This document shows, piece after piece, positions 1 to 64,000 of a stretch of 64,000 nucleotides of DNA. Source of the DNA: a virus; IMG/VR virus record IMGVR_UViG_3300037346_000419, positions 17,327 through 81,326 of that record. One strand, written 5' to 3'. The notes below the pieces were generated by a model. It ran no database searches, was not told the DNA's origin, and was given only the letters and a program-made list of their open reading frames with translations. The position numbers and the translations under genes were made by a program. Position 1 is the first letter of the stretch; the number at the start of each line of letters is the position of its first letter.

Positions 1-2333
1 CTAGTTTTTTTATAAATGATACCAGGACCTGAAAATTTACCTTCTGATTCATCTAAGAAAACTTCATAAGGTTTATTATTTAATAATCCTACAATCCATT
101 TATAGACATGTCCTTGTGAGTGGCTTATAAATGCTTCTCCTTCTAATTCTCTAGGTCTTTTTATAGCATCATGTTCTTTAAAAGCAACTTCATCTTTAAT
201 ATCAGTATTAACTAATACACCAGTTCTACAGCCATCTCTATAAACAGTTACACCTTTAAGTCCCATTTCCCAAGATTTCATATAGATATTTGCTACTTCT
301 TCTTTAGTTACGGTATTTGGTAGATTAATTGTGGAGCTTATTGCACTAGTAGTATATTTTTGTAAAATACTTTGCATTTTAACTCTTTTTGTCCAATCAA
401 TATCATTTGCTGTGCTACCATACCAAGGTGACACTTTGAAATATAGTTCTAAAGAATCCTTAGTTAAAGCTTTTACATAAAGGTAAGCATTTTCCTTAGT
501 TTTATTAGTACCTTTTAATAAAGGATTAACATCAAAAGCTACTTCATTTTGAATTTGTATAATCATCCAATCTTTAAATTTAGGATGTAAAACAGAATAT
601 TCTGTCCAAGAATCTTTATTTTGGTCAATAAAATCTATTCTAACTCCTTCTTCTCCTGGATTAACTTTCTTTCTCCTAGTATAAAAAGGCATAAATAAAG
701 GCTCACAACCAGATGTTGTTTGAGTCATAATTGAAGTTGTTCCAGCAGGTGCAATTGTATTCCAATTTACATTTCTTCTACCATATTTCATCATTCTTAA
801 CTTTTGCTCTGGAAATTCTTCTATAAGCATTTGATAAAAATCATTTGCACCTTGAGTTTCTTTATCAGAAAAAATATTGGTGAATTCTAAATTTTTATCC
901 CAACCTTTAAAAGGTCCTCTAAGAATAGCTAAATCAATACTACAATCAAGTTCTGCCTTCATTTTTGTATGCATTACAAGTTCAACAGTATCTAAAGCTA
1001 CTTCTGAATCAAATTTTAAATTTAAAGCAGCTAACATATCTCCTAAAGCAGTTATACCACATCCAACTCTTCTACCTGATTCTGCAATATCTTTAACATT
1101 TAACCATAGAGTTTTTTCAATAGCTTTTTCTTCTTCAGGTAAATTATCAGATTCTATTTTTAATAGAATTCTTTCAATATACTCAATTTCTAAATCAACT
1201 AAATTATCTCCTTGTCTCATCATTTCATAAGTGATTTTATATAATAAATCATAGTCAATTACAGCTTCTTCAGTAAATGGGTTTTGTACCATATTAAATA
1301 GATTTAATAAAATTAATCTACAAGTATCATAAACTGCCATTGGCTGTTCTCCACAAGCATTTGTTCCATCAATAAAATATTTAGAATACACAGAGGAAGG
1401 GTCGTAATTAATAACTCTATCCCAGAAAAATAGTCCTGGTTCTGCATTTTCCCAAGCATTTTGTACAATTGCATCAAAATACTCTTTTGCTCTGATTTTT
1501 TTAGCATATATTTTAAAATCTAATGAAGAATCTTGTATTATTGTCAGTGTATTATACTCTAAATCCTCTCTTTGACATTCTACAATTTCAGAATTTATAT
1601 CACAAGGAAATCTAAGAATATAATCCTCATCATTTTTTACAGCTTCAAAAAATTTATCTCTTGTTTTTACAGAAATATTAGCTCCTGTAATCATAGTTCT
1701 ATCAATTTTTGAATTGATAAAATCTAAACTGTCAGGATGATTAATATCAATATCAAGAAGACAAGCTCCTCTTCTACCATCTTGAGCTACTTCTCTTGTT
1801 GAATTAGAATATCTTGACATAAATGATACTGGACCTGTTGAAGTACTTGAAGCATTTTTAACTTCAATTCCTTTTGGTCTAATATTAGAAATACCTAATC
1901 CATAACCACATCCTCTTTTAGCTGCTGATATCAGCATTGTGTCAGTGTACATTATACTAGAATAAGAATCTTTAGGTGGTGGTAATCTAAGGCAATTACT
2001 AAGGCTTCTATAACCTTCTTTATAACCTAAAGATGCCATAATTCTACCTTGTGGTACAATGTATTTAAAATCTTTAAACATATCAAAGATTTTTTCTTCT
2101 GTTAAAGGTATTCTTTGTAAAGCATAATCAGACATAATTTCTAAGTTAAAAGAAGCATCTTCATAATAATTTTTTTCTTTTTCAATATACTTAGATTCTA
2201 CTTTAGCAAATTCTTTTGCTAGTCTTCTGTGCATGTCATTAGGTGTTATATCATTTTCTTGTGCATATTTATTAAGCCACACATCTGAAGCTAATTCATC
2301 ATTATTAAAATATTCTAATAATTCTTTATTCAT
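1..2333 (-). CDS. nrdJ: Ribonucleotide reductase, class II (adenosylcobalamin-dependent) type; 3' end runs off the window
   Basis: Absent from the ORF track, apparently because it has no stop inside the window. Manual translation from ATG 2333 gives MNKELLEYFNNDELASDVWLNKY...PQGRIM...SLSNC...AQDGRRGA...TGANISV...GTNACGEQP...DTCRL...IAPAGTTS...TTSGCEP, which are RNR catalytic motifs. No beta subunit seen in the window. Confidence 0.9.
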   Translation of the reverse strand, partial: MNKELLEYFNNDELASDVWLNKYAQENDITPNDMHRRLAKEFAKVESKYIEKEKNYYEDASFNLEIMSDYALQRIPLTEEKIFDMFKDFKYIVPQGRIMASLGYKEGYRSLSNCLRLPPPKDSYSSIMYTDTMLISAAKRGCGYGLGISNIRPKGIEVKNASSTSTGPVSFMSRYSNSTREVAQDGRRGACLLDIDINHPDSLDFINSKIDRTMITGANISVKTRDKFFEAVKNDEDYILRFPCDINSEIVECQREDLEYNTLTIIQDSSLDFKIYAKKIRAKEYFDAIVQNAWENAEPGLFFWDRVINYDPSSVYSKYFIDGTNACGEQPMAVYDTCRLILLNLFNMVQNPFTEEAVIDYDLLYKITYEMMRQGDNLVDLEIEYIERILLKIESDNLPEEEKAIEKTLWLNVKDIAESGRRVGCGITALGDMLAALNLKFDSEVALDTVELVMHTKMKAELDCSIDLAILRGPFKGWDKNLEFTNIFSDKETQGANDFYQMLIEEFPEQKLRMMKYGRRNVNWNTIAPAGTTSIMTQTTSGCEPLFMPFYTRRKKVNPGEEGVRIDFIDQNKDSWTEYSVLHPKFKDWMIIQIQNEVAFDVNPLLKGTNKTKENAYLYVKALTKDSLELYFKVSPWYGSTANDIDWTKRVKMQSILQKYTTSAISSTINLPNTVTKEEVANIYMKSWEMGLKGVTVYRDGCRTGVLVNTDIKDEVAFKEHDAIKRPRELEGEAFISHSQGHVYKWIVGLLNNKPYEVFLDESEGKFSGPGIIYKKT

Positions 2334-2616
2334 GAGTCCCTAAAATTTCATCATAATTAATAAGACTATATGTATGAATCTCTTTTTCAGAAATTTTATC
2401 ATGTTTTATGATATTACTACCTGAATAAGAGCTTATAAAAATTTTGTCTCCTTCTTTTACACCATTTTGTGGACATTCATTTCCTAAATTTAAAACAGTC
2501 CTTGTAATTTCAAACAAGTCTTCATCTGTTTCTTTTACATTATCCAATAGAATAATGTCTTTCTTTTTTTTAAGTGCTATAGTTTTAATTAGCACATTTT
2601 TTCCTATCGCTTTCAT
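2326..2616 (-). CDS. groES: GroES-like co-chaperonin
   Basis: MKAIGKNVLIK...VKEGDKIFISSYSG...LINYDEILG matches the Cpn10 pattern. Start at 2616 is preferred because a TAACTTTG promoter box lies at 2629-2636. Confidence 0.7.
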   Translation of the reverse strand: MKAIGKNVLIKTIALKKKKDIILLDNVKETDEDLFEITRTVLNLGNECPQNGVKEGDKIFISSYSGSNIIKHDKISEKEIHTYSLINYDEILGTHE

Positions 2617-2644
2617 TTTGTGAACTTGCAAAGTTAATATAACT

Positions 2645-4671
2645 TTACATATTTAAAAAATACAATTCATGTTTTGCTCTAGTTCTTGCAACATACTTTA
2701 AGTTTTGCTCTTGTTGTAGTTGCTCTTTACTTTTAGCAAATTTTGAAGGTATTAAATTCTCATTTAGTATATAAACTACATCAGATTCCAAACCTTTTGA
2801 TTTATGAATTGTACATAGCATTATACCATTTTCTTTTTCTTCAAATAGAGATTTTAATTTCTCTAATAAAACACTAACTAAATCATAGTCTCCACAAAAA
2901 TGCTTATATAATAAGGTAAAATTATTAAGATTCTCTTTAAAAACATAAAATTTAATTTTTCCTTCTTCAGAATAATCTTTTTCTAATTCTTCTGTTCTAT
3001 AAGTCATTTCAATAAAAGCTTGAGTAACTGTGTTTGTGGAATAAGCTTTTAAAAATCTAATTAAAGAATTTAAAATGTCTTCTCCTTTTAAATATACATT
3101 TTTATCTTCAGCTAACAACTGAAAATAAAGCTCTATTAAAGGATTTGTATTCCTGCAAATTACCATTGCTCCATTTTGTATCAATTTATAGTCAGTTATA
3201 GTCTTTACAATACCTTCTGAAGAATTAAAAGGTGTCATTACATCATAGACTTCATTTGCTTTCTTTATAATTGAGTCATCGCATCTGTAACAAATATCTA
3301 AAGGTAATTGTTTTACATTTGGTTTAGATAAAAATAAATCAAAAGAAGAGGTTGAAGCCCCAGAAAAACCATAAATAGCTTGATTTTTATCTCCAACACA
3401 AATAAATCTTTTAACTGATTGTTCAATTAACTTATCTACAATTTTATGTTGACAAATATTCAAATCCTGACATTCCGTTTTTTTGTATAGTTTTAAAACA
3501 TGATAAAGATTAATTATTATCATTATACTATACCTTATACTTTCATATAAGACTAGACTATATCTTAAAAATTTCTAATTTTACATTTTTAATATTTAGA
3601 TTTTTTATTGTATGAGAATTTATCCAATTTCTTTTGTAAGTATTCTCCCTTTTAGAATCATATATATGCTGAGATAATCTTGCTTTTAAACTTGTGCAAG
3701 TTACCCCTACATACCTTACTTCTAATGTTTCTGGATTTTTTAAAACATATATTAAAAACTCTCTTTGTTTAATATTTTTTATTCTCTACATGTTAAATCT
3801 TGTGTTATGCAAAAACAGTAATTTTTCTCCCCGTTTCCAAATAAAATAATCAATTTTAAATGTACGTATTTCTACTAGTCGTTGAACCTTACCCATTTTA
3901 AAAGGTCTTGGCTGCTGATTGCCTATTTGACATCTCAATTATTTTTAACATTCACACTTATCTTTTCAGATTATGTTGTAGTTAATTGAGCTTTAAGGTA
4001 TTCCAGCAATTAAAGGAGTTTTAAGTGAACTAAATTTAATCCACCATTAGATAATGAGGATATATTGGAATTTGAAGGCTTTTTACAACTGGTAAATAAA
4101 TCATATCATTAAAATCTATTAAAACTAAGTTTGATTCATAACTAGCATTTCTTAATTCTAAAAATCTTTGCCATAAAACTTTTAAATCAGGTGTGATAAC
4201 TAAACTTTTATCCATAGTTATAAAACAATCTCTAATAGATTCTACATCATCAATTAAAAATAATCTAGATATATCATTCATATCCATTAAATCATAACTC
4301 ATTTTAAGTTTATCTTTCCAAACTAGCTTTTTAAATATTCTTTTATTTTGAAATTGTAATTTTTTAATTAAACTAAAATTTTTACCATTATCTATTTTTA
4401 TATTCTTATAACTATTTCTTATTGCACTTAAACCTAAACTATGAATTGTCATAGCTTTTCCTTGAGTTAAATTTTTACTTTCTATTTTATTTTGAATTTC
4501 TTCTTTGATTGATTTATTAAAAGCTAAAAAAAGAGTTTTTTCTTGACAATGTTCTAATAACAGTAACAAAGTGGTAGTTTTACTACCACCTGCTACAGCA
4601 TTTATTAAAATATTACAATCTTCATTATTCCAAACATCTAAAATGTTTTGTTGTTTTTCACTTAGAATCAT
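2645..4671 (-). CDS. UvrD/Rep-like SF1 helicase split by a group I intron (exons 4671-4039 and 3475-2645; ~487 aa spliced)
   Basis: Exon 1 has AVAGGSKTT, LAFNK, TIHSLG and ends LMVD. Exon 2 starts ECQD and has VGDKNQAIYGFSG, CYRC, TIHKSKGLE, YVARTRAK. Splicing restores Walker B VDECQD. Confidence 0.9.
3476..4038 (-). mobile_element. Group I self-splicing intron (563 nt) in the helicase
   Basis: The 5' exon ends in U (GTGGAT) and pairs with IGS GTTCAC with a terminal U.G pair. Core elements are present: AATTGCTGGAA (P), AATCAGCAGCC (Q), GTTCAACGACTA (R), AAGATATAGTCT (S). The intron ends in G. Confidence 0.92.
3558..3791 (-). pseudogene. Degenerate GIY-YIG homing endonuclease remnant inside the intron
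   Basis: M*RIKNIKQREFLIYVLKNPETLEVRYVGVTCTSLKARLSQH...: GIY-YIG N-terminal motif with a stop at codon 2, truncated at 78 codons, located between the R and S elements. Confidence 0.75.
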
Positions 4672-4787
4672 TTTTTAATATTTTTATAATTTCTTCAATT
4701 TCAAACTTTTCATCAGTACCTAACCTATCAGACCAACTTACTAAGTTTTCTAATCTTTCGATACCTATTTTTACATTTTTTGGCATA

Positions 4788-5036
4788 TTATAATATTTCT
4801 ATAGTTAAATGAACCCATTCATCAATTATTTCAACTTCTGTTTTAACTTTATCTTTAAAAGTAACTATAACTTCATGTTGAATCTGTCTAGCATCTTCTA
4901 TATCAATTCTTGATGCTTTTTCTCTTCCTACATCTCCATTTTCTCTGGTTATATAAGTTATTGTGTTTTCATCTGCATCATCTAAATATAGATTAGTCAT
5001 TAATGTATCAATGAACTTTTTTATATCTTCTTTCAT
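4788..5036 (-). CDS. Hypothetical protein
   Basis: 82-aa ORF in a tightly packed minus-strand gene run. Confidence 0.6.
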   Translation of the reverse strand: MKEDIKKFIDTLMTNLYLDDADENTITYITRENGDVGREKASRIDIEDARQIQHEVIVTFKDKVKTEVEIIDEWVHLTIEIL

Positions 5037-5272
5037 GGTCTTTTTTTAAGTGCTAAAGCAAATCCTCTTTTATACCCATCTTTATAGGTATCTTCATCTA
5101 AAACAATCATTGGACACATTGGAACAATTCCTAAAAAAGTACAATTATATTTATCAAAACACCAACCTTCAGTATAACCTTTTTTAAATCCTTCACAATA
5201 AGTTCCTGTTGTGTTATAAGCGTTTATATTTAACATATAAACGCTTAAACATATTAATATTAATTTTCGCAT
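5033..5272 (-). CDS. Small secreted Cys-rich hypothetical protein
   Basis: N-terminal signal-like segment and YxxG(F/Y) repeats. Confidence 0.55.
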   Translation of the reverse strand: MRKLILICLSVYMLNINAYNTTGTYCEGFKKGYTEGWCFDKYNCTFLGIVPMCPMIVLDEDTYKDGYKRGFALALKKRP

Positions 5273-6204
5273 AATTTTTTTATTTTAGCATATATTTCAG
5301 TCCAAGTTGGTAAACCCATAATACACTTATCATCAATATAAACATCTGCTGAAATTTTTCTACAATCTGCTCCAAACTTTTGAATAAGATGTGGCATATT
5401 ACAATTTATATAATCATATTGTATGTCATTTTTATCTAAAAAAGCTATTGCAGCTCGTATTGTTGAAAATCTTTTCATATCATCTTTATAATTTTGAGTA
5501 TTACAAGCTTTTACTGAAAGTATATCACCATTTAATGAAGAAATCCAATAATAATAATCTTCCTGATAAATTGAATTTTGTCTTACAAGCATTTCTAAAT
5601 AACCTTTCCAAGTTACATAACCTTGAGCATCAGTTCCTGTTATATTAAAGTAATCTGCAACTTCACTAAAGTGTTCTTCTTTTATATTACTTATTTTCTC
5701 TATAGCTTTTCCATCATATGTTCTAAATAAAAATTTATCTAATAACTTAATAGAATGACCATCATTATAAAACATCATATGCTTTTGATTTTCAGCTTTA
5801 CCAATATAAAAATTTCTTATATAATCACAATCCTTGATGATTTCACCAACAGTAAATACTACACCATCTGACAATCTTTTTATAGAGTGAATATGATGGG
5901 AAAAATTTGAATTTAAATAATATTCTGCATTATATAGACCATCTCCTTTTCCATAAAAGCTCATTAATCCACTCACAGGATTAAGTATATAATGACCATT
6001 ATATCCATTTATTTCTATTATCTCATAATCTTTTTCAACAACTTTTTCCCAAAATTCTGGATTGTTTTCTACTAAATGAGAAGAAATTTCTGAAAACGTA
6101 CCACTTCCATTAAAATTGTAAATATTTCTACCTTCTAAGAAATTTACTACAGTATTTAATTTAACACTTCCTGGATATTTTTTAATTAATTTATATTTTT
6201 TCAT
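5260..6204 (-). CDS. Mosaic hypothetical protein with a C-terminal HAD-phosphatase-like fragment
   Basis: The C-terminus YDYINCN...RKISADVYIDDK...LPTW resembles the C-terminal half of small Bacteroidota HAD hydrolases. No N-terminal DxD motif. Confidence 0.55.
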   Translation of the reverse strand: MKKYKLIKKYPGSVKLNTVVNFLEGRNIYNFNGSGTFSEISSHLVENNPEFWEKVVEKDYEIIEINGYNGHYILNPVSGLMSFYGKGDGLYNAEYYLNSNFSHHIHSIKRLSDGVVFTVGEIIKDCDYIRNFYIGKAENQKHMMFYNDGHSIKLLDKFLFRTYDGKAIEKISNIKEEHFSEVADYFNITGTDAQGYVTWKGYLEMLVRQNSIYQEDYYYWISSLNGDILSVKACNTQNYKDDMKRFSTIRAAIAFLDKNDIQYDYINCNMPHLIQKFGADCRKISADVYIDDKCIMGLPTWTEIYAKIKKLCEN

Positions 6205-6382
6205 ATTTTATTTTTTCTAATTTAAATTCATATTTATCTCCAACTTTAGTTTCAATTATACCTGTCTTAAAGTCTATATTTTTTATTTCTTTATATATTT
6301 CACTATGAGGTATTTTTAATTTTTCACAAACTGCTTTTCTAAACATACTTCCTGCAATTCCATTTAATTTATATGCGTTCAT
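6191..6382 (-). CDS. Hypothetical protein
   Basis: 63-aa ORF overlapping its neighbours. Confidence 0.55.
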   Translation of the reverse strand: MNAYKLNGIAGSMFRKAVCEKLKIPHSEIYKEIKNIDFKTGIIETKVGDKYEFKLEKIKYEKI

Positions 6383-7215
6383 ATTATTTTTTCTTTAATT
6401 AAAATTTCTTTTACTTTTTCGATTAACTTTTCAATAGTACCATTATTATCAATTACATAATCAAACTCTGCATTATCTAAGCTTGCTTCGGATTTATGTT
6501 CATTAGACATTTCCACCATAGTTTTAGTACCTCTATTAACTCTAATAGTAATTCCATTTTCATCTTTAATAGCTTTTAACTCATTTGGGAAGCGCATATC
6601 AGTAATTATCCAATTAGGATAAATATCAATTATATCATTTTCATGAGGTTCATAATTTTCATTTACATTTTCTCCTGCTAGTTTGTGTTTTATATTTAAA
6701 AAAGATTTATACTCACTCATTAAAGCATTAACCCAAATATTTGGATGTATAATTTGTCTTCCACATTCAGTGCCTAATAATTGAAGTAAAAGTCTAGGTG
6801 TAAGTTTAACTATATACCATTTTAAATTATTAGCAATGTTTTTGTTGCCTCCTAAGTAAGGAACTAATACATTATCTTCATTATAAAATAAAGTTTTAGT
6901 ATAATACCACCATTCTTCTCCTAATTCTTTCTCTTTAAATTCTCTATCTTCTAGTTGTTCTCTAGTACAATTAAGTAATAAACAAACTATATCTTTTAAT
7001 TTATCAGCAAATTTTTTATTTTCCCAATTTGTTTCTTCTGGAAAATTTAAAGGTTCATTAGATTGTAAAAAATCTACACAATCTTTTATTGTAGTGGGTT
7101 TTCCAAAAGGTGTATTTCCTATATAAGCTTGACCCTCTTGGTCAATTAACCACTGTATTATCTTTCCAACTGTATCTTTTCCTGAACCTAGTTTCCCTGA
7201 AATTCCAATTATCAT
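6379..7215 (-). CDS. Deoxynucleoside monophosphate kinase
   Basis: GISGKLGSGKDT P-loop, FADKLK, TPRLLLQLLGTE, ITDMRFPNE, HKSE. Confidence 0.88.
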   Translation of the reverse strand: MIIGISGKLGSGKDTVGKIIQWLIDQEGQAYIGNTPFGKPTTIKDCVDFLQSNEPLNFPEETNWENKKFADKLKDIVCLLLNCTREQLEDREFKEKELGEEWWYYTKTLFYNEDNVLVPYLGGNKNIANNLKWYIVKLTPRLLLQLLGTECGRQIIHPNIWVNALMSEYKSFLNIKHKLAGENVNENYEPHENDIIDIYPNWIITDMRFPNELKAIKDENGITIRVNRGTKTMVEMSNEHKSEASLDNAEFDYVIDNNGTIEKLIEKVKEILIKEKII

Positions 7216-7832
7216 GTTATATCTCTCCCTCTATTAAAATATTTTTTATCACTTTCTGGCCAATTAAATATTTCTTCTACATTTACTAGAGGTAAATCTA
7301 ATTCAATATCATCAAAATCTTCAACAGTCATTAATGTTCCAAAAGTTTCATTTATAGTATTAATATATTTTTGTTTATAATCTGAATTTTTTAAAAGAAC
7401 ATTTCTTTCTTTATCTTTAGAAACTGAAAATAATAATTTTAACTCTTCAGAATTATACATCTCACTATATTTTCCTTTTATAAAACTATCATAAGCTTTA
7501 TGAAATCTTTCAGGAATTTCTATTACTAACATGTGTCTATTTGAATTAATAAAATCAGCTTCATAACTATAATCTGTTACATAAGATGGATGTTTTCTTA
7601 AATTCACTAAAGCTGTATTTGTTATTTCAGGTTTGTAATTTTTATTAAACATTACAATAATATTTTTACCTTGATTTAAATTTGAACCATTTAGAGTAAT
7701 ATCATGAATACCAACTGCCATTTTCCAAAATATATTAAAATTTAACACAAAATCATCACCATAACCTCTCAAACTTGGCATTAAATATTTATAAGTTTTA
7801 TTTATATATGTGCCATTATCTAATAATTCCAT
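7212..7832 (-). CDS. Conserved phage hypothetical protein
   Basis: 206-aa ORF whose stop overlaps the kinase start (ATGA). Confidence 0.65.
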   Translation of the reverse strand: MELLDNGTYINKTYKYLMPSLRGYGDDFVLNFNIFWKMAVGIHDITLNGSNLNQGKNIIVMFNKNYKPEITNTALVNLRKHPSYVTDYSYEADFINSNRHMLVIEIPERFHKAYDSFIKGKYSEMYNSEELKLLFSVSKDKERNVLLKNSDYKQKYINTINETFGTLMTVEDFDDIELDLPLVNVEEIFNWPESDKKYFNRGRDIT

Positions 7833-7835
7833 ATT

Positions 7836-8663
7836 TTATATATTCATACATATTTCATAGGTTAAAGAATTATAATAAACTTCAGACTTCTCTGTTCTTG
7901 ATTTCAAAAATATAATATCTTCTGGCATATTATTTTCTAATTTGTAAGTTTTAATTCTTTGTTGAAGTGTTAGGTTTTTAATTGCTTCTTCTGAAGTGTA
8001 AAAAGCTTCTAACTCATAAGCACTTAAATTTCTAGTAGCTAATTCTAGTAATTCAGGAGGAGTTGGCATTAACACATAATCTAAAAAAGCATCTAAAGCA
8101 TCATATAAATGACAATAAGATATTAATTGCCATTTGTAAACACTATCAATTCCTGTTTTGTTCTTAAAACTTTTCCAAGTTTCAGGAACTTTACAATCCC
8201 TAATTATATCATGATACTTAATATCACACTCACCAGTTAAAAAACCTTTTGAAATTCTTTCAGTATTTTTAATATATTCAGTATTATTTAATTGACTTAT
8301 TATAGATATTGCTCCATCTTCACAATATCTGCCTTTCTGTAAACTAAAAGTACCTTCTAATAAACTTGCATCAAAGAATTTATAATTATTTTCTAACCAC
8401 AGTTCTTGTAAGTAAGTTTTTGCCCCATCTGGTAAAGGGTCTTCTACACTATTTGTATAATCTTTTTGTAATTTAATAACATCTCTAGCAACTAACATTA
8501 TACCATTAGTTTCAGAATAATCAATTAATTTATCTGGATTATAATCAGTTTTTAATTTTTCTTGGACTTTATTTTTCAATATATCCGTAGCTTTCTCTAA
8601 TTCCATTTTATCAAAAAATGGCCTATTAGTACAAACTCTATGTGAACTTGAAGCTCTAATCAT
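7836..8663 (-). CDS. PD-(D/E)XK (YqaJ/lambda-exonuclease-like) nuclease
   Basis: IRASS, KGRYCE, TGECDI...DCK...WQLISY. Confidence 0.75.
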   Translation of the reverse strand: MIRASSSHRVCTNRPFFDKMELEKATDILKNKVQEKLKTDYNPDKLIDYSETNGIMLVARDVIKLQKDYTNSVEDPLPDGAKTYLQELWLENNYKFFDASLLEGTFSLQKGRYCEDGAISIISQLNNTEYIKNTERISKGFLTGECDIKYHDIIRDCKVPETWKSFKNKTGIDSVYKWQLISYCHLYDALDAFLDYVLMPTPPELLELATRNLSAYELEAFYTSEEAIKNLTLQQRIKTYKLENNMPEDIIFLKSRTEKSEVYYNSLTYEICMNI

Positions 8664-9051
8664 TTTTGTTTTTTATATCTAAGATTTTTTTAAAATCTTC
8701 AAAACTCATATACACTAAATCATCTAACTCTTGTCTTTTATTGCCTTGACCTACTGTTTTTCTATGAATTACTATTGTAGGTAATTCGTGTTCTATTTTT
8801 GTAGGTGGCATAAGTTCTTTTATTTGATTTTTTGTGTATTCTATAACATTTTTAATATTTAAACCTCTGTCATACCCCACTTTTACTTGAACATTAAATG
8901 GTAAATTTGTTAAATCTATACCACAATTGTCATGTAATCTGCTTTCTAACCTAGAAGTTTGACAGAAAATGTAGCCAAGTTCTCTAAATAACTTGGCATA
9001 CAATCTTTCTCCATTACTTCCTTTTCTTTTATTTGTTTTTCCTTGTCCCAT
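8656..9051 (-). CDS. Holliday junction resolvase-like PD-(D/E)XK nuclease
   Basis: KRKGSNGER...GIDL...VQVK pattern. Confidence 0.75.
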   Translation of the reverse strand: MGQGKTNKRKGSNGERLYAKLFRELGYIFCQTSRLESRLHDNCGIDLTNLPFNVQVKVGYDRGLNIKNVIEYTKNQIKELMPPTKIEHELPTIVIHRKTVGQGNKRQELDDLVYMSFEDFKKILDIKNKND

Positions 9052-9054
9052 GTT

Positions 9055-9948
9055 TTAAAAAGGTAAATCTATTGGATTAATACTATTAGTACTGCTAGAA
9101 TCAATAGGGTCAATTCCAGCTATATATGCTGGATGAGGTAGATTTATATTATTAATATCATCAGAAAGATTATTAGATATTATATCTGAATTAAAAAAGC
9201 TATTTATTGCATCACTATTTAAATTCATTTGAAATAACGCTTTTTTAATTTCTTTAAGTTTACTTCTTTCTGTGTCTCGAAATGACAAAACAACTAAATT
9301 TTCTTCTTTACAAAAATCAGATAATATATCATTTTCAACTATATTGTTTAATTCTGTTATACTATTAAAATTTTCTTCAAAACCTTTTGAAAACAACTCT
9401 TCATCTATACTTTTTGTACTTTTAAATTGTACTGAAATACCTTTTTCATAACAACTATTTATTAAGTCTTTTTCTACTTTTTTATAAAAACTTTTATATA
9501 TAGGATTTAATAAAAACTCAGTTGCTACAAGTAATTTAAAATATTTATATATGGGGACATCATTATCAAAAATTTGGTTTCTTTCATAATTTTTACAACA
9601 CAAAATTAATAAGATGTTTTCTTTATCATCTAAAATAGAATAGTGACCTGAAGAAATTTCAACATCTTTCCCTTGAACTTTAAATCCATATTTTCGTATT
9701 CTATCTTTATATTTAAAGTTTTTTAAAAATTCACTATAAGTTTTTGTTTTATAAAATCTAATACTTAAATGTTTATAATAAAATTTAATATCAGTTAAAA
9801 CAGGAAGAAAAACTGAGATGTTAAAAGGGCTTATATACATAGTATCATCACAAATTGTATAATAAGGCATATATTCTCCCAAACTTTTCACTCCTATTTT
9901 TAAAATATCAGGGTGTGCTTGAGCATCATAAATTTTGTCTATAATCAT
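9055..9948 (-). CDS. Hypothetical protein coupled to the E1 gene; C-terminal DLPF tail
   Basis: 297 aa, 4-nt overlap with the E1 stop codon. Confidence 0.65.
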   Translation of the reverse strand: MIIDKIYDAQAHPDILKIGVKSLGEYMPYYTICDDTMYISPFNISVFLPVLTDIKFYYKHLSIRFYKTKTYSEFLKNFKYKDRIRKYGFKVQGKDVEISSGHYSILDDKENILLILCCKNYERNQIFDNDVPIYKYFKLLVATEFLLNPIYKSFYKKVEKDLINSCYEKGISVQFKSTKSIDEELFSKGFEENFNSITELNNIVENDILSDFCKEENLVVLSFRDTERSKLKEIKKALFQMNLNSDAINSFFNSDIISNNLSDDINNINLPHPAYIAGIDPIDSSSTNSINPIDLPF

Positions 9949-10631
9949 GATATAACATTTGTATATGTGACTGGAATAAAAAACTCATAAAAAAATGGTA
10001 TATCCCTAACTTTTTCTCTTTCATGAATATTTGTTAAATGATTTGTAAAAAAAGCTGTCATTAAAGAACCTATCATTGCTGCACAATGACTTGTCTGTTT
10101 TAATGTGCATGGTGCATCTTCTACTTCATCATCATCAAAAAGATATTTTTCATACTCTTCAATTTTATCTGGAGTCACACAAAATATTTGTAATTGTTCT
10201 AATTCCAATCTACCATCTATGAAAATAGGAGTTACAGGACAATTAGGAATACTTTTTTTCCAAACTTCAAACATATCTTTTCTAGCTTTCATATTATCAA
10301 AAGCAGAAAACATAAAATAATGTGTAGGAGAATTTCTATCAATTTTTTCATTAAAAATATGAGGTGTTTTACCACAAAATTCATAAATAATATTACTAAT
10401 AGCATTTACTTTTGGTATGCCTAAATCTTTTACTTTAAACATTTGACCTCCCATATTATGTTCTTCTATTAAATCATCATCATAAATAACACAATTATTT
10501 CCTATTCTACTAAGAAAAAAACTTAACCATGTGCCAATACCTCCTGCACCCCCTATCATTACTGTTTCAGGATTTTCAGAAAACCATAAAGCATCTTTAA
10601 ATCTATTATACTGCGCTTCCATATTCTTCAA
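9945..10631 (-). CDS. ThiF/E1-like ubiquitin-activating (adenylating) enzyme
   Basis: IGGAGGIG, YDDDLIEEHNMGGQ, PKVNA, SAFDNMKAR, FIDGR, and APC with a candidate catalytic Cys. Confidence 0.88.
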   Translation of the reverse strand: MKNMEAQYNRFKDALWFSENPETVMIGGAGGIGTWLSFFLSRIGNNCVIYDDDLIEEHNMGGQMFKVKDLGIPKVNAISNIIYEFCGKTPHIFNEKIDRNSPTHYFMFSAFDNMKARKDMFEVWKKSIPNCPVTPIFIDGRLELEQLQIFCVTPDKIEEYEKYLFDDDEVEDAPCTLKQTSHCAAMIGSLMTAFFTNHLTNIHEREKVRDIPFFYEFFIPVTYTNVIS

Positions 10632-11856
10632 ATTTTTGTAAGAAAAACTTTATTGCTAATTTTATTTTACTAACAACTTTATATTCTATTTCTAACTCTT
10701 CAAGTTCTTCAACTATACGATTTGTAATGTAAATAAAATTTTCATCGTCTTCTTCTTCTGTAAACATATTTTTATATAAAGGTACAAAATTCTCTAATAT
10801 TTGTCTACAAATTTCTTCTATTTTTACTGCTCCAATTGTCACATTTAATTCTAAATCTTCTAAAACATCATCAATAGTTTTTGTATCATCTTCTTTAGTA
10901 TTAGTATAATTTAATAAAGCATAAATAAAATCTTGTATTAAATCTAATTCATCTTCTTCTAAAAAAGTATCATTATCAATTTCTTCAAAATCTATGTCAT
11001 CAACAAATTCTTGAAATAAATCAATTTGTTTTTTATTTGTAGTGACAACTTTTGTTAAAGGACTATTAGGAATTATAGGATTATTTGGGATAATGTTTGC
11101 AAAACCTTTAATAGGATTTCTATTTTGAGGAGGAAAAGTTTGAACATAAATAGGTTTTTCAGCTTTCTTTATAATAGCTTCTACTCCTTCTTTAAATTCT
11201 TGATTAACTATTATTTCTTCTTGTTCAGATATAATGTCACAATTATAAATAAATAATTTTTCTTTTTTAAATTTTAAATCTTCTTTAGATATTGTATATT
11301 TTTTACCATTTTCATCTAAAGAAATATATGGTGTTTTTGTAATATCTTTTTGTATAGCTCCTCTAAAAGCAACTTTAGCTTCAAAATCCATATAGTTATT
11401 TACTATTAAAGAAAGATAAAAATTGTGAGAATCTGAATTATCATTTAATTCACTCATATCTGTTCCAGAGAAAAAAACATTCATTGTATTGTGGCTATGT
11501 ATATGCCCAATTTTCCAATTCATTCTTTCTTCATCTTTCATCATATAATCTACAAATCTATTATCAAATTCGTATTCTGTAAAAGCTTGTGTGCCTTTAT
11601 CCATTGGTAAAATATCTCTTATAATAAGAAGCATATTTTCGGGTTTTCTTATAGAGCCTATTATTTCATAAAATAATATTCCTGACCACTCTACCTTTGC
11701 TATTTTTTTACACAGGTACTTGATTTTGAATAATATTTCTTTGGATATTTCTAATTTTATTCTCTTTTCTAATTGCTCTATTGACAACGACTTGTTTATA
11801 TAAATGTTGTTCGAGGGCATTACTTGCGGATTTTGTGTATTTTGGTAATAATTCAT
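10606..11856 (-). CDS. JAB/MPN+ (JAMM) metalloprotease with acidic C-terminal region
   Basis: EWSG followed by HIHSHNTMNVFFSGTD, which fits the JAMM motif E...HxH-x7-S-x2-D. Confidence 0.85.
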   Translation of the reverse strand: MNYYQNTQNPQVMPSNNIYINKSLSIEQLEKRIKLEISKEILFKIKYLCKKIAKVEWSGILFYEIIGSIRKPENMLLIIRDILPMDKGTQAFTEYEFDNRFVDYMMKDEERMNWKIGHIHSHNTMNVFFSGTDMSELNDNSDSHNFYLSLIVNNYMDFEAKVAFRGAIQKDITKTPYISLDENGKKYTISKEDLKFKKEKLFIYNCDIISEQEEIIVNQEFKEGVEAIIKKAEKPIYVQTFPPQNRNPIKGFANIIPNNPIIPNSPLTKVVTTNKKQIDLFQEFVDDIDFEEIDNDTFLEEDELDLIQDFIYALLNYTNTKEDDTKTIDDVLEDLELNVTIGAVKIEEICRQILENFVPLYKNMFTEEEDDENFIYITNRIVEELEELEIEYKVVSKIKLAIKFFLQKFEEYGSAV

Positions 11857-12949
11857 ATTTTACTTTTATTTCTTCTTTTGTTTCTTGTTTTTTTTCATAA
11901 ACTTTAAAATCTATAATTTTACTTCTAAAAATTATAGAAGGAATTAAATTTTGATTTTTCAAATCTTTATTTATTTCTTTTACGTTTTCTTTATAATCAT
12001 CTTTATTAAATTGATAGTATATATCTTCTATTTTTGTTACAATAAGATTTTTTATATTGTCATAATCAAACTTTTTAATTATATTTATTATTGTGTTTTT
12101 AAAATTATCATTTATTATAAATTTAAGACTTCTATTTTGTACTATAACACGTAAATTTTTTATATCATTCTCATTTATATTTTTAATTAATTGAATATTT
12201 ACTATATTAAACATATTTTTAGCATCAGTTCTATCTATTGATATACTACTACTTTCTGCATTTGTTATAACATCTCTCATTTTTATATGGGGGCCACCTT
12301 CTAAGGATTCCCAAGATAAATAGTTATCTAAAGTAATAATAAATAATTCAAATGCTTCAGGAGTACATTCATTTCTATTTATAGATATTATATCAGAAAT
12401 TTCACTTTCTCCATAACAAAAACTTGAACTATAAAAATTTTTATTATATTTATAACTCATTGTATTAGTATGAGAGTGTCTATAAGCATTGTGAAATTCT
12501 TGTTTATTAACTGATAATCTAATACCTTTAAAATCTTTAAAAAAGATGGATGAAGTAAATTTATGTATAGGTAAAACTATTAATAAATCTTTTATAAGAT
12601 GTTCTTCTTCTACACTATTTTTAATTGTGATAGAAGGATATAATATAAAAATATTTATTTGTATAGAATTTATTAAAGTATTATCTTGCTTATTAGAAAA
12701 ATTATCTATAATACTTAAATTAATATCCCAATTATCTTTATGATGTGCATTTAAAATTGGAGTAATTAAATTTATAAAATTAGAAAATCTTATTTTATTT
12801 CTAACCCCTATACCACATACATAATCTTTTTGTATTAAAGTTTTTAAAAAATTTATGTCTCTTGATTTTCCTGATTTGTTCCAATTATTGCATAATTTAA
12901 TAATTGTATTTTCATAAGTAGTTCCTATTGTGTTTATATTTAACTGCAT
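11708..12949 (-). CDS. Prokaryotic E2-like (ubiquitin-conjugating) domain protein
   Basis: YRHSH...SSSFCYG followed by a helix and WESLEGGP, like the E2 H-P-N/H...C core. Lies between the Ubl and JAB genes. Confidence 0.6.
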   Translation of the reverse strand: MQLNINTIGTTYENTIIKLCNNWNKSGKSRDINFLKTLIQKDYVCGIGVRNKIRFSNFINLITPILNAHHKDNWDINLSIIDNFSNKQDNTLINSIQINIFILYPSITIKNSVEEEHLIKDLLIVLPIHKFTSSIFFKDFKGIRLSVNKQEFHNAYRHSHTNTMSYKYNKNFYSSSFCYGESEISDIISINRNECTPEAFELFIITLDNYLSWESLEGGPHIKMRDVITNAESSSISIDRTDAKNMFNIVNIQLIKNINENDIKNLRVIVQNRSLKFIINDNFKNTIINIIKKFDYDNIKNLIVTKIEDIYYQFNKDDYKENVKEINKDLKNQNLIPSIIFRSKIIDFKVYEKKQETKEEIKVKYELLPKYTKSASNALEQHLYKQVVVNRAIRKENKIRNIQRNIIQNQVPV

Positions 12950-12957
12950 AATTTTTT

Positions 12958-12977
12958 AAAGGGGTGTTTCCACCCCT
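12958..12977 (-). terminator. GC-rich hairpin (terminator/attenuator) between the Ubl and E2 genes
   Basis: AGGGGTG-GAAA-CACCCCT-TT on the minus strand, with a GNRA loop and a short U tract. Confidence 0.6.
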
Positions 12978-12992
12978 ATCTAATTTGTTTTT

Positions 12993-13652
12993 TTAAAAAC
13001 CTTTATTAATTTCTGCTAATTCTCTAGTTAATCTTTCAGTTTCTTCTCTGTCATCAATAGCTGCTTGGGCTGACTCAGAATTACTATAAGTTTCAATTAA
13101 ATTTAACACTCTGTTATATTTTCTTGAATCTACTAAGTCTTCCCAAGCTGTTGTCAAATCATTTTTATCAATTACTAAAACAACTTCTGCTAGATTATTC
13201 TCAACAGAAAGAATAGCTAAAGAAGATTGAGAAGGACTAATTTGTTCTGAAACTGCTTCTGGCTCTGGAGTTTGAGTTAAATTGTTAAAATAGTTTTTTA
13301 AATCTAAAGTTGAACATTGTGTCCAACTAACTTTACAGTTGAATTTAGCCACTCCAATTTTATCAGCAGGACTTAGTTGATTTCTTAAATCATTATAATT
13401 CATATTGTTATAATCTACTCCAGATTTAGTTTTAATAGGACTGATAAACAAAGTAAAAGCTGTAGTAGGCAATATTGCTATACTACTTTCTAAACTTGTT
13501 CTATTTACACTTTCTAAAGCTTTGAATTGATTCATATCAAATCCTTTATTTTCTACAACACTTTTCAATTCACCCCAAGTTGTTGCTGATGATTGAATTT
13601 TAATTTTTTCACCTTTTGTGGTGAATATGGTGATTTCTCTTTCGTTACTCAT
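12993..13652 (-). CDS. Ubiquitin-like (beta-grasp) domain fused to a C-terminal extension
   Basis: Residues 1-78 follow ubiquitin topology (EITIFTTKGEKIKI, TWGELKSVV, FTLFISP) and end KTKSG. Confidence 0.7.
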   Translation of the reverse strand: MSNEREITIFTTKGEKIKIQSSATTWGELKSVVENKGFDMNQFKALESVNRTSLESSIAILPTTAFTLFISPIKTKSGVDYNNMNYNDLRNQLSPADKIGVAKFNCKVSWTQCSTLDLKNYFNNLTQTPEPEAVSEQISPSQSSLAILSVENNLAEVVLVIDKNDLTTAWEDLVDSRKYNRVLNLIETYSNSESAQAAIDDREETERLTRELAEINKGF

Positions 13653-13691
13653 TTTATTTTTTATTTATTTTTTATTTATTTTTATTACTCT

Positions 13692-14726
13692 TTATAGAAG
13701 ATTTATATTTTTATCTCTTAAAAAATCTATTAAATTTTGTTTTCCTTTATTTTCTATTAAATCTGATGCATCTGAAATTTTATCTTTTAATAAATTTTCA
13801 TTTAACCATATTTTTTCTATATTATTAATACCTAATGATATTAATAAATCATATAGTTTTATAGAAGCTTTTATTCCAGCTTTATCATTATCAAAAAAAA
13901 TAATAATTTTATTAAAAGAATTTAATAAATTTTTTAATATTTCCTTATCAGGAAACATTCCTTCATTTTGAAACCAAATTACATTTAAATTTAGATTTTT
14001 TAATACTCTATAATCTTTATAAGATTTAGTAATTATTATATTATCTGAATTATTATCTATGAAATTTATTCCCCCAATATCATTATTATCACAATTAGTT
14101 ATAAATTTTTTAACTTTTTGCTCAGGTCTATAGATTTTCTTTTTATTATCTTTAAAATCTGTATAGCAATAACATAAATCGATGGGTCTAACAGTTATAT
14201 CTCCTTTTCTTGTATTCAATAGTTTGAATTTTTGAATTGGAAAAACTTTATCATCTATTAAATTTTGTTTAGTAATTTCATAAGGAGTCCAATAAAGACC
14301 ATCTATTTTACTGAAATTTCTTGTTGCAATTAGAATCTTAAAATCTTTTTTAATAACATTGACTTTTTTGACTTTTTTTACAACTGGTTTTATAACAAAA
14401 TTTTTATTTTTTATGATATTTTTATTTATAAAAGCTAAAGTTTCATAAAAATTCTTTAAATTGTATTTTAGTTTGATTGCATCAAAACAATCAATTTTTA
14501 GATTATCTGCATAATCAACAAATCTTAGGGTGTTAGCATCTAATTCAAACCAACACCCTGGATTTGTATCATCTCTAAAAGGAGATATGATATATTCAAA
14601 TTCTATAGGTTCAAAACCAAATACATAAGCAAATATATCTTGTTCAGATACTTTATTAAGTATAGATTCTTTACTAATAAAACCTTTAACTTCTATATTA
14701 TCTGTTATTTTATCATAAATAGACAT
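13692..14726 (-). CDS. dnaG: DNA primase (DnaG/Toprim)
   Basis: SPFRDDTNPGC N-terminal region, IITKSYKD, FFDNDKAG, SDASD. Confidence 0.85.
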   Translation of the reverse strand: MSIYDKITDNIEVKGFISKESILNKVSEQDIFAYVFGFEPIEFEYIISPFRDDTNPGCWFELDANTLRFVDYADNLKIDCFDAIKLKYNLKNFYETLAFINKNIIKNKNFVIKPVVKKVKKVNVIKKDFKILIATRNFSKIDGLYWTPYEITKQNLIDDKVFPIQKFKLLNTRKGDITVRPIDLCYCYTDFKDNKKKIYRPEQKVKKFITNCDNNDIGGINFIDNNSDNIIITKSYKDYRVLKNLNLNVIWFQNEGMFPDKEILKNLLNSFNKIIIFFDNDKAGIKASIKLYDLLISLGINNIEKIWLNENLLKDKISDASDLIENKGKQNLIDFLRDKNINLL

Positions 14727-14751
14727 CTAACAAAGTTAAGGAATATATTTG

Positions 14752-15477
14752 TCACCCCCAAGAAGCTTTACTAGAATCTGTTATAGGACTATCAGTAGGT
14801 TTAACTTTATCGTTTTGCTCATTAGCTTTTGGGCTTTCCATGTAATTAGTATTTCTAGTAATTACATGTGTTTCTCCTTTTGAATTAACATATTTTAATC
14901 CATCAGCATCAACAACTTTTTCCCAAGGCCCTGGCATAGCAGGAGATAAAAATTTACCACCTTTCATGTTTTGAGGTAATTGAAGAAAAGTTCTTGTGTT
15001 ATCAGCTTTTATAGCCCATTGATATTCTAAAAACACATCTACATCTCTATCTGCAAAATTTGCTGGTAATAAAGATACTAAGATTTGCGCCCAAGATTTA
15101 AAATCTGTAGGAGGAGTTGCTAAAGATTTCTTAATTTGTTCATCTGTAACTCCAAGAGCTTTTAAAGCATGGATTACTACTGCTCCATTTTGAGTCATTT
15201 CAGCTATTTTAGCTTCTTCATAACCTTCTCCACCTGGCTCTGTTAAAGCTCCACTTACATATAAAGCTCCAGTAATATCATAAATTCTATTTCTGTATTC
15301 TTTATTAGGTGTAGTAACAGTTAATAGGATAGCATCTGCTGCTGCTCCATCTTTTCCTGCTGTTTCACTAAATTCAAAAGTTGTAATTTTACCTGAAGTT
15401 AAACCAAAAGTATCATAACTTGAAGATTTACCTTGAAGATTTTCATCTTCATCATTTACATATCCAAATACTGACAT
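14752..15477 (-). CDS. Putative single-stranded DNA-binding protein
   Basis: Sits between the AAA ATPase and primase as in crAss-like replication modules, with a flexible C-terminal tail ending in WG. Confidence 0.5.
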   Translation of the reverse strand: MSVFGYVNDEDENLQGKSSSYDTFGLTSGKITTFEFSETAGKDGAAADAILLTVTTPNKEYRNRIYDITGALYVSGALTEPGGEGYEEAKIAEMTQNGAVVIHALKALGVTDEQIKKSLATPPTDFKSWAQILVSLLPANFADRDVDVFLEYQWAIKADNTRTFLQLPQNMKGGKFLSPAMPGPWEKVVDADGLKYVNSKGETHVITRNTNYMESPKANEQNDKVKPTDSPITDSSKASWG

Positions 15478-15782
15478 TATGCTTCTTCTCTTTCTTGTAA
15501 TATTGAACTTAAATGAACTACTTCTCTTTCTGGTTGTAATTCTTCTGTGATTTCATTTTCATTTTCAATTTGCGTATCTGATATAGATTCTTCATCTGTA
15601 TCATCCACTAAAACTGAAGTTAATGGTTTGTGCATTCTTAACCCTTTTAATTTAGGATGTTTAAAATGTTTTTTTAATTCGCCTAAAGTAATACCATACT
15701 CATTTGCGATTTCTTGTCTTGTTTTTCCTTGCTCTAAGAGAGATTTAATCCCACTTATGCTTATTTTAACTGGTTCTTGCAT
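15477..15782 (-). CDS. HTH-containing hypothetical protein
   Basis: GKTRQEIANEYGITLGELKK helix-turn-helix pattern and an acidic tail. Confidence 0.6.
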   Translation of the reverse strand: MQEPVKISISGIKSLLEQGKTRQEIANEYGITLGELKKHFKHPKLKGLRMHKPLTSVLVDDTDEESISDTQIENENEITEELQPEREVVHLSSILQEREEA

Positions 15783-15811
15783 TAGTTTTATTATTTATTA
15801 TTTATTGTTTA

Positions 15812-16885
15812 TTAATATGTTAGTAATTTTTCAATTATAAAATTGTAGTCATTATCAATTATAGGTTCAAATAGTTCCATTGGACTTCTAACTGTATTAA
15901 AACCATCATTTTGAGTTTCTAATATATATTTTGATTCACTATTTTCTTTAATAACTTTGGCATAAAGTACAGTTTCATATTTACCTTCAAGTTGCATTTT
16001 AGTTGCCATATTACCTAAAGTTTTCAATCTATATCTCATGTCATTTCCATGTTTATACTCTTCAAGATGTGCTGTTAAAATAGCATATCTCTCTTCTTCA
16101 AACATATTTTTTGATAGTCCCATTTTTATGTGATTTGTAATATCATCATAAGTTTTAGGTATTACATGATAGGGTATTATAGGGTTATTTTTTTTACCAT
16201 ACTCTTCTTTTCCTCCTACCCAAACAGGATTCTTATTATCTGCATTAAACCATATATTAGTTTTACTAGGTAGTGTTCTCATACCAGTACTTTTTCCTGT
16301 CTTTATATTCTTTTAAGTTCGTTACTTCTTAAAATGTTCTCTAATGAACTACTTGTATTCTCACACAAGAATAGACTATATCTTTATCCTATAAGGATAA
16401 TCCCCTTTTCCACCCACTTGGGTGTACAGCTTCCAACAGCTTAGTCGTTGAACCTTACCCTTATTATTTTCATAACTTAGAGTCTTGGCTGCTGATTGTC
16501 ACATAATAAGAAATTTTCAAACATTCATAGTGTAATTTCTTCACTATTGTAGTTTTCTTATCTTCGAGATATTCCAGCAATTAAAGGATTTCATTATATA
16601 GATTACTCTATATAAGGGCTATATTTTAAATATTTATTGTATTTTCTATCTAAATAAATTGTAGCATTATCAAATATACAATAATTAATTAACATAACCT
16701 GGACTACCCACAATTAGAATTGTTTCAAAACCTAAAGATTGTAAATCAGATTGTAATTGCCATATTGACATACCATAGTCTTTCCACTTATCGTGTCCTG
16801 GCTTTTTTAATGAAGTCATGTATTCTTCATTTTGAATACCTGTTAAGGTATCAATACAGACTGTTCTTATTTTTGTTTCATTCAT
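15812..16885 (-). CDS. AAA_24/Sak4-like P-loop ATPase split by a group I intron (exons 16885-16697 and 16300-15812; ~225 aa)
   Basis: Splicing joins LIVGSPG to TGKSTGMR and restores Walker A GSPGTGKS. The C-terminus has AH...KTLG...ETQNDG..T.RSP..LF...IDND. Confidence 0.85.
16301..16696 (-). mobile_element. Group I self-splicing intron (396 nt), no ORF
   Basis: The exon ends in U (CCAGGT). P AATTGCTGGAA, Q AATCAGCAGCC, R GTTCAACGACTA and S AAGATATAGTCT are present, with terminal G at 16301. Confidence 0.92.
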
Positions 16886-16899
16886 TTATTTTTTTATTT

Positions 16900-18030
16900 T
16901 TATTTATTTGGTATTATTAATGGTTCAAAATTTTTCCAACCCCCATACATATTAACTCTAAAGTGTTGTGGAAACTCACAATGTCTGCTTTCCACTAAAT
17001 GTAAAGTTCTTAGTTTAGGATATAAAGGATTACCTTTACTGTCTTTTATTTCTGCACCAAAATGTTTCATTAAATTATATCTTGTATCATTTGGATTTAA
17101 CATAGTTATTAGATAATCACAATCTTCAGCTACATTACCCGAATCTTTCACATCATCACTTGAGGGATGTAATTCATCTCCAAATTGTTTAAATCTTTCT
17201 ACACTTGTTAAACTTCTATTTAAATGTATTACATTTACAAAGTTATAATTTATTAAATTTTTTAATATTACACTGTATTCAGACATTTTATCTACAGTTT
17301 GTTTCATTTGCATTTGCCTTTCAGGAATCAGTTTTCTTAAATGGTCTATTAATACAACAGTGAATTTTTTTGAATCGTTTTCAACATAACTTGTTAATCT
17401 TTCATATCCTTTTTCACCTGTATATATGAGTTTACCATTTGCTTCTGCATGTTTTAAAAGGTTTTTATAAACTCCTGTAGGATTATCTGTACTTGTAATA
17501 AAAATTATTGCTCCTCTTTTAGTTAAAATATTACTATCATTATATTCTCCAAATAAAGGTATTATTCTATCTGGATATATTTTAAATAGTAACTCTTCAA
17601 TCTTTTCATCTACTTTAATTAATTCATCATTATCATCTAATAATTTCCCAAGTAAGTAATCTGCATCTAATTCTATTACATTCTTACCTTTTTTTGTAAT
17701 CCCTGGGGGTAAAGTAATATATGTAATATTGTAATCATGATACAAAAAATAACAAGCAAAATTAAATTCTTGTGTTATCCTATCCATTTCTAATGAGTAA
17801 TATATAAATTCAATAGGAATGTTATTAGCTAAACAAAATAGATAAGGTTGAATGATAAAAGCATAATTTATAAAAGTGGATTTACCTGTTTTAGGAGGAG
17901 AAGCAATACCATAGTACCTAGCTTTTTGCAAACCGTTTAACGCTTTAGTAAACGGAGCTAAACCTGGCCCAAAGGGTATTCCTCTATTTTCTCCTAATTG
18001 ACCTTTTTTGTAATTTTTTATAAAAGTCAT
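16900..18030 (-). CDS. dnaB: DnaB-like replicative helicase
   Basis: SPPKTGKST, YSLEM, LIDHL, HLNR, DVKDSGNVAEDCD. Confidence 0.85.
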   Translation of the reverse strand: MTFIKNYKKGQLGENRGIPFGPGLAPFTKALNGLQKARYYGIASPPKTGKSTFINYAFIIQPYLFCLANNIPIEFIYYSLEMDRITQEFNFACYFLYHDYNITYITLPPGITKKGKNVIELDADYLLGKLLDDNDELIKVDEKIEELLFKIYPDRIIPLFGEYNDSNILTKRGAIIFITSTDNPTGVYKNLLKHAEANGKLIYTGEKGYERLTSYVENDSKKFTVVLIDHLRKLIPERQMQMKQTVDKMSEYSVILKNLINYNFVNVIHLNRSLTSVERFKQFGDELHPSSDDVKDSGNVAEDCDYLITMLNPNDTRYNLMKHFGAEIKDSKGNPLYPKLRTLHLVESRHCEFPQHFRVNMYGGWKNFEPLIIPNK

Positions 18031-18560
18031 TATTGCATAGTGTTAGTTATGTTGTTTCTACCTAAAATATCTGTATTTAAATTTTTATATTTATTAATCC
18101 AAGTTAATATATCACATATTTTATTAACACCTGCTCCTTTCTCAATAAAATAATGAGGTAATCTTATAAAATTTAAATCTGAACTTCTTAAATACAAATT
18201 TGTACCTTGAATAACATCTTCTTTTCTTATTTCAGGGTTGTTTGCAAAGAGTTTTTTCATTCTAATTACAGATTCTTTTTCATAACTAGCTTTTTTAGGG
18301 TTAGCTTTTTCAAATAATTTTATATATTCTTTTTCTACCCATTCAAAATTTGTTTCTGATTCTTCATATAAACCTACTTTCCAAGTTAAGCCTTTAGAAT
18401 CTCCAGTAACAATATTTGTTACATTAATTTTTTTCTTTAATTCATCTGGAATATAACTTGGTTTATATCCGTAATATAAAGATATTAAATAACAAATAGC
18501 ATCATCTTTATTTATATTGTAAGCTCTTAATGTTTCAATTATTTTTTCATTAATTTTCAT
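18030..18560 (-). CDS. Conserved hypothetical protein upstream of DnaB
   Basis: 176-aa ORF whose stop abuts the DnaB start. Confidence 0.65.
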   Translation of the reverse strand: MKINEKIIETLRAYNINKDDAICYLISLYYGYKPSYIPDELKKKINVTNIVTGDSKGLTWKVGLYEESETNFEWVEKEYIKLFEKANPKKASYEKESVIRMKKLFANNPEIRKEDVIQGTNLYLRSSDLNFIRLPHYFIEKGAGVNKICDILTWINKYKNLNTDILGRNNITNTMQ

Positions 18561-18730
18561 TCTTCATCTGTCCCATGTATTTCATTAATATTAATTATAA
18601 TTCCTAATTTAAAAGAATTATTAGCTTCTTCTATACTATTAGCTTTTATATTAATCCACTCTTTATCTTGTTTACCAATAGGTAAATATATTATTCTATA
18701 AGTTTTCATAATTTTTTTAGTATTAATTCT

Positions 18731-19837
18731 CTAAATTTTCTCATTTATATATTTTATTTTTTCTTTATTAAAATTTTCTAATGTGGAAGCTACCCACTTT
18801 TCATCTTGTGTGTTTTTTAAACAAATTATCCATATAGTAGCTTTATAATTGATTTGTTCTAATAATACTCTACTAATTTTTTGACTTGTCATACCATTTT
18901 TATCTGAATCAGCTTGTATTAAAATTAAATGGTCAATGTTCTTATAAGTAAATCCTATACCTCCAGAATTTACCATAGCAATTGTGTCAATTTCTCCTGA
19001 TTGAAATTTTTTTAAATCCTCATTTGTAGTTTTACTATGATAAGTATTTTTACAAATATCTTCAGCTTGTTTAATATTTGCTGTAAATATTAATTTCTTA
19101 CCTTTCAACTGACTTATTAAAATTTTTGCAGCTTTAAATTTACTTGTAGAATTATGAATTAATCTCATTCTATTTAGTATTTTAAATTTTAAAAATTTAT
19201 TCTCATTATTTTCTATTGCTATTGCTATACTTTGAGATAAATAATTATAATTAGCTAGTTCTGAAGTTAAAAAAGTATTGTTTTTATTTCCTACTTTTAA
19301 ATTCTTTTCATTACTAAGATTCACATTTAAAACTTTAATTTCATAATTAGATAATATTCCAATATTAACAGCTTCATTTATAGATAATCTATATAATAAA
19401 GGTAGTTTTAATTTTCTATACAAATCTTTCTTATTTTCATGTTTTGTTTGTGTTCCTGTCATAAAAATTGTTTGATTACTTTTTAATTTACCATTTAACA
19501 TAGTTTCTAAATTATTTTCAGTAGCAAATTGTTCTTCATCACCTATAATTATATCGTAGTGTCCTTCAATTTTATTTAAAGATGCCCAGGTAACAGTTGT
19601 TAACTTTTTAAGATAAGCTTTAGCTTTCCACTTTACAAATTCTTGAGGTATATCTTCTTCAGCTAATTTAGCAGAAGGAGTAATCCAAAGAATTGTTTTT
19701 GGTTTTACTTTTTTGATAATATCAATCGCAATTTTTGTTTTTCCACATCTAGGAGCTAATAGAAGTCTACCATGTAATTTTGAAGGTAAACTATCTAATA
19801 TTTCTTTTTGAGTTTGATTTTTTTCTTTACTTGTCAT
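18731..19837 (-). CDS. Superfamily 2 helicase
   Basis: APRCGKT, IIGDEEQ, MTGT, and C-terminal helicase motifs. Confidence 0.8.
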   Translation of the reverse strand: MTSKEKNQTQKEILDSLPSKLHGRLLLAPRCGKTKIAIDIIKKVKPKTILWITPSAKLAEEDIPQEFVKWKAKAYLKKLTTVTWASLNKIEGHYDIIIGDEEQFATENNLETMLNGKLKSNQTIFMTGTQTKHENKKDLYRKLKLPLLYRLSINEAVNIGILSNYEIKVLNVNLSNEKNLKVGNKNNTFLTSELANYNYLSQSIAIAIENNENKFLKFKILNRMRLIHNSTSKFKAAKILISQLKGKKLIFTANIKQAEDICKNTYHSKTTNEDLKKFQSGEIDTIAMVNSGGIGFTYKNIDHLILIQADSDKNGMTSQKISRVLLEQINYKATIWIICLKNTQDEKWVASTLENFNKEKIKYINEKI

Positions 19838-20037
19838 GCTATAGCTGTTATTCGATATTTAATTGTTATTAAAAAACACTCTGGTTTAAAGTCTTCAGGT
19901 AACATAGGAGAAGTAAACAAATCACTATTCTTATCTGTTATAATAAGAATAGGAATTTGCATATTTTTTAAAAGTATATCTGGTAAAAGATTTAATTGTT
20001 CTGTATTAAATACAGCATAAATATTTACATCAAACAT
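19834..20037 (-). CDS. Hypothetical protein
   Basis: 67-aa ORF overlapping the helicase start. Confidence 0.5.
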   Translation of the reverse strand: MFDVNIYAVFNTEQLNLLPDILLKNMQIPILIITDKNSDLFTSPMLPEDFKPECFLITIKYRITAIA

Positions 20038-20270
20038 CTTTTTTAATTAAATTAAGTGCTTTTTGTAATCCTTTTTCTTTAGTTAAAACTGTTGTTTCAA
20101 ATTTTATAATTTCATCTTTCATTTTAAATAATTTTTAATTTTTCATTTTGCTGCTGTACTTTTTCTACACATTTACCACATAAGTCTCGCATATAAAATA
20201 GGTAGTAAGAAACATAAAATGGTTTACCACAAAGACATTGTTTTAATCTATCTTTCGTATCTTTCATATC

Positions 20271-22268
20271 TTAATGGCAATCTGCATAATTTAAACCCCA
20301 ATCCATACTAATATTAATTTCTACATTTAACTTAATTTGTTCATTTGTTTCTATAATACTTTTCTCTAATATTTTTTCCATTTTTTCTTTTTTATCTTTT
20401 TTACATAAAAGTAATATTTCATCATGATACTGTAAAAGTATATTCATATAATTAGTATCTAATTTATTTTTTACATTTCTAACCCAAGTATCAAAAAAAT
20501 AAACTCCTGCACTCTGATTGAGGGTCGAAAATTTATCTTTATCTGCTTTAAGAAAATAATAAAAACCACTAACAGGGTTATATAACCATTTTTGTTTTTG
20601 GTTTATTACTACATATTCTTTTTTATAAACTTTATTACCTTTTTCATCTACAAAATCTAAAACTAATTTTTGTACCCAATTTTTACTATCAACTATTATT
20701 ACTTTTGTGTCTTTTGCAGTCTGTTTAACTGCTTTATTTCTTTCCCAATAAGTTTTATGTAATATTGTAGCAAAAGCTATATCACATTTAAGTGTTAAAG
20801 CTATTTTAGCTGGGCCAGCACCATAAGTTGCAGAAAAATTAACTACTTTAGCTTTATTTCTAACAACTTTAATAATTTTTAATCTACCCTGTTCATCAGA
20901 GGTAAAAATATAAGTTTTATCTTTAGATTCACACCATTTAAAAAATACTTCATCATCTTTAGTTAGCATACCTGCTAAAACAGCTATATCAATATGAGGG
21001 TCAAATCCTGGTACTCTCATTGCATTTACATAATCAGGGTCATAAAAATATATAAAATGCTGTTTGGTATTATCCTCTAAACCACTAACATCACTACCAC
21101 ACATAATATAAGAATCATCAGGTACTATTAAAGCCCCTCTAATTTGTTCTCCATAATATGTATTTACTTTTGGTAAATTTGATATAGGTTTCTTATGTTT
21201 TAACCTTATAGTATTAGTAAAACCTTGAGCAGAAGCATAAACTTTGTTATTTTCATCTTTATTTTCTATATAAGATTTAAATAATCCATATCTATGTTTT
21301 GCTTTATACAAACCTTCAAGAGATTCTAAATAAGGATAATCTTCAAATAAATATTTTACACTTTGACATAATCCTCCTCCAAATGGTAAAGATACTTGAG
21401 GTAAATTTTCACCTGTACTTTTACTAATTTTAAAAGTTTGAGGTTGCCAATTTAAACTAAATAACCAAGTTTGTAATTGTTTATGAGAACCTGGATTAGG
21501 TCTTTCTCTTACTTCTTCAGTTTCTTTAGGTAAATTATTCTCTTTTAAATAATCAAACCATTTTTCTCCATAATTAGATAATGTTCCATCTATTTTATAT
21601 AGTTTTTTTGGTTTAGATTTTAACAATTTACCTAATTCTTTTGGCATATTTAAAGATAATTCTTCTATTTTTTCTTCAATTTCAAACTCTAAGTTTAACA
21701 TTGATTCTTGAATTAAATTAATATCTAAATCAATACCAATACTTTCTTGGTCTTTTAAACAAAGCATTTTAAAATTTAAGTAAGAAAACACTCTATTTAT
21801 TTTATCTAAATTTCCATAGACATTCATAGCATAATCCATTTGATAGTGGAACAATCTAGTGTTTATTTCAACATCAGATTCACACCTATTAATATAAACA
21901 GCTACTGGTTGATTTCCCCAATCAGTTATTTTAGGTTTTAAAAAACCTAATCTTTCTCCCCAAAATTCTAAACCATGTTTGAAACCTTTTACAGGATATT
22001 GATACCAAGATATAGCTAGAGTATCATATACTTTATTAAGAATTTTAATATTTAATATTTTTTCTAAAGCTGGTATATCATATCTTATAATATTATGTCC
22101 AACTAAAATATAATCTTTTTGTATAAATTCAATTATATCTTTATGTAACACTAGACTGTTTTTTTCAATTAAAGTTTTGTTTTCATAAATAGCATAAGAA
22201 AAACAGTGTGTTTTAGTGATTTTATCTAGTAAGTTATCAGCTTCAATATCAAATATACAATACTTCAT
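20271..22268 (-). CDS. polA: DNA polymerase, family A, with 3'-5' exonuclease
   Basis: FDIEAD, GHNIIRYD and RCESDV (Exo I-III); GSDVSGLE (motif A), RNKAKVVNFSATYG (motif B), YHDE (motif C). Confidence 0.93.
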   Translation of the reverse strand: MKYCIFDIEADNLLDKITKTHCFSYAIYENKTLIEKNSLVLHKDIIEFIQKDYILVGHNIIRYDIPALEKILNIKILNKVYDTLAISWYQYPVKGFKHGLEFWGERLGFLKPKITDWGNQPVAVYINRCESDVEINTRLFHYQMDYAMNVYGNLDKINRVFSYLNFKMLCLKDQESIGIDLDINLIQESMLNLEFEIEEKIEELSLNMPKELGKLLKSKPKKLYKIDGTLSNYGEKWFDYLKENNLPKETEEVRERPNPGSHKQLQTWLFSLNWQPQTFKISKSTGENLPQVSLPFGGGLCQSVKYLFEDYPYLESLEGLYKAKHRYGLFKSYIENKDENNKVYASAQGFTNTIRLKHKKPISNLPKVNTYYGEQIRGALIVPDDSYIMCGSDVSGLEDNTKQHFIYFYDPDYVNAMRVPGFDPHIDIAVLAGMLTKDDEVFFKWCESKDKTYIFTSDEQGRLKIIKVVRNKAKVVNFSATYGAGPAKIALTLKCDIAFATILHKTYWERNKAVKQTAKDTKVIIVDSKNWVQKLVLDFVDEKGNKVYKKEYVVINQKQKWLYNPVSGFYYFLKADKDKFSTLNQSAGVYFFDTWVRNVKNKLDTNYMNILLQYHDEILLLCKKDKKEKMEKILEKSIIETNEQIKLNVEINISMDWGLNYADCH

Positions 22269-22270
22269 AT

Positions 22271-22540
22271 TTATACTATTTCAAAACCATGTATTACATT
22301 ACCATCTGTAAGTGTTACATTATTTATATATTTATTTCTTGGAGATAATTGAATTTCTTCATTAGTCCAACATAAAAATATTTCTTTTTCAATATAATTA
22401 TCTTCTTCATTATTTATTAAAGCATATACATATATTTTATTATTATGGGTTGTAAGTTTTAAAATTTCATGTTGAATTGGTAGCTTAATTATATTTTTTC
22501 CTCTTATTTTAAGAAGATATTTATGTATTTTTTGTGACAT
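22271..22540 (-). CDS. Hypothetical phage protein
   Basis: 89-aa ORF. Confidence 0.6.
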   Translation of the reverse strand: MSQKIHKYLLKIRGKNIIKLPIQHEILKLTTHNNKIYVYALINNEEDNYIEKEIFLCWTNEEIQLSPRNKYINNVTLTDGNVIHGFEIV

Positions 22541-22799
22541 TTTCTTTTTTTAATTTATCTAATTTAATAATTTGTGGTCTACCCTTAAAAAATAAAGAGG
22601 TCATATTACCTTTTGGTCTACTACGATAAAAAATTTTATATTCATTATTGTATATAATATGACTGCTTAGTAAATATATACCTCTTATTTTTCTAGGTCT
22701 CATAAACATTTTACTTTTATTCCAGTTATTTACTTTAAATAGTAAACAGTAAATAAAACAATTTCCGTATTTAAGATTAAATGTCTTGATGTTTCTCAT
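22521..22799 (-). CDS. Hypothetical protein
   Basis: 92-aa basic ORF. Confidence 0.5.
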   Translation of the reverse strand: MRNIKTFNLKYGNCFIYCLLFKVNNWNKSKMFMRPRKIRGIYLLSSHIIYNNEYKIFYRSRPKGNMTSLFFKGRPQIIKLDKLKKENVTKNT

Positions 22800-23139
22800 T
22801 GGCTAATTTTTATTTTCAGAATACCTATCTATAATAGATACTAACATTTTTAGGTTTTTTCTATACGTTTTTCTATTTTCTTTTGCATACTTTAACTGTA
22901 GTTCAAGGTTTTTAATTTTATCATTAAACTCATTTTCCATTTTACTAATAGTTACACTTACACCAGTCATAAAACTTTTTTTATTTTCAGCTTCATTGTA
23001 GCATATTTGCGAAGGGCAAACCTGCGCCTATACCCGATACGTTATATATCAATCGTAAATAGTTTAACTTCCTGTCCATCCAAAAGGCCTTTTTTATTGG
23101 CTAACTTAGCACTAACTTTTTTTATTGGCTTGCGTGGTT

Positions 23140-23715
23140 TCATAATGCTAATTTTAAAGCTGCAACTATTGCTAATCCGCTTCTCCAAAACCAATTCTCT
23201 TTTTTACTGGCTTTTAACTTCTTACTTTTTTTGGCTAACTCACTATCTTTGGTCAAAACCTTATTAGCTAAAATTTGGTTTTGTTTTGTTACCAATGCTA
23301 TGCTGCTATCCTGATAACGTATTATTTTTGTTTTGGCTCGGCTTTCTACTTTGCACCCCTCATTACTTTCAAAGTAGTATAAGGCAGTTTGTTGGCAGCT
23401 ATCCAGCTCACTCATTAAGTAATCAGTATCAAAAAGCAATTCATCAATTTTGCCCTCATTTTCTATGGTGTAATACTTCCAAATGACTTTGGGTATCTCT
23501 TTGTACCTTTTAATAGCTTGTGTACGTGATAGCGTTCTTAATGCGCTATCCTTTAATCTGTTTTGCTCTATGTAGAAGATTAAGCTATCCTTGCTTATTG
23601 TGATGCTATCCTTGTAGTGGTTTTTTATTATTGGCTCAACTGGCTTTTTGCAGTACATCACACCGCAAAATATTGTAAGCAAGCCAAGGATTATAATTAT
23701 TGTTCTATTGCTCAT
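23140..23715 (-). CDS. Membrane-anchored coiled-coil protein (spanin-like architecture)
   Basis: N-terminal hydrophobic helix, coiled coil and hydrophobic C-terminus; visibly higher GC than its flanks. Confidence 0.55.
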   Translation of the reverse strand: MSNRTIIIILGLLTIFCGVMYCKKPVEPIIKNHYKDSITISKDSLIFYIEQNRLKDSALRTLSRTQAIKRYKEIPKVIWKYYTIENEGKIDELLFDTDYLMSELDSCQQTALYYFESNEGCKVESRAKTKIIRYQDSSIALVTKQNQILANKVLTKDSELAKKSKKLKASKKENWFWRSGLAIVAALKLAL

Positions 23716-23869
23716 ATACTTTCTTAATCAAAATTTCCTCACCACTTGATTATGGTGTCTGTTTGGCTAATCGAGCCAAGAACACCACTTAAATTTGTTG
23801 TTGTTGCACTCACACTTACTGCAATTAGCATGGTGAAAATTAATATTATCTTTTTCATTTTGTTTATTA

Positions 23870-24082
23870 TTAATAGTTTTTTAAAAAATTCTCTGTTCTT
23901 TTAAAATAACCTCTAGTAACAGATATAAAGTGTCCTGAGTTTTCATTTATATCTAATTTTTTTTTAGTTGTTTTAAACATCTTTGGTAAAGATGGATATT
24001 TGTTTTTATCTTTTGGTAATGCTTTTAACATTTTATGTATTTTAAATACATTTTTTACTTTAAATTCTCTTTCTATTTTCAT
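23870..24082 (-). CDS. Small basic hypothetical protein
   Basis: 70-aa ORF directly downstream of the tmRNA. Confidence 0.45.
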   Translation of the reverse strand: MKIEREFKVKNVFKIHKMLKALPKDKNKYPSLPKMFKTTKKKLDINENSGHFISVTRGYFKRTENFLKNY

Positions 24083-24105
24083 TTTTATTTATTTTAATTT
24101 TTTTG

Positions 24106-24485
24106 AGGAGCTGGAGGGTATTGAACCCTCGTCTAGCCTAACTTTTAGTAATAAAATTATACAAGTTTTTATTATATTTCTTTTAATTCTTTATATTAGA
24201 ATATAGGGGTCAACCAGTTAAGATTAACTTTCACCAATTGATTTCTTTTATACTTATAAATCAATAAATAAGTTTTTTGTCATAAGAACTACTACGCAGC
24301 AGTTAACACTAACTCTTCTGTTTCTACCTGAGCTAAGGCAATCGTTTTAGGATTAGAAATCTCTAAAGACGAAATGATTACATTACTGTTGCCATTTAAA
24401 ATTTAATAATCAATTTTTAATGTGTAGATTATCAACCACATACTTGTTTTATTACCTATATTATCTATCAAATCCATTCAGCCCC
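24106..24485 (-). ncRNA. ssrA: tmRNA
   Basis: 5' GGGGCTG pairs with 3' CAGCTCC including G3.U. T-arm GAGGG-TTCAATA-CCCTC. Internal tag frame 24393-24295 ends ...LTAA followed by TAG TAG. Confidence 0.9.
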
Positions 24486-24598
24486 TGATAATAAAATACA
24501 TGTTTGTTTATAAGTTTTTCTCATTAATTTCTTGAGTAAACAACCTGGTATTAATTTTTGATAAGCTACCAGAACTTTCTCTTATCTACATGTATTAA

Positions 24599-24637
24599 AT
24601 TAGTGCAAAGATAAGTAAAATTTATCTTTGCACTAAT
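24599..24637. promoter_or_regulatory. Perfect 16-bp inverted repeat carrying a TATCTTTG -7 box on both strands
   Basis: ATTAGTGCAAAGATAA-GTAAAAT-TTATCTTTGCACTAAT, about 115 nt upstream of the tmRNA. Confidence 0.7.
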
Positions 24638-24818
24638 ATTTTTAAAGTCTTTGCATACTATTTATAGCAGAAAGATTAAGTTTTTCAATGTAAGTAGAAT
24701 TTAATCTCTTACTGATTTTTGTTCCAAGCTCTTTCATATCCATGATGGCTTGTTTTTTTGCTTGTTTAAAAGCTGTGTCTGTGTTAATTTTTGTTAAGTT
24801 TTGCATTTTATTTTTTAT

Positions 24819-25028
24819 TTATAATTCTTCAATATTTAAATTTGTTACTTCTTCACTAATAGATTCTAAATATTCTATAGTTTCTCGTTGTGTTTCTGTA
24901 AAATTTTCTTCATAAAACTTTTTATATTCATGAATTTCATCCTGTAATAAAGCGTTTAAATTTTTAATTTCTTTTAAAAGAATTACAAATTTTTTAGCAT
25001 ACTTTATTTTTTCGTAGTTTATTGCCAT
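24819..25028 (-). CDS. Hypothetical protein
   Basis: Likely starts at MAINYEK, because the longer track version overlaps the tRNA. Confidence 0.5.
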   Translation of the reverse strand: MAINYEKIKYAKKFVILLKEIKNLNALLQDEIHEYKKFYEENFTETQRETIEYLESISEEVTNLNIEEL

Positions 25029-25044
25029 GTTATTTTTTATTTTG

Positions 25045-25127
25045 TGGTCAAAGCGAGAATCGAACTCGCACTCCAAATTGGAACAAGATTTTAAGTCTTG
25101 CGTGTCTACCTATTCCACCATTTGACC
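25045..25127 (-). tRNA. tRNA-Leu (UAA)
   Basis: GGTCAAA/TTTGACC acceptor stem, D arm GTGGAATAGGTAGACAC, anticodon arm CAAGA-CTTAAAA-TCTTG, long variable arm, T arm GCGAG-TTCGATT-CTCGC. Confidence 0.93.
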
Positions 25128-25134
25128 AACTTAC

Positions 25135-25371
25135 TTATTGTAAGTTTTCTTTTAAATCTGATATACTAATTAAAGTCATTTCAGTTTTAAAATCTTTAAG
25201 ATTATTATAAGCATTATATCCTCTATGAACATTTGAATTATCAAATCCATAATAAGTATATAAGTGTGTTACAATAATACCTGAATTATCTCTAAACCAT
25301 CTTGCAAACCATGTTGCATCAGGATTAATAGAATCTATTATAACAACCCAATTTTCTGGAAACTTATTCAT
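25135..25371 (-). CDS. Hypothetical protein
   Basis: 78-aa ORF. Confidence 0.55.
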   Translation of the reverse strand: MNKFPENWVVIIDSINPDATWFARWFRDNSGIIVTHLYTYYGFDNSNVHRGYNAYNNLKDFKTEMTLISISDLKENLQ

Positions 25372-25373
25372 AT

Positions 25374-25772
25374 TTAAAATTTAAAATCCCAAGATTTACC
25401 CAAATTTAAATGAGCATCAAAAGAATCTATTAATTTTCCCGTTTGAATATTTTTAATCTTCCAGGATATATAGACTTTATTACCTGTTGGTACACCTACA
25501 TATAAATATTTAGTTTCTAAAGGTATATTAAAAGTTGTAAAAGAACTATCAGAGTAGTCTTTTTGAACTAGAGTTTCAGTCCAACCTGATTTATACTCAA
25601 CTTGAGCTGAAACTCTGTAAATAGCTTTATTATCTTTAACTTTTATTGAAAAAACAAGTTCTTCTTGAGGAAGTAATGTTTTTTGTGGTATAACTTCTTT
25701 TTGACAAGAAGTTAAAATAAAAGCTACTGACAATATTGTTATTAATTTTAGTAAGTTATTTATTTTTTTCAT
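25374..25772 (-). CDS. Lipoprotein
   Basis: Signal peptide with an LTSC lipobox. Confidence 0.7.
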   Translation of the reverse strand: MKKINNLLKLITILSVAFILTSCQKEVIPQKTLLPQEELVFSIKVKDNKAIYRVSAQVEYKSGWTETLVQKDYSDSSFTTFNIPLETKYLYVGVPTGNKVYISWKIKNIQTGKLIDSFDAHLNLGKSWDFKF

Positions 25773-25783
25773 GTTATTTATTT

Positions 25784-26173
25784 TTACGAATTTAACATTT
25801 TTAAGATATAATCTGTAAATTTCTTTTGAAGTTTTCTAGCTTGTTCATGAGAAATTTCTATAATTAAGTTTGACCAACCTCTAACAATAAACATATCTAT
25901 TTTATTTTGATTTTCATCTAAAATATAAAAATCTGTGTTGTTTTCTAAATAAAACTTTTTATTAAGACTGTTAGGGCCACCATTAATTATATTTACTATT
26001 TGTTTACAAATGTCTTCTTCTAAATCAAACTCAAACATTAAAGATACATTTCCTGTATCTGACATAGCAAAACTTCCAAATTCATCATACTCTAAAGGAA
26101 GTTTGTAATAATTTTTTACTTTTATACACATTAATACTTCTGTATTAACTAATTGATTTTCTTTTTGTTCCAT
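25784..26173 (-). CDS. Hypothetical protein
   Basis: 129-aa ORF. Confidence 0.6.
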   Translation of the reverse strand: MEQKENQLVNTEVLMCIKVKNYYKLPLEYDEFGSFAMSDTGNVSLMFEFDLEEDICKQIVNIINGGPNSLNKKFYLENNTDFYILDENQNKIDMFIVRGWSNLIIEISHEQARKLQKKFTDYILKMLNS

Positions 26174-26207
26174 TTTTTTATTATATGTTTAAGTTTTTAT
26201 TTTAAAT

Positions 26208-26462
26208 TTAATTAACTGTTTGATATATTGGGTACTTTGGACTTCTATCTATTTCAATTCTTATATCTATAGTCTTTTGAATAAAGATTGGATATAAAGG
26301 TTTTAAATTTGATTTAATTATTTTTTCTCCTTTGTAATTCTCTCTTTCTATCCAATATTTTCTTAATCTGGATAAATTTATTGAGCAAATTCTCTTGCTT
26401 TCAATATTTTCCACTTCTTTTTCAGAAAATTCCCAATTTTTGGATTTTATATTTTTTACACT
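26208..26462 (-). CDS. Hypothetical protein
   Basis: Short ORF in the early-gene run; start uncertain. Confidence 0.45.
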   Translation of the reverse strand, partial: SVKNIKSKNWEFSEKEVENIESKRICSINLSRLRKYWIERENYKGEKIIKSNLKPLYPIFIQKTIDIRIEIDRSPKYPIYQTVN

Positions 26463-26621
26463 CATTTTATTAGTCAATTATTTTAAATGTGGAACAATCA
26501 AAGGCTTTGCAAATTTCTGCTTTGGTTAGTTTTTTTGGCTCGTTACCTTGCGCCACTTGTTCTACTAATGCCATTTCTTTGTATGGGCTTATTAAATCTT
26601 TAATTTTCATATTTTTAATTA

Positions 26622-26846
26622 TTATTTCTTTATTATTACACCATTTGGATAAAGTTCTTTTTGAACTCCTATATACAAGTCATTTATTTCTTCCCAATCC
26701 TCTTCTACTGGTAATATTATTGTTTGATTTAAAATTTCTTCATATATTTCTATATAACTATGATACTCATATTTTCTTTCACTTTTAAGTTTAGCTATTT
26801 TAGAATCTAGTTCTTCTTTTCTTTCTTTTGTTATGTATATACTCAT
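26622..26846 (-). CDS. Hypothetical protein
   Basis: 74-aa ORF. Confidence 0.55.
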   Translation of the reverse strand: MSIYITKERKEELDSKIAKLKSERKYEYHSYIEIYEEILNQTIILPVEEDWEEINDLYIGVQKELYPNGVIIKK

Positions 26847-26884
26847 AATATTTTATTTTTCATATTTTCTATTTAATTTATTTG

Positions 26885-27014
26885 TAGTGAGGACAGGACT
26901 CGAACCTGCACTGCTGTTTTTACCCCAAGGTCAAGCCATTTCTGACACGGCAACCTTTATCGAAATTATTTTGGGTAGGTTGATAATTGCGTTTACCAGT
27001 TCCGCCACCTCACT
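26885..27014 (-). ncRNA. tRNA-like RNA with an expanded, non-canonical anticodon/variable region
   Basis: Acceptor AGTGAGG/CCTCACT-A, Leu-type D arm GCGGAACTGGTAAACGC and T arm GCAGG-TTCGAGT-CCTGT. The ~78-nt middle has no canonical anticodon arm. Confidence 0.7.
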
Positions 27015-27077
27015 ATTTAAAATAAAACCACTTTGTCTTTCTAATTGAGAGTATTAAATAATAAATGTTATTAACAA

Positions 27078-27623
27078 TTACTCAACACATATATCTAATT
27101 TACCTTTTTTTTGTTTAGCTAATTCAATGTATTTATCTAAATCTTTTTGAGTGTAATTATCTTCAAGTTTAGGCAATTTAATTTTAAGGTTAGGTTCTAT
27201 TTCAGACATATTTATATGTCTTGCTATATGATTATAATCAGTAAGAAGCCCTTGTCTTAAATAATTAATAGCTACTTCAAAATATTTTACATATAATTTA
27301 TTATCTGAATTATTTATTTTTAGTAAATTATATAAAGATGTACGATATCTAATAATTGAGTCGTCATATCTAATAATTGAGTCGTTATAAGGCTTACATA
27401 TCTGTTTTTGTAAGTTTTTATGTAAGTTTTCAGAGTTTATATTACAAATTTTTAATATAGTATTGGTTGCAGCACAACCATAGCATATTTTTTTATTGTT
27501 ATTATAGTTTCCAAATGTGAACATGTCAATTTCAGTTATTGGATTTTGAAGTCCTTCTACCATTGCCATAATGATTTCTTTTGCAGTCATTGACTGGATT
27601 GTTTTTTTAAATGTTTTTTTCAT
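27078..27623 (-). CDS. Hypothetical protein
   Basis: 181 aa with CYGCAA and a 21-bp tandem duplication (DSIIRY twice). Confidence 0.6.
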   Translation of the reverse strand: MKKTFKKTIQSMTAKEIIMAMVEGLQNPITEIDMFTFGNYNNNKKICYGCAATNTILKICNINSENLHKNLQKQICKPYNDSIIRYDDSIIRYRTSLYNLLKINNSDNKLYVKYFEVAINYLRQGLLTDYNHIARHINMSEIEPNLKIKLPKLEDNYTQKDLDKYIELAKQKKGKLDICVE

Positions 27624-28029
27624 GTTTAATTTACATGTTTATGAGTTTAAATAATTGTGAATAAAAGGCTATTATTAATATGGCTATAGAAAAGCTATAT
27701 TTTAAATAGTTTAAAAAAGTGTGAATGGGGTTAGCACAACACTCACTTAACAAACTGATTATAAACAAGTTACAACTGAAAAATCAACATAAAATTGACT
27801 CAATTTAACACTTATTTATTGCATACCATGACATATTGTTAATAAAATGTTAGTAAAATAATCTATGAATAAGAAAAACTATGAAATAATTGAAATAAAA
27901 CAATTATTTTACATACCTCATTTATAATCAGTAACTAACCCCGAAATTTTCACACCGTTATCTTGATTGGATTTAATTGTTTACATTCAAAAACAAAAAA
28001 ATAAAAATTAGTAAGGCGTTTTAATAAAA

Positions 28030-28059
28030 ATAACAGCAGAGATTACTCCCTGCTGTTAT
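28030..28059 (-). terminator. Rho-independent terminator
   Basis: ATAACAGCAGGGA-GTAA-TCTCTGCTGTTAT followed by a T-run, just after the stop of 28070..28501. Confidence 0.75.
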
Positions 28060-28069
28060 CATTTAATTA

Positions 28070-28501
28070 CTACAAAGCATTTGTAGCTGCGTTTTCAGCT
28101 TCTGTGGTAACAGACTCTGCAACATCTTCAGTAATCCAAGTATCAAAAGCATTCATGTCCTCAGTATACACTGTTTTCATAAATGATTCTTTACCATTTG
28201 TCAAAACTGATTCACCTGTTGTTGGGTTAATCTTTGGTGCTTGACCTGGAATAAAAGGCTCAAAAGATTGCAAAAGAATAATCTTACCTGGAAGGATTTG
28301 ACCATCTTTTAAGTCACGAGATTGCATTGATTTGGTTTTACCCATAATCATAGCACTGCGATTGGATTCTACTTCCCAACCATTTTTGTCATAAGATAAG
28401 CTCTTAGACTTTACAACATAATAGCTAAACTCTGGGTTTGCTGTTTGTGTAGTTACGGCTCCTGTTTCAGGATGCGCTGAGATTCTAACTGTATTCTTCA
28501 T
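28070..28501 (-). CDS. Hypothetical early protein
   Basis: 143 aa, flanked by terminators, with more balanced base composition than the rest of the genome. Confidence 0.7.
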   Translation of the reverse strand: MKNTVRISAHPETGAVTTQTANPEFSYYVVKSKSLSYDKNGWEVESNRSAMIMGKTKSMQSRDLKDGQILPGKIILLQSFEPFIPGQAPKINPTTGESVLTNGKESFMKTVYTEDMNAFDTWITEDVAESVTTEAENAATNAL

Positions 28502-28532
28502 GTGATTCTATATATAACGCCTTATTGGCCTA

Positions 28533-28849
28533 AATTAGTAAGGGTAATTGCTGTGAGCTTTTTATGAAAAAAGAAAAAGAGAGGTTTTACCCTCTCTTTA
28601 TATATTGTTTTCATACATTACTTGTTATTAGCCAGGATTGTATTATCAATACAACAGTCAATGCTACTATTATAATAGCAATGATTGTGGCTAATATTTT
28701 CTCTGATAGTGGTCTGTTATCTTCTTTCATAATCTAAGTTATAAATGGTAATACACAGAAACAGAACACTATTGTAGTTGTTACTACAAAGATTAGAAGT
28801 TGTCGGATTAATTCTTTCTTAGTCATATCTTTAATTAGTAAGGGTAATT
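28533..28849 (-). repeat. 17-bp direct repeat AATTACCCTTACTAATT (28533-28549 and 28833-28849)
   Basis: Two identical copies 300 bp apart, each upstream of a minus-strand ATG. Confidence 0.7.
28576..28599 (-). terminator. Rho-independent terminator
   Basis: AAAGAGAGG-GTAAAA-CCTCTCTTT followed by a long T tract. Confidence 0.7.
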
Positions 28850-29072
28850 ATTTGTTATGATGATAGATGTTATACGCTAGTGGTATAATAGAACAAACCA
28901 AGAGCCATTTATATATGACAACAATAGATTGTTCTCTAGGAGACAGAGGATAGCAATCACTACACTCTTCAATTGGTAGAGATGTGTAGTGAAAATACAT
29001 GATGATGATAGCTGAGATGATAGCTACCAATGCTAGTAGAATGAGTAGGATAATTTTTAAGTATTTATTCAT
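28848..29072 (-). CDS. Small two-TM membrane protein
   Basis: Two hydrophobic helices with a CxxC loop between them. Confidence 0.55.
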   Translation of the reverse strand: MNKYLKIILLILLALVAIISAIIIMYFHYTSLPIEECSDCYPLSPREQSIVVIYKWLLVCSIIPLAYNIYHHNK

Positions 29073-29463
29073 GACTGTAAAATTTATTTATTATAGTAAT
29101 TGGGTAGGGGGACTTTCCTTTTCCAAAAATTGGTTGGGGAAATTTATAGGGTACTCTACACTCTCATTAATTTTCAAAAATATCACACCTCTAAAAAATT
29201 TTTTACATAAATTTTTTTTTCATATTATACCTTTCTATAATATGCTAAAAGAAAAAGAACCAAAAAGAAAAACTAAATATGATACCCTATTAGGCTGAAG
29301 CCTAGTAGAGTTTCGCTTCTGCTAAGAAGCAGTAGTTGAAAAACTACGTTACGAAGTTACACTATATTTTTGACATTATTGCAAGAAATACGTAAAAGTT
29401 TTCCACATTATAATCTTTTAAGGTTTTTATCACTCAATAGTTGCATACTATTCAAATTTAACT

Positions 29464-29471
29464 TAACTTTG
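29464..29471 (+). promoter_or_regulatory. Bacteroidota sigma-A -7 box (TAACTTTG)
   Basis: Matches TAnnTTTG and lies 12 nt before ATG 29484. Confidence 0.6.
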
Positions 29472-29483
29472 CTTCATAAATAT

Positions 29484-29753
29484 ATGAATACACAAAAAAC
29501 ATTAGGACAAAAAAGAGTTATGGCAGAGTTTAACCCAGCAAAGAATGGGGTTGTAGACCAGATTAAGAATAAGACAGCAGAGCTTATTGATTTGTTAGAA
29601 GCTCTTAAAAATGATGAAGTTAGTAAAACTTATGAAGAATCTCCTACTCAATTACAAGCTACAAGTGGTGAGAAGTTAAGAGTTATAGCTTTAGCTCAAA
29701 CTAAATATGAGACTGCTTGTATGTATGCAGTTAAATCAAATTTTGTAAATTAA
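29484..29753 (+). CDS. Acb2/Tad1-like helical hairpin protein (candidate nucleotide-signal sponge)
   Basis: TLGQKRV...FNP...VDQIK...RVIALAQTKYETACMYAVK. Start taken at the internal Met after the promoter box. Confidence 0.55.
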   Translation: MNTQKTLGQKRVMAEFNPAKNGVVDQIKNKTAELIDLLEALKNDEVSKTYEESPTQLQATSGEKLRVIALAQTKYETACMYAVKSNFVN

Positions 29754-30115
29754 TGATTATTACAAAGAGTTTAGAGTTAGAAAAGTATGATTACTATAAG
29801 TATCATATTTCTTTAACTAATGTATTATTGAATAAAGACTTATCTAGTAAGGAAATAGATGTATTAGCTGCTTTTTTATCTTTTGAAAAAAAGTATATTG
29901 AAGAGGATATGTTTAATACTTATGTTAGGAGAGAGGTAAGAAAGAAAATGGGCTTATCTCCAGGAGGTCTTGGCAATCATTTAAAAAGCTTATTATTAAA
30001 AAAGTGTATAGATAAAAATGAGATTACAGAAAAAATAACTGTAAAGCCTTATTTTATACCTACTGAATTTGGACAAGGTTATCAAATAAAGTTAAAACTT
30101 AAAAATGAATTATAG
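29753..30115 (+). CDS. Winged-HTH DNA-binding protein
   Basis: LSSKEIDVL...EVRKKMGLSPGGLGNHLKSL. Confidence 0.6.
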   Translation: MIITKSLELEKYDYYKYHISLTNVLLNKDLSSKEIDVLAAFLSFEKKYIEEDMFNTYVRREVRKKMGLSPGGLGNHLKSLLLKKCIDKNEITEKITVKPYFIPTEFGQGYQIKLKLKNEL

Positions 30116-30329
30116 ATATACATTAGCTGCTGTGGATAGTTATTATTATAACACTGAAACAGGTAGAGATGAATATATGCACACAAAAGAAATTAGTCAA
30201 GATGTAATGGATTGGTTAGAAATTCATGATGTTAAAATTGATAATTCTGGAAATAAGGTTTATATTTGCAATGATATACATTATGTTGTAACAGAAATGA
30301 TATTACAATTAGATGGCCCTGAAGAGTAG
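30105..30329 (+). CDS. Hypothetical protein
   Basis: 74-aa ORF. Confidence 0.5.
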   Translation: MNYRYTLAAVDSYYYNTETGRDEYMHTKEISQDVMDWLEIHDVKIDNSGNKVYICNDIHYVVTEMILQLDGPEE

Positions 30330-30618
30330 AGATTTAATAATTGAGTATTACGAGAAAGAAAAAGATAAGTACTCCAATTTAGATTTTTCACATTTTGAAG
30401 AAATAGCTTCTACCCCCTGGAAAATGGTAAAAGAGGAGATGCAAAACAATAACTTTTTAAATGTGAGATTGAAATACTTTGGGGTATTTAAAGTTTATAA
30501 GAAAAGAGTAGAGTTCATGCTTAAAAATATTAAAGAAAGATTTAATAATAATAAACTTTCTGAAACTGAGTATAATGAGTTAAAAAATAAATTAGATAAA
30601 TACATAAATGAAAATTGA
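30313..30618 (+). CDS. IHF/HU-like protein
   Basis: NVRLKYFGVFKV motif. Confidence 0.55.
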   Translation: MALKSRDLIIEYYEKEKDKYSNLDFSHFEEIASTPWKMVKEEMQNNNFLNVRLKYFGVFKVYKKRVEFMLKNIKERFNNNKLSETEYNELKNKLDKYINEN

Positions 30619-30925
30619 AGACATAAAACATTATTTTATAGGACACATAAGAAATAAAATTTACCAATCAAAATATAGGAATATTATTAGACAACATATA
30701 ATAGAACAAATAGAATATAGATTAAAAGTAGTTGATAGAGTATGTTATAATAGCGGTTCTTGTAAAATGTGTGGTTGTGCAATGCCAGCTTTACAGATGG
30801 CGAATAAGATGTGTCACAAACCTTGTTACCCACCTATGATGTCAAAGAGTAAGTGGATAAAGTTTACTAATGGAGAAAAAATTAAAATAGATTATAAAAT
30901 TTATGATTTGGGAATGTTCAAATAA
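30608..30925 (+). CDS. Cys-rich (Zn-binding) conserved phage protein
   Basis: C..SGSCKMCGC...KMC.KPCYP. Confidence 0.65.
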   Translation: MKIEDIKHYFIGHIRNKIYQSKYRNIIRQHIIEQIEYRLKVVDRVCYNSGSCKMCGCAMPALQMANKMCHKPCYPPMMSKSKWIKFTNGEKIKIDYKIYDLGMFK

Positions 30926-31208
30926 AGATTTAGGTGTTGTACCTAAAAATACTAAGCTAGAAGTAGAGTTTGCTTTTATAGGAAATAAAGAAGAAATAAA
31001 TACTATCACTACTTCTTGTTCATGTGCAAATTATAAGTTACATAATAATAAGTTAGTTCTAAGACATACTACTGGAGCTGTACCATTTTATTTAAAAAGT
31101 GTAGGAGAATATACAACAGAAATATCAGCTAATGTATTTTACAAAGATGCTCCAAAACAAATATTAACCTTTAAAGTAACTGTAAAAGAAGATGTCATTC
31201 CTGTTTAA
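30903..31208 (+). CDS. Ig-like (DUF1573-like) protein
   Basis: DLGVV...F.F...TTSCSCA. Confidence 0.55.
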   Translation: MIWECSNKDLGVVPKNTKLEVEFAFIGNKEEINTITTSCSCANYKLHNNKLVLRHTTGAVPFYLKSVGEYTTEISANVFYKDAPKQILTFKVTVKEDVIPV

Positions 31209-31764
31209 AATAGAAGGTAAATTAATATTTCCAAATGAAGAGACTCTATTAATAGAACCTTTCAAAACTATATGGAAAAGAGATAAGTCAAAAAATAAAG
31301 AGTTTGCTATTGAAGATTTTGCTTACATAGAGTTTATGACTTCTATGAAAAAGAGTAATCCTTATAAGCAATATCCTGAAGAGAGAAAGGAAAAAGTTAT
31401 ACTTGAAGAAATTATAACTAGGAAAGATTGGACTCCAGATGATTTAATAAAAGAAGGTATAGATAAGTTAATCAAATTTCAAAAAGAAGCATCAACTACA
31501 TATAATTATTATATAGCAGCTAAGACTGCTGCTGAAGGAATGCAAAAATTCTTTCTTGAAGTGGATGTAACAGAAGTAAATGAGAAAACAAGAAATCCTA
31601 TTTATAAACCTAGAGATATTACTTCAGCTTTAAATGATACTGAAAAAGTATTAAGTAATCTAAAAGCATTAGAAAAGAAAGTAGAAGAAGAGTTGTATGA
31701 AGAAACAAAAAACAGAAGTGACAAACAAATTAGTCCTTTTGCTAACCGAAACAGTTTAAAATAA
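31192..31764 (+). CDS. Conserved crAss-like protein (terminase small subunit candidate)
   Basis: WKRDKSKNK...YKPRDITSAL; helical, upstream of the large terminase. Confidence 0.5.
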   Translation: MSFLFKIEGKLIFPNEETLLIEPFKTIWKRDKSKNKEFAIEDFAYIEFMTSMKKSNPYKQYPEERKEKVILEEIITRKDWTPDDLIKEGIDKLIKFQKEASTTYNYYIAAKTAAEGMQKFFLEVDVTEVNEKTRNPIYKPRDITSALNDTEKVLSNLKALEKKVEEELYEETKNRSDKQISPFANRNSLK

Positions 31765-31765
31765 T

Positions 31766-32938
31766 ATGATAAGTAAGTGGAGTATATACGATAAAATAAT
31801 TGAAGATACAGTTCTCGATGGAGATTCTAGGTCTTGGAATACAATAGCAAGAGACATATTTAAAAGTCAAAATAAAAAATTTATTAGAAAAGATGTAGAT
31901 TTATTTAGAACTTATATAAAAAGAAAAGTTTTAAGAAATAGAAATACTATTATAGATGATACTTTAGATAAAATAAATTTAGAGGAAAAAGATTGGAGTA
32001 TAGGGTGGATAAAAGAAAAAGGTATATCTTTATTAGTTAAAAATCCTAAAGGGGGAGTAGGAATATCTCTTGAACAAATGAGAGAAGATTTTGTAAAAGA
32101 AATGATAGAGTATTCTCCTAACTATGATGCACCTATATTAGATAAAGTAGAAGAAGCTCACTTATTAACTATAGACATAGCTGATTTACATATAGGTAAA
32201 TTATCTACTATAAGTGAACATGGAGAAACATATAATGTAAGTGTAGCTGTTGACAGAGCATTGACTGCTGTCATGTCTTTAGTTGACAAAGCTAGTGGTT
32301 ATAATATTGAACAAGTATTATTTGTTATAGGAAATGATGTTTTACACACAGATAATATAAACAGGCAAACTACAAATGGAACAAATCAAGATACAGATGG
32401 CACTTGGTATGATAATTTTAAAATGGCTAGAAACCTATATGTATCTATCTTAGAATATTTAAGTCGCAAGTTTAAAGTGCATGTAGTACATAATCCTAGT
32501 AATCATGATTTTGTAAGTGGTTATATGTTAGCTGATTCAGTGTATAGTTGGTTACATAAAAATAAAAATATTACTTGGGATATATCTACTAGACATAGAA
32601 AATATTATAAGTATGGAGTTAATTTAATTGGAACATCTCATGGAGATGGTGCAGCTTTAGATAAATTACCATTATTAATGGCTGAAGAAGCTAAAGAAAT
32701 GTGGGGTACAACAATATTTAGATGTATATTTTTACATCATTTACATCACATGAAAAAATATAAATTTCAAACAGGAGCTGATTTTCCTGGAGTGACAGTT
32801 GAATATTTAAGAAGTCCAAGTGGTTCAGATAGTTGGCATCATAAAAATGGGTATCAACATGCTCCAAAAGCTATAGAAGCTTTTATTAATAGTTATAAAA
32901 ATGGGCCTGTAGCTAAATTAATACATATGTTTAGATAA
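31766..32938 (+). CDS. Calcineurin-like metallophosphoesterase
   Basis: ADLHIG, GNDVLH, SNHD, SHGD, HLHH. Confidence 0.85.
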   Translation: MISKWSIYDKIIEDTVLDGDSRSWNTIARDIFKSQNKKFIRKDVDLFRTYIKRKVLRNRNTIIDDTLDKINLEEKDWSIGWIKEKGISLLVKNPKGGVGISLEQMREDFVKEMIEYSPNYDAPILDKVEEAHLLTIDIADLHIGKLSTISEHGETYNVSVAVDRALTAVMSLVDKASGYNIEQVLFVIGNDVLHTDNINRQTTNGTNQDTDGTWYDNFKMARNLYVSILEYLSRKFKVHVVHNPSNHDFVSGYMLADSVYSWLHKNKNITWDISTRHRKYYKYGVNLIGTSHGDGAALDKLPLLMAEEAKEMWGTTIFRCIFLHHLHHMKKYKFQTGADFPGVTVEYLRSPSGSDSWHHKNGYQHAPKAIEAFINSYKNGPVAKLIHMFR

Positions 32939-35900
32939 TGGAAGATTATTTAGAAGGAAAATTAGACTCAATTAGAAACCCTCAAGGAATTTGGATTAAT
33001 TCTTCTGTTTTTCAAGAAGCAGGAAAAGAATTTATAAAGAAAGGATATTATTGTCCTGACCCTTGGGGTTCTCCTGCTTGGTTTAATTTTTGGACTAAAG
33101 AAAGAGAAAGAATAATAAATGGTTACTCAGTAGGAGGAGTAAAGATTACAGGAGACCATTATTTTTATTTAAATTATTGTCCTATTCAAAAAGTTGAGAA
33201 TACTTCTGGTCATAAGTCTGATAAAGTAAAAGGTTTTCCTGATTTTTGGGATGGAGATTATAATTACTTTTGGGTTAGAGAAATAGCAAGAAATGGAGTT
33301 GTTGACTCTATATATTCTGAAGGTGGAGAAGAAAGTGAAAAGATATTTAGTTTAAATTCTTTAGAAAAAACAGTAGCTTTAAAAAGATTATTTAAAGGTC
33401 TTCATTTAGAAGTAAAAATTGAAACAAATTTTTTAAATGGAGGTTTTAATCTTATTGTGGGAAAATCCAGGAGAAAGGGTTATCAACTTCCTCATTCTGA
33501 GGTAGTTATGACACCTTTTGGTAAGAAGACAATGGGTGATATAAAAGTTGGGGACATTGTTTCAACCCCCACAGGAGAAGCTAACATATTAGAAGTTTAT
33601 CCTCAAGGATTAGATGATGTTTATAAAGTTACACTTTTTGATGGAAGAGAAGTTAGATGTGGAAAAGAACACTTATGGAAAATATTTTCACAATCTTTTA
33701 GAAAAAATTACAGACAAGAAAAAGTAGTACAAACTGATTTTTTATTAAATGAAAAATTAAAAACTAAAAAAGGTTATAAGTGGTTTCTACCAATAAATGA
33801 AAAAGTTATAAATAAAAATATAAAAGCTCTTCCAATACCTGCTTATACTTTAGGGTGTATTTTAGGGGATGGTAATGTAACTAAACAATTAAAAATATCT
33901 GGAGCTGATGAACAAATATTTGACAATATTATAAGTGAGTTAGGAAATAAATATTACTTTAAAGATTCGTACTTATATAACAAACAATTAAAATATAATT
34001 TCACAAAAGAAGAAATTAAAGATTATAAAAGAAAAAACTTATTAAGTAAGTTTACCAGCCCTTTTAATCCTCTATTTATAAAATTAAAAAATTTAAAGTT
34101 AAATTATAAATCTGATTTTAAATATATCCCTGATGTATATAAATATCATAGCTCTATAGAAGATAGATATAAATTAGTCAAGGGCTTAATGGATACTGAT
34201 GGCTCTATAAATGAAAATGGTGCATCTACTTTTGGAAATGTTTCTAAAAAATTAGTAGAAGATTTACAGGAAGTTTTATATTCTTTAGGTATAACTTCTA
34301 CCCTCAGAAAAAGAAAAGATGATTTATTTATTATTTATATAAATACTAACAAAAATATATTTGGAATAGATAGAAAAATAAATAGAGTAAAAAATAAAGA
34401 ATGTAGAAAATTTATACCAATAGTTAAAGTAGAAAAATTACAACAAAAAGAAGAATCTTCTTGTTTTTTATTAGACTCTGAAGACCATTTATTTTTGACA
34501 AATAAATATGTAGTAACTCATAATAGTTATAAAAATGCTTCTGTTGGTGTAAGAAACTACTTTACAAAACCTGATTCTTTAACTATATTAAATGCTTATG
34601 AAAAAAAGTTCTTGTACCCAAAAGGTATTATGACTATGGCAGTAAGTTATATTAATTTTATTAATAAACACACAGGTTTTATTATGCCAGCAGATGTTGT
34701 TAGTAAAACTGACCACATAAGAGCTTCTTATATTCAATATCAAAATGGAGTTAGAATAGAAGAAGGGTTTATGTCTGAAATAATTGCTTTAACTTGTAAA
34801 GATAACTCAGATGTAAATAGGGGGAAAGATGCAACAGATATTATTATAGAAGAATCAGGAGCATTTGGTACACCTGGATTATTAAAAGCTTTATATTCTG
34901 CATCTGAAGATTGTGTAAAAGCAGGGGCAATTCAAACAGGACAAATAACTATATTTGGAACATCGGGAGATATGGAAGGAGGTACAGCAGATTATGCTGA
35001 TATGTATCAAAGACCTGAAGCTTTTGGTTTATTACCTTTTAATAACATATGGGATAAAGATAGTTATAAACAAAAAGTTGGTTTTTTCCATCCTATTCAA
35101 TGGAATATGGAAGGATTTTATGATTCTGAAGGTAACTCTAATCAAGAAGATGCTAAGAATTTAGAATATGAAGCTAGAAAAAACCTAATTGAAAATGGAG
35201 CTACTTCTGAAGAAATACAAAGAAGACTACAAGAAAAACCTACAAGTCCTAGTGAAGCTTTTTCTGCTATATCTACAAATAATTTCCCTGTAGTTGAATT
35301 AAAAGCTCAATTACATAAAGTCAAAGCTAACAATTGGCAGACTATAAAAGGTGTGCCTGTTACTTTTAAACATGAAAATGGAAAGTTAACAGCTAAACCT
35401 GTACTAGATGGTAAGAAAGAACCTATAACAAGTTTACATAATATACCAATAAATAAAAAAGGATGCGTAGTAATATATGAACAACCTGTTCCAGATGTTC
35501 CTAAAGGACTTTATAAAATTGGTTATGACCCTGTTAGACAAGATGAAGGTTCTTCATTAGCTGCAATAATTGTTTATAAAAGTAAACATATCGGAACAAT
35601 TCATCATAGTATTATAGTTGCTGAATATGTTGGAAGAATGGAGACTCCAGAAGAAATGGATAAGATAGCTGAAACTTTAGCTGATTATTATAACACAACT
35701 ATAATGCATGAAAATGAAGTAACAGGTGTAAAGAATTATTTTAGAAGAATTAAAAGATTAAATCTATTAGCTGCACAACCTGATGCAGTTATTAGTAAAA
35801 ATATAAAGAAATCTAAAGTGGCTAGAGTATATGGATGTCATATGAATACTCAGTTAAAAGATGCAGGAGAAAGATACACAAAAGAGTGGTTATTAACTAT

Positions 35901-36141
35901 ATTAGATTATGATGAAAATGGTAGTCCTATTTATGTTATTGATAAAATATATTCTATAAGATTATTAGAAGAACTTATAAGTTATTACAGAAAAGGTAAC
36001 TTTGATTTACTTTCAGCTTTATTTATGTGTTTATTTCAAGTACAAGAAGAAGAGTTAGGAATAGAGTATAATGAGAAGAAAGAAAATAAAAATGTAAAAC
36101 TACTTTTAGAAATGGCTAAAGATATGCATAAAAAAGCTTAA
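32938..36141 (+). CDS. terL: Terminase large subunit with intein
   Basis: ITGDHYFYLNY, KSRRKGY|SYK, IIEESG, FGTSGD, IGYDPV, NFDLLSA; precedes the portal gene. Confidence 0.93.
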   Translation: MEDYLEGKLDSIRNPQGIWINSSVFQEAGKEFIKKGYYCPDPWGSPAWFNFWTKERERIINGYSVGGVKITGDHYFYLNYCPIQKVENTSGHKSDKVKGFPDFWDGDYNYFWVREIARNGVVDSIYSEGGEESEKIFSLNSLEKTVALKRLFKGLHLEVKIETNFLNGGFNLIVGKSRRKGYQLPHSEVVMTPFGKKTMGDIKVGDIVSTPTGEANILEVYPQGLDDVYKVTLFDGREVRCGKEHLWKIFSQSFRKNYRQEKVVQTDFLLNEKLKTKKGYKWFLPINEKVINKNIKALPIPAYTLGCILGDGNVTKQLKISGADEQIFDNIISELGNKYYFKDSYLYNKQLKYNFTKEEIKDYKRKNLLSKFTSPFNPLFIKLKNLKLNYKSDFKYIPDVYKYHSSIEDRYKLVKGLMDTDGSINENGASTFGNVSKKLVEDLQEVLYSLGITSTLRKRKDDLFIIYINTNKNIFGIDRKINRVKNKECRKFIPIVKVEKLQQKEESSCFLLDSEDHLFLTNKYVVTHNSYKNASVGVRNYFTKPDSLTILNAYEKKFLYPKGIMTMAVSYINFINKHTGFIMPADVVSKTDHIRASYIQYQNGVRIEEGFMSEIIALTCKDNSDVNRGKDATDIIIEESGAFGTPGLLKALYSASEDCVKAGAIQTGQITIFGTSGDMEGGTADYADMYQRPEAFGLLPFNNIWDKDSYKQKVGFFHPIQWNMEGFYDSEGNSNQEDAKNLEYEARKNLIENGATSEEIQRRLQEKPTSPSEAFSAISTNNFPVVELKAQLHKVKANNWQTIKGVPVTFKHENGKLTAKPVLDGKKEPITSLHNIPINKKGCVVIYEQPVPDVPKGLYKIGYDPVRQDEGSSLAAIIVYKSKHIGTIHHSIIVAEYVGRMETPEEMDKIAETLADYYNTTIMHENEVTGVKNYFRRIKRLNLLAAQPDAVISKNIKKSKVARVYGCHMNTQLKDAGERYTKEWLLTILDYDENGSPIYVIDKIYSIRLLEELISYYRKGNFDLLSALFMCLFQVQEEELGIEYNEKKENKNVKLLLEMAKDMHKKA
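33484..34524 (+). mobile_element. Class 3 intein with LAGLIDADG endonuclease (347 aa)
   Basis: Starts QLPHSEVVMTP and ends VVTHN|S. W (EHLW), C (SSCFLL) and T (VTHN) form the class 3 triplet. LGCILGDG and GLMDTDG are the LAGLIDADG motifs. Confidence 0.88.
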
Positions 36142-36153
36142 TTTTGTAAAATT

Positions 36154-38601
36154 ATGAATGAAAAGAAAAATCCAAAAAATCAAATGCTTTCTACAAAAGA
36201 GAAAAATGCAGATGACAAAAGGTGGTATAAAGATTTTGCAGATGACTTAGATAGTCAACATAACTCTTTATTATATAGTGAAAACAATAGAAATAGTAGA
36301 ATTTCAGAATTAAAAAGAATGAAAGTCAATTATGATTTATTTAATGACATATTAGATATTTCAGAATTAGCTTATGTGTGTCAACCTTTTGGAGCTAGTG
36401 TAGGAGAACTTCCTGCAAGCATGGTAAATAGAGATATATCTTCTGGAAAGATTAAAGCTATCCTCGGTATGGAAAGTAAAAGACCTTTTGATTGGAAAGT
36501 TGTTGCAGTTAATCGAGAAGCCACAACAAGAAAAGAAGGAATTTATTTTTCTAAAATAAGAGAGTCTGTTGTAAATGATATTATGCAACCTATTAGAGTA
36601 AGAGTAGAACAAGAATCTGAAGAACAAAATAGAGGTAAAGAATTAACTCAAGAAGAAAAAATTAAAATTCAAAAAGAGATTGAAGAGAGAATAAAATCTG
36701 AAACACCTGAAGAAGCAAAAAAGTATATGGAAAGGGAACATCAAGACCCTGCTGAAGTGTTATATCATCAATTACTTGAATATTTAATTGAAAAATGTCA
36801 ATTAAAAAGAAAATTTAATAAAGGTTTTAAACATTTAAATCTAAGTGCATCAGAAATTTATTATGTGGGAATATTAAATAAAGAACCTGAAGCTTGGGTT
36901 GTTAATCCTATGAGATTTTCTTGTGACCCCAATTCTGAAAACGATTTTATTGAAGAAGGAGAGTGGGCTGTATGTGAATATAAAATGTCTCCTTCTATTA
37001 TTATAAAATATTTAGGTGATGAATTATCTGAAGATGAAATAAAAACTATCTATGAATCTTGGCATGGAGATACTGCAATTAACTATAAAGATTTTTTTAG
37101 TATAGATGAAGGATATAATAATTACGATAATAATAATAATATATCTGTATTACACTGTGTTAAAAAATCTTTAAGAGAAGTAGCATTTTTAACTTACTTA
37201 GATGAAAATGATGAAGAGCAAGTAGTGCAAGTTAATGAAGAGTATGAGTTAAATGCTGATGCAGGAGATATTAGTCTAGAATATGAATGGCTACCTGAAG
37301 TTTATGAAGTTTGGAAAATAAAAACTTATGAACCAATTTATGTAAAAGCTAGACCTATACCTGGACAACTAAGAGATATGGATAATTTATATCATTGTCC
37401 TTTACCTTATTATGGTGCAAAAATAGATGCTCTAAACTCTAAAGCTACAGCATTAATGGATAGATTAAGAAACTATCAATATTTTTATAATATTATTAGT
37501 TTTAGAGTAGAGCTGTTGATAGCGTCTGATAAAGGTAAAAAAGTATTAATGAATATAAATACTATACCAGATTCAGCAGGAATTAATATAAAACAGTGGC
37601 AATACTTTATGGAGTCTTCTCCTTATATGTGGTATGACCCAAGTGAAGAAGGTAATTCAGGAGGATATACAGATGCAAGCACTGTAGCTAAAGTAATAGA
37701 TTTATCTTTAATTTCAGACATACAAAAATACATAGACATACTAGAACATATTAGAATTAGTGCAGGAAAAAGTGTAGGTATAACAGATGCAGTAGAGGGG
37801 CAAATAGGGCCAAATGAAGCTGCATCAAATGCTAGACAAAACTTAACACAAACCTCTCATATATTAGAGCCTTACTTTGAGTTGCATAATCATGTTAAAA
37901 AGAATGTGATGCAAGCTTTAATAGAAATGGCTAAAATTACTTATGCAGAACACAAACCTAAAAAATTAACTTATTTATTAGATGATATGTCTTTGAGAAC
38001 TTTAGAATTAGACATAGATTTACTAAGTGAAACTTCAATTGGTTTATTTGTTTCTAATTCTACTAAAGCTGAAGATACTAGACAATTAATGATACAGTTA
38101 GCACATGCAGCTTTACAAACTCAAAAAATTGAATTATCTGATGTTATATCCACTATTAATCAAAGTAGTGCTACTGAAGCTGAAGAAGTTTTAAAGGTTG
38201 CAGAACAAAACAGAAAAGAGTTTGAAATGTCTATGAGTCAACAAAATCAAAAAGCTGCTGCTGAAGAAGCTGAAAGAGAAAGACAAAGAGATAGAGAAAA
38301 ACATGAAGAAAATTTAGAAAAAATTAAATTAAAAGGAGAAATTGATTTAAATAAAGAGATAGTAAAATCTTCTTTAATAGGAGCATCTTTTAATCCTGAC
38401 CAAGATGCAGATAATGATGGTGTGAATGATTTTTTAGAAATAGCTAGAGATGGTCTAAATGCAGAAGTTAAAAGAGAAAATGTAAAACTTCAAAAAGATA
38501 AATTTGAACATCAAAAAGTTGTAGATGATAAAAAATTAAAACAAGTAGATAAAAAGTTAAAAATAGATGCTAAAAAAGCAGAACAAAAAAATAATAGTTA
38601 A
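36154..38601 (+). CDS. Portal protein
   Basis: 815 aa directly after TerL with a coiled-coil C-terminus; crAss-type synteny. Confidence 0.88.
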   Translation: MNEKKNPKNQMLSTKEKNADDKRWYKDFADDLDSQHNSLLYSENNRNSRISELKRMKVNYDLFNDILDISELAYVCQPFGASVGELPASMVNRDISSGKIKAILGMESKRPFDWKVVAVNREATTRKEGIYFSKIRESVVNDIMQPIRVRVEQESEEQNRGKELTQEEKIKIQKEIEERIKSETPEEAKKYMEREHQDPAEVLYHQLLEYLIEKCQLKRKFNKGFKHLNLSASEIYYVGILNKEPEAWVVNPMRFSCDPNSENDFIEEGEWAVCEYKMSPSIIIKYLGDELSEDEIKTIYESWHGDTAINYKDFFSIDEGYNNYDNNNNISVLHCVKKSLREVAFLTYLDENDEEQVVQVNEEYELNADAGDISLEYEWLPEVYEVWKIKTYEPIYVKARPIPGQLRDMDNLYHCPLPYYGAKIDALNSKATALMDRLRNYQYFYNIISFRVELLIASDKGKKVLMNINTIPDSAGINIKQWQYFMESSPYMWYDPSEEGNSGGYTDASTVAKVIDLSLISDIQKYIDILEHIRISAGKSVGITDAVEGQIGPNEAASNARQNLTQTSHILEPYFELHNHVKKNVMQALIEMAKITYAEHKPKKLTYLLDDMSLRTLELDIDLLSETSIGLFVSNSTKAEDTRQLMIQLAHAALQTQKIELSDVISTINQSSATEAEEVLKVAEQNRKEFEMSMSQQNQKAAAEEAERERQRDREKHEENLEKIKLKGEIDLNKEIVKSSLIGASFNPDQDADNDGVNDFLEIARDGLNAEVKRENVKLQKDKFEHQKVVDDKKLKQVDKKLKIDAKKAEQKNNS

Positions 38602-38642
38602 AAAGTTTGTAATATTAATATTTAACCTTAAATTTGTAAGCA

Positions 38643-39677
<1,035 letters not shown>

Positions 39678-39697
39678 AATAACATATAAAAATAAAA

Positions 39698-41179
39698 ATG
39701 GCACAATTAATCAACCAACTACAAGTAAGACAGGCTAAGTTCGATTCTACAAGAATGACTGACCTCAATCATTGGAGCAAAAACATGGCCTTAAAACCTG
39801 AAGTTTTTGAAGGCCCAAATCGTGAACTATTTGCATCTAAGACAAACAGTTTAAATTTATCAAAAGGTAATATACTGGAAAGTATATTTGGTTTAAGTAA
39901 AACTAAATACATTGATGATTTAACTTGGTCTTGGAAAATGAAAGCAAAAGGTTACAGACCTATCACTATTCTTGAAAACAGAACCACAGCTAATCCATCA
40001 ACTCCAGGTAAATTTCGTTTACCAATAGTTGTTTTAGTAGATTCTGATTTAGGAGCAATTGGAGAATCTTGGGGGCCAGGCTCTTCTGATAAATCTCAAG
40101 TTGTTGTTATCAAAAATAAAGTAAAAGAATCTAGAGGTTATGTTTACACTTTGCAAACATATACTGATAGTAATGAACATTATATTAAGCCAAATTATTT
40201 AGCTGCTGGTCAAAAGTGGACTAGAATGTATTCTATTCGTGGAGAAGCTGCTGAAAGTGGTGGACACACTGAAATGTCTACAGACATTGAGTACAAAAAC
40301 AATTTGGTTAAACTTCGTAAACAATATCAAGTTACTGATTTTGGTGCACAAGCTGTATTAGAAATTGCTTTTTCTGATGAAAATGGTAAAGTTTATCGTT
40401 CTTGGATGGATATGCAAGAAGCTGAATATCAAATGGCTATGAATAAAGAAGTTGCTATGTTAGCAATGTATTCTAGACTTAGTGATACTCCAATGACTGA
40501 CCCTGATAGTGGTTATCCTATTGTTCCTGGAGCAGGTTTGCAACAGCAAATAGGTTTTGGTGGTAATGTTGAAAGATTTACTACTATGTCTGCTGAATTA
40601 ATTGAAGCTTTTTTTGATAAGATGGTTTATTCTCGTATTAGCCCAGGTGATTTAGGCCAAGTAATTGGTTTTTCTGGACACTATGGTATGAAAGAATTTG
40701 CTAAAGCTCTTGATATTTGGACAGGTGGAAAAGCTATTGTTAGAAATAGTGAAGACTTTTTAGCTAAAGATGCAGAAGGAGTTAATAAAAATTCTTTAAG
40801 AACAGGGTATCAATTTACTGAATATGCTTTACCTAATGGTGGAACATTTAAGTTAGTTCATAATCCTATGAATGATGATAAATCAATTCACAGAGATATT
40901 GACCCTCTAACAGGTTATCCTAAAGAGTCTCAAAGAATTACTATTCTTGATGTTACTGGTGGTAATGGTCAGTCTATTAACTCTAAAGATAACATCTGCC
41001 TTGTTAGAAAAAACAAAGTAGCAGGTACAACTATTGTTGAAGGTAGAGTAGGCCCAGGTGGAATACCAACTGGCTCAAATGCTAAACATTCAGGAGATTA
41101 CTACAGAGTAGATATATCTGATAGTATCGGAGTTCAAATTACTGATTCAACTTGTACAGGAGAATTAGTTAAAGCATAG
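39698..41179 (+). CDS. Major capsid protein
   Basis: 493 aa, GAGLQQQI and FTEY.LPNG...LVHNP..DD patterns, synteny. Confidence 0.88.
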   Translation: MAQLINQLQVRQAKFDSTRMTDLNHWSKNMALKPEVFEGPNRELFASKTNSLNLSKGNILESIFGLSKTKYIDDLTWSWKMKAKGYRPITILENRTTANPSTPGKFRLPIVVLVDSDLGAIGESWGPGSSDKSQVVVIKNKVKESRGYVYTLQTYTDSNEHYIKPNYLAAGQKWTRMYSIRGEAAESGGHTEMSTDIEYKNNLVKLRKQYQVTDFGAQAVLEIAFSDENGKVYRSWMDMQEAEYQMAMNKEVAMLAMYSRLSDTPMTDPDSGYPIVPGAGLQQQIGFGGNVERFTTMSAELIEAFFDKMVYSRISPGDLGQVIGFSGHYGMKEFAKALDIWTGGKAIVRNSEDFLAKDAEGVNKNSLRTGYQFTEYALPNGGTFKLVHNPMNDDKSIHRDIDPLTGYPKESQRITILDVTGGNGQSINSKDNICLVRKNKVAGTTIVEGRVGPGGIPTGSNAKHSGDYYRVDISDSIGVQITDSTCTGELVKA

Positions 41180-41189
41180 AATTAATTAT

Positions 41190-42014
41190 ATGAGTTTAAA
41201 AGAAAATTTAATAATTGAAATTCGACCCATTCCAGGTAGAGATGGTATCCGAAAGTTTTCTGAAAATTTAGAATACTTTTCTGGAAGCCACACTATATCT
41301 GCTTTTGTTGACCCTGTAACAAGAAAGTTTGCTACAGGGTTATCAGAAGAAGACATTGCATATTTAAAGGATAATAACTTTCCTTATGATATTGATAATA
41401 ACTACACAGGTAAAGAGCCACATCCTTTTTGGGAAAGTCAGTTAATAAAAACTGATTTAAAAAATGGCCCTATATTTTTATATCCATCTAAAAGTTTAAT
41501 TGATTTCATTAAGTATAAATACTTACTTGTAAACGATTATATTTATAAATCAGAAAAAGAACTAGAAAGTGGGTCTAAAAGTGAAGCTACTCATTATATC
41601 TATAATGAAAGTGAAGAATTAGCTACAAAAGCTACAACTTTAAATAAAAAGAATAATTTACTTGCAAAAGTAAATGATTTAAGTCCACAAAGAAAAAGAG
41701 ATTTAATTCTTATCATATTAAACGAAGTTACTGAGAATAAAGATGAAAATTATTTAGTAGTTAGATTTGATGATATACTAAATAATAAAGACAACTCTAA
41801 ACAATTAGAAACTTTATTAAATAGAAAAGAAGAAGAAACCACTTTAGCTGCGGAAATTAAACTAGCTATTCAAAAAAATGTCTTACAAAGAACTAAGCAA
41901 GGAATATTTTACTTTGAAAATAACTTAGGTTATGGAGAAGAAGATGTTTTTACTTTCTTAAACAAAAAAGAAAATCAAGAAATTTTAATAAACATTAAAG
42001 AAAAATTACAATAA
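41190..42014 (+). CDS. Conserved crAss-like capsid-module protein
   Basis: Directly downstream of the major capsid gene; TGLS...HPFW. Confidence 0.65.
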   Translation: MSLKENLIIEIRPIPGRDGIRKFSENLEYFSGSHTISAFVDPVTRKFATGLSEEDIAYLKDNNFPYDIDNNYTGKEPHPFWESQLIKTDLKNGPIFLYPSKSLIDFIKYKYLLVNDYIYKSEKELESGSKSEATHYIYNESEELATKATTLNKKNNLLAKVNDLSPQRKRDLILIILNEVTENKDENYLVVRFDDILNNKDNSKQLETLLNRKEEETTLAAEIKLAIQKNVLQRTKQGIFYFENNLGYGEEDVFTFLNKKENQEILINIKEKLQ

Positions 42015-42016
42015 TC

Positions 42017-43222
42017 ATGAAAAGTACATTATCAGATAACAAACAGCTTTTTAACGTAAAAGCTATTGCAGTAGCTGGAAAAACTCCAGACCAACTTGTT
42101 GAAGGTGAGATGGGTATATTCCCTCTAACTGGTGGAACAAGTATTGCAGACACTACAGCTTTTGCAGCACTTCCTAGTGAAGTAATGCTGATTAGCAGAG
42201 TGGGAGGTAAAATATACATCTCAATAGACCCAATTAAAAAAAGTACAATTGCTAATCAATTAGCAAAAACTTATACAGCCCCTGTAGTAAACATATGGGA
42301 AACTGTTGTGGATAATTGTGAATGTATCACAAGTTTGCGTTTAAATCTTAATTTAAATGAACAAAGCTTAATTCAAAGAGATGGTTTAACCTGGACTCAT
42401 AATGATTTCGTAGTTGAAGTTGCTCCTGAAGAATTGAAATGTCTTTGTGATTTAACTAAGAAACCTGAGTACCATAACAACGTTATGACTCAATTATTAG
42501 ATGCAAGTGTTAATGCAATTAACTCTCCATTTTATGAATCAGAAGTAAAAATTGATGTAACTGGTGTTACAGTATATGCTGACCAAGCTGCTTTAGATAT
42601 TGCAATTCCTTCTCCTACTGCTGGTGCTGTTGCTGTAGTTACAGCAGATTTAGCTACTAAAGTTTATGATGGAAGTGCATGGATTATAGCAGGAGATTTA
42701 ACTGGACTTATAGCTGATGTTCCTGCTTATGTAGAAGCACTTAAAGCTGTAAACACAAATGAATCAGGTACTACTTTTGGCCCTAAACTTACTTTTGTAA
42801 TTAAAGGTAAAGTTCAAGCTGCAGGTTTATATAGAGATTTAGAAGTAAATTATATTTATCCAAGAGGAGTAGCTTTGTCTCCTGCAATGACAGTAAATTC
42901 TAATTCAGGTAATGCTTTCACTGAAACTCAAGCTATGGTGTTTGAAATAGGTGCAGGTTATGACCTTAGAGCTGAAGAATTTGAATGTATGTCTCTTTAT
43001 ACTAATTTGAACAACTATAATCGTCTTTGTGATGGTATAGCTGCTCCTGAGTTAGTATATCAATTCGAGAATAACACAAATTATGATACTCTTACTTTTG
43101 AGTTTGATACTCTTAAAGTAGAAAGAAGTGGTAGTGCAGATACAAAACGTTTTAGTATGCTTTTAGGCTCTGAAGTAGGAAGTGGAGTCCATGCTAAATT
43201 AGTAACAATGTTTATACCCTAG
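42017..43222 (+). CDS. Virion structural protein (auxiliary capsid-like)
   Basis: Ala/Val/Thr-rich with capsid-like codon usage; synteny. Confidence 0.6.
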   Translation: MKSTLSDNKQLFNVKAIAVAGKTPDQLVEGEMGIFPLTGGTSIADTTAFAALPSEVMLISRVGGKIYISIDPIKKSTIANQLAKTYTAPVVNIWETVVDNCECITSLRLNLNLNEQSLIQRDGLTWTHNDFVVEVAPEELKCLCDLTKKPEYHNNVMTQLLDASVNAINSPFYESEVKIDVTGVTVYADQAALDIAIPSPTAGAVAVVTADLATKVYDGSAWIIAGDLTGLIADVPAYVEALKAVNTNESGTTFGPKLTFVIKGKVQAAGLYRDLEVNYIYPRGVALSPAMTVNSNSGNAFTETQAMVFEIGAGYDLRAEEFECMSLYTNLNNYNRLCDGIAAPELVYQFENNTNYDTLTFEFDTLKVERSGSADTKRFSMLLGSEVGSGVHAKLVTMFIP

Positions 43223-43230
43223 TTACTAAC

Positions 43231-43932
43231 ATGACAATAGAGGAAATGCAATATGACTTCAAACAGAAGTTAAATAAAGGAGATAGCCAACAATATAAGA
43301 ATCTTTTGATTCCTGAAATTGATTGGTTATTAAATGAAGCACAAGAACTCTTTGTCAAATTAGTAGCTAATCCAAGAGTAAGAAACCAATTAGGTTTTGA
43401 AACTTCTCAAAGAACCATAGATGATATTAGAACAATAGTTGTAAATAACTATTGTTCTACTGTCACTACTAACATAGTAACTTTACCCGCAGATTATTGG
43501 TACTTCTTAAAAGGAGATGTAACAATGACAAAAGGCACTTGTGTAAATGTAAAAGGTAATTTTTATGTTAAACAACATGATGATGAATTTGAAAAAAGTC
43601 CTTTTGACAAATCAAATTTTGAATGGAGACACGTAAATGGAGTATTCTATGAAGATGGAATAAGATTATTTACAGATGGGTCATTTACAATTTCAAATTT
43701 TTGTTTAAGTTATATAAAACGTTTACCATATATTCATAATGCAAAAGATTTTACAGGTGGTACATATACTTTGCCTAGTGGTGTTGTTTTAACCACTTTT
43801 GAAAATTGTCCTTTACCTGAAGGAACACATAGAGAAATAGTTGACTTAGCTGTGCTAATTGCAACTGGTAATCTTCAAATAGCTGATTACCAAAATAAAT
43901 TAAATAAAATAAATTTAACTGAGTTAAAATAA
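43231..43932 (+). CDS. Tail ring/adaptor protein
   Basis: EIDWLLNEAQ...GFE..QR..DD...LPEGTHREIVDLAV. Confidence 0.7.
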   Translation: MTIEEMQYDFKQKLNKGDSQQYKNLLIPEIDWLLNEAQELFVKLVANPRVRNQLGFETSQRTIDDIRTIVVNNYCSTVTTNIVTLPADYWYFLKGDVTMTKGTCVNVKGNFYVKQHDDEFEKSPFDKSNFEWRHVNGVFYEDGIRLFTDGSFTISNFCLSYIKRLPYIHNAKDFTGGTYTLPSGVVLTTFENCPLPEGTHREIVDLAVLIATGNLQIADYQNKLNKINLTELK

Positions 43933-44525
43933 TGGTTACTATAAACGAATTAAAAATAAGTGAAGACTGTAAAACTATAGAAATTAATGTTAGTACTGAA
44001 GTAGCTAATACTATAGATAAAATTTTATTATGGAATCATTTAACTTATAAAAATGAAGCAAAAGCCTTTGATTTAAGTAGCCACTTAGTTCAAACTGGGC
44101 CAAATGAAGTTCTTTCAATACTTGCTACAGATATTGGATTAACTAATATATATGGAATATTTTATTTAGAATTTACATCTTCTGAAGCTGCTTCAATAAA
44201 TACTACTTTAGGTATAGCTACGAATTTTGTAAAAGTTCATAATTGTTTCTTAAATAAAATATTAAAAATTGAAAAAATAAAAGGTTGTTTATCTGTTTCT
44301 AGCAGTGATTGCTTTAGTTGTGAAAATGATATATTTTTACTTTCTGGATTATTAGAAAGTATATATGTTTCCATACCTTTACAATTTTTTGAAGAAACAA
44401 ATAAAATATATACTTTAATAGAAGATACATGTGATATATGTGACACTTGTCCTGATTACACAGAATTAAATTTAGTGCCTGGTTTTGGCTTTAAAACAGT
44501 AAATAATCTTATAACCCTAGTTTAA
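43932..44525 (+). CDS. Putative tail hub/structural protein
   Basis: INELKISED N-terminus, Cys-rich; synteny. Confidence 0.55.
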   Translation: MVTINELKISEDCKTIEINVSTEVANTIDKILLWNHLTYKNEAKAFDLSSHLVQTGPNEVLSILATDIGLTNIYGIFYLEFTSSEAASINTTLGIATNFVKVHNCFLNKILKIEKIKGCLSVSSSDCFSCENDIFLLSGLLESIYVSIPLQFFEETNKIYTLIEDTCDICDTCPDYTELNLVPGFGFKTVNNLITLV

Positions 44526-44526
44526 T

Positions 44527-45099
44527 ATGGAGCAAAAAGATAAAATATTAATGGGGAGTGTAATAAACTTAGTTAATAAACAATTAATTTTAGGTAACAA
44601 TATAAATATTAAGTCTTTAATATTATTAGGAGGATTAAATTCTTCTATTAATTTTTGTGAGCAGCAATTTATAAGCACTCAAGATAATACATATACAGAT
44701 AAAATAAAAACTTTGGAAAAAACTAGATTAGACCTAAGTAGTAAATGTGAAGACATTTGTGCTTACAATAAAAGAATAGAAAGTAAAATGACTTTCTTTA
44801 ATACAGATGCAGAACATTTTATTGCTTTAGGAGATTGTTTTAATAATATAACTTCTTGGACACCTGTTTATTTAAGTGAAGGTGTAGATTTTGTAACAGG
44901 AACTACAATTTTATTTTTAGATAAAGAAAAAACAATTACCTTTGTGGGTAGTACCACATTACCTTTAACAGATGCAACAGATATTATTATTAATGAATAT
45001 ATTCTCGCCAAAAAAATTGATGGAGAATTATTTAAATTTATCGGAGCTTTATATAGTGTTACTGATGCAGGTTTAATATATACAGAAATAAATTGTTAA
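44527..45099 (+). CDS. Putative structural protein
   Basis: 190-aa ORF in the tail module. Confidence 0.5.
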   Translation: MEQKDKILMGSVINLVNKQLILGNNINIKSLILLGGLNSSINFCEQQFISTQDNTYTDKIKTLEKTRLDLSSKCEDICAYNKRIESKMTFFNTDAEHFIALGDCFNNITSWTPVYLSEGVDFVTGTTILFLDKEKTITFVGSTTLPLTDATDIIINEYILAKKIDGELFKFIGALYSVTDAGLIYTEINC

Positions 45100-45100
45100 G

Positions 45101-45523
45101 ATGAAAGAAATACAAAAACTAAGAAATGACATAAGATTGTTATTTAACGGAAAAAAGAATGTGAACACAACCCCTTCAGCTTTTATGGTAGTTTGTTCAG
45201 ATGAAATAACAGCTTTAGAAGTAAACACTAATACTAGGACTTTTTCTTCTCCTTTTAATTTTAAATTAGAGAGTGTAGAAATATCTTTAACTGTTCCCCA
45301 AACAGGTGGTACAGTATTAACAGTGGATGTTTTTAAAAATGAGGTTAGTATTTTAACAACTAAAGTTACAATAACAAATGGAGAATACGATAGTAGTACT
45401 TCTATAAAACCTATTATAAATTTTCCATTTTTTGAAAAAAATGATAAAATAAGAATTGCAATAACTCAAGTTGGAGATGGAACTGCTATGGGATTAAAAA
45501 CAAACTTAATAGGAAAAATATAA
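45101..45523 (+). CDS. Tail fibre-associated beta-sandwich protein
   Basis: SDEITAL...LTVDV...ITQVGDGTA.GLK. Confidence 0.55.
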   Translation: MKEIQKLRNDIRLLFNGKKNVNTTPSAFMVVCSDEITALEVNTNTRTFSSPFNFKLESVEISLTVPQTGGTVLTVDVFKNEVSILTTKVTITNGEYDSSTSIKPIINFPFFEKNDKIRIAITQVGDGTAMGLKTNLIGKI

Positions 45524-45524
45524 T

Positions 45525-46430
45525 ATGATTTGTTTAATAGATTCATATAATTTAGTAGACTATTCTGACCCTCCAAGTTACGATACTAATGCAAAACTAT
45601 TTAGTGATACAATTTTTACTAATGAAGGAATATCACTTTTAAATTCTGAAAAAGTAGCAATTAACAATTTTGTAAAAAGAGCAAAAGGTTTAGACCCTGG
45701 ATATGCCAATTTTGGTAGTTCTGCTATATGGGATGCAGGTATTTTATTTTGCCCTAATAGGGGAGGTAGTTTAGCTACAGCTAAATACAATGTATTTGAC
45801 CCTACTATATTAATACAAAATTATTTTGGTGGTATTACTTATGACCCTGGATATGGAGTTAAAGGTAATGGAGTAAATGGAGGTATTAATTCACAAGTAG
45901 CTGTAAGGAATTATACAACAGGCCTTACACAATTAAATCAAGAAAAAGGATTAGTAGGAATTGTTTATAAAGATACTGTAAATGCTTCAAGAAGGGATTT
46001 TGGTAACTATGGAAGTAATGTAGGAATAGATGGAAACATGTGGTTAACAGCATCAAGAGGAGGAGTAGTATCTCCTGCAATGAGATACTATACTCATGAT
46101 GAAAATATTACTATAGTACCTGCAAATACAAATGGACATTGGTGTCTTAAAGGTACACTAGGTAGTCCTAATTTAGGAAAAGTGTATTACAATAAAACAT
46201 TAATACATACTTCCAATGGAAATAATCCTAGAACAGCAGCACAAGCACTTTCATTACCTAATGCAGAAATTCTATTTTTATGTTTAAATTTTAATAGTAG
46301 AGCAGTAGTTAACTACGCAAATGCAACTGATATTTGTCATTATGTATTAGGAGATATAGGAGCAAACATAGGAGCTTGGAATGATATGATTGAAGATTTT
46401 TGCATAGAAACAGGAACAAAAACATGGTAG
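45525..46430 (+). CDS. Putative receptor-binding/lectin-like tail protein
   Basis: Gly/Asn-rich beta protein with GVKGNGVNG. Confidence 0.5.
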   Translation: MICLIDSYNLVDYSDPPSYDTNAKLFSDTIFTNEGISLLNSEKVAINNFVKRAKGLDPGYANFGSSAIWDAGILFCPNRGGSLATAKYNVFDPTILIQNYFGGITYDPGYGVKGNGVNGGINSQVAVRNYTTGLTQLNQEKGLVGIVYKDTVNASRRDFGNYGSNVGIDGNMWLTASRGGVVSPAMRYYTHDENITIVPANTNGHWCLKGTLGSPNLGKVYYNKTLIHTSNGNNPRTAAQALSLPNAEILFLCLNFNSRAVVNYANATDICHYVLGDIGANIGAWNDMIEDFCIETGTKTW

Positions 46431-46660
46431 TACAGGTATATAAATTTCCAGAGGGATTAACACCTGAAGAATTAATCAATATTCTTAGTAGTGTTCAAAC
46501 AAATATAAAAATAAATCCTATACAAGATATAGATGACAATTGGATTATATCTAAAGAAGAGTGGAATGAACCTAAATGGCAAGATTTTAAAAAAGAATAT
46601 ATAGAATTAACTTCACTTTTTACATTAATAGATTTTAAAGAAAAACCCTCTCCAATATAA
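46424..46660 (+). CDS. Small fibre-associated protein
   Basis: NPIQDIDDNWIISKEE. Confidence 0.5.
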   Translation: MVVQVYKFPEGLTPEELINILSSVQTNIKINPIQDIDDNWIISKEEWNEPKWQDFKKEYIELTSLFTLIDFKEKPSPI

Positions 46661-46662
46661 TT

Positions 46663-46959
46663 ATGATTTTACAAATGACAGAAGTAAATGCTAAATTACT
46701 TGACCAAGGGGTTTTAGGATTAGTTGTAATTATACTTTTAAGTACAGTTGTGTATTTACAAGTAAGAATAGTAAAAAAAGATGAAAAAATATTAGAATTG
46801 ACTGAAAAATATGTAGAGTCTTTTAATGTTATAAGTAATTTAATTGCTTCTTTAAGTGCAGTAGCTATAGCTGTTCCAGAAAGAGTTCGTGAAAAAATTG
46901 TGGAAGATTTAAGAAAAATTGAGGATGCAATTCAAACGATTAAATTAAATAAACAATAA
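46663..46959 (+). CDS. Holin-like membrane protein
   Basis: QGVLGLVVIILL transmembrane helix followed by a coiled coil. Confidence 0.5.
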   Translation: MILQMTEVNAKLLDQGVLGLVVIILLSTVVYLQVRIVKKDEKILELTEKYVESFNVISNLIASLSAVAIAVPERVREKIVEDLRKIEDAIQTIKLNKQ

Positions 46960-46960
46960 A

Positions 46961-47398
46961 ATGAAAAATAAAATTGATAAAGCTCTGAATAAAATGAAAG
47001 AGTGTTGGTTCAAATTTGGGGTGAAAGATGAACCAGTGAGTATTAAAGAAATTGCTTATGACTGGGAATCATTTGGTGCAATTGAAGGAGATTCTGCAAA
47101 AAGATTAGATATTATAGATAAAGAATTTTATACTATCACTTATAGATGTCCAAAAGGAGTTTTTAAAAAACACTACCATAAAGAGATAGAATCTGGGATA
47201 GTTTTAAAAGGAGAAATTATAATTACAACTTCTTTAGGAAATGCTCATATTTTTGAAGGTGGTACTTTTTGTTTAAAGTCTGATGAATGGCACGAAGTAA
47301 GATTTATTAAGTCGGATAATGTTTTAATTTTAAACTTTCATCCACCTTTTGAATCTGATAAATGGGAAGGAAAAACAAATTGTGAAGAGAAAATATAA
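46961..47398 (+). CDS. Cupin-domain protein
   Basis: HYHKEIE...VLKGE...G...WHEV. Confidence 0.8.
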   Translation: MKNKIDKALNKMKECWFKFGVKDEPVSIKEIAYDWESFGAIEGDSAKRLDIIDKEFYTITYRCPKGVFKKHYHKEIESGIVLKGEIIITTSLGNAHIFEGGTFCLKSDEWHEVRFIKSDNVLILNFHPPFESDKWEGKTNCEEKI

Positions 47399-48254
47399 TA
47401 AAAAAAGAGATATAATTTGCATGTCGGGGGCAGCTACTAAGATAGTTGCACACATAGCTCATTGTCAAAATTTAGAAGAAGATGGATATAAGCCTACAGT
47501 TTTTGCAGGTGTTAGTTCAGGTATTTTAGCTACAATAGCTTGGGCTTTTAATAAGTTACCACAAGCTGAAAACCTAGCAAAAAATCTTGAATACAAACAT
47601 ATTTTTGGAAAAGTACCAGTTAATAAAAATGGTAAAATATCAGTAAGAGGATATGCCAGGGGTTTATTTACAGGTTATTTTGGAGACTCAGAAGGTTTAT
47701 TCAAAACACTAAAAAGTTTTATAAATGAGCAAGAATGGAATGACTTTGTAAAAAAAGAAGATAAAGATTTATATTGTGGAGTATATAATATAACATTGAG
47801 ACATTATGAATTAATTTACTTAAATATATGTGACTACGAGACATTCTTAAAATATACAGTAGCATCATGTACTATCCCAATGTATTGTAAACCTATAAAA
47901 ATTGGTAATTATTTATATTGGGATGGAGGAGTTCAAGAACATAATCCATCAGGACAGATTCTTAATATATATAAAGGGCAAGTAAAAAATTTAGTTAGTA
48001 TTTATAGTAGACCAAAAGATAAATTCCAAACAGCAGATTGGGGGTATTCAGGCAAAAGTATAGGTAGAAGTTTATCAGTATTAACTGATGCAATGCAAGA
48101 TGCTATAAGCTATTCAAATCAGGAAGAAGAAGTAATAATGTGTGAGTTAAATAAGATTAACTTAATTCAATTATTTGCTCCTAGAATAATGAAAGGTATT
48201 TATGATATTGATAAAACAAGACTCAACGAATTATACGAAGCAGTAAAAAATTAA
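47349..48254 (+). CDS. Patatin-like phospholipase
   Basis: MSGAATK, GVSSG nucleophile elbow, ASCTIP, WDGG. Confidence 0.82.
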   Translation: MNLINGKEKQIVKRKYNKKRDIICMSGAATKIVAHIAHCQNLEEDGYKPTVFAGVSSGILATIAWAFNKLPQAENLAKNLEYKHIFGKVPVNKNGKISVRGYARGLFTGYFGDSEGLFKTLKSFINEQEWNDFVKKEDKDLYCGVYNITLRHYELIYLNICDYETFLKYTVASCTIPMYCKPIKIGNYLYWDGGVQEHNPSGQILNIYKGQVKNLVSIYSRPKDKFQTADWGYSGKSIGRSLSVLTDAMQDAISYSNQEEEVIMCELNKINLIQLFAPRIMKGIYDIDKTRLNELYEAVKN

Positions 48255-48258
48255 GACT

Positions 48259-48849
48259 ATGGTAAAAAATTATACAACAAAAGAACTTTTAGAAAAAGTT
48301 AAAGCAGCTAAAGGTTTTACTCATATTCCTGAGCATTGGATATTAGGTGTTAGGTCTAAAGGAGGTAATCCAGATGAGATGAATGATAAGATATTCTACT
48401 TTGAAGGAGAAAAAGATTTATTTGTAACTACTGGAACTACTCACACAGGTATTTGGGGTTTGGCTAATTTCTTTAAATGGGATAAAAGAGGAGCCGCTAT
48501 AATAAAGTCAGGTATATGGAATTATAATGCTTATGAAAAGTCTGATGGAGTTAAAGTCAGACACCATAAAGATAAGATGCAATGTCTGAGACAAGTAGCT
48601 TCTATTTTTATGCACAGAGATAATAACAAAAACACTTTAGCTGAAGAGATTGGGCCTGTTTACCATGAAAATAATTCTACGAACTTCCACTTAAATTCTT
48701 ATGTTGCCTTAGCAGGTGTTGTTAGATGGCTTATAGGTAGATGGGGAGTAGGGTGTATTGTATCAAACAATGCCACAAAGTACTGGCAAATCATAAAAAG
48801 AGTGCCTTTAAAGAAACGAGTTAGTATGATTATTATATTAGAAGATTAA
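48259..48849 (+). CDS. Putative endolysin (L,D-transpeptidase-like His/Cys motif)
   Basis: ILGVRS...LRQ...RDNN...NFH...WGVGCIV; near the holin-like gene. Confidence 0.55.
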   Translation: MVKNYTTKELLEKVKAAKGFTHIPEHWILGVRSKGGNPDEMNDKIFYFEGEKDLFVTTGTTHTGIWGLANFFKWDKRGAAIIKSGIWNYNAYEKSDGVKVRHHKDKMQCLRQVASIFMHRDNNKNTLAEEIGPVYHENNSTNFHLNSYVALAGVVRWLIGRWGVGCIVSNNATKYWQIIKRVPLKKRVSMIIILED

Positions 48850-48873
48850 ATAATTTCTTCGTATCTTTGCTGT

Positions 48874-49590
48874 GTGCAGCTTGAAAAAAATCAGATAATA
48901 AAATTCTTTAGTGATTTAGAATTTAATGAACCTTTACACGAGTATAGTGTAAAAGGTGAAAAGTTGAATTTTTCAGTTTCTAAACTGTATCAAAACTTTA
49001 CAGAAAAAACAGATTTTGATTCTATAGCAAAAGCAATAGATAAGAGAGACAAATTACCTGATGGATTTACAAAAATTTATTGGGATTTAAATTCGCAAGT
49101 ATCATTGGCTATTGGAACAAAGGCTCACTATTTTGGTGAGACCTTTGTTTATAATAGAAATTTAAAACCTACTGATGGTTATGAAGAAGCTATAGTAAAG
49201 TTTTGGAAAAGTTTACCCAAACATATAGTTCCTTTTTGTATGGAACTTAAAATGTACCATAAAAAATATAAATTTGCAGGTACTGGAGATATTATACTTT
49301 ATAATACAAAAACAAAAAAGTTTATAGTTTGTGATTATAAAACAAATAAAAACTTATTTAAAAATTTTAAAAAAAAAATGATGCTTAGTATATTTAGTCA
49401 TTTACTAGATATGCCTATTAGTCATTATAAACTTCAACTTTCTTTTTATCAAATATTATTTGAGCAAACAGGTTTTGAAGTTGAAGCAAGAAAAATAATT
49501 CACTTAAAAAGTGATGGAAATTACATAATGTATGATTCAGATAACTATACATTAGAGTTAAAAACCTATTTAGAAAATAATACCTTATGA
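48874..49590 (+). CDS. PD-(D/E)XK exonuclease
   Basis: GTKAH, AGTGDI, CDYKTN, YKLQLSFY; preceded by a TATCTTTG box. Confidence 0.8.
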   Translation: MQLEKNQIIKFFSDLEFNEPLHEYSVKGEKLNFSVSKLYQNFTEKTDFDSIAKAIDKRDKLPDGFTKIYWDLNSQVSLAIGTKAHYFGETFVYNRNLKPTDGYEEAIVKFWKSLPKHIVPFCMELKMYHKKYKFAGTGDIILYNTKTKKFIVCDYKTNKNLFKNFKKKMMLSIFSHLLDMPISHYKLQLSFYQILFEQTGFEVEARKIIHLKSDGNYIMYDSDNYTLELKTYLENNTL

Positions 49591-50291
49591 TTACTAATGA
49601 AATTTTACAAAGAATACATTCCTTATATAGTAAAGGTGTTCAATCTGATGATTCAAGATTATCAGATAGACATATATACAATAAAGTACTCACTGTTAGG
49701 AGTAAACTTATATCTCAAGAAGCTAAAAAAACACAGAAAGTAAATCAATGGAATTATCAAACTTTACCTTGTGTAGAGTTAATAAAAGCTCCTATTCATG
49801 AATGTCCATGTTTACCTCCTATTGGGTGTCAAATATTAAAAAGTAAATACCCAATACCTAAACCTTTAACTGATTTAAATATACATTTATTTCAATCTGT
49901 TACAAACTTAGATGGTACTATAATATATTCTGAGATTAGTTGGGAAAATAAAAAATATAAAAAAGGAAATAAATATACAGCTTTTAAAGCTGACTTTTTT
50001 ATTAAAAGTGGTCACTTATATATTACATGTAAAAGTGAGCCTAAAGTAATTACAATTACTGGACTATTTCAAAATCCATTAGAAGCTTTTAGCTATCCTT
50101 CATTTTGTAATGAGGATTGCGTAGATTGTCAAGACTGTGAAAGTCCTTTAGATAAAGAATTTCCTATTGATAATGATATGTTAGACACTTTAATAGATAT
50201 ATGTAAAGTGGAATTACTAGAACAATTTAGTAAATTTCCAGAAGATAAAACTAATAATAGTGTAGATTCTTCAATTGAACAAAGTAAATAA
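49587..50291 (+). CDS. Tail ring/structural protein
   Basis: SDDSRLS...Q.LPCVEL...GLFQNP...EFPI; crAss tail synteny. Confidence 0.65.
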   Translation: MITNEILQRIHSLYSKGVQSDDSRLSDRHIYNKVLTVRSKLISQEAKKTQKVNQWNYQTLPCVELIKAPIHECPCLPPIGCQILKSKYPIPKPLTDLNIHLFQSVTNLDGTIIYSEISWENKKYKKGNKYTAFKADFFIKSGHLYITCKSEPKVITITGLFQNPLEAFSYPSFCNEDCVDCQDCESPLDKEFPIDNDMLDTLIDICKVELLEQFSKFPEDKTNNSVDSSIEQSK

Positions 50292-50755
50292 TGATAAAGA
50301 ATATTAGAGCTAGTTACATATTATATAAAAAGAGTAATAAGAATTTTGTAGATTTTAAAACTTATAATGACATTTCAACAGGTTATATAAAGTTTTTAAT
50401 GCAAAAAATATTTGATGGTAAAGAAGTAACTTTGCCAAAAAATCTTGGAGAATTATCTATTGTAGGTAAAAAACAAGTAATAAAAAAAGATGAAGAAGGA
50501 AATATAAAAGGTTTAGCCCCTAATTGGAAAGAAACAAAAGAAATGTGGAAAGAAAATGAAGTGGCTAGATTAAATAAAAAAATGATTTATCATTTAAACA
50601 CTGAAACAGGAGGTTACAGATATAGTTTTTACTGGAGAAAGACACAAGTTTTAATTAAAAATAAAACTTTATATTCTTTAAGAATGACTAGAGAAAATAA
50701 AAGAATGGTAACAAAACAATTAAATAAGGGTGCAAAATATAGAACAACATTATAA
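50291..50755 (+). CDS. IHF-like conserved crAss protein
   Basis: VTLPKNLGEL...PNWKETK...HLNTETGGY. Confidence 0.6.
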   Translation: MIKNIRASYILYKKSNKNFVDFKTYNDISTGYIKFLMQKIFDGKEVTLPKNLGELSIVGKKQVIKKDEEGNIKGLAPNWKETKEMWKENEVARLNKKMIYHLNTETGGYRYSFYWRKTQVLIKNKTLYSLRMTRENKRMVTKQLNKGAKYRTTL

Positions 50756-51768
50756 TGTCAGAATTACAATATACAACAATAGATAGATTATTTGCTAAGT
50801 TTAGCAGAGATTTAAGAGGCACAACCCTTAATGAGTCTGATGTAATAGAGTGGATAGGAGAAGCTTTAGAGTTTTTAAAAGTATTTCAATTTCAAGAACA
50901 AGCTGTTGCTTTTTTAGAAGTTAAAGATTTTGTTTCAGAATTACCTGTAGGTTTTCAAATGGTTCTTCAAATAGCTAGAAATAATGAGTGGAGTTCAGAA
51001 AATCAATGTAAACCATGTGATATTATAAGTGCTATAGATACTACATCTGATATTGACCCATGTGCCACAAAAGTATTAACTACAAATTGTAATGGTTATA
51101 TTTTAAATGGAGAAGATATTGTAGCTTATAGACCTCAATTTGATATAAATTTAAATTATGAAAATTGGCAAAATAATCCTGCAAGAGTAAATAATTTTAC
51201 TCCTGTTAGATTAGCTAATCACACTTTATTTAATACTATAGTTTGTAAGGAAAAAGATTTTGAAGGTTTATATCAAGGAGTAGAAGATGAATATACCATA
51301 GTTGGTATGTTTGAAAAACAATTAAGATTTTCTTTTAAAGAAGGCCAAATAGCTTTAGCCTATTTAAAAAGTGCCATAGATTCAGAAACAGGCTATCCTT
51401 TAATTCCAGATGAAATATCTTGTATTACTGCTATATCTTATTATGTAAAGTGGAAAATTGCAGAGTGGTTTGCTTGGAATAAAAGAGAAGGTTATAATAG
51501 TATAGCTCAAAACCAGGAAAGATTATGGATTAAATATGTAAAACAAGCTAAGAATAAAGCTAAAATGCCTAAAACTTTAGATGACTATCAAGATTTACTA
51601 GAACAATCTCACTCTTTAATCCCTAGTCATAAAAAGTATTATGGATTTTTTGGTAATTTAGGTAAAGGTGGAACTAATTTGTATAACAACTCAAGTACTC
51701 ATTTTAATGTTAATAATAATGATATTAACTTAAATCAAAAAAACTCTTGGGATAACACAGCTTGGTAA
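50755..51768 (+). CDS. Tail tubular/ring protein
   Basis: EWIGEAL...FSFKEG.I.LAY...GYPLIPD. Confidence 0.7.
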   Translation: MSELQYTTIDRLFAKFSRDLRGTTLNESDVIEWIGEALEFLKVFQFQEQAVAFLEVKDFVSELPVGFQMVLQIARNNEWSSENQCKPCDIISAIDTTSDIDPCATKVLTTNCNGYILNGEDIVAYRPQFDINLNYENWQNNPARVNNFTPVRLANHTLFNTIVCKEKDFEGLYQGVEDEYTIVGMFEKQLRFSFKEGQIALAYLKSAIDSETGYPLIPDEISCITAISYYVKWKIAEWFAWNKREGYNSIAQNQERLWIKYVKQAKNKAKMPKTLDDYQDLLEQSHSLIPSHKKYYGFFGNLGKGGTNLYNNSSTHFNVNNNDINLNQKNSWDNTAW

Positions 51769-54700
51769 TGAAAAAAAATATAACAAAACCGAGTTTAGGT
51801 TTACATAATGATAATGCTTTATCAGAGCAACCTAAAGATACTTACAGATTTGCTTTAAATGCAGTTAATGAAACTGAAATAGGAGACCTATTTGTTAATT
51901 CAAATGAAGAAAGTAATGAAGAATGTGCTGAATTACCTCAAAGATTTTTTGAGTCTCATGTTCCATTAGGTAAAGTATATGTAGGAAATGGGGAAACAAT
52001 TATTCTATCTACTTCTTTAGATGAAGCTGTTTCAGAAATTGGTATAAGAGACTCTGAATGTAAATATACAACTCTTGTTAATCACCCTTTAGGATTTAAA
52101 GTTACAAATCAAATTGATGTTGTCTTTAGATTAAGAAGAGGATGTGAAAGAGTTATATACTGGGTAGATGGAGATAACAATAAACCATATACATATAACT
52201 TAGATAAACCAGAAGCTTTTAAAACAGCAGGAGATTGGGATAGAAATAAATTTGAATTAATTAGAAGTTATAATTCTATTCCAAGATTTGAAAATATTGA
52301 AGTTCAAAACAACAATGGACAATTACCTCCAGGTTCTTATAACATAGCTATAAGGTATTTAGATGAAAGTTTAAATCCAACAGAATTTATTACTACTTCA
52401 GAGACAATTAACATTTATAATGATAATACTACAAGAGATTTTTTAAAGATTAATGGTAGTATTAATCATCCTGAAGATTTTAGAAAATTTCCAACAACAA
52501 ATAAGTCTATAAAAGTTACTTTTAGTGATTTAGATGAAACTTTCTTATTTTATCAATTGGCCTTTATTGAAGCTACAAACTCAAGTGGTTTAGCTTCAGA
52601 TATTAATTATACAAAGTTAATTCCAACAACAAAAGATTTTTTTGTTTATACAGGTATTAATTTTGAAACTAAAGGTACTGAGAATGAAATATTAGCTTTT
52701 AATACTTTAATTGATTCAGCAGACCATATAGAACAATCTGAAAACAGATTATTACTAGCAAATGTTAGAGGTAGTAGAGTAAATTTTTGTAAATTACAAC
52801 AATATGCTTCAAAAATAAAAACAGATGTAATAACTAAAAAAGTGTTTACAAATGTATTATCTAATAGTAATACAAAAAGTCCTACAGTTAATTTTGATGG
52901 TGTAGGTTATATGCCAGGAGAAATCTATTCATTAGGTATTGTTTATGTTTTTAAAGATGGTTCATTAAGTCCTGCATATCATATTCCAGGAAAAAGTCCT
53001 GGAGTTAATTCAGCAACAGTTTTTAAACCAGGGGTTAATACTTATCCAATGGATAATAATAACAATAGTTTAAATAGTCTCTATACAGAAAGTACAAGTT
53101 GTAATAATGAAATGTATTGGGGTTATGATTCTGAAGGTTTAGCTTTAAAAGATGCACCTGTTAGGCATCACAGATTCCCTTTAAGAAGTGCTATAGGTTT
53201 AGATTTAGTAAAAGAAGAAGGACTTAGTGTAACTACTACAGCTACTTTTTATCAATTAAAATTATCTGTAAATGGTACAATTAATACACCATGTACTGTT
53301 GACCAACAAGCTGCTGGTCAATGTCCTGTAGTTCAAGCTGCTCCTCCTTTTCAAGCACAAGTAGAATACACTGTAGATGGAGTCACAAAATTTTTAGCTA
53401 TAAATATTGACCCAGCTAAATATTTTAATTCAACAGGAACTTATCTTCTTAATTTAGACATATTGTCTGAATCATATACATCAGCTACTATTGTAATTGT
53501 AAAAATAGAAGAAGCTAATGAAGTAGGATTTGTAACAGATGTTAGTGGTGCTATATTATCTCCTAAAGGTTTAGTTTATACTACTTCAATTGAAGCTAAT
53601 AGTTTTGAAGTAGACAATAAAGTTTATTCTACTGAAATTTTAGGTTTACAATTTTCAGGTATTGAATTACCTCCTATAGCTGAAACAAATGGTAAAGAAG
53701 TAGTTGGTTATTATATAGTTAGAAATGAAAGAACTGAAAATGAAAAAACTGTTTTAGATAGTGCTGTTTTAACTCCACTACTAAAAAATAATAAGTATAT
53801 TTCTCATGGTTTAATGGGGCCTGATTTATTAGATGATTCAAGAATATCTAAAGGAGTTTATGGATTAATTACACCTGAACATAAATTTAAAGGTAGACAA
53901 TATAGTCAATACACTGAAATTGTTCAAGAAGGAACTTTTGATATTATAAGAAGAACTACAAGTAAGTCAAGATATTTAGATGTACAAGATGGAACTTCTT
54001 TTGATGCAGAAAATAATAAAACTTCTGATGATGATGGTTGGTCTTTAAAGGCTATAACTAGAGATAATGAGACTGAATTTACAAGAGGTGGAAATAAGTT
54101 TGATATTCCAAACAGTCAAATTGAAGATACTTTTTATCTCAATTCTTTAGAAAGTAGAGATGTAAATAATGATGTAGATACAATATATAATACTTCAGGA
54201 GATAATAAAATTGGAATAGTGCAATTAAATTCTGATAATCCAAATACAATGTTAAATAAATTTCCTTATGTTTATTTAAAGAGAGATTTAGCTGACCCAT
54301 ATTCAACTTTTAGAATATTACCTTATATAAAAATATCTTCTAATGTAGAAACAAATGAAACTACTACAGTATTTGGTGGTGATAGTTATGTATCTCCTAT
54401 GAGATATTTAAGTACTTGTTTTTGGGATAATAGGATAGCTAAGAGAGCAGTTAAAGAAAATGTCTGGAGAATTATTGTAGGTTCTTTAATTGTGTTAGCA
54501 GGAGCTTTATTAATAGCTTTTCCTGTATTAAACATAGCAACTCCTTTAATAATAGCAGCAGGTATTTCTGTAATAGGTGGAGGGGCTTTATTTATTAGTT
54601 CTGGAATTAAAAAAGAAACTTGGGCAAAAGCTTATTTAGAAGAATATTCTAAAGGTTTAAAAGATACTCTTTTAGATGAATGGGTAAATAATGAATTAAA

Positions 54701-57512
54701 TTATGCTCAATATCCTCAAGAAGATACTCCTGAAGATGATGAAATTCAATGGATAGCTGATTGTGTTACTGATTTATGGTTTGAATCTCAAATTAACACT
54801 TCTTTGAGATACAAGATGAATGTTGAGACTCCTACTTTTTTAGATGCTCCAGGAAAAATTGAGACAGGTAGAGAAGGCCCTGAAGAAGTTGGTAAAGATA
54901 ATGTTAAACTATCAGCATCTTCTGATGTATTTTATGTAAAAGATGTTTCTTTATACCCATTTACTAAATTAGACAAACAAGTAATGGATAAATTATTAGC
55001 TTTTAATTCAAATAGAAAAGATAATAGATTATATATTGGACATTGTTTAGGAGAATGGTATGAAATAAATCCAGATTATGAAAGAGTTAATAGGCAAAAA
55101 TTATTTTTTCATTTAGGAATAGAATATGATTGCTGTTCAAAATGCCAAGAAACTTTTCCTCATAGAATACACTATTCTGAACAAGCTTTTCAAGAAGAGT
55201 TAACAGATAACTATAAAGTTTTTTTACCAAACAATTATAGAGATATAGAAGGAGAGACAGGTGAAATAACAGATTTATTTAAAATACAAAATAATATTTA
55301 TATTCATACTGAAGAAGCTTTATGGCACTTACCTCAACAATATCAAGAAAGAATAACTGATAGTATAGTTTCTTTTATAGGTAGTGGAGAATACTTTGCT
55401 ACACCACCTAGAAAAATATTAGATGAAAATCATTCTTCTGGTGGAACTAGACATAAGTGGGCAACTATAAAAACTAAATATGGAGTGTTTTTTATATCTG
55501 AATTAGAAAGAAAAGTTTTTAAGTTTAATGGAAATGATTTAGTAGCTATAAGTGATATAGGCTTATCTAATTGGTTTAAAGAAAAAGGTGGTATAAATTT
55601 ACTAAAAGAGTATTATCTATTAAATGGTAATCCTTATCCTTATTATAATAATCCTTCTAATAAAATAGGAGTAGGTTATATATCTACTTATGATAGTAAA
55701 AAAGAAAGAGTCATATTTACTAAAAAAGATTATATTCTTTCTGATGAGTTTACTTTTAATGAAGATGTTGAGATATGTATAAAAAATAATGTAGTTACAG
55801 TTTTTCCTGATTTTAATACAATATTACAAAACTACAATGACTTAGGTTTTATTTATAAAGGTTTAGAAAATTGTAGAATGAAGTTTGAAAAACAAACTTT
55901 AGAAACATTTACTGAATTAAGACAAGTAACTACTGTTATAAAAAATACTGCTGATATTGTAGTACATATGGATATGTCAGGTTCATTTAGTGCAGGAATT
56001 AGAACACAAATAAAAAATGCTGTTTTAAATTGGAAAACTAACTTTTTAGTAGATAACCCTGATTGGATAGGAAATTTGTATTTTTCTGAACAAGGAGTAT
56101 CTTACACTTCACAAAGAGCTTGGAGAATTTTAAATTTTATTCAAACAACCACAAACATTTTTGATGAATTTGGAGGAGTTGTTACCCCAGGAACAATTGG
56201 AAATGATATTATTGTAGTTTCTTTTGTAAATGAAAATGATGTAGCAATAGCAGGTGGCCCTGCTGCTTATCACACAGCAGGTATAAATAATCCAGTGCAA
56301 AATGGTTTAGCTGATTTTTATACAGATTATGCAGACCATGTAGCTAGACATGATAGTTTAGTTTTAGGTGGAGGAAGTTTTACAGGTTTAATTTATCCTA
56401 TAGTTTATAATAGTGGCCCAGCTTCTATAATTGCTGCTACAAATGGATTCTTACAACATGCTTTAGCTGCTGTAAGAGGTATTCCTTATACAGCAGGAGA
56501 ATTTAGTGTTATACCTGAGAACCTGTTTTGTAGTGATTGGGCTTTATTGGGAACAAGTTTACAGGGTGTTAATCCTTATCCTGATGATGGTTTAGAATTA
56601 TATGGTTGGGAAGGTAAATGGAACAGAGGTTGGAATGGTGCTGGAGATGTAATTACTTCTACTCAATTTCAAGAAGATATGGATGAGTTTTTAATAGGTG
56701 GAGCTATTACAGAAATTAAATTAGTAGAATATCAAAAAGTAGTTTCTACTATAGAATATGTAGATGGTAATAATATAGAAATTTTTGCTAAAGCTAATAA
56801 TGCTTGGACTATTAGTTTTTCTTTAAAAGCTAATCATTGGGCTTCATGGCATTCTTATTTACCTAATTTTTATTATAATATTCCAGAGAAATTTTATTCT
56901 TGGATTCAGGGTTCTACTAAATTATGGAGACATAATAAAATTGGAGAGTATCAAAAGTTTTATGGAGTGTCACATCCTTATATTGTAGAATTTGTATCTT
57001 TATCAGATGCTTTACAAACTAAAGTGTATGAAGACATCATGTTACATACTGAAGCTAAAAAATATAACTCTACAACTAAAGAATACACAGATGAAAGATT
57101 TATTACTTTCAATAAAGCCATTATGTATAATACAAGACAATGTACTGGAGAATTAACATTACAAGTAAAAGATAATAACGCTCAGAATTATATGTCTCAA
57201 CAAGTAGTTAGTTTAGCTCCAGGAACAATTGCAATAGATAGAAATGAAAGAAACTGGACTTTAAATGATATTAGAGATGTTAGAATTGATTATACTCAGT
57301 CTATATTTAATTCTGATATACTTTCAGTTCAAGATGAATACTACATAGATAAGGTACTAAATGCAGCTACTATGAGCTTTGCAAAAGATTGGAAAGAAAA
57401 ACAAAGTTTAAGAGATAAATATTTGGTAATACGACTTATTTTTGATAATTTTGAAGACGTTAAATTACTAATGAATTATTCAATAGAAAATGAAACAGAA
57501 TCTTTTAGATAA
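51762..57512 (+). CDS. Tail stabilization/muzzle protein with insertions
   Basis: GLHND...QP..TYRFALN N-terminus, GYMPGEIYSLGI, WASWHSYLP, LRDKYL.IRL C-terminus. Confidence 0.8.
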   Translation: MVMKKNITKPSLGLHNDNALSEQPKDTYRFALNAVNETEIGDLFVNSNEESNEECAELPQRFFESHVPLGKVYVGNGETIILSTSLDEAVSEIGIRDSECKYTTLVNHPLGFKVTNQIDVVFRLRRGCERVIYWVDGDNNKPYTYNLDKPEAFKTAGDWDRNKFELIRSYNSIPRFENIEVQNNNGQLPPGSYNIAIRYLDESLNPTEFITTSETINIYNDNTTRDFLKINGSINHPEDFRKFPTTNKSIKVTFSDLDETFLFYQLAFIEATNSSGLASDINYTKLIPTTKDFFVYTGINFETKGTENEILAFNTLIDSADHIEQSENRLLLANVRGSRVNFCKLQQYASKIKTDVITKKVFTNVLSNSNTKSPTVNFDGVGYMPGEIYSLGIVYVFKDGSLSPAYHIPGKSPGVNSATVFKPGVNTYPMDNNNNSLNSLYTESTSCNNEMYWGYDSEGLALKDAPVRHHRFPLRSAIGLDLVKEEGLSVTTTATFYQLKLSVNGTINTPCTVDQQAAGQCPVVQAAPPFQAQVEYTVDGVTKFLAINIDPAKYFNSTGTYLLNLDILSESYTSATIVIVKIEEANEVGFVTDVSGAILSPKGLVYTTSIEANSFEVDNKVYSTEILGLQFSGIELPPIAETNGKEVVGYYIVRNERTENEKTVLDSAVLTPLLKNNKYISHGLMGPDLLDDSRISKGVYGLITPEHKFKGRQYSQYTEIVQEGTFDIIRRTTSKSRYLDVQDGTSFDAENNKTSDDDGWSLKAITRDNETEFTRGGNKFDIPNSQIEDTFYLNSLESRDVNNDVDTIYNTSGDNKIGIVQLNSDNPNTMLNKFPYVYLKRDLADPYSTFRILPYIKISSNVETNETTTVFGGDSYVSPMRYLSTCFWDNRIAKRAVKENVWRIIVGSLIVLAGALLIAFPVLNIATPLIIAAGISVIGGGALFISSGIKKETWAKAYLEEYSKGLKDTLLDEWVNNELNYAQYPQEDTPEDDEIQWIADCVTDLWFESQINTSLRYKMNVETPTFLDAPGKIETGREGPEEVGKDNVKLSASSDVFYVKDVSLYPFTKLDKQVMDKLLAFNSNRKDNRLYIGHCLGEWYEINPDYERVNRQKLFFHLGIEYDCCSKCQETFPHRIHYSEQAFQEELTDNYKVFLPNNYRDIEGETGEITDLFKIQNNIYIHTEEALWHLPQQYQERITDSIVSFIGSGEYFATPPRKILDENHSSGGTRHKWATIKTKYGVFFISELERKVFKFNGNDLVAISDIGLSNWFKEKGGINLLKEYYLLNGNPYPYYNNPSNKIGVGYISTYDSKKERVIFTKKDYILSDEFTFNEDVEICIKNNVVTVFPDFNTILQNYNDLGFIYKGLENCRMKFEKQTLETFTELRQVTTVIKNTADIVVHMDMSGSFSAGIRTQIKNAVLNWKTNFLVDNPDWIGNLYFSEQGVSYTSQRAWRILNFIQTTTNIFDEFGGVVTPGTIGNDIIVVSFVNENDVAIAGGPAAYHTAGINNPVQNGLADFYTDYADHVARHDSLVLGGGSFTGLIYPIVYNSGPASIIAATNGFLQHALAAVRGIPYTAGEFSVIPENLFCSDWALLGTSLQGVNPYPDDGLELYGWEGKWNRGWNGAGDVITSTQFQEDMDEFLIGGAITEIKLVEYQKVVSTIEYVDGNNIEIFAKANNAWTISFSLKANHWASWHSYLPNFYYNIPEKFYSWIQGSTKLWRHNKIGEYQKFYGVSHPYIVEFVSLSDALQTKVYEDIMLHTEAKKYNSTTKEYTDERFITFNKAIMYNTRQCTGELTLQVKDNNAQNYMSQQVVSLAPGTIAIDRNERNWTLNDIRDVRIDYTQSIFNSDILSVQDEYYIDKVLNAATMSFAKDWKEKQSLRDKYLVIRLIFDNFEDVKLLMNYSIENETESFR

Positions 57513-57542
57513 ACAGTTTTAAATTTAAAAGTTAATAATAAT

Positions 57543-59207
57543 ATGAAAAACAAGAAAAGAACTAAAAAATATGCTACTGGTACAGGGAAACAAGGTATAG
57601 TTAGAAATTATATTGAAGACCCTAGTATTGCTTTGTTTGAAAATCAAATTGATAAAACACAAGCTGATAGTAAAATGCTAAATAATCCTTGGACTAGAGG
57701 ACTAGATTTTCTTGGTAATGCAGGTATTCAAGTAGGAGGAATGATTAATCCTAAGGCAGCTTTACCTGGCTCATTAATAAAAGGAGCAAATGGAACTTTT
57801 GGTTTAGGTGGAACAACTAATAAATCAAGAGTTGAAGTGGAAGGAGAAGAAGTAGCTGAAGACCCAAAAGGTAATCTTATGGAATTTAAGGGGCCTAAAC
57901 ATGAAAGAGGTGGAATTGATGTAATGTTACCTGATGGTACTGATATATACTCTGATAGAATAAAAGTTGATGATGTAACAATGGCTGAAAGAAAAAAGAT
58001 TAGAGAGAAAAAAGAAGCCAAACTTAGAAAACTTTTATCAAAGAATCCTTATGATACACTAGATAGAAACACTTTAAAAAGAACACAAAAAGTAAATGAG
58101 ATTCAAGAAGAGACAGATAAAAAAACTCAAGAAGTGATAGGAAAAATGTTAAAAAAAGAAGAAGAGCAAGAATATGCTCAAATAAAAGGAGCAAATGGAA
58201 CTTTTGGTTCAGAAAGAACTAAAAAATATGCTACTGGTACAGGGAAACGTGGAACAACTAATAAATCAAGTGGAGGTCCTGTTTTTGGTACTCTACCTTT
58301 ACCTTTAACACCAACAATAGATGAACTAACAAATGATTTTAGTTTGTTTCCTCAAATAAATCCTTTAGTTACTCCAGGAAAGGATTTGTTTGAGGAATTT
58401 GAACTAATTTCTCCTTTAACACCAGAACCTGTATTAGATTTTGGAGGTAAAAGTGAAGAAGATATGATAGCTAATGCTTTAGCTCAATATGAAGAAAGTT
58501 TAAAAAAGAAACAAAGTAAGTTATTAAAAATTCTAGCTGCTGGAGCAAAAGGTGTTACAGCAGGGGATGCTGTAGGTTTAGGTGGAGATTTACTTTCTAC
58601 TTTTGGGCCTATGAGAAACACAAAAAGAAATAGAGCAGGAGATACACCTAACATTAATTACTATAGAGATTTTGGTAAAGATGGCTTAGATGTATTAGAT
58701 GAATCTAAAACTTACATTGCTGGACAAAGAGATAATGCTTTAATGGACTTAGAAAAGAATAGAGCAAGTTTAACTTCAAGAAATAGAAATTCAGCTAGAG
58801 GAGCTAATACCATGAGAGCTTTAGATTTAGCTTCTGCTTCTCAATCAAATGATGCAGTTAAACAATTATATGATGCTTTTTCAAGACAAATGATGGGCAT
58901 ATTAGGTCAAGAATCTCAATTAGAAACAGGCCAAGACTCAATGGTAATGCAAGGTGAAGAAAAAAGAGACCTTGGAGACAGACAAGATAGAGATTCTTAT
59001 TACAAAGCTTTAGCAAGAGATTTAGCTACTAAAGGTCAAGGTTTACAAGAAACTGGAAAATCTTTAAATAAAATGTATCTTAATAAAGATAATGATAAGT
59101 TATTAAAAATGTTAATAGAATCAGGTATAGATGCAAATACAGCTCAAGTGTTTTTAGAAATGATGTATGGTGCTGAACCTGTTAATAATAAAAAAAACAA
59201 AAAGTAA
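57543..59207 (+). CDS. Internal virion (cargo/ejection) protein
   Basis: VEVEGEEV...GPKHERGG motif and KKYATG repeats; follows the muzzle gene. Confidence 0.65.
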   Translation: MKNKKRTKKYATGTGKQGIVRNYIEDPSIALFENQIDKTQADSKMLNNPWTRGLDFLGNAGIQVGGMINPKAALPGSLIKGANGTFGLGGTTNKSRVEVEGEEVAEDPKGNLMEFKGPKHERGGIDVMLPDGTDIYSDRIKVDDVTMAERKKIREKKEAKLRKLLSKNPYDTLDRNTLKRTQKVNEIQEETDKKTQEVIGKMLKKEEEQEYAQIKGANGTFGSERTKKYATGTGKRGTTNKSSGGPVFGTLPLPLTPTIDELTNDFSLFPQINPLVTPGKDLFEEFELISPLTPEPVLDFGGKSEEDMIANALAQYEESLKKKQSKLLKILAAGAKGVTAGDAVGLGGDLLSTFGPMRNTKRNRAGDTPNINYYRDFGKDGLDVLDESKTYIAGQRDNALMDLEKNRASLTSRNRNSARGANTMRALDLASASQSNDAVKQLYDAFSRQMMGILGQESQLETGQDSMVMQGEEKRDLGDRQDRDSYYKALARDLATKGQGLQETGKSLNKMYLNKDNDKLLKMLIESGIDANTAQVFLEMMYGAEPVNNKKNKK

Positions 59208-59213
59208 ATAGAA

Positions 59214-60908
59214 ATGGCAAGATTTTATGAAACCGCAGCTCCTACTTTTACTGATTTTGTATTTCAACCAAATTTAGATTTAAAGTTAGGGCTTGCTGAA
59301 CAACAAGTGGCAACAGATTATTTGCAACAAAAAATGCTTAATGATGTGCCAGATATTAATATAGACCACATTGCTTATGATAATGATTTAGTTAATAAGA
59401 AAAGAGACTATTATAATAATGCTATTAATGAAGCTACACAGAATATTATAAAAGACCCTGTTAATAGAAATAAACATATGGCTCAAGTAAAAAATCTTAA
59501 AAGAGAAATGAATACAGATTTTTCCACTGGAGAAATAGCTAATATACAAAAAAATGCCCAAGTTTATAGAGAATTTGAAAACACATTAAAAACTTTACCA
59601 AATGCTATGGATAGAGAAGCTTATACAAAAAAGTTTAATGAGTATATGCAGAATAATAAAGAAGCTAGAGATAAAGGAGAATTTGGACAAGTTTTTAATT
59701 ATGGAGAGTTATATGAAACTAAACCTTATTGGAATGCTTTTATAGCTTCAAAATCTTTTACTGAGATAGGTAAAGATGTAAATGGTAAAATAACTCAAAA
59801 CACAAATGGTAAGTGGTTAATAACAAAAGATAATAAAACTACAGAATTAAAAGCTGAAGATATTATGTCAGCTTATAAATCTTATATTGAATCTTCTCCT
59901 GATGTAATGGGTAGAGCTAAAGCAGGTAGTCAATATTTTGGAGAAGATAATTGGTTAGATGAAAATGGTCAATTAGATTTTTCTGAAAATGGAAAATTAG
60001 GTAAAGAGTTAATTAATGGTTTAAATAGTTATACTTACAAAGAAGATTTAAGTAAGAAAACTATGGACATAGACCAATATGGGCTGTTAGATGCACAAGA
60101 AACAAAAGCTATTAGAGCAGAGTCAAGACAAAGAAAACTTGCAGAGGCAATAGAACTAGCTAATATGCCACAAGGAACTAAAAAAATAAATGAAAATATA
60201 ATTAAAACTGCTCAAAGTGTTATTGATTATGAAAAAGATATGATTGCAAAATTTTCTGCTGAAGTTGGTTTAAAACCAAGAGATAATGTGAAAACTTTTT
60301 CAGATGCAGCAAAAGCTGTTGAAAAACACATACCAAAAGATGCAGCAGGTAAAGTTATATACACAAATAACCCTATAAAAGATAAATTAATTAGAGATAG
60401 AGTAAATTTAGTTCAACATTTTAAAGATGAACAAAATAAATTGAAATCTGCTATATATGCTACTTATGAGCCTTTAAAATTGTATGGTTATACTGATGCT
60501 GAAATAATTACATATAGAAATAATACAAATAATTTTGTTGAGGATAAAGGTCAAACAGTTTTAGGAAATATAGATATAACAACTTTACCTCCTAGTTTAC
60601 AAAGCTTAATTAAAAATAATACAAATATGACTAAAGTTTCTATAAATAAAATTAATGAAATTTTAGGAAATCGAGGTTTTGTTAAAATAAGACCTAATAG
60701 TGGTGTTCCTCATATATTAAGTGAAAATGATAATCATAATCAATTACAAATTTCTATAGATATTGTATATAATGAAAATGAAGTAAAAAACACTTCAAGT
60801 GATAATAAACTAGTGGTAGAAACTTCTGAATCAGAAGGTAAAACTTATACTACTGATTTTTATATACCTATGAGAGAAATAGCTGGGGACTCAAAAAATA
60901 TAAAATAA
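59214..60908 (+). CDS. Internal virion (cargo) protein
   Basis: 564-aa helical protein; synteny. Confidence 0.6.
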   Translation: MARFYETAAPTFTDFVFQPNLDLKLGLAEQQVATDYLQQKMLNDVPDINIDHIAYDNDLVNKKRDYYNNAINEATQNIIKDPVNRNKHMAQVKNLKREMNTDFSTGEIANIQKNAQVYREFENTLKTLPNAMDREAYTKKFNEYMQNNKEARDKGEFGQVFNYGELYETKPYWNAFIASKSFTEIGKDVNGKITQNTNGKWLITKDNKTTELKAEDIMSAYKSYIESSPDVMGRAKAGSQYFGEDNWLDENGQLDFSENGKLGKELINGLNSYTYKEDLSKKTMDIDQYGLLDAQETKAIRAESRQRKLAEAIELANMPQGTKKINENIIKTAQSVIDYEKDMIAKFSAEVGLKPRDNVKTFSDAAKAVEKHIPKDAAGKVIYTNNPIKDKLIRDRVNLVQHFKDEQNKLKSAIYATYEPLKLYGYTDAEIITYRNNTNNFVEDKGQTVLGNIDITTLPPSLQSLIKNNTNMTKVSINKINEILGNRGFVKIRPNSGVPHILSENDNHNQLQISIDIVYNENEVKNTSSDNKLVVETSESEGKTYTTDFYIPMREIAGDSKNIK

Positions 60909-60913
60909 AAAAC

Positions 60914-63900
60914 ATGCCTGAAAATAGAAATAAAAGAGAAAACATAAAGTACTTTATCACAGATGAAGAACAACGTGCAAATTTAAATAAATATAATTCT
61001 TATAGTAATGAAGAATTAAAAAAACTTTTTGAAGAAGACCGTAAACAAGAAGAAGCTATTGAAAAATATGCAAAAGCTATGGCCAAACAAAAAGTTATGA
61101 GTGATAATCTAACTGAGTTTGACCAAAAAGCAGTAAGTGGTTTTTTAGAAAGTAAAAATAAAAACTTAATGACTCTTGATGGTGAAGATGAAATCAAAGT
61201 AGATGACTTTACAAAAAGAGCTAAAAGAATTAAAGAGATAGAAGACAGAGATGTACATGTTAAAGAAGCAAGAAAAGCTGAAAAAAAATGGCAAGAATCT
61301 GAAGGATTTTCCATGATAGGTGCTGGCTTTGATAACTTATTACAAGGATTTCAAGCTAGAATTCATCCTGTAGGAGAAAATAGAAAAGAAGATGAAGAGT
61401 ACAAAAGACTAACTAGAGAACAATTAAAATTTAAAGCTCCTATATTAAATAAACTTAAAAGTGAATATGATGAAAAAAATAACAATATATCTAAATTACA
61501 AGAACCTTGGAGAAATTTAGATATTGAAGTTAAAAAAAGTATAGGAAGAGTAGAAGAAGCTACTGACCAACATATGTTATCTCAAGCTAGAAAAATATAT
61601 GAAAATAAAAGTAAAGCTATTGATAATGCAGTAAATTCTAATTCTAATTTTGTTCCAGATTTTTTTAAAGGCTTAGGTGAAGTAACTTATAATCCTACAA
61701 CTGATGTAGAGATGAATATGACAGCTTTAAAAGTTAAGAAAAAATTAGATGATGGAAAACCTTTAACACAAGCTGAAGATGTTTTTTATAAAGCTTATTC
61801 AGATGGTTTAAATTTTGATAAAAATGTTGCTGAAGATTTAACTAAAGGTAGATATGGCGCAAAAATAGGAATAGGTGTTGGAGAGTCTGCAAGTTTTATG
61901 GGAGAAATGATGATTACTTCTCCTATAGGTGCAGCTGCACAAAAAGTAGCTAGACCTTTATTTTCTGCTATAACAAGAAGTCTTGTTAAAAATTCTTATA
62001 GAATTGCCAATAATCCTATTGCAAAAAAAGCAATAGGAATACTTGCTAGAACTCCAGGTTATATTATTGATAAAGGTAGTTATTTAACAGCTAGTACTGC
62101 TGTTATGCCTTCAACATCAAGTAAGTCTATGGAGAAATTAGTTGGAGACATATCTTATATTGAAACTCCTGATAAAGGAACTAAATACATGTTTGATGAA
62201 TCAAGTAAAAATGCTTGGTTAAAAGAAGGTGCAGCTCAGATAGCTATTGATGAAGCTGTTATAGATAAATTAGAAAATAAAGAAAACAGAACTGAAGCTG
62301 AGGAATTAAAATTATCTCAACTTCAACAAAGTGTAGAAACTATACATAAATCTTTTGATAACATTTATGAAACTGTTGAAGATAAAGATGGTAATCTAGT
62401 TAGACAAGTCCCTGAAGATTGGGGAACATTAGAGTCTATTTGGTATGGTTTTTCTGAAAACTTAAAAGAAAATGCTTCAGAACTTTTAGTTGGTGGAGCT
62501 GCTGATAAAGTTTTTGGGTTTTTAGGTTCTAAAATAGGAAAAGGATTAAATAAACTTCCTGGTAAAAAATATATTGCTCCTATTGGAAATAAAGCACAAA
62601 AAGTTTGGGATGCTGCAAAAGGAGTAATACCAAACAATAAAGTAGGTCAAATGGCTTTTGGTAAATTAAGTACCAATGCTATGTTTCACACAGGAGTTGG
62701 TAAAATATTTAACGGATTACCTTCTGAGATTGTAGAAGAAATTGCAGTTCAACTTACTCCAACATATAAAGAAGATTATGAAAAACAATTAGAAGAATTA
62801 AAAAATCCTCAATTTTATTTAGATGTAGCTTTACAAACATTAATAATGGGTGCTGGTTTTGCTTCTTTAAATAAATCTCAACAAGCAGGACTTTATATAT
62901 CTTCTAAAGAACATAGAGATAATATAAAAAATAGAAAAGCACATGCTGCAAAAGTTAGAGAGTTATATAATAATATTGATAATAGTGTTAATGACGATGA
63001 ATTAGCAAATCATATATTAATGAACACTCAAGGTACTTTATATGAAAATGTAGATTATGCTAAAAAAATAGCTGAATTAAAAAAAGAAGGTAAAAAAGAA
63101 GAAGCTGCAAAACTTGAAAGTAAATCTTTTACAAATGTGATTGCTAATGCTTTTGCTACAAATACTTTAGAAGATTTAGAAAAAAGTTTAATATCAGCTT
63201 CAACAAAAACTGATATAGCTCCTGAGACTAAAGTTAATATTATTAAAGCTATTGAAGAAGTAAATTCTTTTAAGAAAATAAAAAATCAACATAAAGATAA
63301 AATCAATAGTGCTGATTTATTTAACTTAAAAATAAATAGAATATTTAATTCAAAAAGTCAAATAGAAATAGATGAACAAGTAAAAAAGATTGAAGAAGAT
63401 TTAAAAGAAGTTGAAAATGCTCATAAATTATCTTATCCACAACATGAAGAGTTCTCGTTAGCTGATTTAAATACTATGTATGATAATGGTAATGTTGAGT
63501 ATGACAATTTTGTTAATACTATAGCTATTGTTGATAGAGAAAGTGTTCAGAAATTAGCAAATTTACATGGTTTAAAAGAAGCTTATAAAGTGACTGATAA
63601 AAACATGTTAGAAGATATAAGAGAACAAGCTTCTACAAAATATCAAGAAAAACTAGCTGATGAAAGAAGTAAGAAAACTATTTATGAAATAAAAAATGCT
63701 TCTAATACAGAAGTGTTAGATACAATTGAATCTAATAATGAAGATGAATATTTACAAACTTTAATAAATAAAAAACGAGGAGATTTAGAATTAAAAAAAA
63801 CACTTGCTCCTAAAGAAAAAACTACTACAGATAGTGTACCTACTCCTCCTGTTGCAGCTCAAGAAGAGTTTTCTCAACCTATGAGTGAAGCTACTCAGAG

Positions 63901-64000
63901 TTTTATGTTTGATGAAGAAGAAGTTCCTCAAGATGTTATGGACTCTGTAACAAGAGAATCTATCAAATTAAATGAGCAAGAGAATGCTTCTAACTCTGTA
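60914..64000 (+). CDS. Large internal virion protein, partial (runs off the window)
   Basis: Reads MPENRNKRENIKYFITDEEQR... and appears open to the window end; missing from the track for lack of a stop. Contains hydrophobic Gly/Ala-rich segments. Confidence 0.75.
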   Translation, partial: MPENRNKRENIKYFITDEEQRANLNKYNSYSNEELKKLFEEDRKQEEAIEKYAKAMAKQKVMSDNLTEFDQKAVSGFLESKNKNLMTLDGEDEIKVDDFTKRAKRIKEIEDRDVHVKEARKAEKKWQESEGFSMIGAGFDNLLQGFQARIHPVGENRKEDEEYKRLTREQLKFKAPILNKLKSEYDEKNNNISKLQEPWRNLDIEVKKSIGRVEEATDQHMLSQARKIYENKSKAIDNAVNSNSNFVPDFFKGLGEVTYNPTTDVEMNMTALKVKKKLDDGKPLTQAEDVFYKAYSDGLNFDKNVAEDLTKGRYGAKIGIGVGESASFMGEMMITSPIGAAAQKVARPLFSAITRSLVKNSYRIANNPIAKKAIGILARTPGYIIDKGSYLTASTAVMPSTSSKSMEKLVGDISYIETPDKGTKYMFDESSKNAWLKEGAAQIAIDEAVIDKLENKENRTEAEELKLSQLQQSVETIHKSFDNIYETVEDKDGNLVRQVPEDWGTLESIWYGFSENLKENASELLVGGAADKVFGFLGSKIGKGLNKLPGKKYIAPIGNKAQKVWDAAKGVIPNNKVGQMAFGKLSTNAMFHTGVGKIFNGLPSEIVEEIAVQLTPTYKEDYEKQLEELKNPQFYLDVALQTLIMGAGFASLNKSQQAGLYISSKEHRDNIKNRKAHAAKVRELYNNIDNSVNDDELANHILMNTQGTLYENVDYAKKIAELKKEGKKEEAAKLESKSFTNVIANAFATNTLEDLEKSLISASTKTDIAPETKVNIIKAIEEVNSFKKIKNQHKDKINSADLFNLKINRIFNSKSQIEIDEQVKKIEEDLKEVENAHKLSYPQHEEFSLADLNTMYDNGNVEYDNFVNTIAIVDRESVQKLANLHGLKEAYKVTDKNMLEDIREQASTKYQEKLADERSKKTIYEIKNASNTEVLDTIESNNEDEYLQTLINKKRGDLELKKTLAPKEKTTTDSVPTPPVAAQEEFSQPMSEATQSFMFDEEEVPQDVMDSVTRESIKLNEQENASNSV

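Follow-up and report, generated by a model that had tools for sequence, protein, structure and literature searches.

A probable ubiquitin-like protein conjugation cassette in the replication module of crAss-like phages

The ubiquitin-type conjugation characterised in prokaryotes is a weapon of the host against phages, in the Bil, Bub and CBASS Cap2/Cap3 systems, and, to our knowledge, work on such kits has been confined to cells and to bacterial defence against phages. For type I Bub (BubAB, BubCD, BubE; formerly 6E.1), JAB cleavage after a conserved Gly of the Ubl has been shown experimentally (Ye et al. 2024; PMC11601596). Bil (BilA-BilD) comprises anti-phage ubiquitination operons in which the E2 is thought to choose the target (PMC11601596; Chambers et al., PMC10557695). 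On the phage side, a Ubl protein (TAPI) and a JAB plus NlpC/P60 protein (TAPK) belong to lambda and T1 tail assembly (Iyer et al. 2006, PMC1779556).

The locus analysed here, which lies in a window of viral DNA (the whole stretch analysed, 64,000 nucleotides, possibly from a salt lake), is a cassette of five co-oriented genes on the minus strand (9055-13652) that adjoins a DNA primase gene and has the order Ubl (g1), E2-like (g2), JAB (g3), E1 (g4), fifth gene (g5). A sequence-only reading had placed Ubl, E2-like, JAMM and E1 genes here, and the analysis finds them at the positions given below. That reading had counted "four consecutive, mostly overlapping genes": the overlap holds for g2 to g5 (149 nt for g2/g3, 26 nt for g3/g4, 4 nt for g4/g5), but there are five genes, and g1 and g2, which do not overlap, are set apart by a 43-nt spacer that holds a G+C-rich hairpin. 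The "unknown gene" of the same reading is a conserved fifth member of the cassette. The features are as follows.

12993-13652, minus strand: g1, Ubl domain (residues 1-78) plus 141-aa tail
13419..13652, minus strand: Ubl domain of g1, residues 1-78, ending K-T-K-S-G78 (PIKTKSG) (AF2, Foldseek, VIA, alignment)
12993..13418, minus strand: tail of g1, residues 79-219 (AF2 model, alignment)
12960..12977, minus strand: hairpin GGGGTG-GAAA-CACCCC, then TTT; candidate terminator or attenuator (dG -13.2)
11708..12949, minus strand: g2, E2-like protein, 413 aa (AF2, VIA, alignment)
12266-12871, minus strand: UBC/UEV-like core of g2, about residues 27-228 (fold match)
12470-12478, minus strand: HSH of g2, residues 158-160 (motif)
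12416-12418, minus strand: Cys178 of g2, in FCYG (residues 177-180; motif)
10606..11856, minus strand: g3, JAB/JAMM metalloprotease, 416 aa (motif, alignment, PADLOC)
11458-11499, minus strand: H120-S-H122-x7-S130-x2-D133 of g3 (HSH-x7-SGTD; exact JAMM motif)
9945..10631, minus strand: g4, minimal E1/ThiF-type adenylating enzyme, 228 aa, TTG start (Pfam, profile, alignment)
Within g4, minus strand: GGAGGIG, residues 27-33 (motif)
10107-10109, minus strand: Cys175 of g4 (APC175TLKQTSH), invariant in 23 sequences
9055..9948, minus strand: g5, 297 aa, start overlapping the E1 stop by 4 nt

The synteny survey that the sequence-only reading had called for finds the cassette order, and with it the motifs, in 33 IMG/VR loci, in FpV4 and in crAss001 (gp79-gp75), and the Ubl, E2-like, JAB and E1 genes are separate ORFs, in fixed order, in the window and in all 35 related loci. 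We conclude that the cassette is not a product of chance, since its order and motifs recur in 35 related loci. It is surrounded by DNA-metabolism genes that form the replication module of a crAss-like phage, in silico support for the placement first proposed. In the collection that was searched, as in the records of FpV4 and crAss001, homologues of g1, g2 and g5 are unnamed or "hypothetical"; g1, g2 and g5 match no Pfam family and no PADLOC model, and Pfam scans over all members of the g1 and g2 alignments return isolated single matches only. No E3, target or conserved acceptor lysine was found, and the best scores against the NCBIfam models PRTRC_ThiF (32.8 bits vs. a cut-off of 144.75) and PRTRC_A (14.2 vs. 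101.8) leave the cassette outside the PRTRC definition. The literature searched, on crAss-like phages or Crassvirales in combination with ThiF, ubiquitin, JAB or E1 and on phage-encoded ubiquitin-like systems (most subscription journals lying outside its scope), contains no description of the cassette.

The AF2 model of g1 is a beta-grasp, with pLDDT above 90 across residues 1-70. Foldseek matches of the Ubl domain to ubiquitin, SUMO and UBX have a probability of 1.00, with TM 0.66-0.72 and rmsd 2.2-2.9 Å, and VIA matches reach Z 8.3-10.1, the best 50 rows all being Ub, UBL, UBX, SUMO or DIX. AF2, Foldseek and VIA agree with the beta-grasp ending in KTKSG that had been read from the letters, for which residues 1-78 were tested, and we conclude that a ubiquitin fold for these residues is well supported by the models. 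K76 and G78 are invariant among 24 g1 homologues, with the consensus K-x-K-[SA]-G followed by variable sequence, and the natural g1 ORFs of two related loci (L017 and L028) end one residue past the Gly, the tail being absent. The alignment points to Gly78 as a C-terminal glycine that a protease could free by a predicted cleavage. The modifier would end in a single Gly, not Gly-Gly, and g1 gives no match to Pfam ThiS. In the AF2 model, the tail has a small helical domain at residues 86-126 and a long helix at its C-terminus, with a disordered linker (134-162) in between, and the alignment shows that this helix ends in a conserved E-A-x-E-L-x-x-G-F-type motif. Tail length varies among homologues, and a tail-only HMM matches nothing outside g1 homologues.

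The terminator-like hairpin that separates the Ubl and E2-like genes is new here. A hairpin plus T-run occurs at the equivalent g1-g2 site in 20 of 25 related loci, vs. about one expected, and the hairpins are analogous, not homologous, across loci. RNAfold gives strong g1-g2 hairpins also in crAss001 (dG -27.8) and in locus L032 (dG -22.6), both of which the strict hairpin finder left out of the count of 20.

The assignment of g2 combines a moderate fold match with invariant residues. The AF2 model has a mean pLDDT of 74.5 and an order of secondary structures compatible with the UBC fold, in which a helix, an antiparallel sheet of four strands, the active-site loop and further helices follow one another. 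The best VIA matches, to the UEV domain of TSG101, have Z 6.0-6.6 over 131-139 of about 142 residues, below the caution line of Z 8; lower matches are to BubB (Z 5.2), UBE2L6 (4.8) and Cap2 (4.4-4.5), and UEV, E2, RWD, BubB and Cap2 folds make up most of the best 50 VIA rows. The best Foldseek E value is 0.1. Among 150 representatives of a family with 3,267 cluster representatives, S159, H160, C178, E214 and S215 are invariant in all 150; R144 and Y156 are further invariant polar residues, and the motif spacing across loci is H-S-H, then 9-35 residues, then F-C-x-G. Sequence searches return no family: g2 matches none in Pfam at E up to 1, its 22 homologues match none at E up to 0.1, the curated E2 families (UQ_con, Prok-E2_A to E) leave it unmatched, its profile gives only chance-level rows against PDB sequences, and its BFVD matches are solely uncharacterised crAss-like phage proteins. 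No fold is assigned to the C-terminal domain (about residues 235-413). We conclude that g2 is probably E2-like, on a modelled fold and invariant residues without a sequence-family match; the residues that the earlier E2 call drew on (HSH, and Cys178 in FCYG) are conserved, and support for the fold is moderate. The topology suggests that Cys178 occupies the E2 catalytic position, which in the UBC superfamily comes after an HPN-like motif. A permuted papain-like fold (His then Cys) was also considered for g2 and was dropped because no such structure is among the best 50 fold matches, an absence that is not an exclusion.

The JAMM motif of g3 is intact, as had been claimed: the HSH-x7-SGTD stretch is joined by E56 within EWSG, and the alignment has E56, H120, H122, S130 and D133 as invariant. 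Of the 34 loci with a g3 gene, 33 conserve the motif, and the one exception (L034) is the most divergent. PADLOC matches g3 to JAB at E 2.2e-7, the Pfam Prok-JAB score is 13.3 bits, under the cut-off of 25, and the g3 profile gives chance-level rows only against PDB sequences. The C-terminal part is a conserved helical region, and an alternative start is possible at 11820. We conclude that g3 is a JAMM protease with an intact predicted active site.

The ThiF/E1 call for g4 likewise holds, with GGAGGIG, APC175 and no CxxC: Pfam ThiF (PF00899) scores 39.6 bits vs. a cut-off of 28.1 over a single domain, residues 23-202. Invariant positions are R10, D51, D53, N59, Q63, K74, D112, R117 and C175, together with GGxGGIG. 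From its sequence context, Cys175 would lie just ahead of the helix that follows the crossover region. Read from the alignment, the family carries Gly where ThiF/MoeB-type enzymes have the Arg of an N-L-x-R-Q motif, an Arg that we take to be typical of these enzymes. The g4 profile matches MccB, UBA5, SAE2, ThiF, MoeB and Cap2 in the PDB, the best sequence matches being MccB (E 3e-10) and PaaA, which rank above ThiF and MoeB, and all are confined to the common Rossmann part; PADLOC E1-E2 models likewise cover about 60 residues in the Rossmann region. The best NCBIfam matches are ThiF models, at sub-threshold scores (e.g., 44.9 vs. 159), and the GenBank label is "thiamine biosynthesis protein ThiF".

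Profile comparison indicates that g5 is homologous across every sampled lineage, which is also new here: an iterated HMM reaches gp75 of crAss001, and hhalign of the alignments of distant lineages (A5 vs. A6) gives 93.6% at E 2e-7. P28 is the sole invariant residue, and the alignment contains no conserved catalytic residue, Ser or His. No Pfam, PDB or Atlas match was found for g5, the PDB profile search giving rows at chance level, and ESM Atlas models of g5 and of a short homologue (pLDDT 0.31-0.33) contain nothing usable. The acidic tail of g5 ends in PIDLPF in its own lineage. An SSB-like protein, for which an acidic ...LPF tip would speak, was considered and rejected; such a tip is shared by no more than about 6 of the 23 homologues, and no fold evidence supports the idea.

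We consider it probable that the cassette encodes a phage-borne ubiquitin-like protein conjugation pathway expressed with the replication genes. The in silico support consists of the g1 fold, the moderate g2 fold, the active-site motifs, the synteny and the hairpin; cleavage, thioesters, conjugation, the role of g5 and the target are inferred. According to this proposal, g1 would be made first as a precursor, and g3 would cleave it after Gly78 into two pieces, a modifier of 78 residues with the ubiquitin fold and the helical tail. The minimal and probably homodimeric g4 would adenylate Gly78 with ATP and load the modifier on Cys175 as a thioester, from which it would move to Cys178 of the UBC-like g2. 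The large C-terminal domain of g2 would replace an E3, passing the modifier to lysines on its target or targets, and g3 may also remove the mark. The fifth protein, whose gene is coupled in translation to that of the E1 and which has no active site, would be a partner, that is, an adaptor, a regulator or a substrate. The hairpin after g1 would permit transcription of the modifier in excess over the enzyme genes. Further points in favour are the overlaps among g2 to g5, the lack of ThiS, ThiG and rhodanese matches in the virus record and the gene order of type I Bub; against the proposal count the moderate g2 fold match with no E2 sequence family behind it, the Gly of the E1 family in place of the N-L-x-R-Q Arg, the single terminal Gly of the modifier and the negative search for a target, an E3 or a conserved acceptor lysine. 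To a wider reading we give about even confidence: that crAss-like phages, including crAss001, run a complete Ubl conjugation cascade in infection, tagging proteins of the host or of the phage, perhaps at the replisome or to counter host defence, with precursor cleavage freeing a second functional fragment and the terminator tuning output.

Other readings of the same genes differ in what becomes of g1. The E1 might adenylate the C-terminus of the g1 modifier for an acceptor other than a protein lysine, giving an amide or ester linked to a small molecule, a nucleotide, a lipid or DNA, or else a peptide-nucleotide like those of MccB and PaaA, with g2 as another kind of thiol transferase with a UBC-like fold. 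The rank of MccB and PaaA above ThiF and MoeB among the PDB matches, a set of invariant g2 polar residues (R144, Y156, S159, H160, C178, E214, S215) that exceeds the needs of a plain E2, and the position of the cassette among DNA-metabolism genes would all fit. However, the substrates of MccB and PaaA are short peptides and not a folded Ubl domain, their matches to the E1 span only the common Rossmann part, and a set of Ubl, JAB, E1 and UBC-like protein is otherwise known from protein conjugation (PMC11601596), so that we regard a non-protein acceptor as unlikely.

Both remaining readings appear less likely still. The possibility that g1 is not a modifier, its N-terminal beta-grasp being instead a solubility, chaperone or interaction domain of a replication-module protein that JAB clips, in the manner of lambda tail proteins I and K, with the E1 and g2 serving an unrelated purpose, has a precedent in the phage Ubl and JAB pairs without E1 or E2 known in tail assembly (PMC1779556), and the tail of g1 does have a conserved helical domain and C-terminal motif of its own. 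Against this, L017 and L028 wholly lack the tail yet retain Ubl, E2, JAB and E1, and the E1 and g2 are strictly co-conserved with g1, their active-site residues kept; we think this reading improbable. The least probable, and disfavoured as a reading of the "ThiF" annotation, is a sulfur carrier, in which the E1-adenylated Ubl would become a thiocarboxylate that serves as the sulfur donor for a cofactor, tRNA or DNA. Such Ubl/E1 pairs, ThiS-ThiF and MoaD-MoeB, are ancestral, g4 is above the Pfam ThiF cut-off, and NCBIfam ThiF models are its best matches there; however, their scores are far under the cut-offs, the modifier is a single-Gly precursor that Pfam ThiS does not match, and neither a JAMM protease nor a conserved UBC-like protein with a Cys has a part in sulfur transfer. 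In addition, ThiS, ThiG and rhodanese are unmatched in the 81-kb virus record (about 86% complete), whereas control genomes do match, in agreement with the earlier statement that thiamine genes are absent.

If a very large group of phages, which includes the cultured human-gut phages crAss001 and DAC15, has a complete conjugation kit as a fixed part of its replication module, this would show the virus side using the same chemistry as the host. The wider reading, if true, would make the cassette the first E1-E2-Ubl system on the virus side among prokaryotes. The proposal gives a testable function to five genes that are "hypothetical" or mislabelled ("thiamine biosynthesis") and adds new Ubl and E2 families that are orphans in sequence, together with an E1 that ranks among the smallest; crAss001 with Bacteroides intestinalis is a tractable system for a target search.

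Compared with described systems, the cassette shares with type I Bub an identical gene order of Ubl, E2, JAB, E1 and fifth gene, a Ubl that requires a JAB cut after the conserved Gly (predicted in the phage cassette), a small, single-domain, ThiF-/UBA5-like E1 and a diverged E2 (a probable one in the phage) with no E3 (PMC11601596), and BubB (9eav_D) is in the best three fold matches of g2, at Z 5.2. However, type I Bub has Ubl-E2 and JAB-E1 fusions where the phage has separate genes, its nucleophiles are Tyr (E1) and Ser (E2), which form oxyesters, where the phage proteins have the invariant Cys175 and Cys178, its BubE is a DUF6527 serine protease whereas g5 has neither a DUF6527 match nor a Ser-His dyad, and it resides in a bacterial defence island whereas the cassette is phage-borne; the Ubl and E2-like protein have no detectable sequence similarity to those of type I Bub. 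As in Bil, the Ubl, E2 (probable in the phage), JAB and E1 are encoded by separate genes, the cysteines are of the thioester type (predicted in the phage) and there is no E3, but Bil defends the host by tagging phage tail proteins, whereas the cassette belongs to a phage and lies in its replication module, and g4, with only 228 aa and one ThiF domain (23-202), falls outside the definition of the Bil family (PMC11601596). CBASS Cap2 (an E2-E1 fusion) and Cap3 (JAB), as the cassette would, use E1, E2-like and JAB chemistry without an E3, and the E2 domain of Cap2 is a weak fold match of g2 (Z 4.4-4.5); unlike the cassette, Cap2 is a fusion without a Ubl and conjugates the CD-NTase C-terminus, and PADLOC Cap2-type models cover only about 60 residues of g4. 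TAPI and TAPK resemble the cassette in having a phage-encoded Ubl with a C-terminal Gly, then a second domain, and a JAB peptidase partner, but they lie in a tail module, have no E1 or E2 and do not serve conjugation. ThiF-ThiS and MoeB-MoaD resemble the cassette in the adenylation fold of the E1 and in a beta-grasp partner that has Gly at its C-terminus, but they lack an E2 and a JAB, their carriers terminate in Gly-Gly and have no long precursor, and the downstream enzymes of sulfur carriers are missing from the phage record. We conclude that the cassette, while a member of none of these systems, is closest to type I Bub, Bil and Cap2/Cap3.

The cassette lies within bases 17327–81326 of an 81,326-base IMG/VR virus record that is ~86% complete. 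The G+C content of this window is ~25%, matches to the major capsid protein (39698–41179) are limited to Flavobacterium FpV4-like and crAss-like phages, and matches at the DNA level are to FpV4-like phages only (~72% identity, 27% of the region's length). Among public runs, the stretch occurs only in one salt-lake metagenome, possibly the one it came from. The cassette genes, g1–g5, and their neighbors are:

13692–14726, minus strand: primase (344 aa)
12993–13652, minus strand: g1, ubiquitin-like (Ubl) precursor (219 aa)
11708–12949, minus strand: g2, E2-like protein (413 aa)
10606–11856, minus strand: g3, JAB/JAMM protease (416 aa)
9945–10631, minus strand: g4, E1/ThiF protein (228 aa, TTG start)
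9055–9948, minus strand: g5, fifth gene (297 aa)
8656–9051, minus strand: RusA/PD-(D/E)XK-type resolvase (131 aa)
7836–8663, minus strand: exonuclease (275 aa)

The sequence-only reading had placed four mostly overlapping genes between primase and resolvase; the placement holds, as do the overlaps of g2 with g3 (149 nt) and g3 with g4 (26 nt), but the genes number five, with g4 and g5 overlapping by 4 nt, and a 43-nt spacer lies between g1 and g2. All five proteins belong to PHROG families of unknown function. GenBank labels the g4 homologue of Flavobacterium phage FpV4 and of the cultured crAss-like phage crAss001 a 'thiamine biosynthesis protein' and the crAss001 g3 homologue a metalloprotease-domain protein; the remaining cassette genes of both phages are labelled 'hypothetical'.

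The AF2 model of g1 (mean pLDDT 81, >90 over residues 1–70) has the element order strand, strand, helix, strand, strand. Foldseek against the PDB matches it to UBX, ubiquitin and SUMO (probability 1.00, target-normalised TM 0.66–0.72, rmsd 2.2–2.9 Å), and in a fold search independent of Foldseek all 50 top rows are ubiquitin-type domains (Z 8.3–10.1). The Ubl domain closes with P-x-K-[TV]-K-[SA]-G in 24 g1 homologues, all of which share K76 and G78; the part after the glycine varies in length and sequence, and in two loci (L017 and L028) the ORF ends one residue past the glycine. The glycine end, the variable or absent tail and the ubiquitin fold fit a modifier produced as a precursor. The tail in this phage comprises a small helical domain (86–126), a disordered stretch (134–162) and a long helix whose end carries a conserved motif. 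That motif, at the g1 C-terminus (window 12993–13020), is of the type E-A-x-E-L-x-x-G-F in most lineages, and its conservation suggests that a released tail fragment would have a partner of its own.

The conserved residues of g3 and g4 suggest that both enzymes are active. The JAMM site of g3, E56 ... H120-S-H122-x7-S130-x2-D133, is invariant in 23 sequences, and g3 matches PADLOC JAB models. In PHROGs, g3 (10606–11856) is covered by two families, with the boundary at residue 118, immediately ahead of the H-S-H zinc motif. The g4 protein scores above the Pfam ThiF cut-off, retains R10, GGxGGIG, D51, D53, N59, Q63, K74, D112 and R117, and has an invariant Cys175 within P-C-[TS]-x-K-Q-T-S-H; it has neither CxxC pairs nor a second domain. 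Against solved structures, its profile matches MccB, UBA5, SAE2, PaaA, TcdA, ThiF, MoeB and Cap2, in every case over the Rossmann half only. These results, together with those for g1, bear out three claims of the sequence-only reading: a beta-grasp domain ending KTKSG, an intact JAMM protease, and a ThiF/E1 with a candidate catalytic cysteine and no CxxC pairs. The crAss001 E1 (gp76, 5545–6696) is a 383-aa protein in which only the last ~230 residues are homologous to g4, the remainder being an N-terminal extension.

The g2 protein is probably an E2, as judged from its modelled fold. Its AF2 model (mean pLDDT 74.5) runs from helices through a long antiparallel sheet (74–148), a loop with H-S-H (158–160) and F-C178-x-G to further helices. 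Foldseek matches are weak (E 0.1), with TSG101 UEV domains in the top rows. An independent fold search ranks the TSG101 UEV first (Z 6.4, 136 residues), followed by the Vps23 UEV, BubB from the Bub complex of Citrobacter (9eav_D; Z 5.2, rmsd 3.5 Å, 118/128 residues) and then many E2, RWD and Cap2 rows; a second fold look gives TSG101 at Z 6.0–6.6 (131–139 of ~142 residues), UBE2L6 at 4.8 and Cap2 at 4.5. Because all of these Z values are below the tool's caution line of 8, we grade the fold as probable and not settled. Residues S159, H160, C178, E214 and S215 are identical in 150 of 150 family representatives. The E2-like HSH...FC core previously proposed thus stands as an invariant motif on a UBC-like fold match below Z 8, but without a match to an E2 sequence family: searches of Pfam, PDB-sequence and PADLOC families returned none. 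A search of 1.84 billion proteins with the g2 profile yields 3,267 cluster representatives at E ≤ 0.001; those with a source name are all 'hypothetical protein', none has a Pfam domain, and BFVD entries for g2 homologues are uncharacterised proteins of crAss-like phages.

A synteny survey with HMMs of g1–g4, a check proposed along with the sequence-only reading, found all four genes, in the same order and adjoining the primase gene, in every locus spanning the region. The cassette order is kept in 33 IMG/VR loci (E1 identity 36–68%), FpV4 and crAss001 (gp79–gp76), and active-site patterns are retained in the related loci. An iterated HMM of g5 extends to crAss001 gp75, and profile-profile comparison shows homology between g5 and the ORFs after E1 in the remotest loci (93.6%, E 2e-7, 148 columns). 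We conclude from these homologies that the cassette comprises five genes throughout the sample. Pro28 is the sole invariant residue of g5, and no Cys, His, Ser or Lys is conserved. A BubE-type protease is ruled out, since Ser and His are not conserved; on its residue pattern g5 probably has no enzymatic role and may be an adaptor, a regulator or a substrate, which we list as candidates only. The g5 C-terminus (window 9055–9100) has an acidic stretch followed by P-I-D-L-P-F, and similar tips occur in ~6 of 23 homologues. This tip resembles the C-terminal tip of bacterial SSB.

The spacer between the modifier gene and g2 contains one further element:

12960–12977, minus strand: hairpin GGGGTG-GAAA-CACCCC, then TTT (dG −13.2)

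Of 25 related loci, 20 have a hit of a strict stem-plus-T-run finder in this spacer, against ~1 expected if the finder's 171 hits in 329 kb are evenly distributed; RNAfold gives strong spacer hairpins, missed by the strict finder, in crAss001 (dG −27.8) and L032 (dG −22.6). Hairpins of different lineages have unrelated sequences; what is kept is the structure and its position. The T-run is short in this window. We read the hairpin as a candidate terminator or attenuator that would allow the modifier to be made in excess of the enzymes. The reach of the fifth gene and the hairpin after the modifier gene are the points that we present as new.

A group I intron (16352–16639, minus strand; Rfam RF00028, 80.1 bits, E 1e-20), detected only on a short-region search and missed by the whole-window gathering-threshold search, separates ORF 15812–16282, a match to the C-terminal portion of a Sak4-like ssDNA-annealing protein, from ORF 16685–16885, which from its sequence we take for the N-terminal portion. 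ORFs 4036–4671 and 2645–3523 match consecutive parts (151–370 and 371–668) of DNA helicase family phrog_1967 and are probably a second intron-split gene; the stretch between them has two group I intron pieces below threshold (3536–4018, minus strand; 43 and 23.6 bits). The DNA polymerase ORF (20271–22268, minus strand) matches only positions 670–1233 of the family profile, and this gene may also be split. The large terminase (32938–36141, plus strand) is unusually long (1067 aa), and matches to primase and helicase-loader families touch its N-terminal part. The tRNA matches are:

25044–25127, minus strand: tRNA-Leu(TAA), found by both tools
26885–27014, minus strand: second tRNA match (130 nt, Rfam only, 39.7 bits), which may be intron-bearing

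A thioester cascade is the best-supported reading of the cassette. In such a cascade, g3 would mature g1, g4 would adenylate Gly78 and carry the modifier on Cys175, and g2 would take the modifier on Cys178 and pass it to putative targets. A sulfur-carrier role is disfavoured because ThiS, ThiG and rhodanese were not found in the 81-kb virus record (~86% complete), in agreement with the earlier remark that thiamine genes are absent here. The acceptor of the modifier may, less probably, be a non-protein molecule.

In the literature searched we found no description of the cassette; in Iyer et al. (2006, PMC1779556), the pairs of phage Ubl and JAB are confined to tail assembly and lack E1 and E2. 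Another phage-side Ubl/E1 set may be present in the 228-kb jumbo Xanthomonas phage PhiXhv-15 (PV764602.1), in which a g4-related E1 (E 2e-28 with the crAss E1 profile) is preceded by an 892-aa Cys-rich protein and a 141-aa ORF ending ...KASGG, and in which JAB and g2 homologues were not detected:

1739–5618 of PV764602.1: E1 region, with E1 adjoining topoisomerase genes

Among known systems, Bil is excluded by the single-domain E1, and PRTRC by scores far below the cut-offs; the cassette is not filed under Cap2/Cap3, because a Ubl is present and the fusion is absent. Nearest in layout is type I Bub, for which JAB cleavage after a conserved glycine, a small homodimeric E1 and a diverged E2 have been established by experiment (PMC11601596). 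The phage cassette differs from type I Bub in having no DUF6527, in being composed of separate genes, and in having cysteines where Bub has tyrosine and serine.

What the first reader, a model, noticed from the sequence alone, without database searches (positions are those of the whole stretch)
12993..13652. Ubl is made as a pro-protein: 78-aa ubiquitin-like domain ending in Gly plus a 141-aa extension
The first 78 aa (13652-13419) align by eye to ubiquitin topology and end ...SPIKTKSG, a single terminal Gly. A short helical domain (YNDLRNQL...WTQCSTLDL), a Pro/Ser linker and an acidic helical tail follow. Inference: the JAB enzyme cleaves after Gly78, releasing both the modifier and a second, possibly DNA-binding, protein, as in eukaryotic ubiquitin-ribosomal protein fusions.
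Basis: inference. Interest (0 to 1): 0.75.

Follow-up and report, generated by a model that had tools for sequence, protein, structure and literature searches.

The report
Phage ubiquitin-like tag made as precursor
This phage gene encodes a ubiquitin-like tag whose key glycine is buried in front of a 141-residue acidic tail, and comparison with several hundred relatives suggests the tail is cut off, probably by the neighbouring JAB protease, before the tag can be used.

Summary
ORF 12993-13652 (-) encodes 219 aa. Residues 1-78 are a high-confidence ubiquitin fold ending KTKSG. A three-helix mini-domain, a Pro/Ser linker and an acidic helical tail follow.

In 150 homologues Gly78 is kept in 149, Lys76 in 147 and Ser/Ala77 in 144. 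In the 180 relatives where the motif could be located, the sequence after the Gly varies from 1 to more than 200 residues. None of them ends at the Gly. Twenty-two are Ubl-only forms with a 1-3 residue cap (KSGK*, KSGL*, KAGN*).

Wherever the contig reaches far enough, the gene is followed by an E2-like protein (HSH...C), an intact JAMM peptidase and a minimal ThiF-type E1. I therefore read it as a capped Ubl precursor cut after Gly78, most likely by the JAB. Nothing was shown biochemically.

The "DNA-binding second protein" idea is not supported. The extension is acidic (pI 4.4), matches no known family, and many relatives lack it. It is conserved among long forms, though, so it probably has a role.

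Closest precedents are BilA caps trimmed by BilC and the BubAB fusion cut by BubCD. It is a member of neither. This scan has already noted similar phage Ubl-E2-JAB-E1 cassettes on other DNA. I found no paper on them.

The parts
12993..13652 (-). Whole precursor gene (219 aa + stop): ubiquitin-like domain plus 141-aa extension
   Evidence: 765 homologous cluster representatives; PHROG 15560
13419..13652 (-). Residues 1-78: beta-grasp ubiquitin-like domain ending K76-S77-G78, the proposed mature modifier. Gly78 codon at 13419-13421.
   Evidence: AF2 pLDDT 93-98; Z 8-10 to UBX/FAT10/Ub/ISG15/SUMO; G78 149/150, K76 147/150, S/A77 144/150
13272..13418 (-). Residues 79-127: variable junction (79-83), then a three-helix mini-domain conserved among long forms (N109, W/Y110, T111, L118)
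   Evidence: the mini-domain HMM is found only fused behind the Ubl
13206..13271 (-). Residues 128-149: disordered Pro/Ser-rich acidic linker
   Evidence: pLDDT about 50; net charge -3
12996..13205 (-). Residues 150-219: acidic helical bundle ending ...ELAEINKGF. A C-terminal G+hydrophobic motif is shared by 82 of 130 long forms.
12960..12977 (.). G+C-rich hairpin (AGGGGTG-GAAA-CACCCCT on the coding strand) 16 nt after the stop codon, between the Ubl gene and the E2-like gene. It may lower read-through.
   Evidence: function not tested
11708..12949 (-). 413-aa protein with a UBC/UEV-like (E2-like) fold in residues about 30-230; H158-S-H160 and C178-x-G180
   Evidence: VIA-align list dominated by UEV/UBC/RWD folds and BubB, Z 4.2-6.1; H160, C178, G180 invariant in 28 distinct sequences; always follows the Ubl gene
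10606..11856 (-). 416-aa JAB/JAMM metallopeptidase (E56, H120-x-H122, S130, D133) with a long C-terminal helical region; proposed processing enzyme
   Evidence: PADLOC JAB 2.2e-7; catalytic residues invariant in 27 sequences
9945..10631 (-). 228-aa minimal ThiF/MoeB-type E1 adenylating enzyme with GxGG and a conserved Cys175
   Evidence: Pfam ThiF 4.2e-10, above cut-off; invariants and C175 24/25

Best explanation
The gene encodes the precursor of a phage-owned ubiquitin-like modifier. Residues 1-78 fold as a ubiquitin-type beta-grasp with a flexible basic tail ending K-T-K-S-G78. In the primary product, Gly78 is blocked by 141 further residues, so the E1 cannot adenylate it. A peptidase cuts the Gly78-Val79 bond. 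Most likely this is the JAMM/JAB enzyme encoded two genes downstream. The freed Gly78 carboxylate is then activated by the 228-aa ThiF-type E1 (conserved Cys175). It is probably passed to the E2-like 413-aa protein (invariant Cys178 after an HSH motif) and attached to targets that remain unknown. The released 79-219 fragment is an acidic helical protein found only in the long-form relatives. It is made 1:1 with the tag and probably acts in protein-protein contacts, not on DNA. Shown here: the fold, the conservation pattern, the variable cap, the gene neighbourhood and the catalytic residues. Inferred: the cut itself, the identity of the protease, conjugation, and any role of the released fragment.
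For: (1) Residues 1-78 are a confident ubiquitin fold. The alignments to FAT10 (chain residues 87-164, UBA6-FAT10 entry) and ISG15 (chain residues 80-154) run to model residue 78, so the fold ends there. (2) In 150 homologues G78 is kept in 149, K76 in 147 and S/A77 in 144, while positions 79-83 are variable and gapped. (3) Among the 180 relatives where the motif could be located, none ends at the Gly. Twenty-two have only 1-3 residues after it, 8 have 4-30, 30 have 31-120 and 120 have more than 120. P1' is never D, E, P, H or R. (4) Complete short ORFs such as ...KTKSGK*, KVKSGL*, KVKSGN*, KIKAGL* and KVKSGTNG* lie on contigs of 67-95 kb. In L019 the next gene starts 57 nt after the stop and no other frame continues. 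(5) In 36 distinct viral loci the Ubl gene, short or long, is followed by p413-like, JAB and E1 genes wherever the contig reaches that far. The same order holds in Flavobacterium phage FpV4 and the crAss-like phage cr111_1. (6) The JAMM catalytic set is invariant in 27 sequences, the E1 nucleotide-binding and catalytic residues and C175 in 24-25 of 25, and p413 H160/C178/G180 in 28 of 28. (7) p413 residues about 30-230 give a hit list dominated by UBC-superfamily folds (Tsg101 and Vps23 UEV, Ube2K, RWD, Ubc13, UbcH5b, Ubc9, BubB). (8) Published precedent: JAB BilC trims BilA after its conserved Gly and also cuts a BilA-GFP fusion (PMC10557695). The JAB domain of BubCD cuts the BubAB Ubl-E2 fusion after Gly229 (PMC11601596).
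Against: There is no biochemical or mass-spectrometric evidence for a cut, for this JAB as the enzyme, or for any conjugate. The E2 assignment rests on middling structural scores (Z 4-6, model pLDDT 71) plus a motif; no Pfam, NCBIfam or PADLOC E2 model matches. The E1 is a minimal single-domain ThiF/MoeB type, which also serves sulfur-carrier pathways. The mini-domain and the C-terminal G-F motif are conserved among long forms. The extension is therefore not a mere cap, and it could work while still attached.
Confidence: 0.7

Rival explanations
1. Sulfur-carrier reading. The beta-grasp is a ThiS/MoaD/QbsE-like sulfur carrier. The JAB trims the C-terminal cap, as QbsD does for QbsE (from my own knowledge of that pathway). 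The minimal ThiF-type E1 adenylates Gly78 for thiocarboxylate formation, feeding a phage thiolation reaction rather than protein tagging.
For: The E1 is a 228-aa single-domain enzyme whose best named matches are ThiF/MoeB-type adenylyltransferases (Pfam ThiF 4.2e-10; NCBIfam ThiF PRK08644 1e-11, below cut-off). A molybdopterin synthase small subunit is among the fold matches (5mpo_B, Z 8.5). The cassette lies among nucleotide and DNA-metabolism genes.
Against: No rhodanese, cysteine desulfurase or sulfur-accepting biosynthetic enzyme lies in the conserved cassette. A conserved UBC-like protein with an invariant Cys always sits between the Ubl and the JAB. The top fold matches are ubiquitin, UBX, FAT10, ISG15 and SUMO. 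The tail is K-x-K-[S/A]-G, not the usual G-G. Pre-processing at Gly78 would still hold under this reading.
Confidence: 0.12
2. Uncleaved adaptor reading. The protein works full-length. The N-terminal beta-grasp is a non-conjugated Ubl/UBX-type interaction domain of a replication-module adaptor, and K-S-G is only a conserved turn at a domain border.
For: The top structural match is a UBX domain (Z 10.1), and UBX/UBL domains are not conjugated. The mini-domain and the C-terminal G-F motif are conserved in long forms. The extension HMM is never found as a separate gene.
Against: At least 22 relatives consist of the beta-grasp plus 1-3 residues and sit in the same cassette, so the domain works without any partner domain. 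A near-invariant Gly preceded by K-x-K at the exact end of the fold, with a variable and gapped junction after it, is the signature of a processed modifier. An E1, an E2-like protein and a JAB always accompany it.
Confidence: 0.1
3. Processed, but not by the JAB. Gly78 is exposed by a host or other phage protease, and the JAB serves only to remove the tag from targets (deconjugation).
For: JAB enzymes of Ubl systems also cleave isopeptide conjugates (PMC10557695). No direct evidence links this JAB to the precursor.
Against: No other protease is conserved in the cassette. The capped Gly and the JAB co-occur in all loci examined. In both characterised bacterial systems the cassette's own JAB does the pre-processing.
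Confidence: 0.08

Closest known systems
BilA / BilC of Bil (bacterial ISG15-like) anti-phage systems (PMC10557695)
   Same: A Ubl whose conserved Gly is followed by a short cap (up to nine residues in Type II BilA). The operon's JAB peptidase cuts just after the Gly and also cuts a Ubl-GFP fusion. The gene set is Ubl, E2, JAB and E1. The short forms of the phage family (KSG + 1-3 residues) look just like this.
   Different: Bil is a bacterial defence system, whereas this cassette sits in the replication module of lytic-type phage genomes. [quoted passage not shown] No PADLOC Bil model matches. The window's form carries a 141-aa conserved extension, far longer than any Bil cap described.
BubAB / BubCD of Type I Bub operons (PMC11601596)
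   Same: The Ubl is made as the N-terminal part of a fusion protein. The operon's JAB domain cuts after a conserved Gly and releases both the Ubl and a second functional protein. BubB appears among the fold matches of the neighbouring p413 (9eav_D, Z 4.5).
   Different: In Bub the released partner is the E2, and JAB and E1 are fused. Bub uses Ser/Tyr oxyester chemistry and has a DUF6527 serine protease. Here the extension is all-helical and acidic and is not a UBC fold. The E2-like protein is a separate gene with an invariant Cys. JAB and E1 are separate.
Eukaryotic ubiquitin precursors (ubiquitin-ribosomal protein fusions, capped polyubiquitin; SUMO, NEDD8 and ATG8 pro-forms). From established knowledge.
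   Same: The modifier is never translated with a free terminal Gly. A dedicated protease exposes it. Fusion gives 1:1 co-production of a second protein.
   Different: The extension is not a ribosomal protein and matches no known family. The protease is a JAMM metalloenzyme, not a Cys protease. The tail is K-S-G, not G-G.
PRTRC cassettes of plasmids and integrative elements (NCBIfam TIGR03735-03738)
   Same: A compact prokaryotic set of ThiF-like E1, JAB, E2-like protein and small Ubl on mobile DNA. The JAB and E1 here give their only named cassette-type matches to PRTRC_A and PRTRC_ThiF.
   Different: The scores are far below the curated cut-offs (14 vs 102 bits; 33 vs 145 bits). The Ubl and p413 do not match PRTRC models at all. 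No ParB-like gene is present.

Membership tests
Ubiquitin-like modifiers (conjugatable beta-grasp proteins) | Beta-grasp (ubiquitin) fold | tested here: met
   AF2 pLDDT 93-98 over residues 1-72; Z 8-10 to UBX, FAT10, Ub, ISG15 and SUMO; Foldseek top 50 nearly all Ub-like
Ubiquitin-like modifiers (conjugatable beta-grasp proteins) | Conserved Gly at the end of a flexible tail just after the last strand | tested here: met
   G78 in 149/150, with K76 in 147/150 and S/A77 in 144/150; pLDDT drops in residues 71-80
Ubiquitin-like modifiers (conjugatable beta-grasp proteins) | Cognate E1 adenylating enzyme (and E2) encoded alongside | tested here: met
   ThiF-type E1 above the Pfam cut-off; cassette conserved in 36 distinct viral loci plus two GenBank phages. 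The E2 is assigned by fold and motif only.
Ubiquitin-like modifiers (conjugatable beta-grasp proteins) | C-terminal Gly is adenylated and linked to targets | not testable with these tools
   Needs biochemistry or mass spectrometry
Ubl precursors processed by a cassette JAB (as BilA, BubAB) | Conserved Gly is always internal, with a variable C-terminal cap | tested here: met
   0 of 180 located relatives end at the Gly; caps run from 1 to more than 200 residues
Ubl precursors processed by a cassette JAB (as BilA, BubAB) | Catalytically intact JAMM peptidase in the same cassette | tested here: met
   E56, H120, H122, S130 and D133 invariant in 27 sequences; PADLOC JAB 2.2e-7
Ubl precursors processed by a cassette JAB (as BilA, BubAB) | The JAB cleaves just after the Gly | not testable with these tools
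Bil (BilABCD) | [quoted passage not shown] | tested here: not met
   The E1 is 228 aa, with a single ThiF domain spanning residues 23-202
Bil (BilABCD) | Sequence match to Bil component models | tested here: not met
   PADLOC gives only generic JAB models and the adenylation part of CBASS E1-E2 models; nothing matches the Ubl or p413
Type I Bub (BubAB/BubCD) | The protein fused behind the Ubl is the E2 (UBC fold) | tested here: not met
   The extension is all-helical with no beta-meander; the E2-like protein is a separate gene
Type I Bub (BubAB/BubCD) | JAB fused to E1; Ser/Tyr oxyester chemistry without catalytic Cys | tested here: not met
   JAB and E1 are separate ORFs; E1 C175 and p413 C178 are conserved
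PRTRC cassette | Matches to TIGR03735-03738 above the curated cut-offs | tested here: not met
   PRTRC_A 14.2 bits vs 101.8; PRTRC_ThiF 32.8 vs 144.75; none for the Ubl or p413
ThiS/MoaD sulfur carriers | C-terminal Gly-Gly and association with sulfur-transfer or biosynthetic enzymes | tested here: inconclusive
   The tail is S/A-G, not G-G, and no sulfur-transfer gene lies in the conserved cassette. The E1 type is compatible.
Prok-E2_D (PF14460), for the neighbouring p413 | Match to the Pfam model | tested here: inconclusive
   No match in a six-frame search of the genome at E<=10, nor for 11 homologues. Only an Atlas lead: a look-alike cluster in which 15% of members carry PF14460.

The most novel reading that the evidence does not exclude
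One gene yields two Gly-ended products. Besides Gly78, the extension carries a second conserved 'Gly + hydrophobic residue(s) + stop' end (here ...INKG218-F219*). Eighty-two of 130 long forms share it, and it resembles the 1-3-residue caps of the short Ubl forms. If the JAB also trims this end, the acidic 79-218 fragment would be a second substrate for activation or attachment, or a tail-docking adaptor for the E1/E2. The cassette would then handle both a folded ubiquitin-like tag and a non-beta-grasp payload from a single precursor. Another note of this scan raised a similar 'fixed Gly before a last hydrophobic residue' tail for a different phage; I treat that as a lead only. In this window no other ORF has such an end.
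Probability: 0.12. Interest if true: 0.8.

Novelty: new variant of a known kind. Interest (0 to 1): 0.62.

Why it matters
Ubiquitin-type tagging in prokaryotes has so far been characterised as bacterial defence against phages (type II CBASS, Bil, Bub).

Here the tag belongs to the phage and lies in the replication module. The family has at least 765 sequence clusters. It reaches from Flavobacterium phages to crAss-like gut phages (Crassvirales). Two pattern scans of 185,579 prokaryote species genomes found no relative.

The precursor architecture gives a concrete handle. The cut site is predicted to the residue, and the family offers a natural series of caps from 1 to more than 200 residues. 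Because Lys76 precedes Ser77-Gly78, trypsin should leave a Ser-Gly remnant on modified lysines, which makes targets searchable by mass spectrometry. Finding what a phage tags during infection would open a new side of the phage-host ubiquitin-like arms race.

The long, conserved, acidic extension has no known relatives. It may be a second product made in fixed 1:1 ratio with the tag.

Tried and rejected
I replaced it with the search for related loci on viral contigs.
- Word-based homologue search with the full protein found only itself. The 'shorter' option searched only 30-67 aa and found nothing. A domain-only alignment then found the short forms.
- Identity of the extension:
  - Pfam, single protein and all 150 members: only scattered single-member noise.
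  - NCBIfam: nothing.
  - PDB profile search: best E 0.16, an N-terminal stretch of a glucosyltransferase, not credible.
  - ESM Atlas, residues 79-219: no usable hit.
  - VIA-align list of the whole model is filled by the beta-grasp, so the extension's fold is effectively untested.
- DNA-binding reading of the extension: rejected as unlikely because of its charge. A few relatives have Lys/Ala-rich tails instead (e.g. P0186).
- Relocation of the extension to another gene in short-form phages: HMMs of the extension and of the mini-domain hit only Ubl fusions. There was one marginal hit, E 0.0056 in L027.
- E2 assignment by sequence models: Prok-E2_D gave no match in the genome, and Pfam on 11 p413 homologues gave none.
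- Literature: no paper combining crAss/crAss-like/Crassvirales/crAssphage with ThiF, ubiquitin or ubiquitin-like bears on this. The phage + Prok-E2 + ubiquitin-like search returned only the defence-system papers.
- Cellular homologues: two pattern scans of genome contigs found none. The method depends on short peptide patterns, so this is weak evidence of absence.
- A 'payload library' of other proteins with the acidic-helix + G + hydrophobic end: only this ORF in the window has it.

Full report
**1. What is there**

The ORF at 12993-13652 on the minus strand is exactly as described: 219 aa, ATG start. The Gly78 codon (GGA) lies at 13421-13419.

The gene sits in a same-strand block:
- DNA primase (13692-14726)
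- this gene
- a 413-aa protein, "p413" (11708-12949)
- a 416-aa JAB/JAMM protein (10606-11856)
- a 228-aa ThiF-type E1 (9945-10631)
- a 297-aa unknown protein (9055-9948)

Pfam calls only the E1 (ThiF 4.2e-10, above the cut-off) and the primase Toprim domain. PADLOC recognises the JAB at 2.2e-7. PHROGs places all five cassette proteins in families of unknown function.

The window is part of an 81,326-base virus record, estimated 86% complete.

**2. Structure of the protein**

I built an AlphaFold2 model on 150 homologues (mean pLDDT 83, pTM 0.67). It shows:
- a beta-grasp domain: strands 5-11, 16-21, 43-47, 66-72 and helix 26-35, pLDDT 93-98
- a less confident tail, residues 73-80
- three short helices: 86-92, 95-104, 115-127
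- a disordered Pro/Ser stretch, 128-149
- a helical bundle, 150-218

Foldseek against the PDB returns almost only ubiquitin, SUMO, ISG15 and UBX chains (E about 2e-3, target TM 0.6-0.72). The Foldseek-independent VIA-align search gives 60 chains at Z>=8. The best are UBXD7 UBX (Z 10.1), FAT10 (9.4), linear ubiquitin (9.3) and ISG15 (9.2). All of them align to model residues 1-78. The alignments to FAT10 (chain residues 87-164) and ISG15 (chain residues 80-154) run to model residue 78, so the fold ends at Gly78.

**3.

An exhaustive HMMER search finds 765 cluster representatives at E<=1e-3 and 211 at E<=1e-10.

In an alignment of the best 150:
- Gly78 is kept in 149, Lys76 in 147, Ser/Ala77 in 144 and Pro72 in 133.
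- The consensus tail is R-P-x-K-T-K-[S/A]-G. This is a basic tail ending in a small residue plus Gly, reminiscent of the Arg-rich Gly-Gly tail of ubiquitin (from my own knowledge).
- Positions 79-83 are variable and gapped.
- A mini-domain then returns with its own conserved positions: N109 in 128, T111 in 141, L118 in 121.
- The rest is a variable acidic tail.

I then searched with an alignment of the domain alone (A6). This recovered 59 proteins of 40-146 aa. Many are complete 75-78-aa proteins on contigs of 67-95 kb. They end KTKSGK, KVKSGL, KVKSGN, KTNSGQ, KVKSGCT, KVKSGLSL, KVKSGWDL, KVKSGTNG, KIKAGK, KIKAGL or KNKAGN.

Over the 180 family members in which the motif could be located, the number of residues after the Gly is:

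| Residues after Gly | Members |
|---|---|
| 0 | 0 |
| 1-3 | 22 |
| 4-30 | 8 |
| 31-120 | 30 |
| more than 120 | 120 |

The residue after the Gly is never D, E, P, H or R.

In locus L019 the ORF stops one residue after the Gly. No other frame continues, and the next gene starts 57 nt later. That short form is therefore not a sequencing artefact.

A nearly invariant Gly that was never found at the end of the translated product, behind a cap of any length, is the signature of a modifier that needs proteolytic maturation.

**4. Gene neighbourhood**

I checked 40 viral loci, of which 36 are distinct. I also checked Flavobacterium phage FpV4 and the crAss-like phage cr111_1 (Steigviridae).

The order is primase, sometimes a uracil-DNA glycosylase, then Ubl, p413-like, JAB and E1. 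It is kept wherever the contig is long enough, whether the Ubl is short or long.

Conservation across distinct sequences:
- JAB: catalytic set E56, H120, H122, S130, D133 invariant in 27 of 27.
- E1: G28/G30/G31, D53, K74, D112, R117, D139, R141 invariant in 25 of 25; Cys175 in 24 of 25.
- p413: H160, C178, G180 invariant in 28 of 28; H158 in 25.

The AF2 model of p413 (pLDDT 71) has a helix, a four-stranded meander, a loop carrying H-S-H, a loop carrying Cys178, and then helices. That is the order of elements in a UBC fold.

VIA-align ranks Tsg101 UEV (Z 6.1) and Vps23 UEV (5.8) on top. The list also holds Ube2K, four RWD domains, UBE2O, Ubc13, UbcH5b, UBE2E1, Ubc9 and BubB (Z 4.2-4.9). Foldseek is weak (Tsg101 UEV, probability 0.47).

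These scores are middling. The enrichment for a single superfamily, together with the motif, makes an E2-like role likely. It is not proven. No sequence model for E2 families matches.

**5. Mechanism**

The best-supported reading is a capped precursor. Translation gives a Ubl whose reactive carboxylate is blocked. The cassette's JAMM peptidase cuts after Gly78. The minimal E1 adenylates Gly78 and may form a thioester on Cys175. The tag then passes to Cys178 of the E2-like protein and on to unknown targets.

All steps after the sequence and fold evidence are inference.

Each step has a published counterpart in bacterial systems:
- BilC cuts BilA between Gly97 and Ala98 and also cleaves a BilA-GFP fusion. 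BilA homologues carry up to nine residues after the Gly (PMC10557695).
- The JAB domain of BubCD cuts the BubAB Ubl-E2 fusion just after Gly229, releasing two functional proteins (PMC11601596).

I put about 0.8 on Gly78 being the mature end, and about 0.7 on the whole statement including the JAB as the enzyme.

**6. The extension**

It is not a mere cap. The mini-domain is conserved among long forms. Of 130 long forms, 82 end in Gly plus a hydrophobic residue plus 0-3 residues, after an acidic helix...INKGF here, and ...MSGF...EEGF...MGY...LGL elsewhere.

It is also not essential to the system. Many phages lack it. In those phages, no separate ORF within 7 kb carries it.

It is acidic: net -10 and pI 4.4 for residues 79-219. 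The median is -15 for long-form tails, and 92% of them are negative. A DNA-binding role is therefore unlikely. Protein-protein docking, regulation of the enzymes, or simple stoichiometric co-production are more plausible.

Nothing in Pfam, NCBIfam, the PDB sequences or the ESM Atlas identifies it. Its fold was not tested on its own.

The similarity between its end (Gly + one hydrophobic residue + stop) and the caps of the short Ubl forms leaves open a more novel idea: the JAB also trims this end, so that one gene gives two Gly-ended products. I give that about 0.12.

**7. Rivals**

- **Sulfur carrier (0.12).** This fits the minimal ThiF-type E1. It does not explain the conserved Cys-bearing UBC-like protein or the lack of sulfur-transfer genes. 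Pre-processing at Gly78 would still hold.
- **Uncleaved adaptor with a UBX-like domain (0.10).** The stand-alone short forms in the same cassette contradict it.
- **Processing by another protease, with the JAB acting only in deconjugation (0.08).** This cannot be excluded without an assay.

**8. Comparison and novelty**

The system works like Bil and Bub but is a member of neither:
- The E1 is single-domain, whereas Bil has tandem adenylation domains plus a Cys domain.
- JAB and E1 are separate, and both the E1 and the E2-like protein keep a Cys, whereas Bub has fusions and oxyester chemistry.
- The extension is not an E2.
- PRTRC models are matched only far below their cut-offs.

Two pattern scans of 185,579 prokaryote species genomes found no relative. 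All contexts seen are viral.

I found no paper on ubiquitin-like systems of crAss-like or Flavobacterium phages.

Other notes of this scan have already flagged phage-encoded Ubl-E2-JAB-E1 cassettes on other genomes, including a crAss001-like phage and a "cleavable Ubl fusion". The kind of system is therefore not new to the scan. What this report adds is a family-wide pattern: the Gly was never found at the C-terminus, and the cap ranges from 1 to more than 200 residues.

I class the finding as a new variant of a known kind (a Ubl precursor processed by a cassette JAB). Interest is moderate to high.

**9. Limits**

- There is no experimental evidence of any kind.
- The cap-length census mixes two length-restricted searches and includes some contig-truncated proteins.
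- The E2 call is of moderate strength.

Noticed in passing
window 11708-11856 (minus strand): The p413 and JAB ORFs overlap by 149 nt in different frames. Similar overlaps of about 40-125 nt recur in most related loci (L001, L003-L005, L009, L012, L017-L019), and both frames match family profiles through the overlap (PHROG 15310 to its end; PHROG 21448 from JAB residue 18). Start codons are longest-ORF calls, so the true overlap may be shorter. Translational coupling or a frameshift fusion was not examined.
   Followed up: partly
L018 9796-11733; L028 9725-10974; L031 6991-8240: In three related viral loci the E1 gene is split into two ORFs about 540-990 nt apart. This suggests an intron, an intein or a homing-endonuclease insertion inside the E1.
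   Followed up: no
window 12960-12977: A G+C-rich hairpin (7-bp stem, GAAA loop) lies in the 43-nt gap between the Ubl stop and the p413 start, in an otherwise very A+T-rich region. The scan flags it as terminator-like only on the opposite strand. It might lower read-through so that more tag than enzyme is made.
   Followed up: partly
window 13653-13691, compared with L001 5209-5958 and L019 6263-6982: Many relatives, including FpV4, carry a uracil-DNA glycosylase gene between primase and Ubl. In this window primase and Ubl are only 39 nt apart and no such gene lies there.
   Followed up: no
proteins P0186, P0095, P0147 (relatives, not in the window): Some family members replace the acidic extension with a Lys/Ala/Pro-rich, histone-H1-like tail directly after the conserved Gly. 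The released fragment would then have very different properties in different phages.
   Followed up: no
L020, L025, L030, L029/L032, L019: Phages with short (1-3 residue cap) Ubl forms tend to have longer p413 homologues (405-571 aa) than long-form phages (357-427 aa). The extra residues do not match the Ubl-extension HMM.
   Followed up: partly
window 9055-9948 (minus strand): The 297-aa protein after the E1 is poorly conserved (8 near-invariant positions in 10 sequences) and is absent or unrecognisable in several loci. It is therefore not a core part of the cassette.
   Followed up: partly
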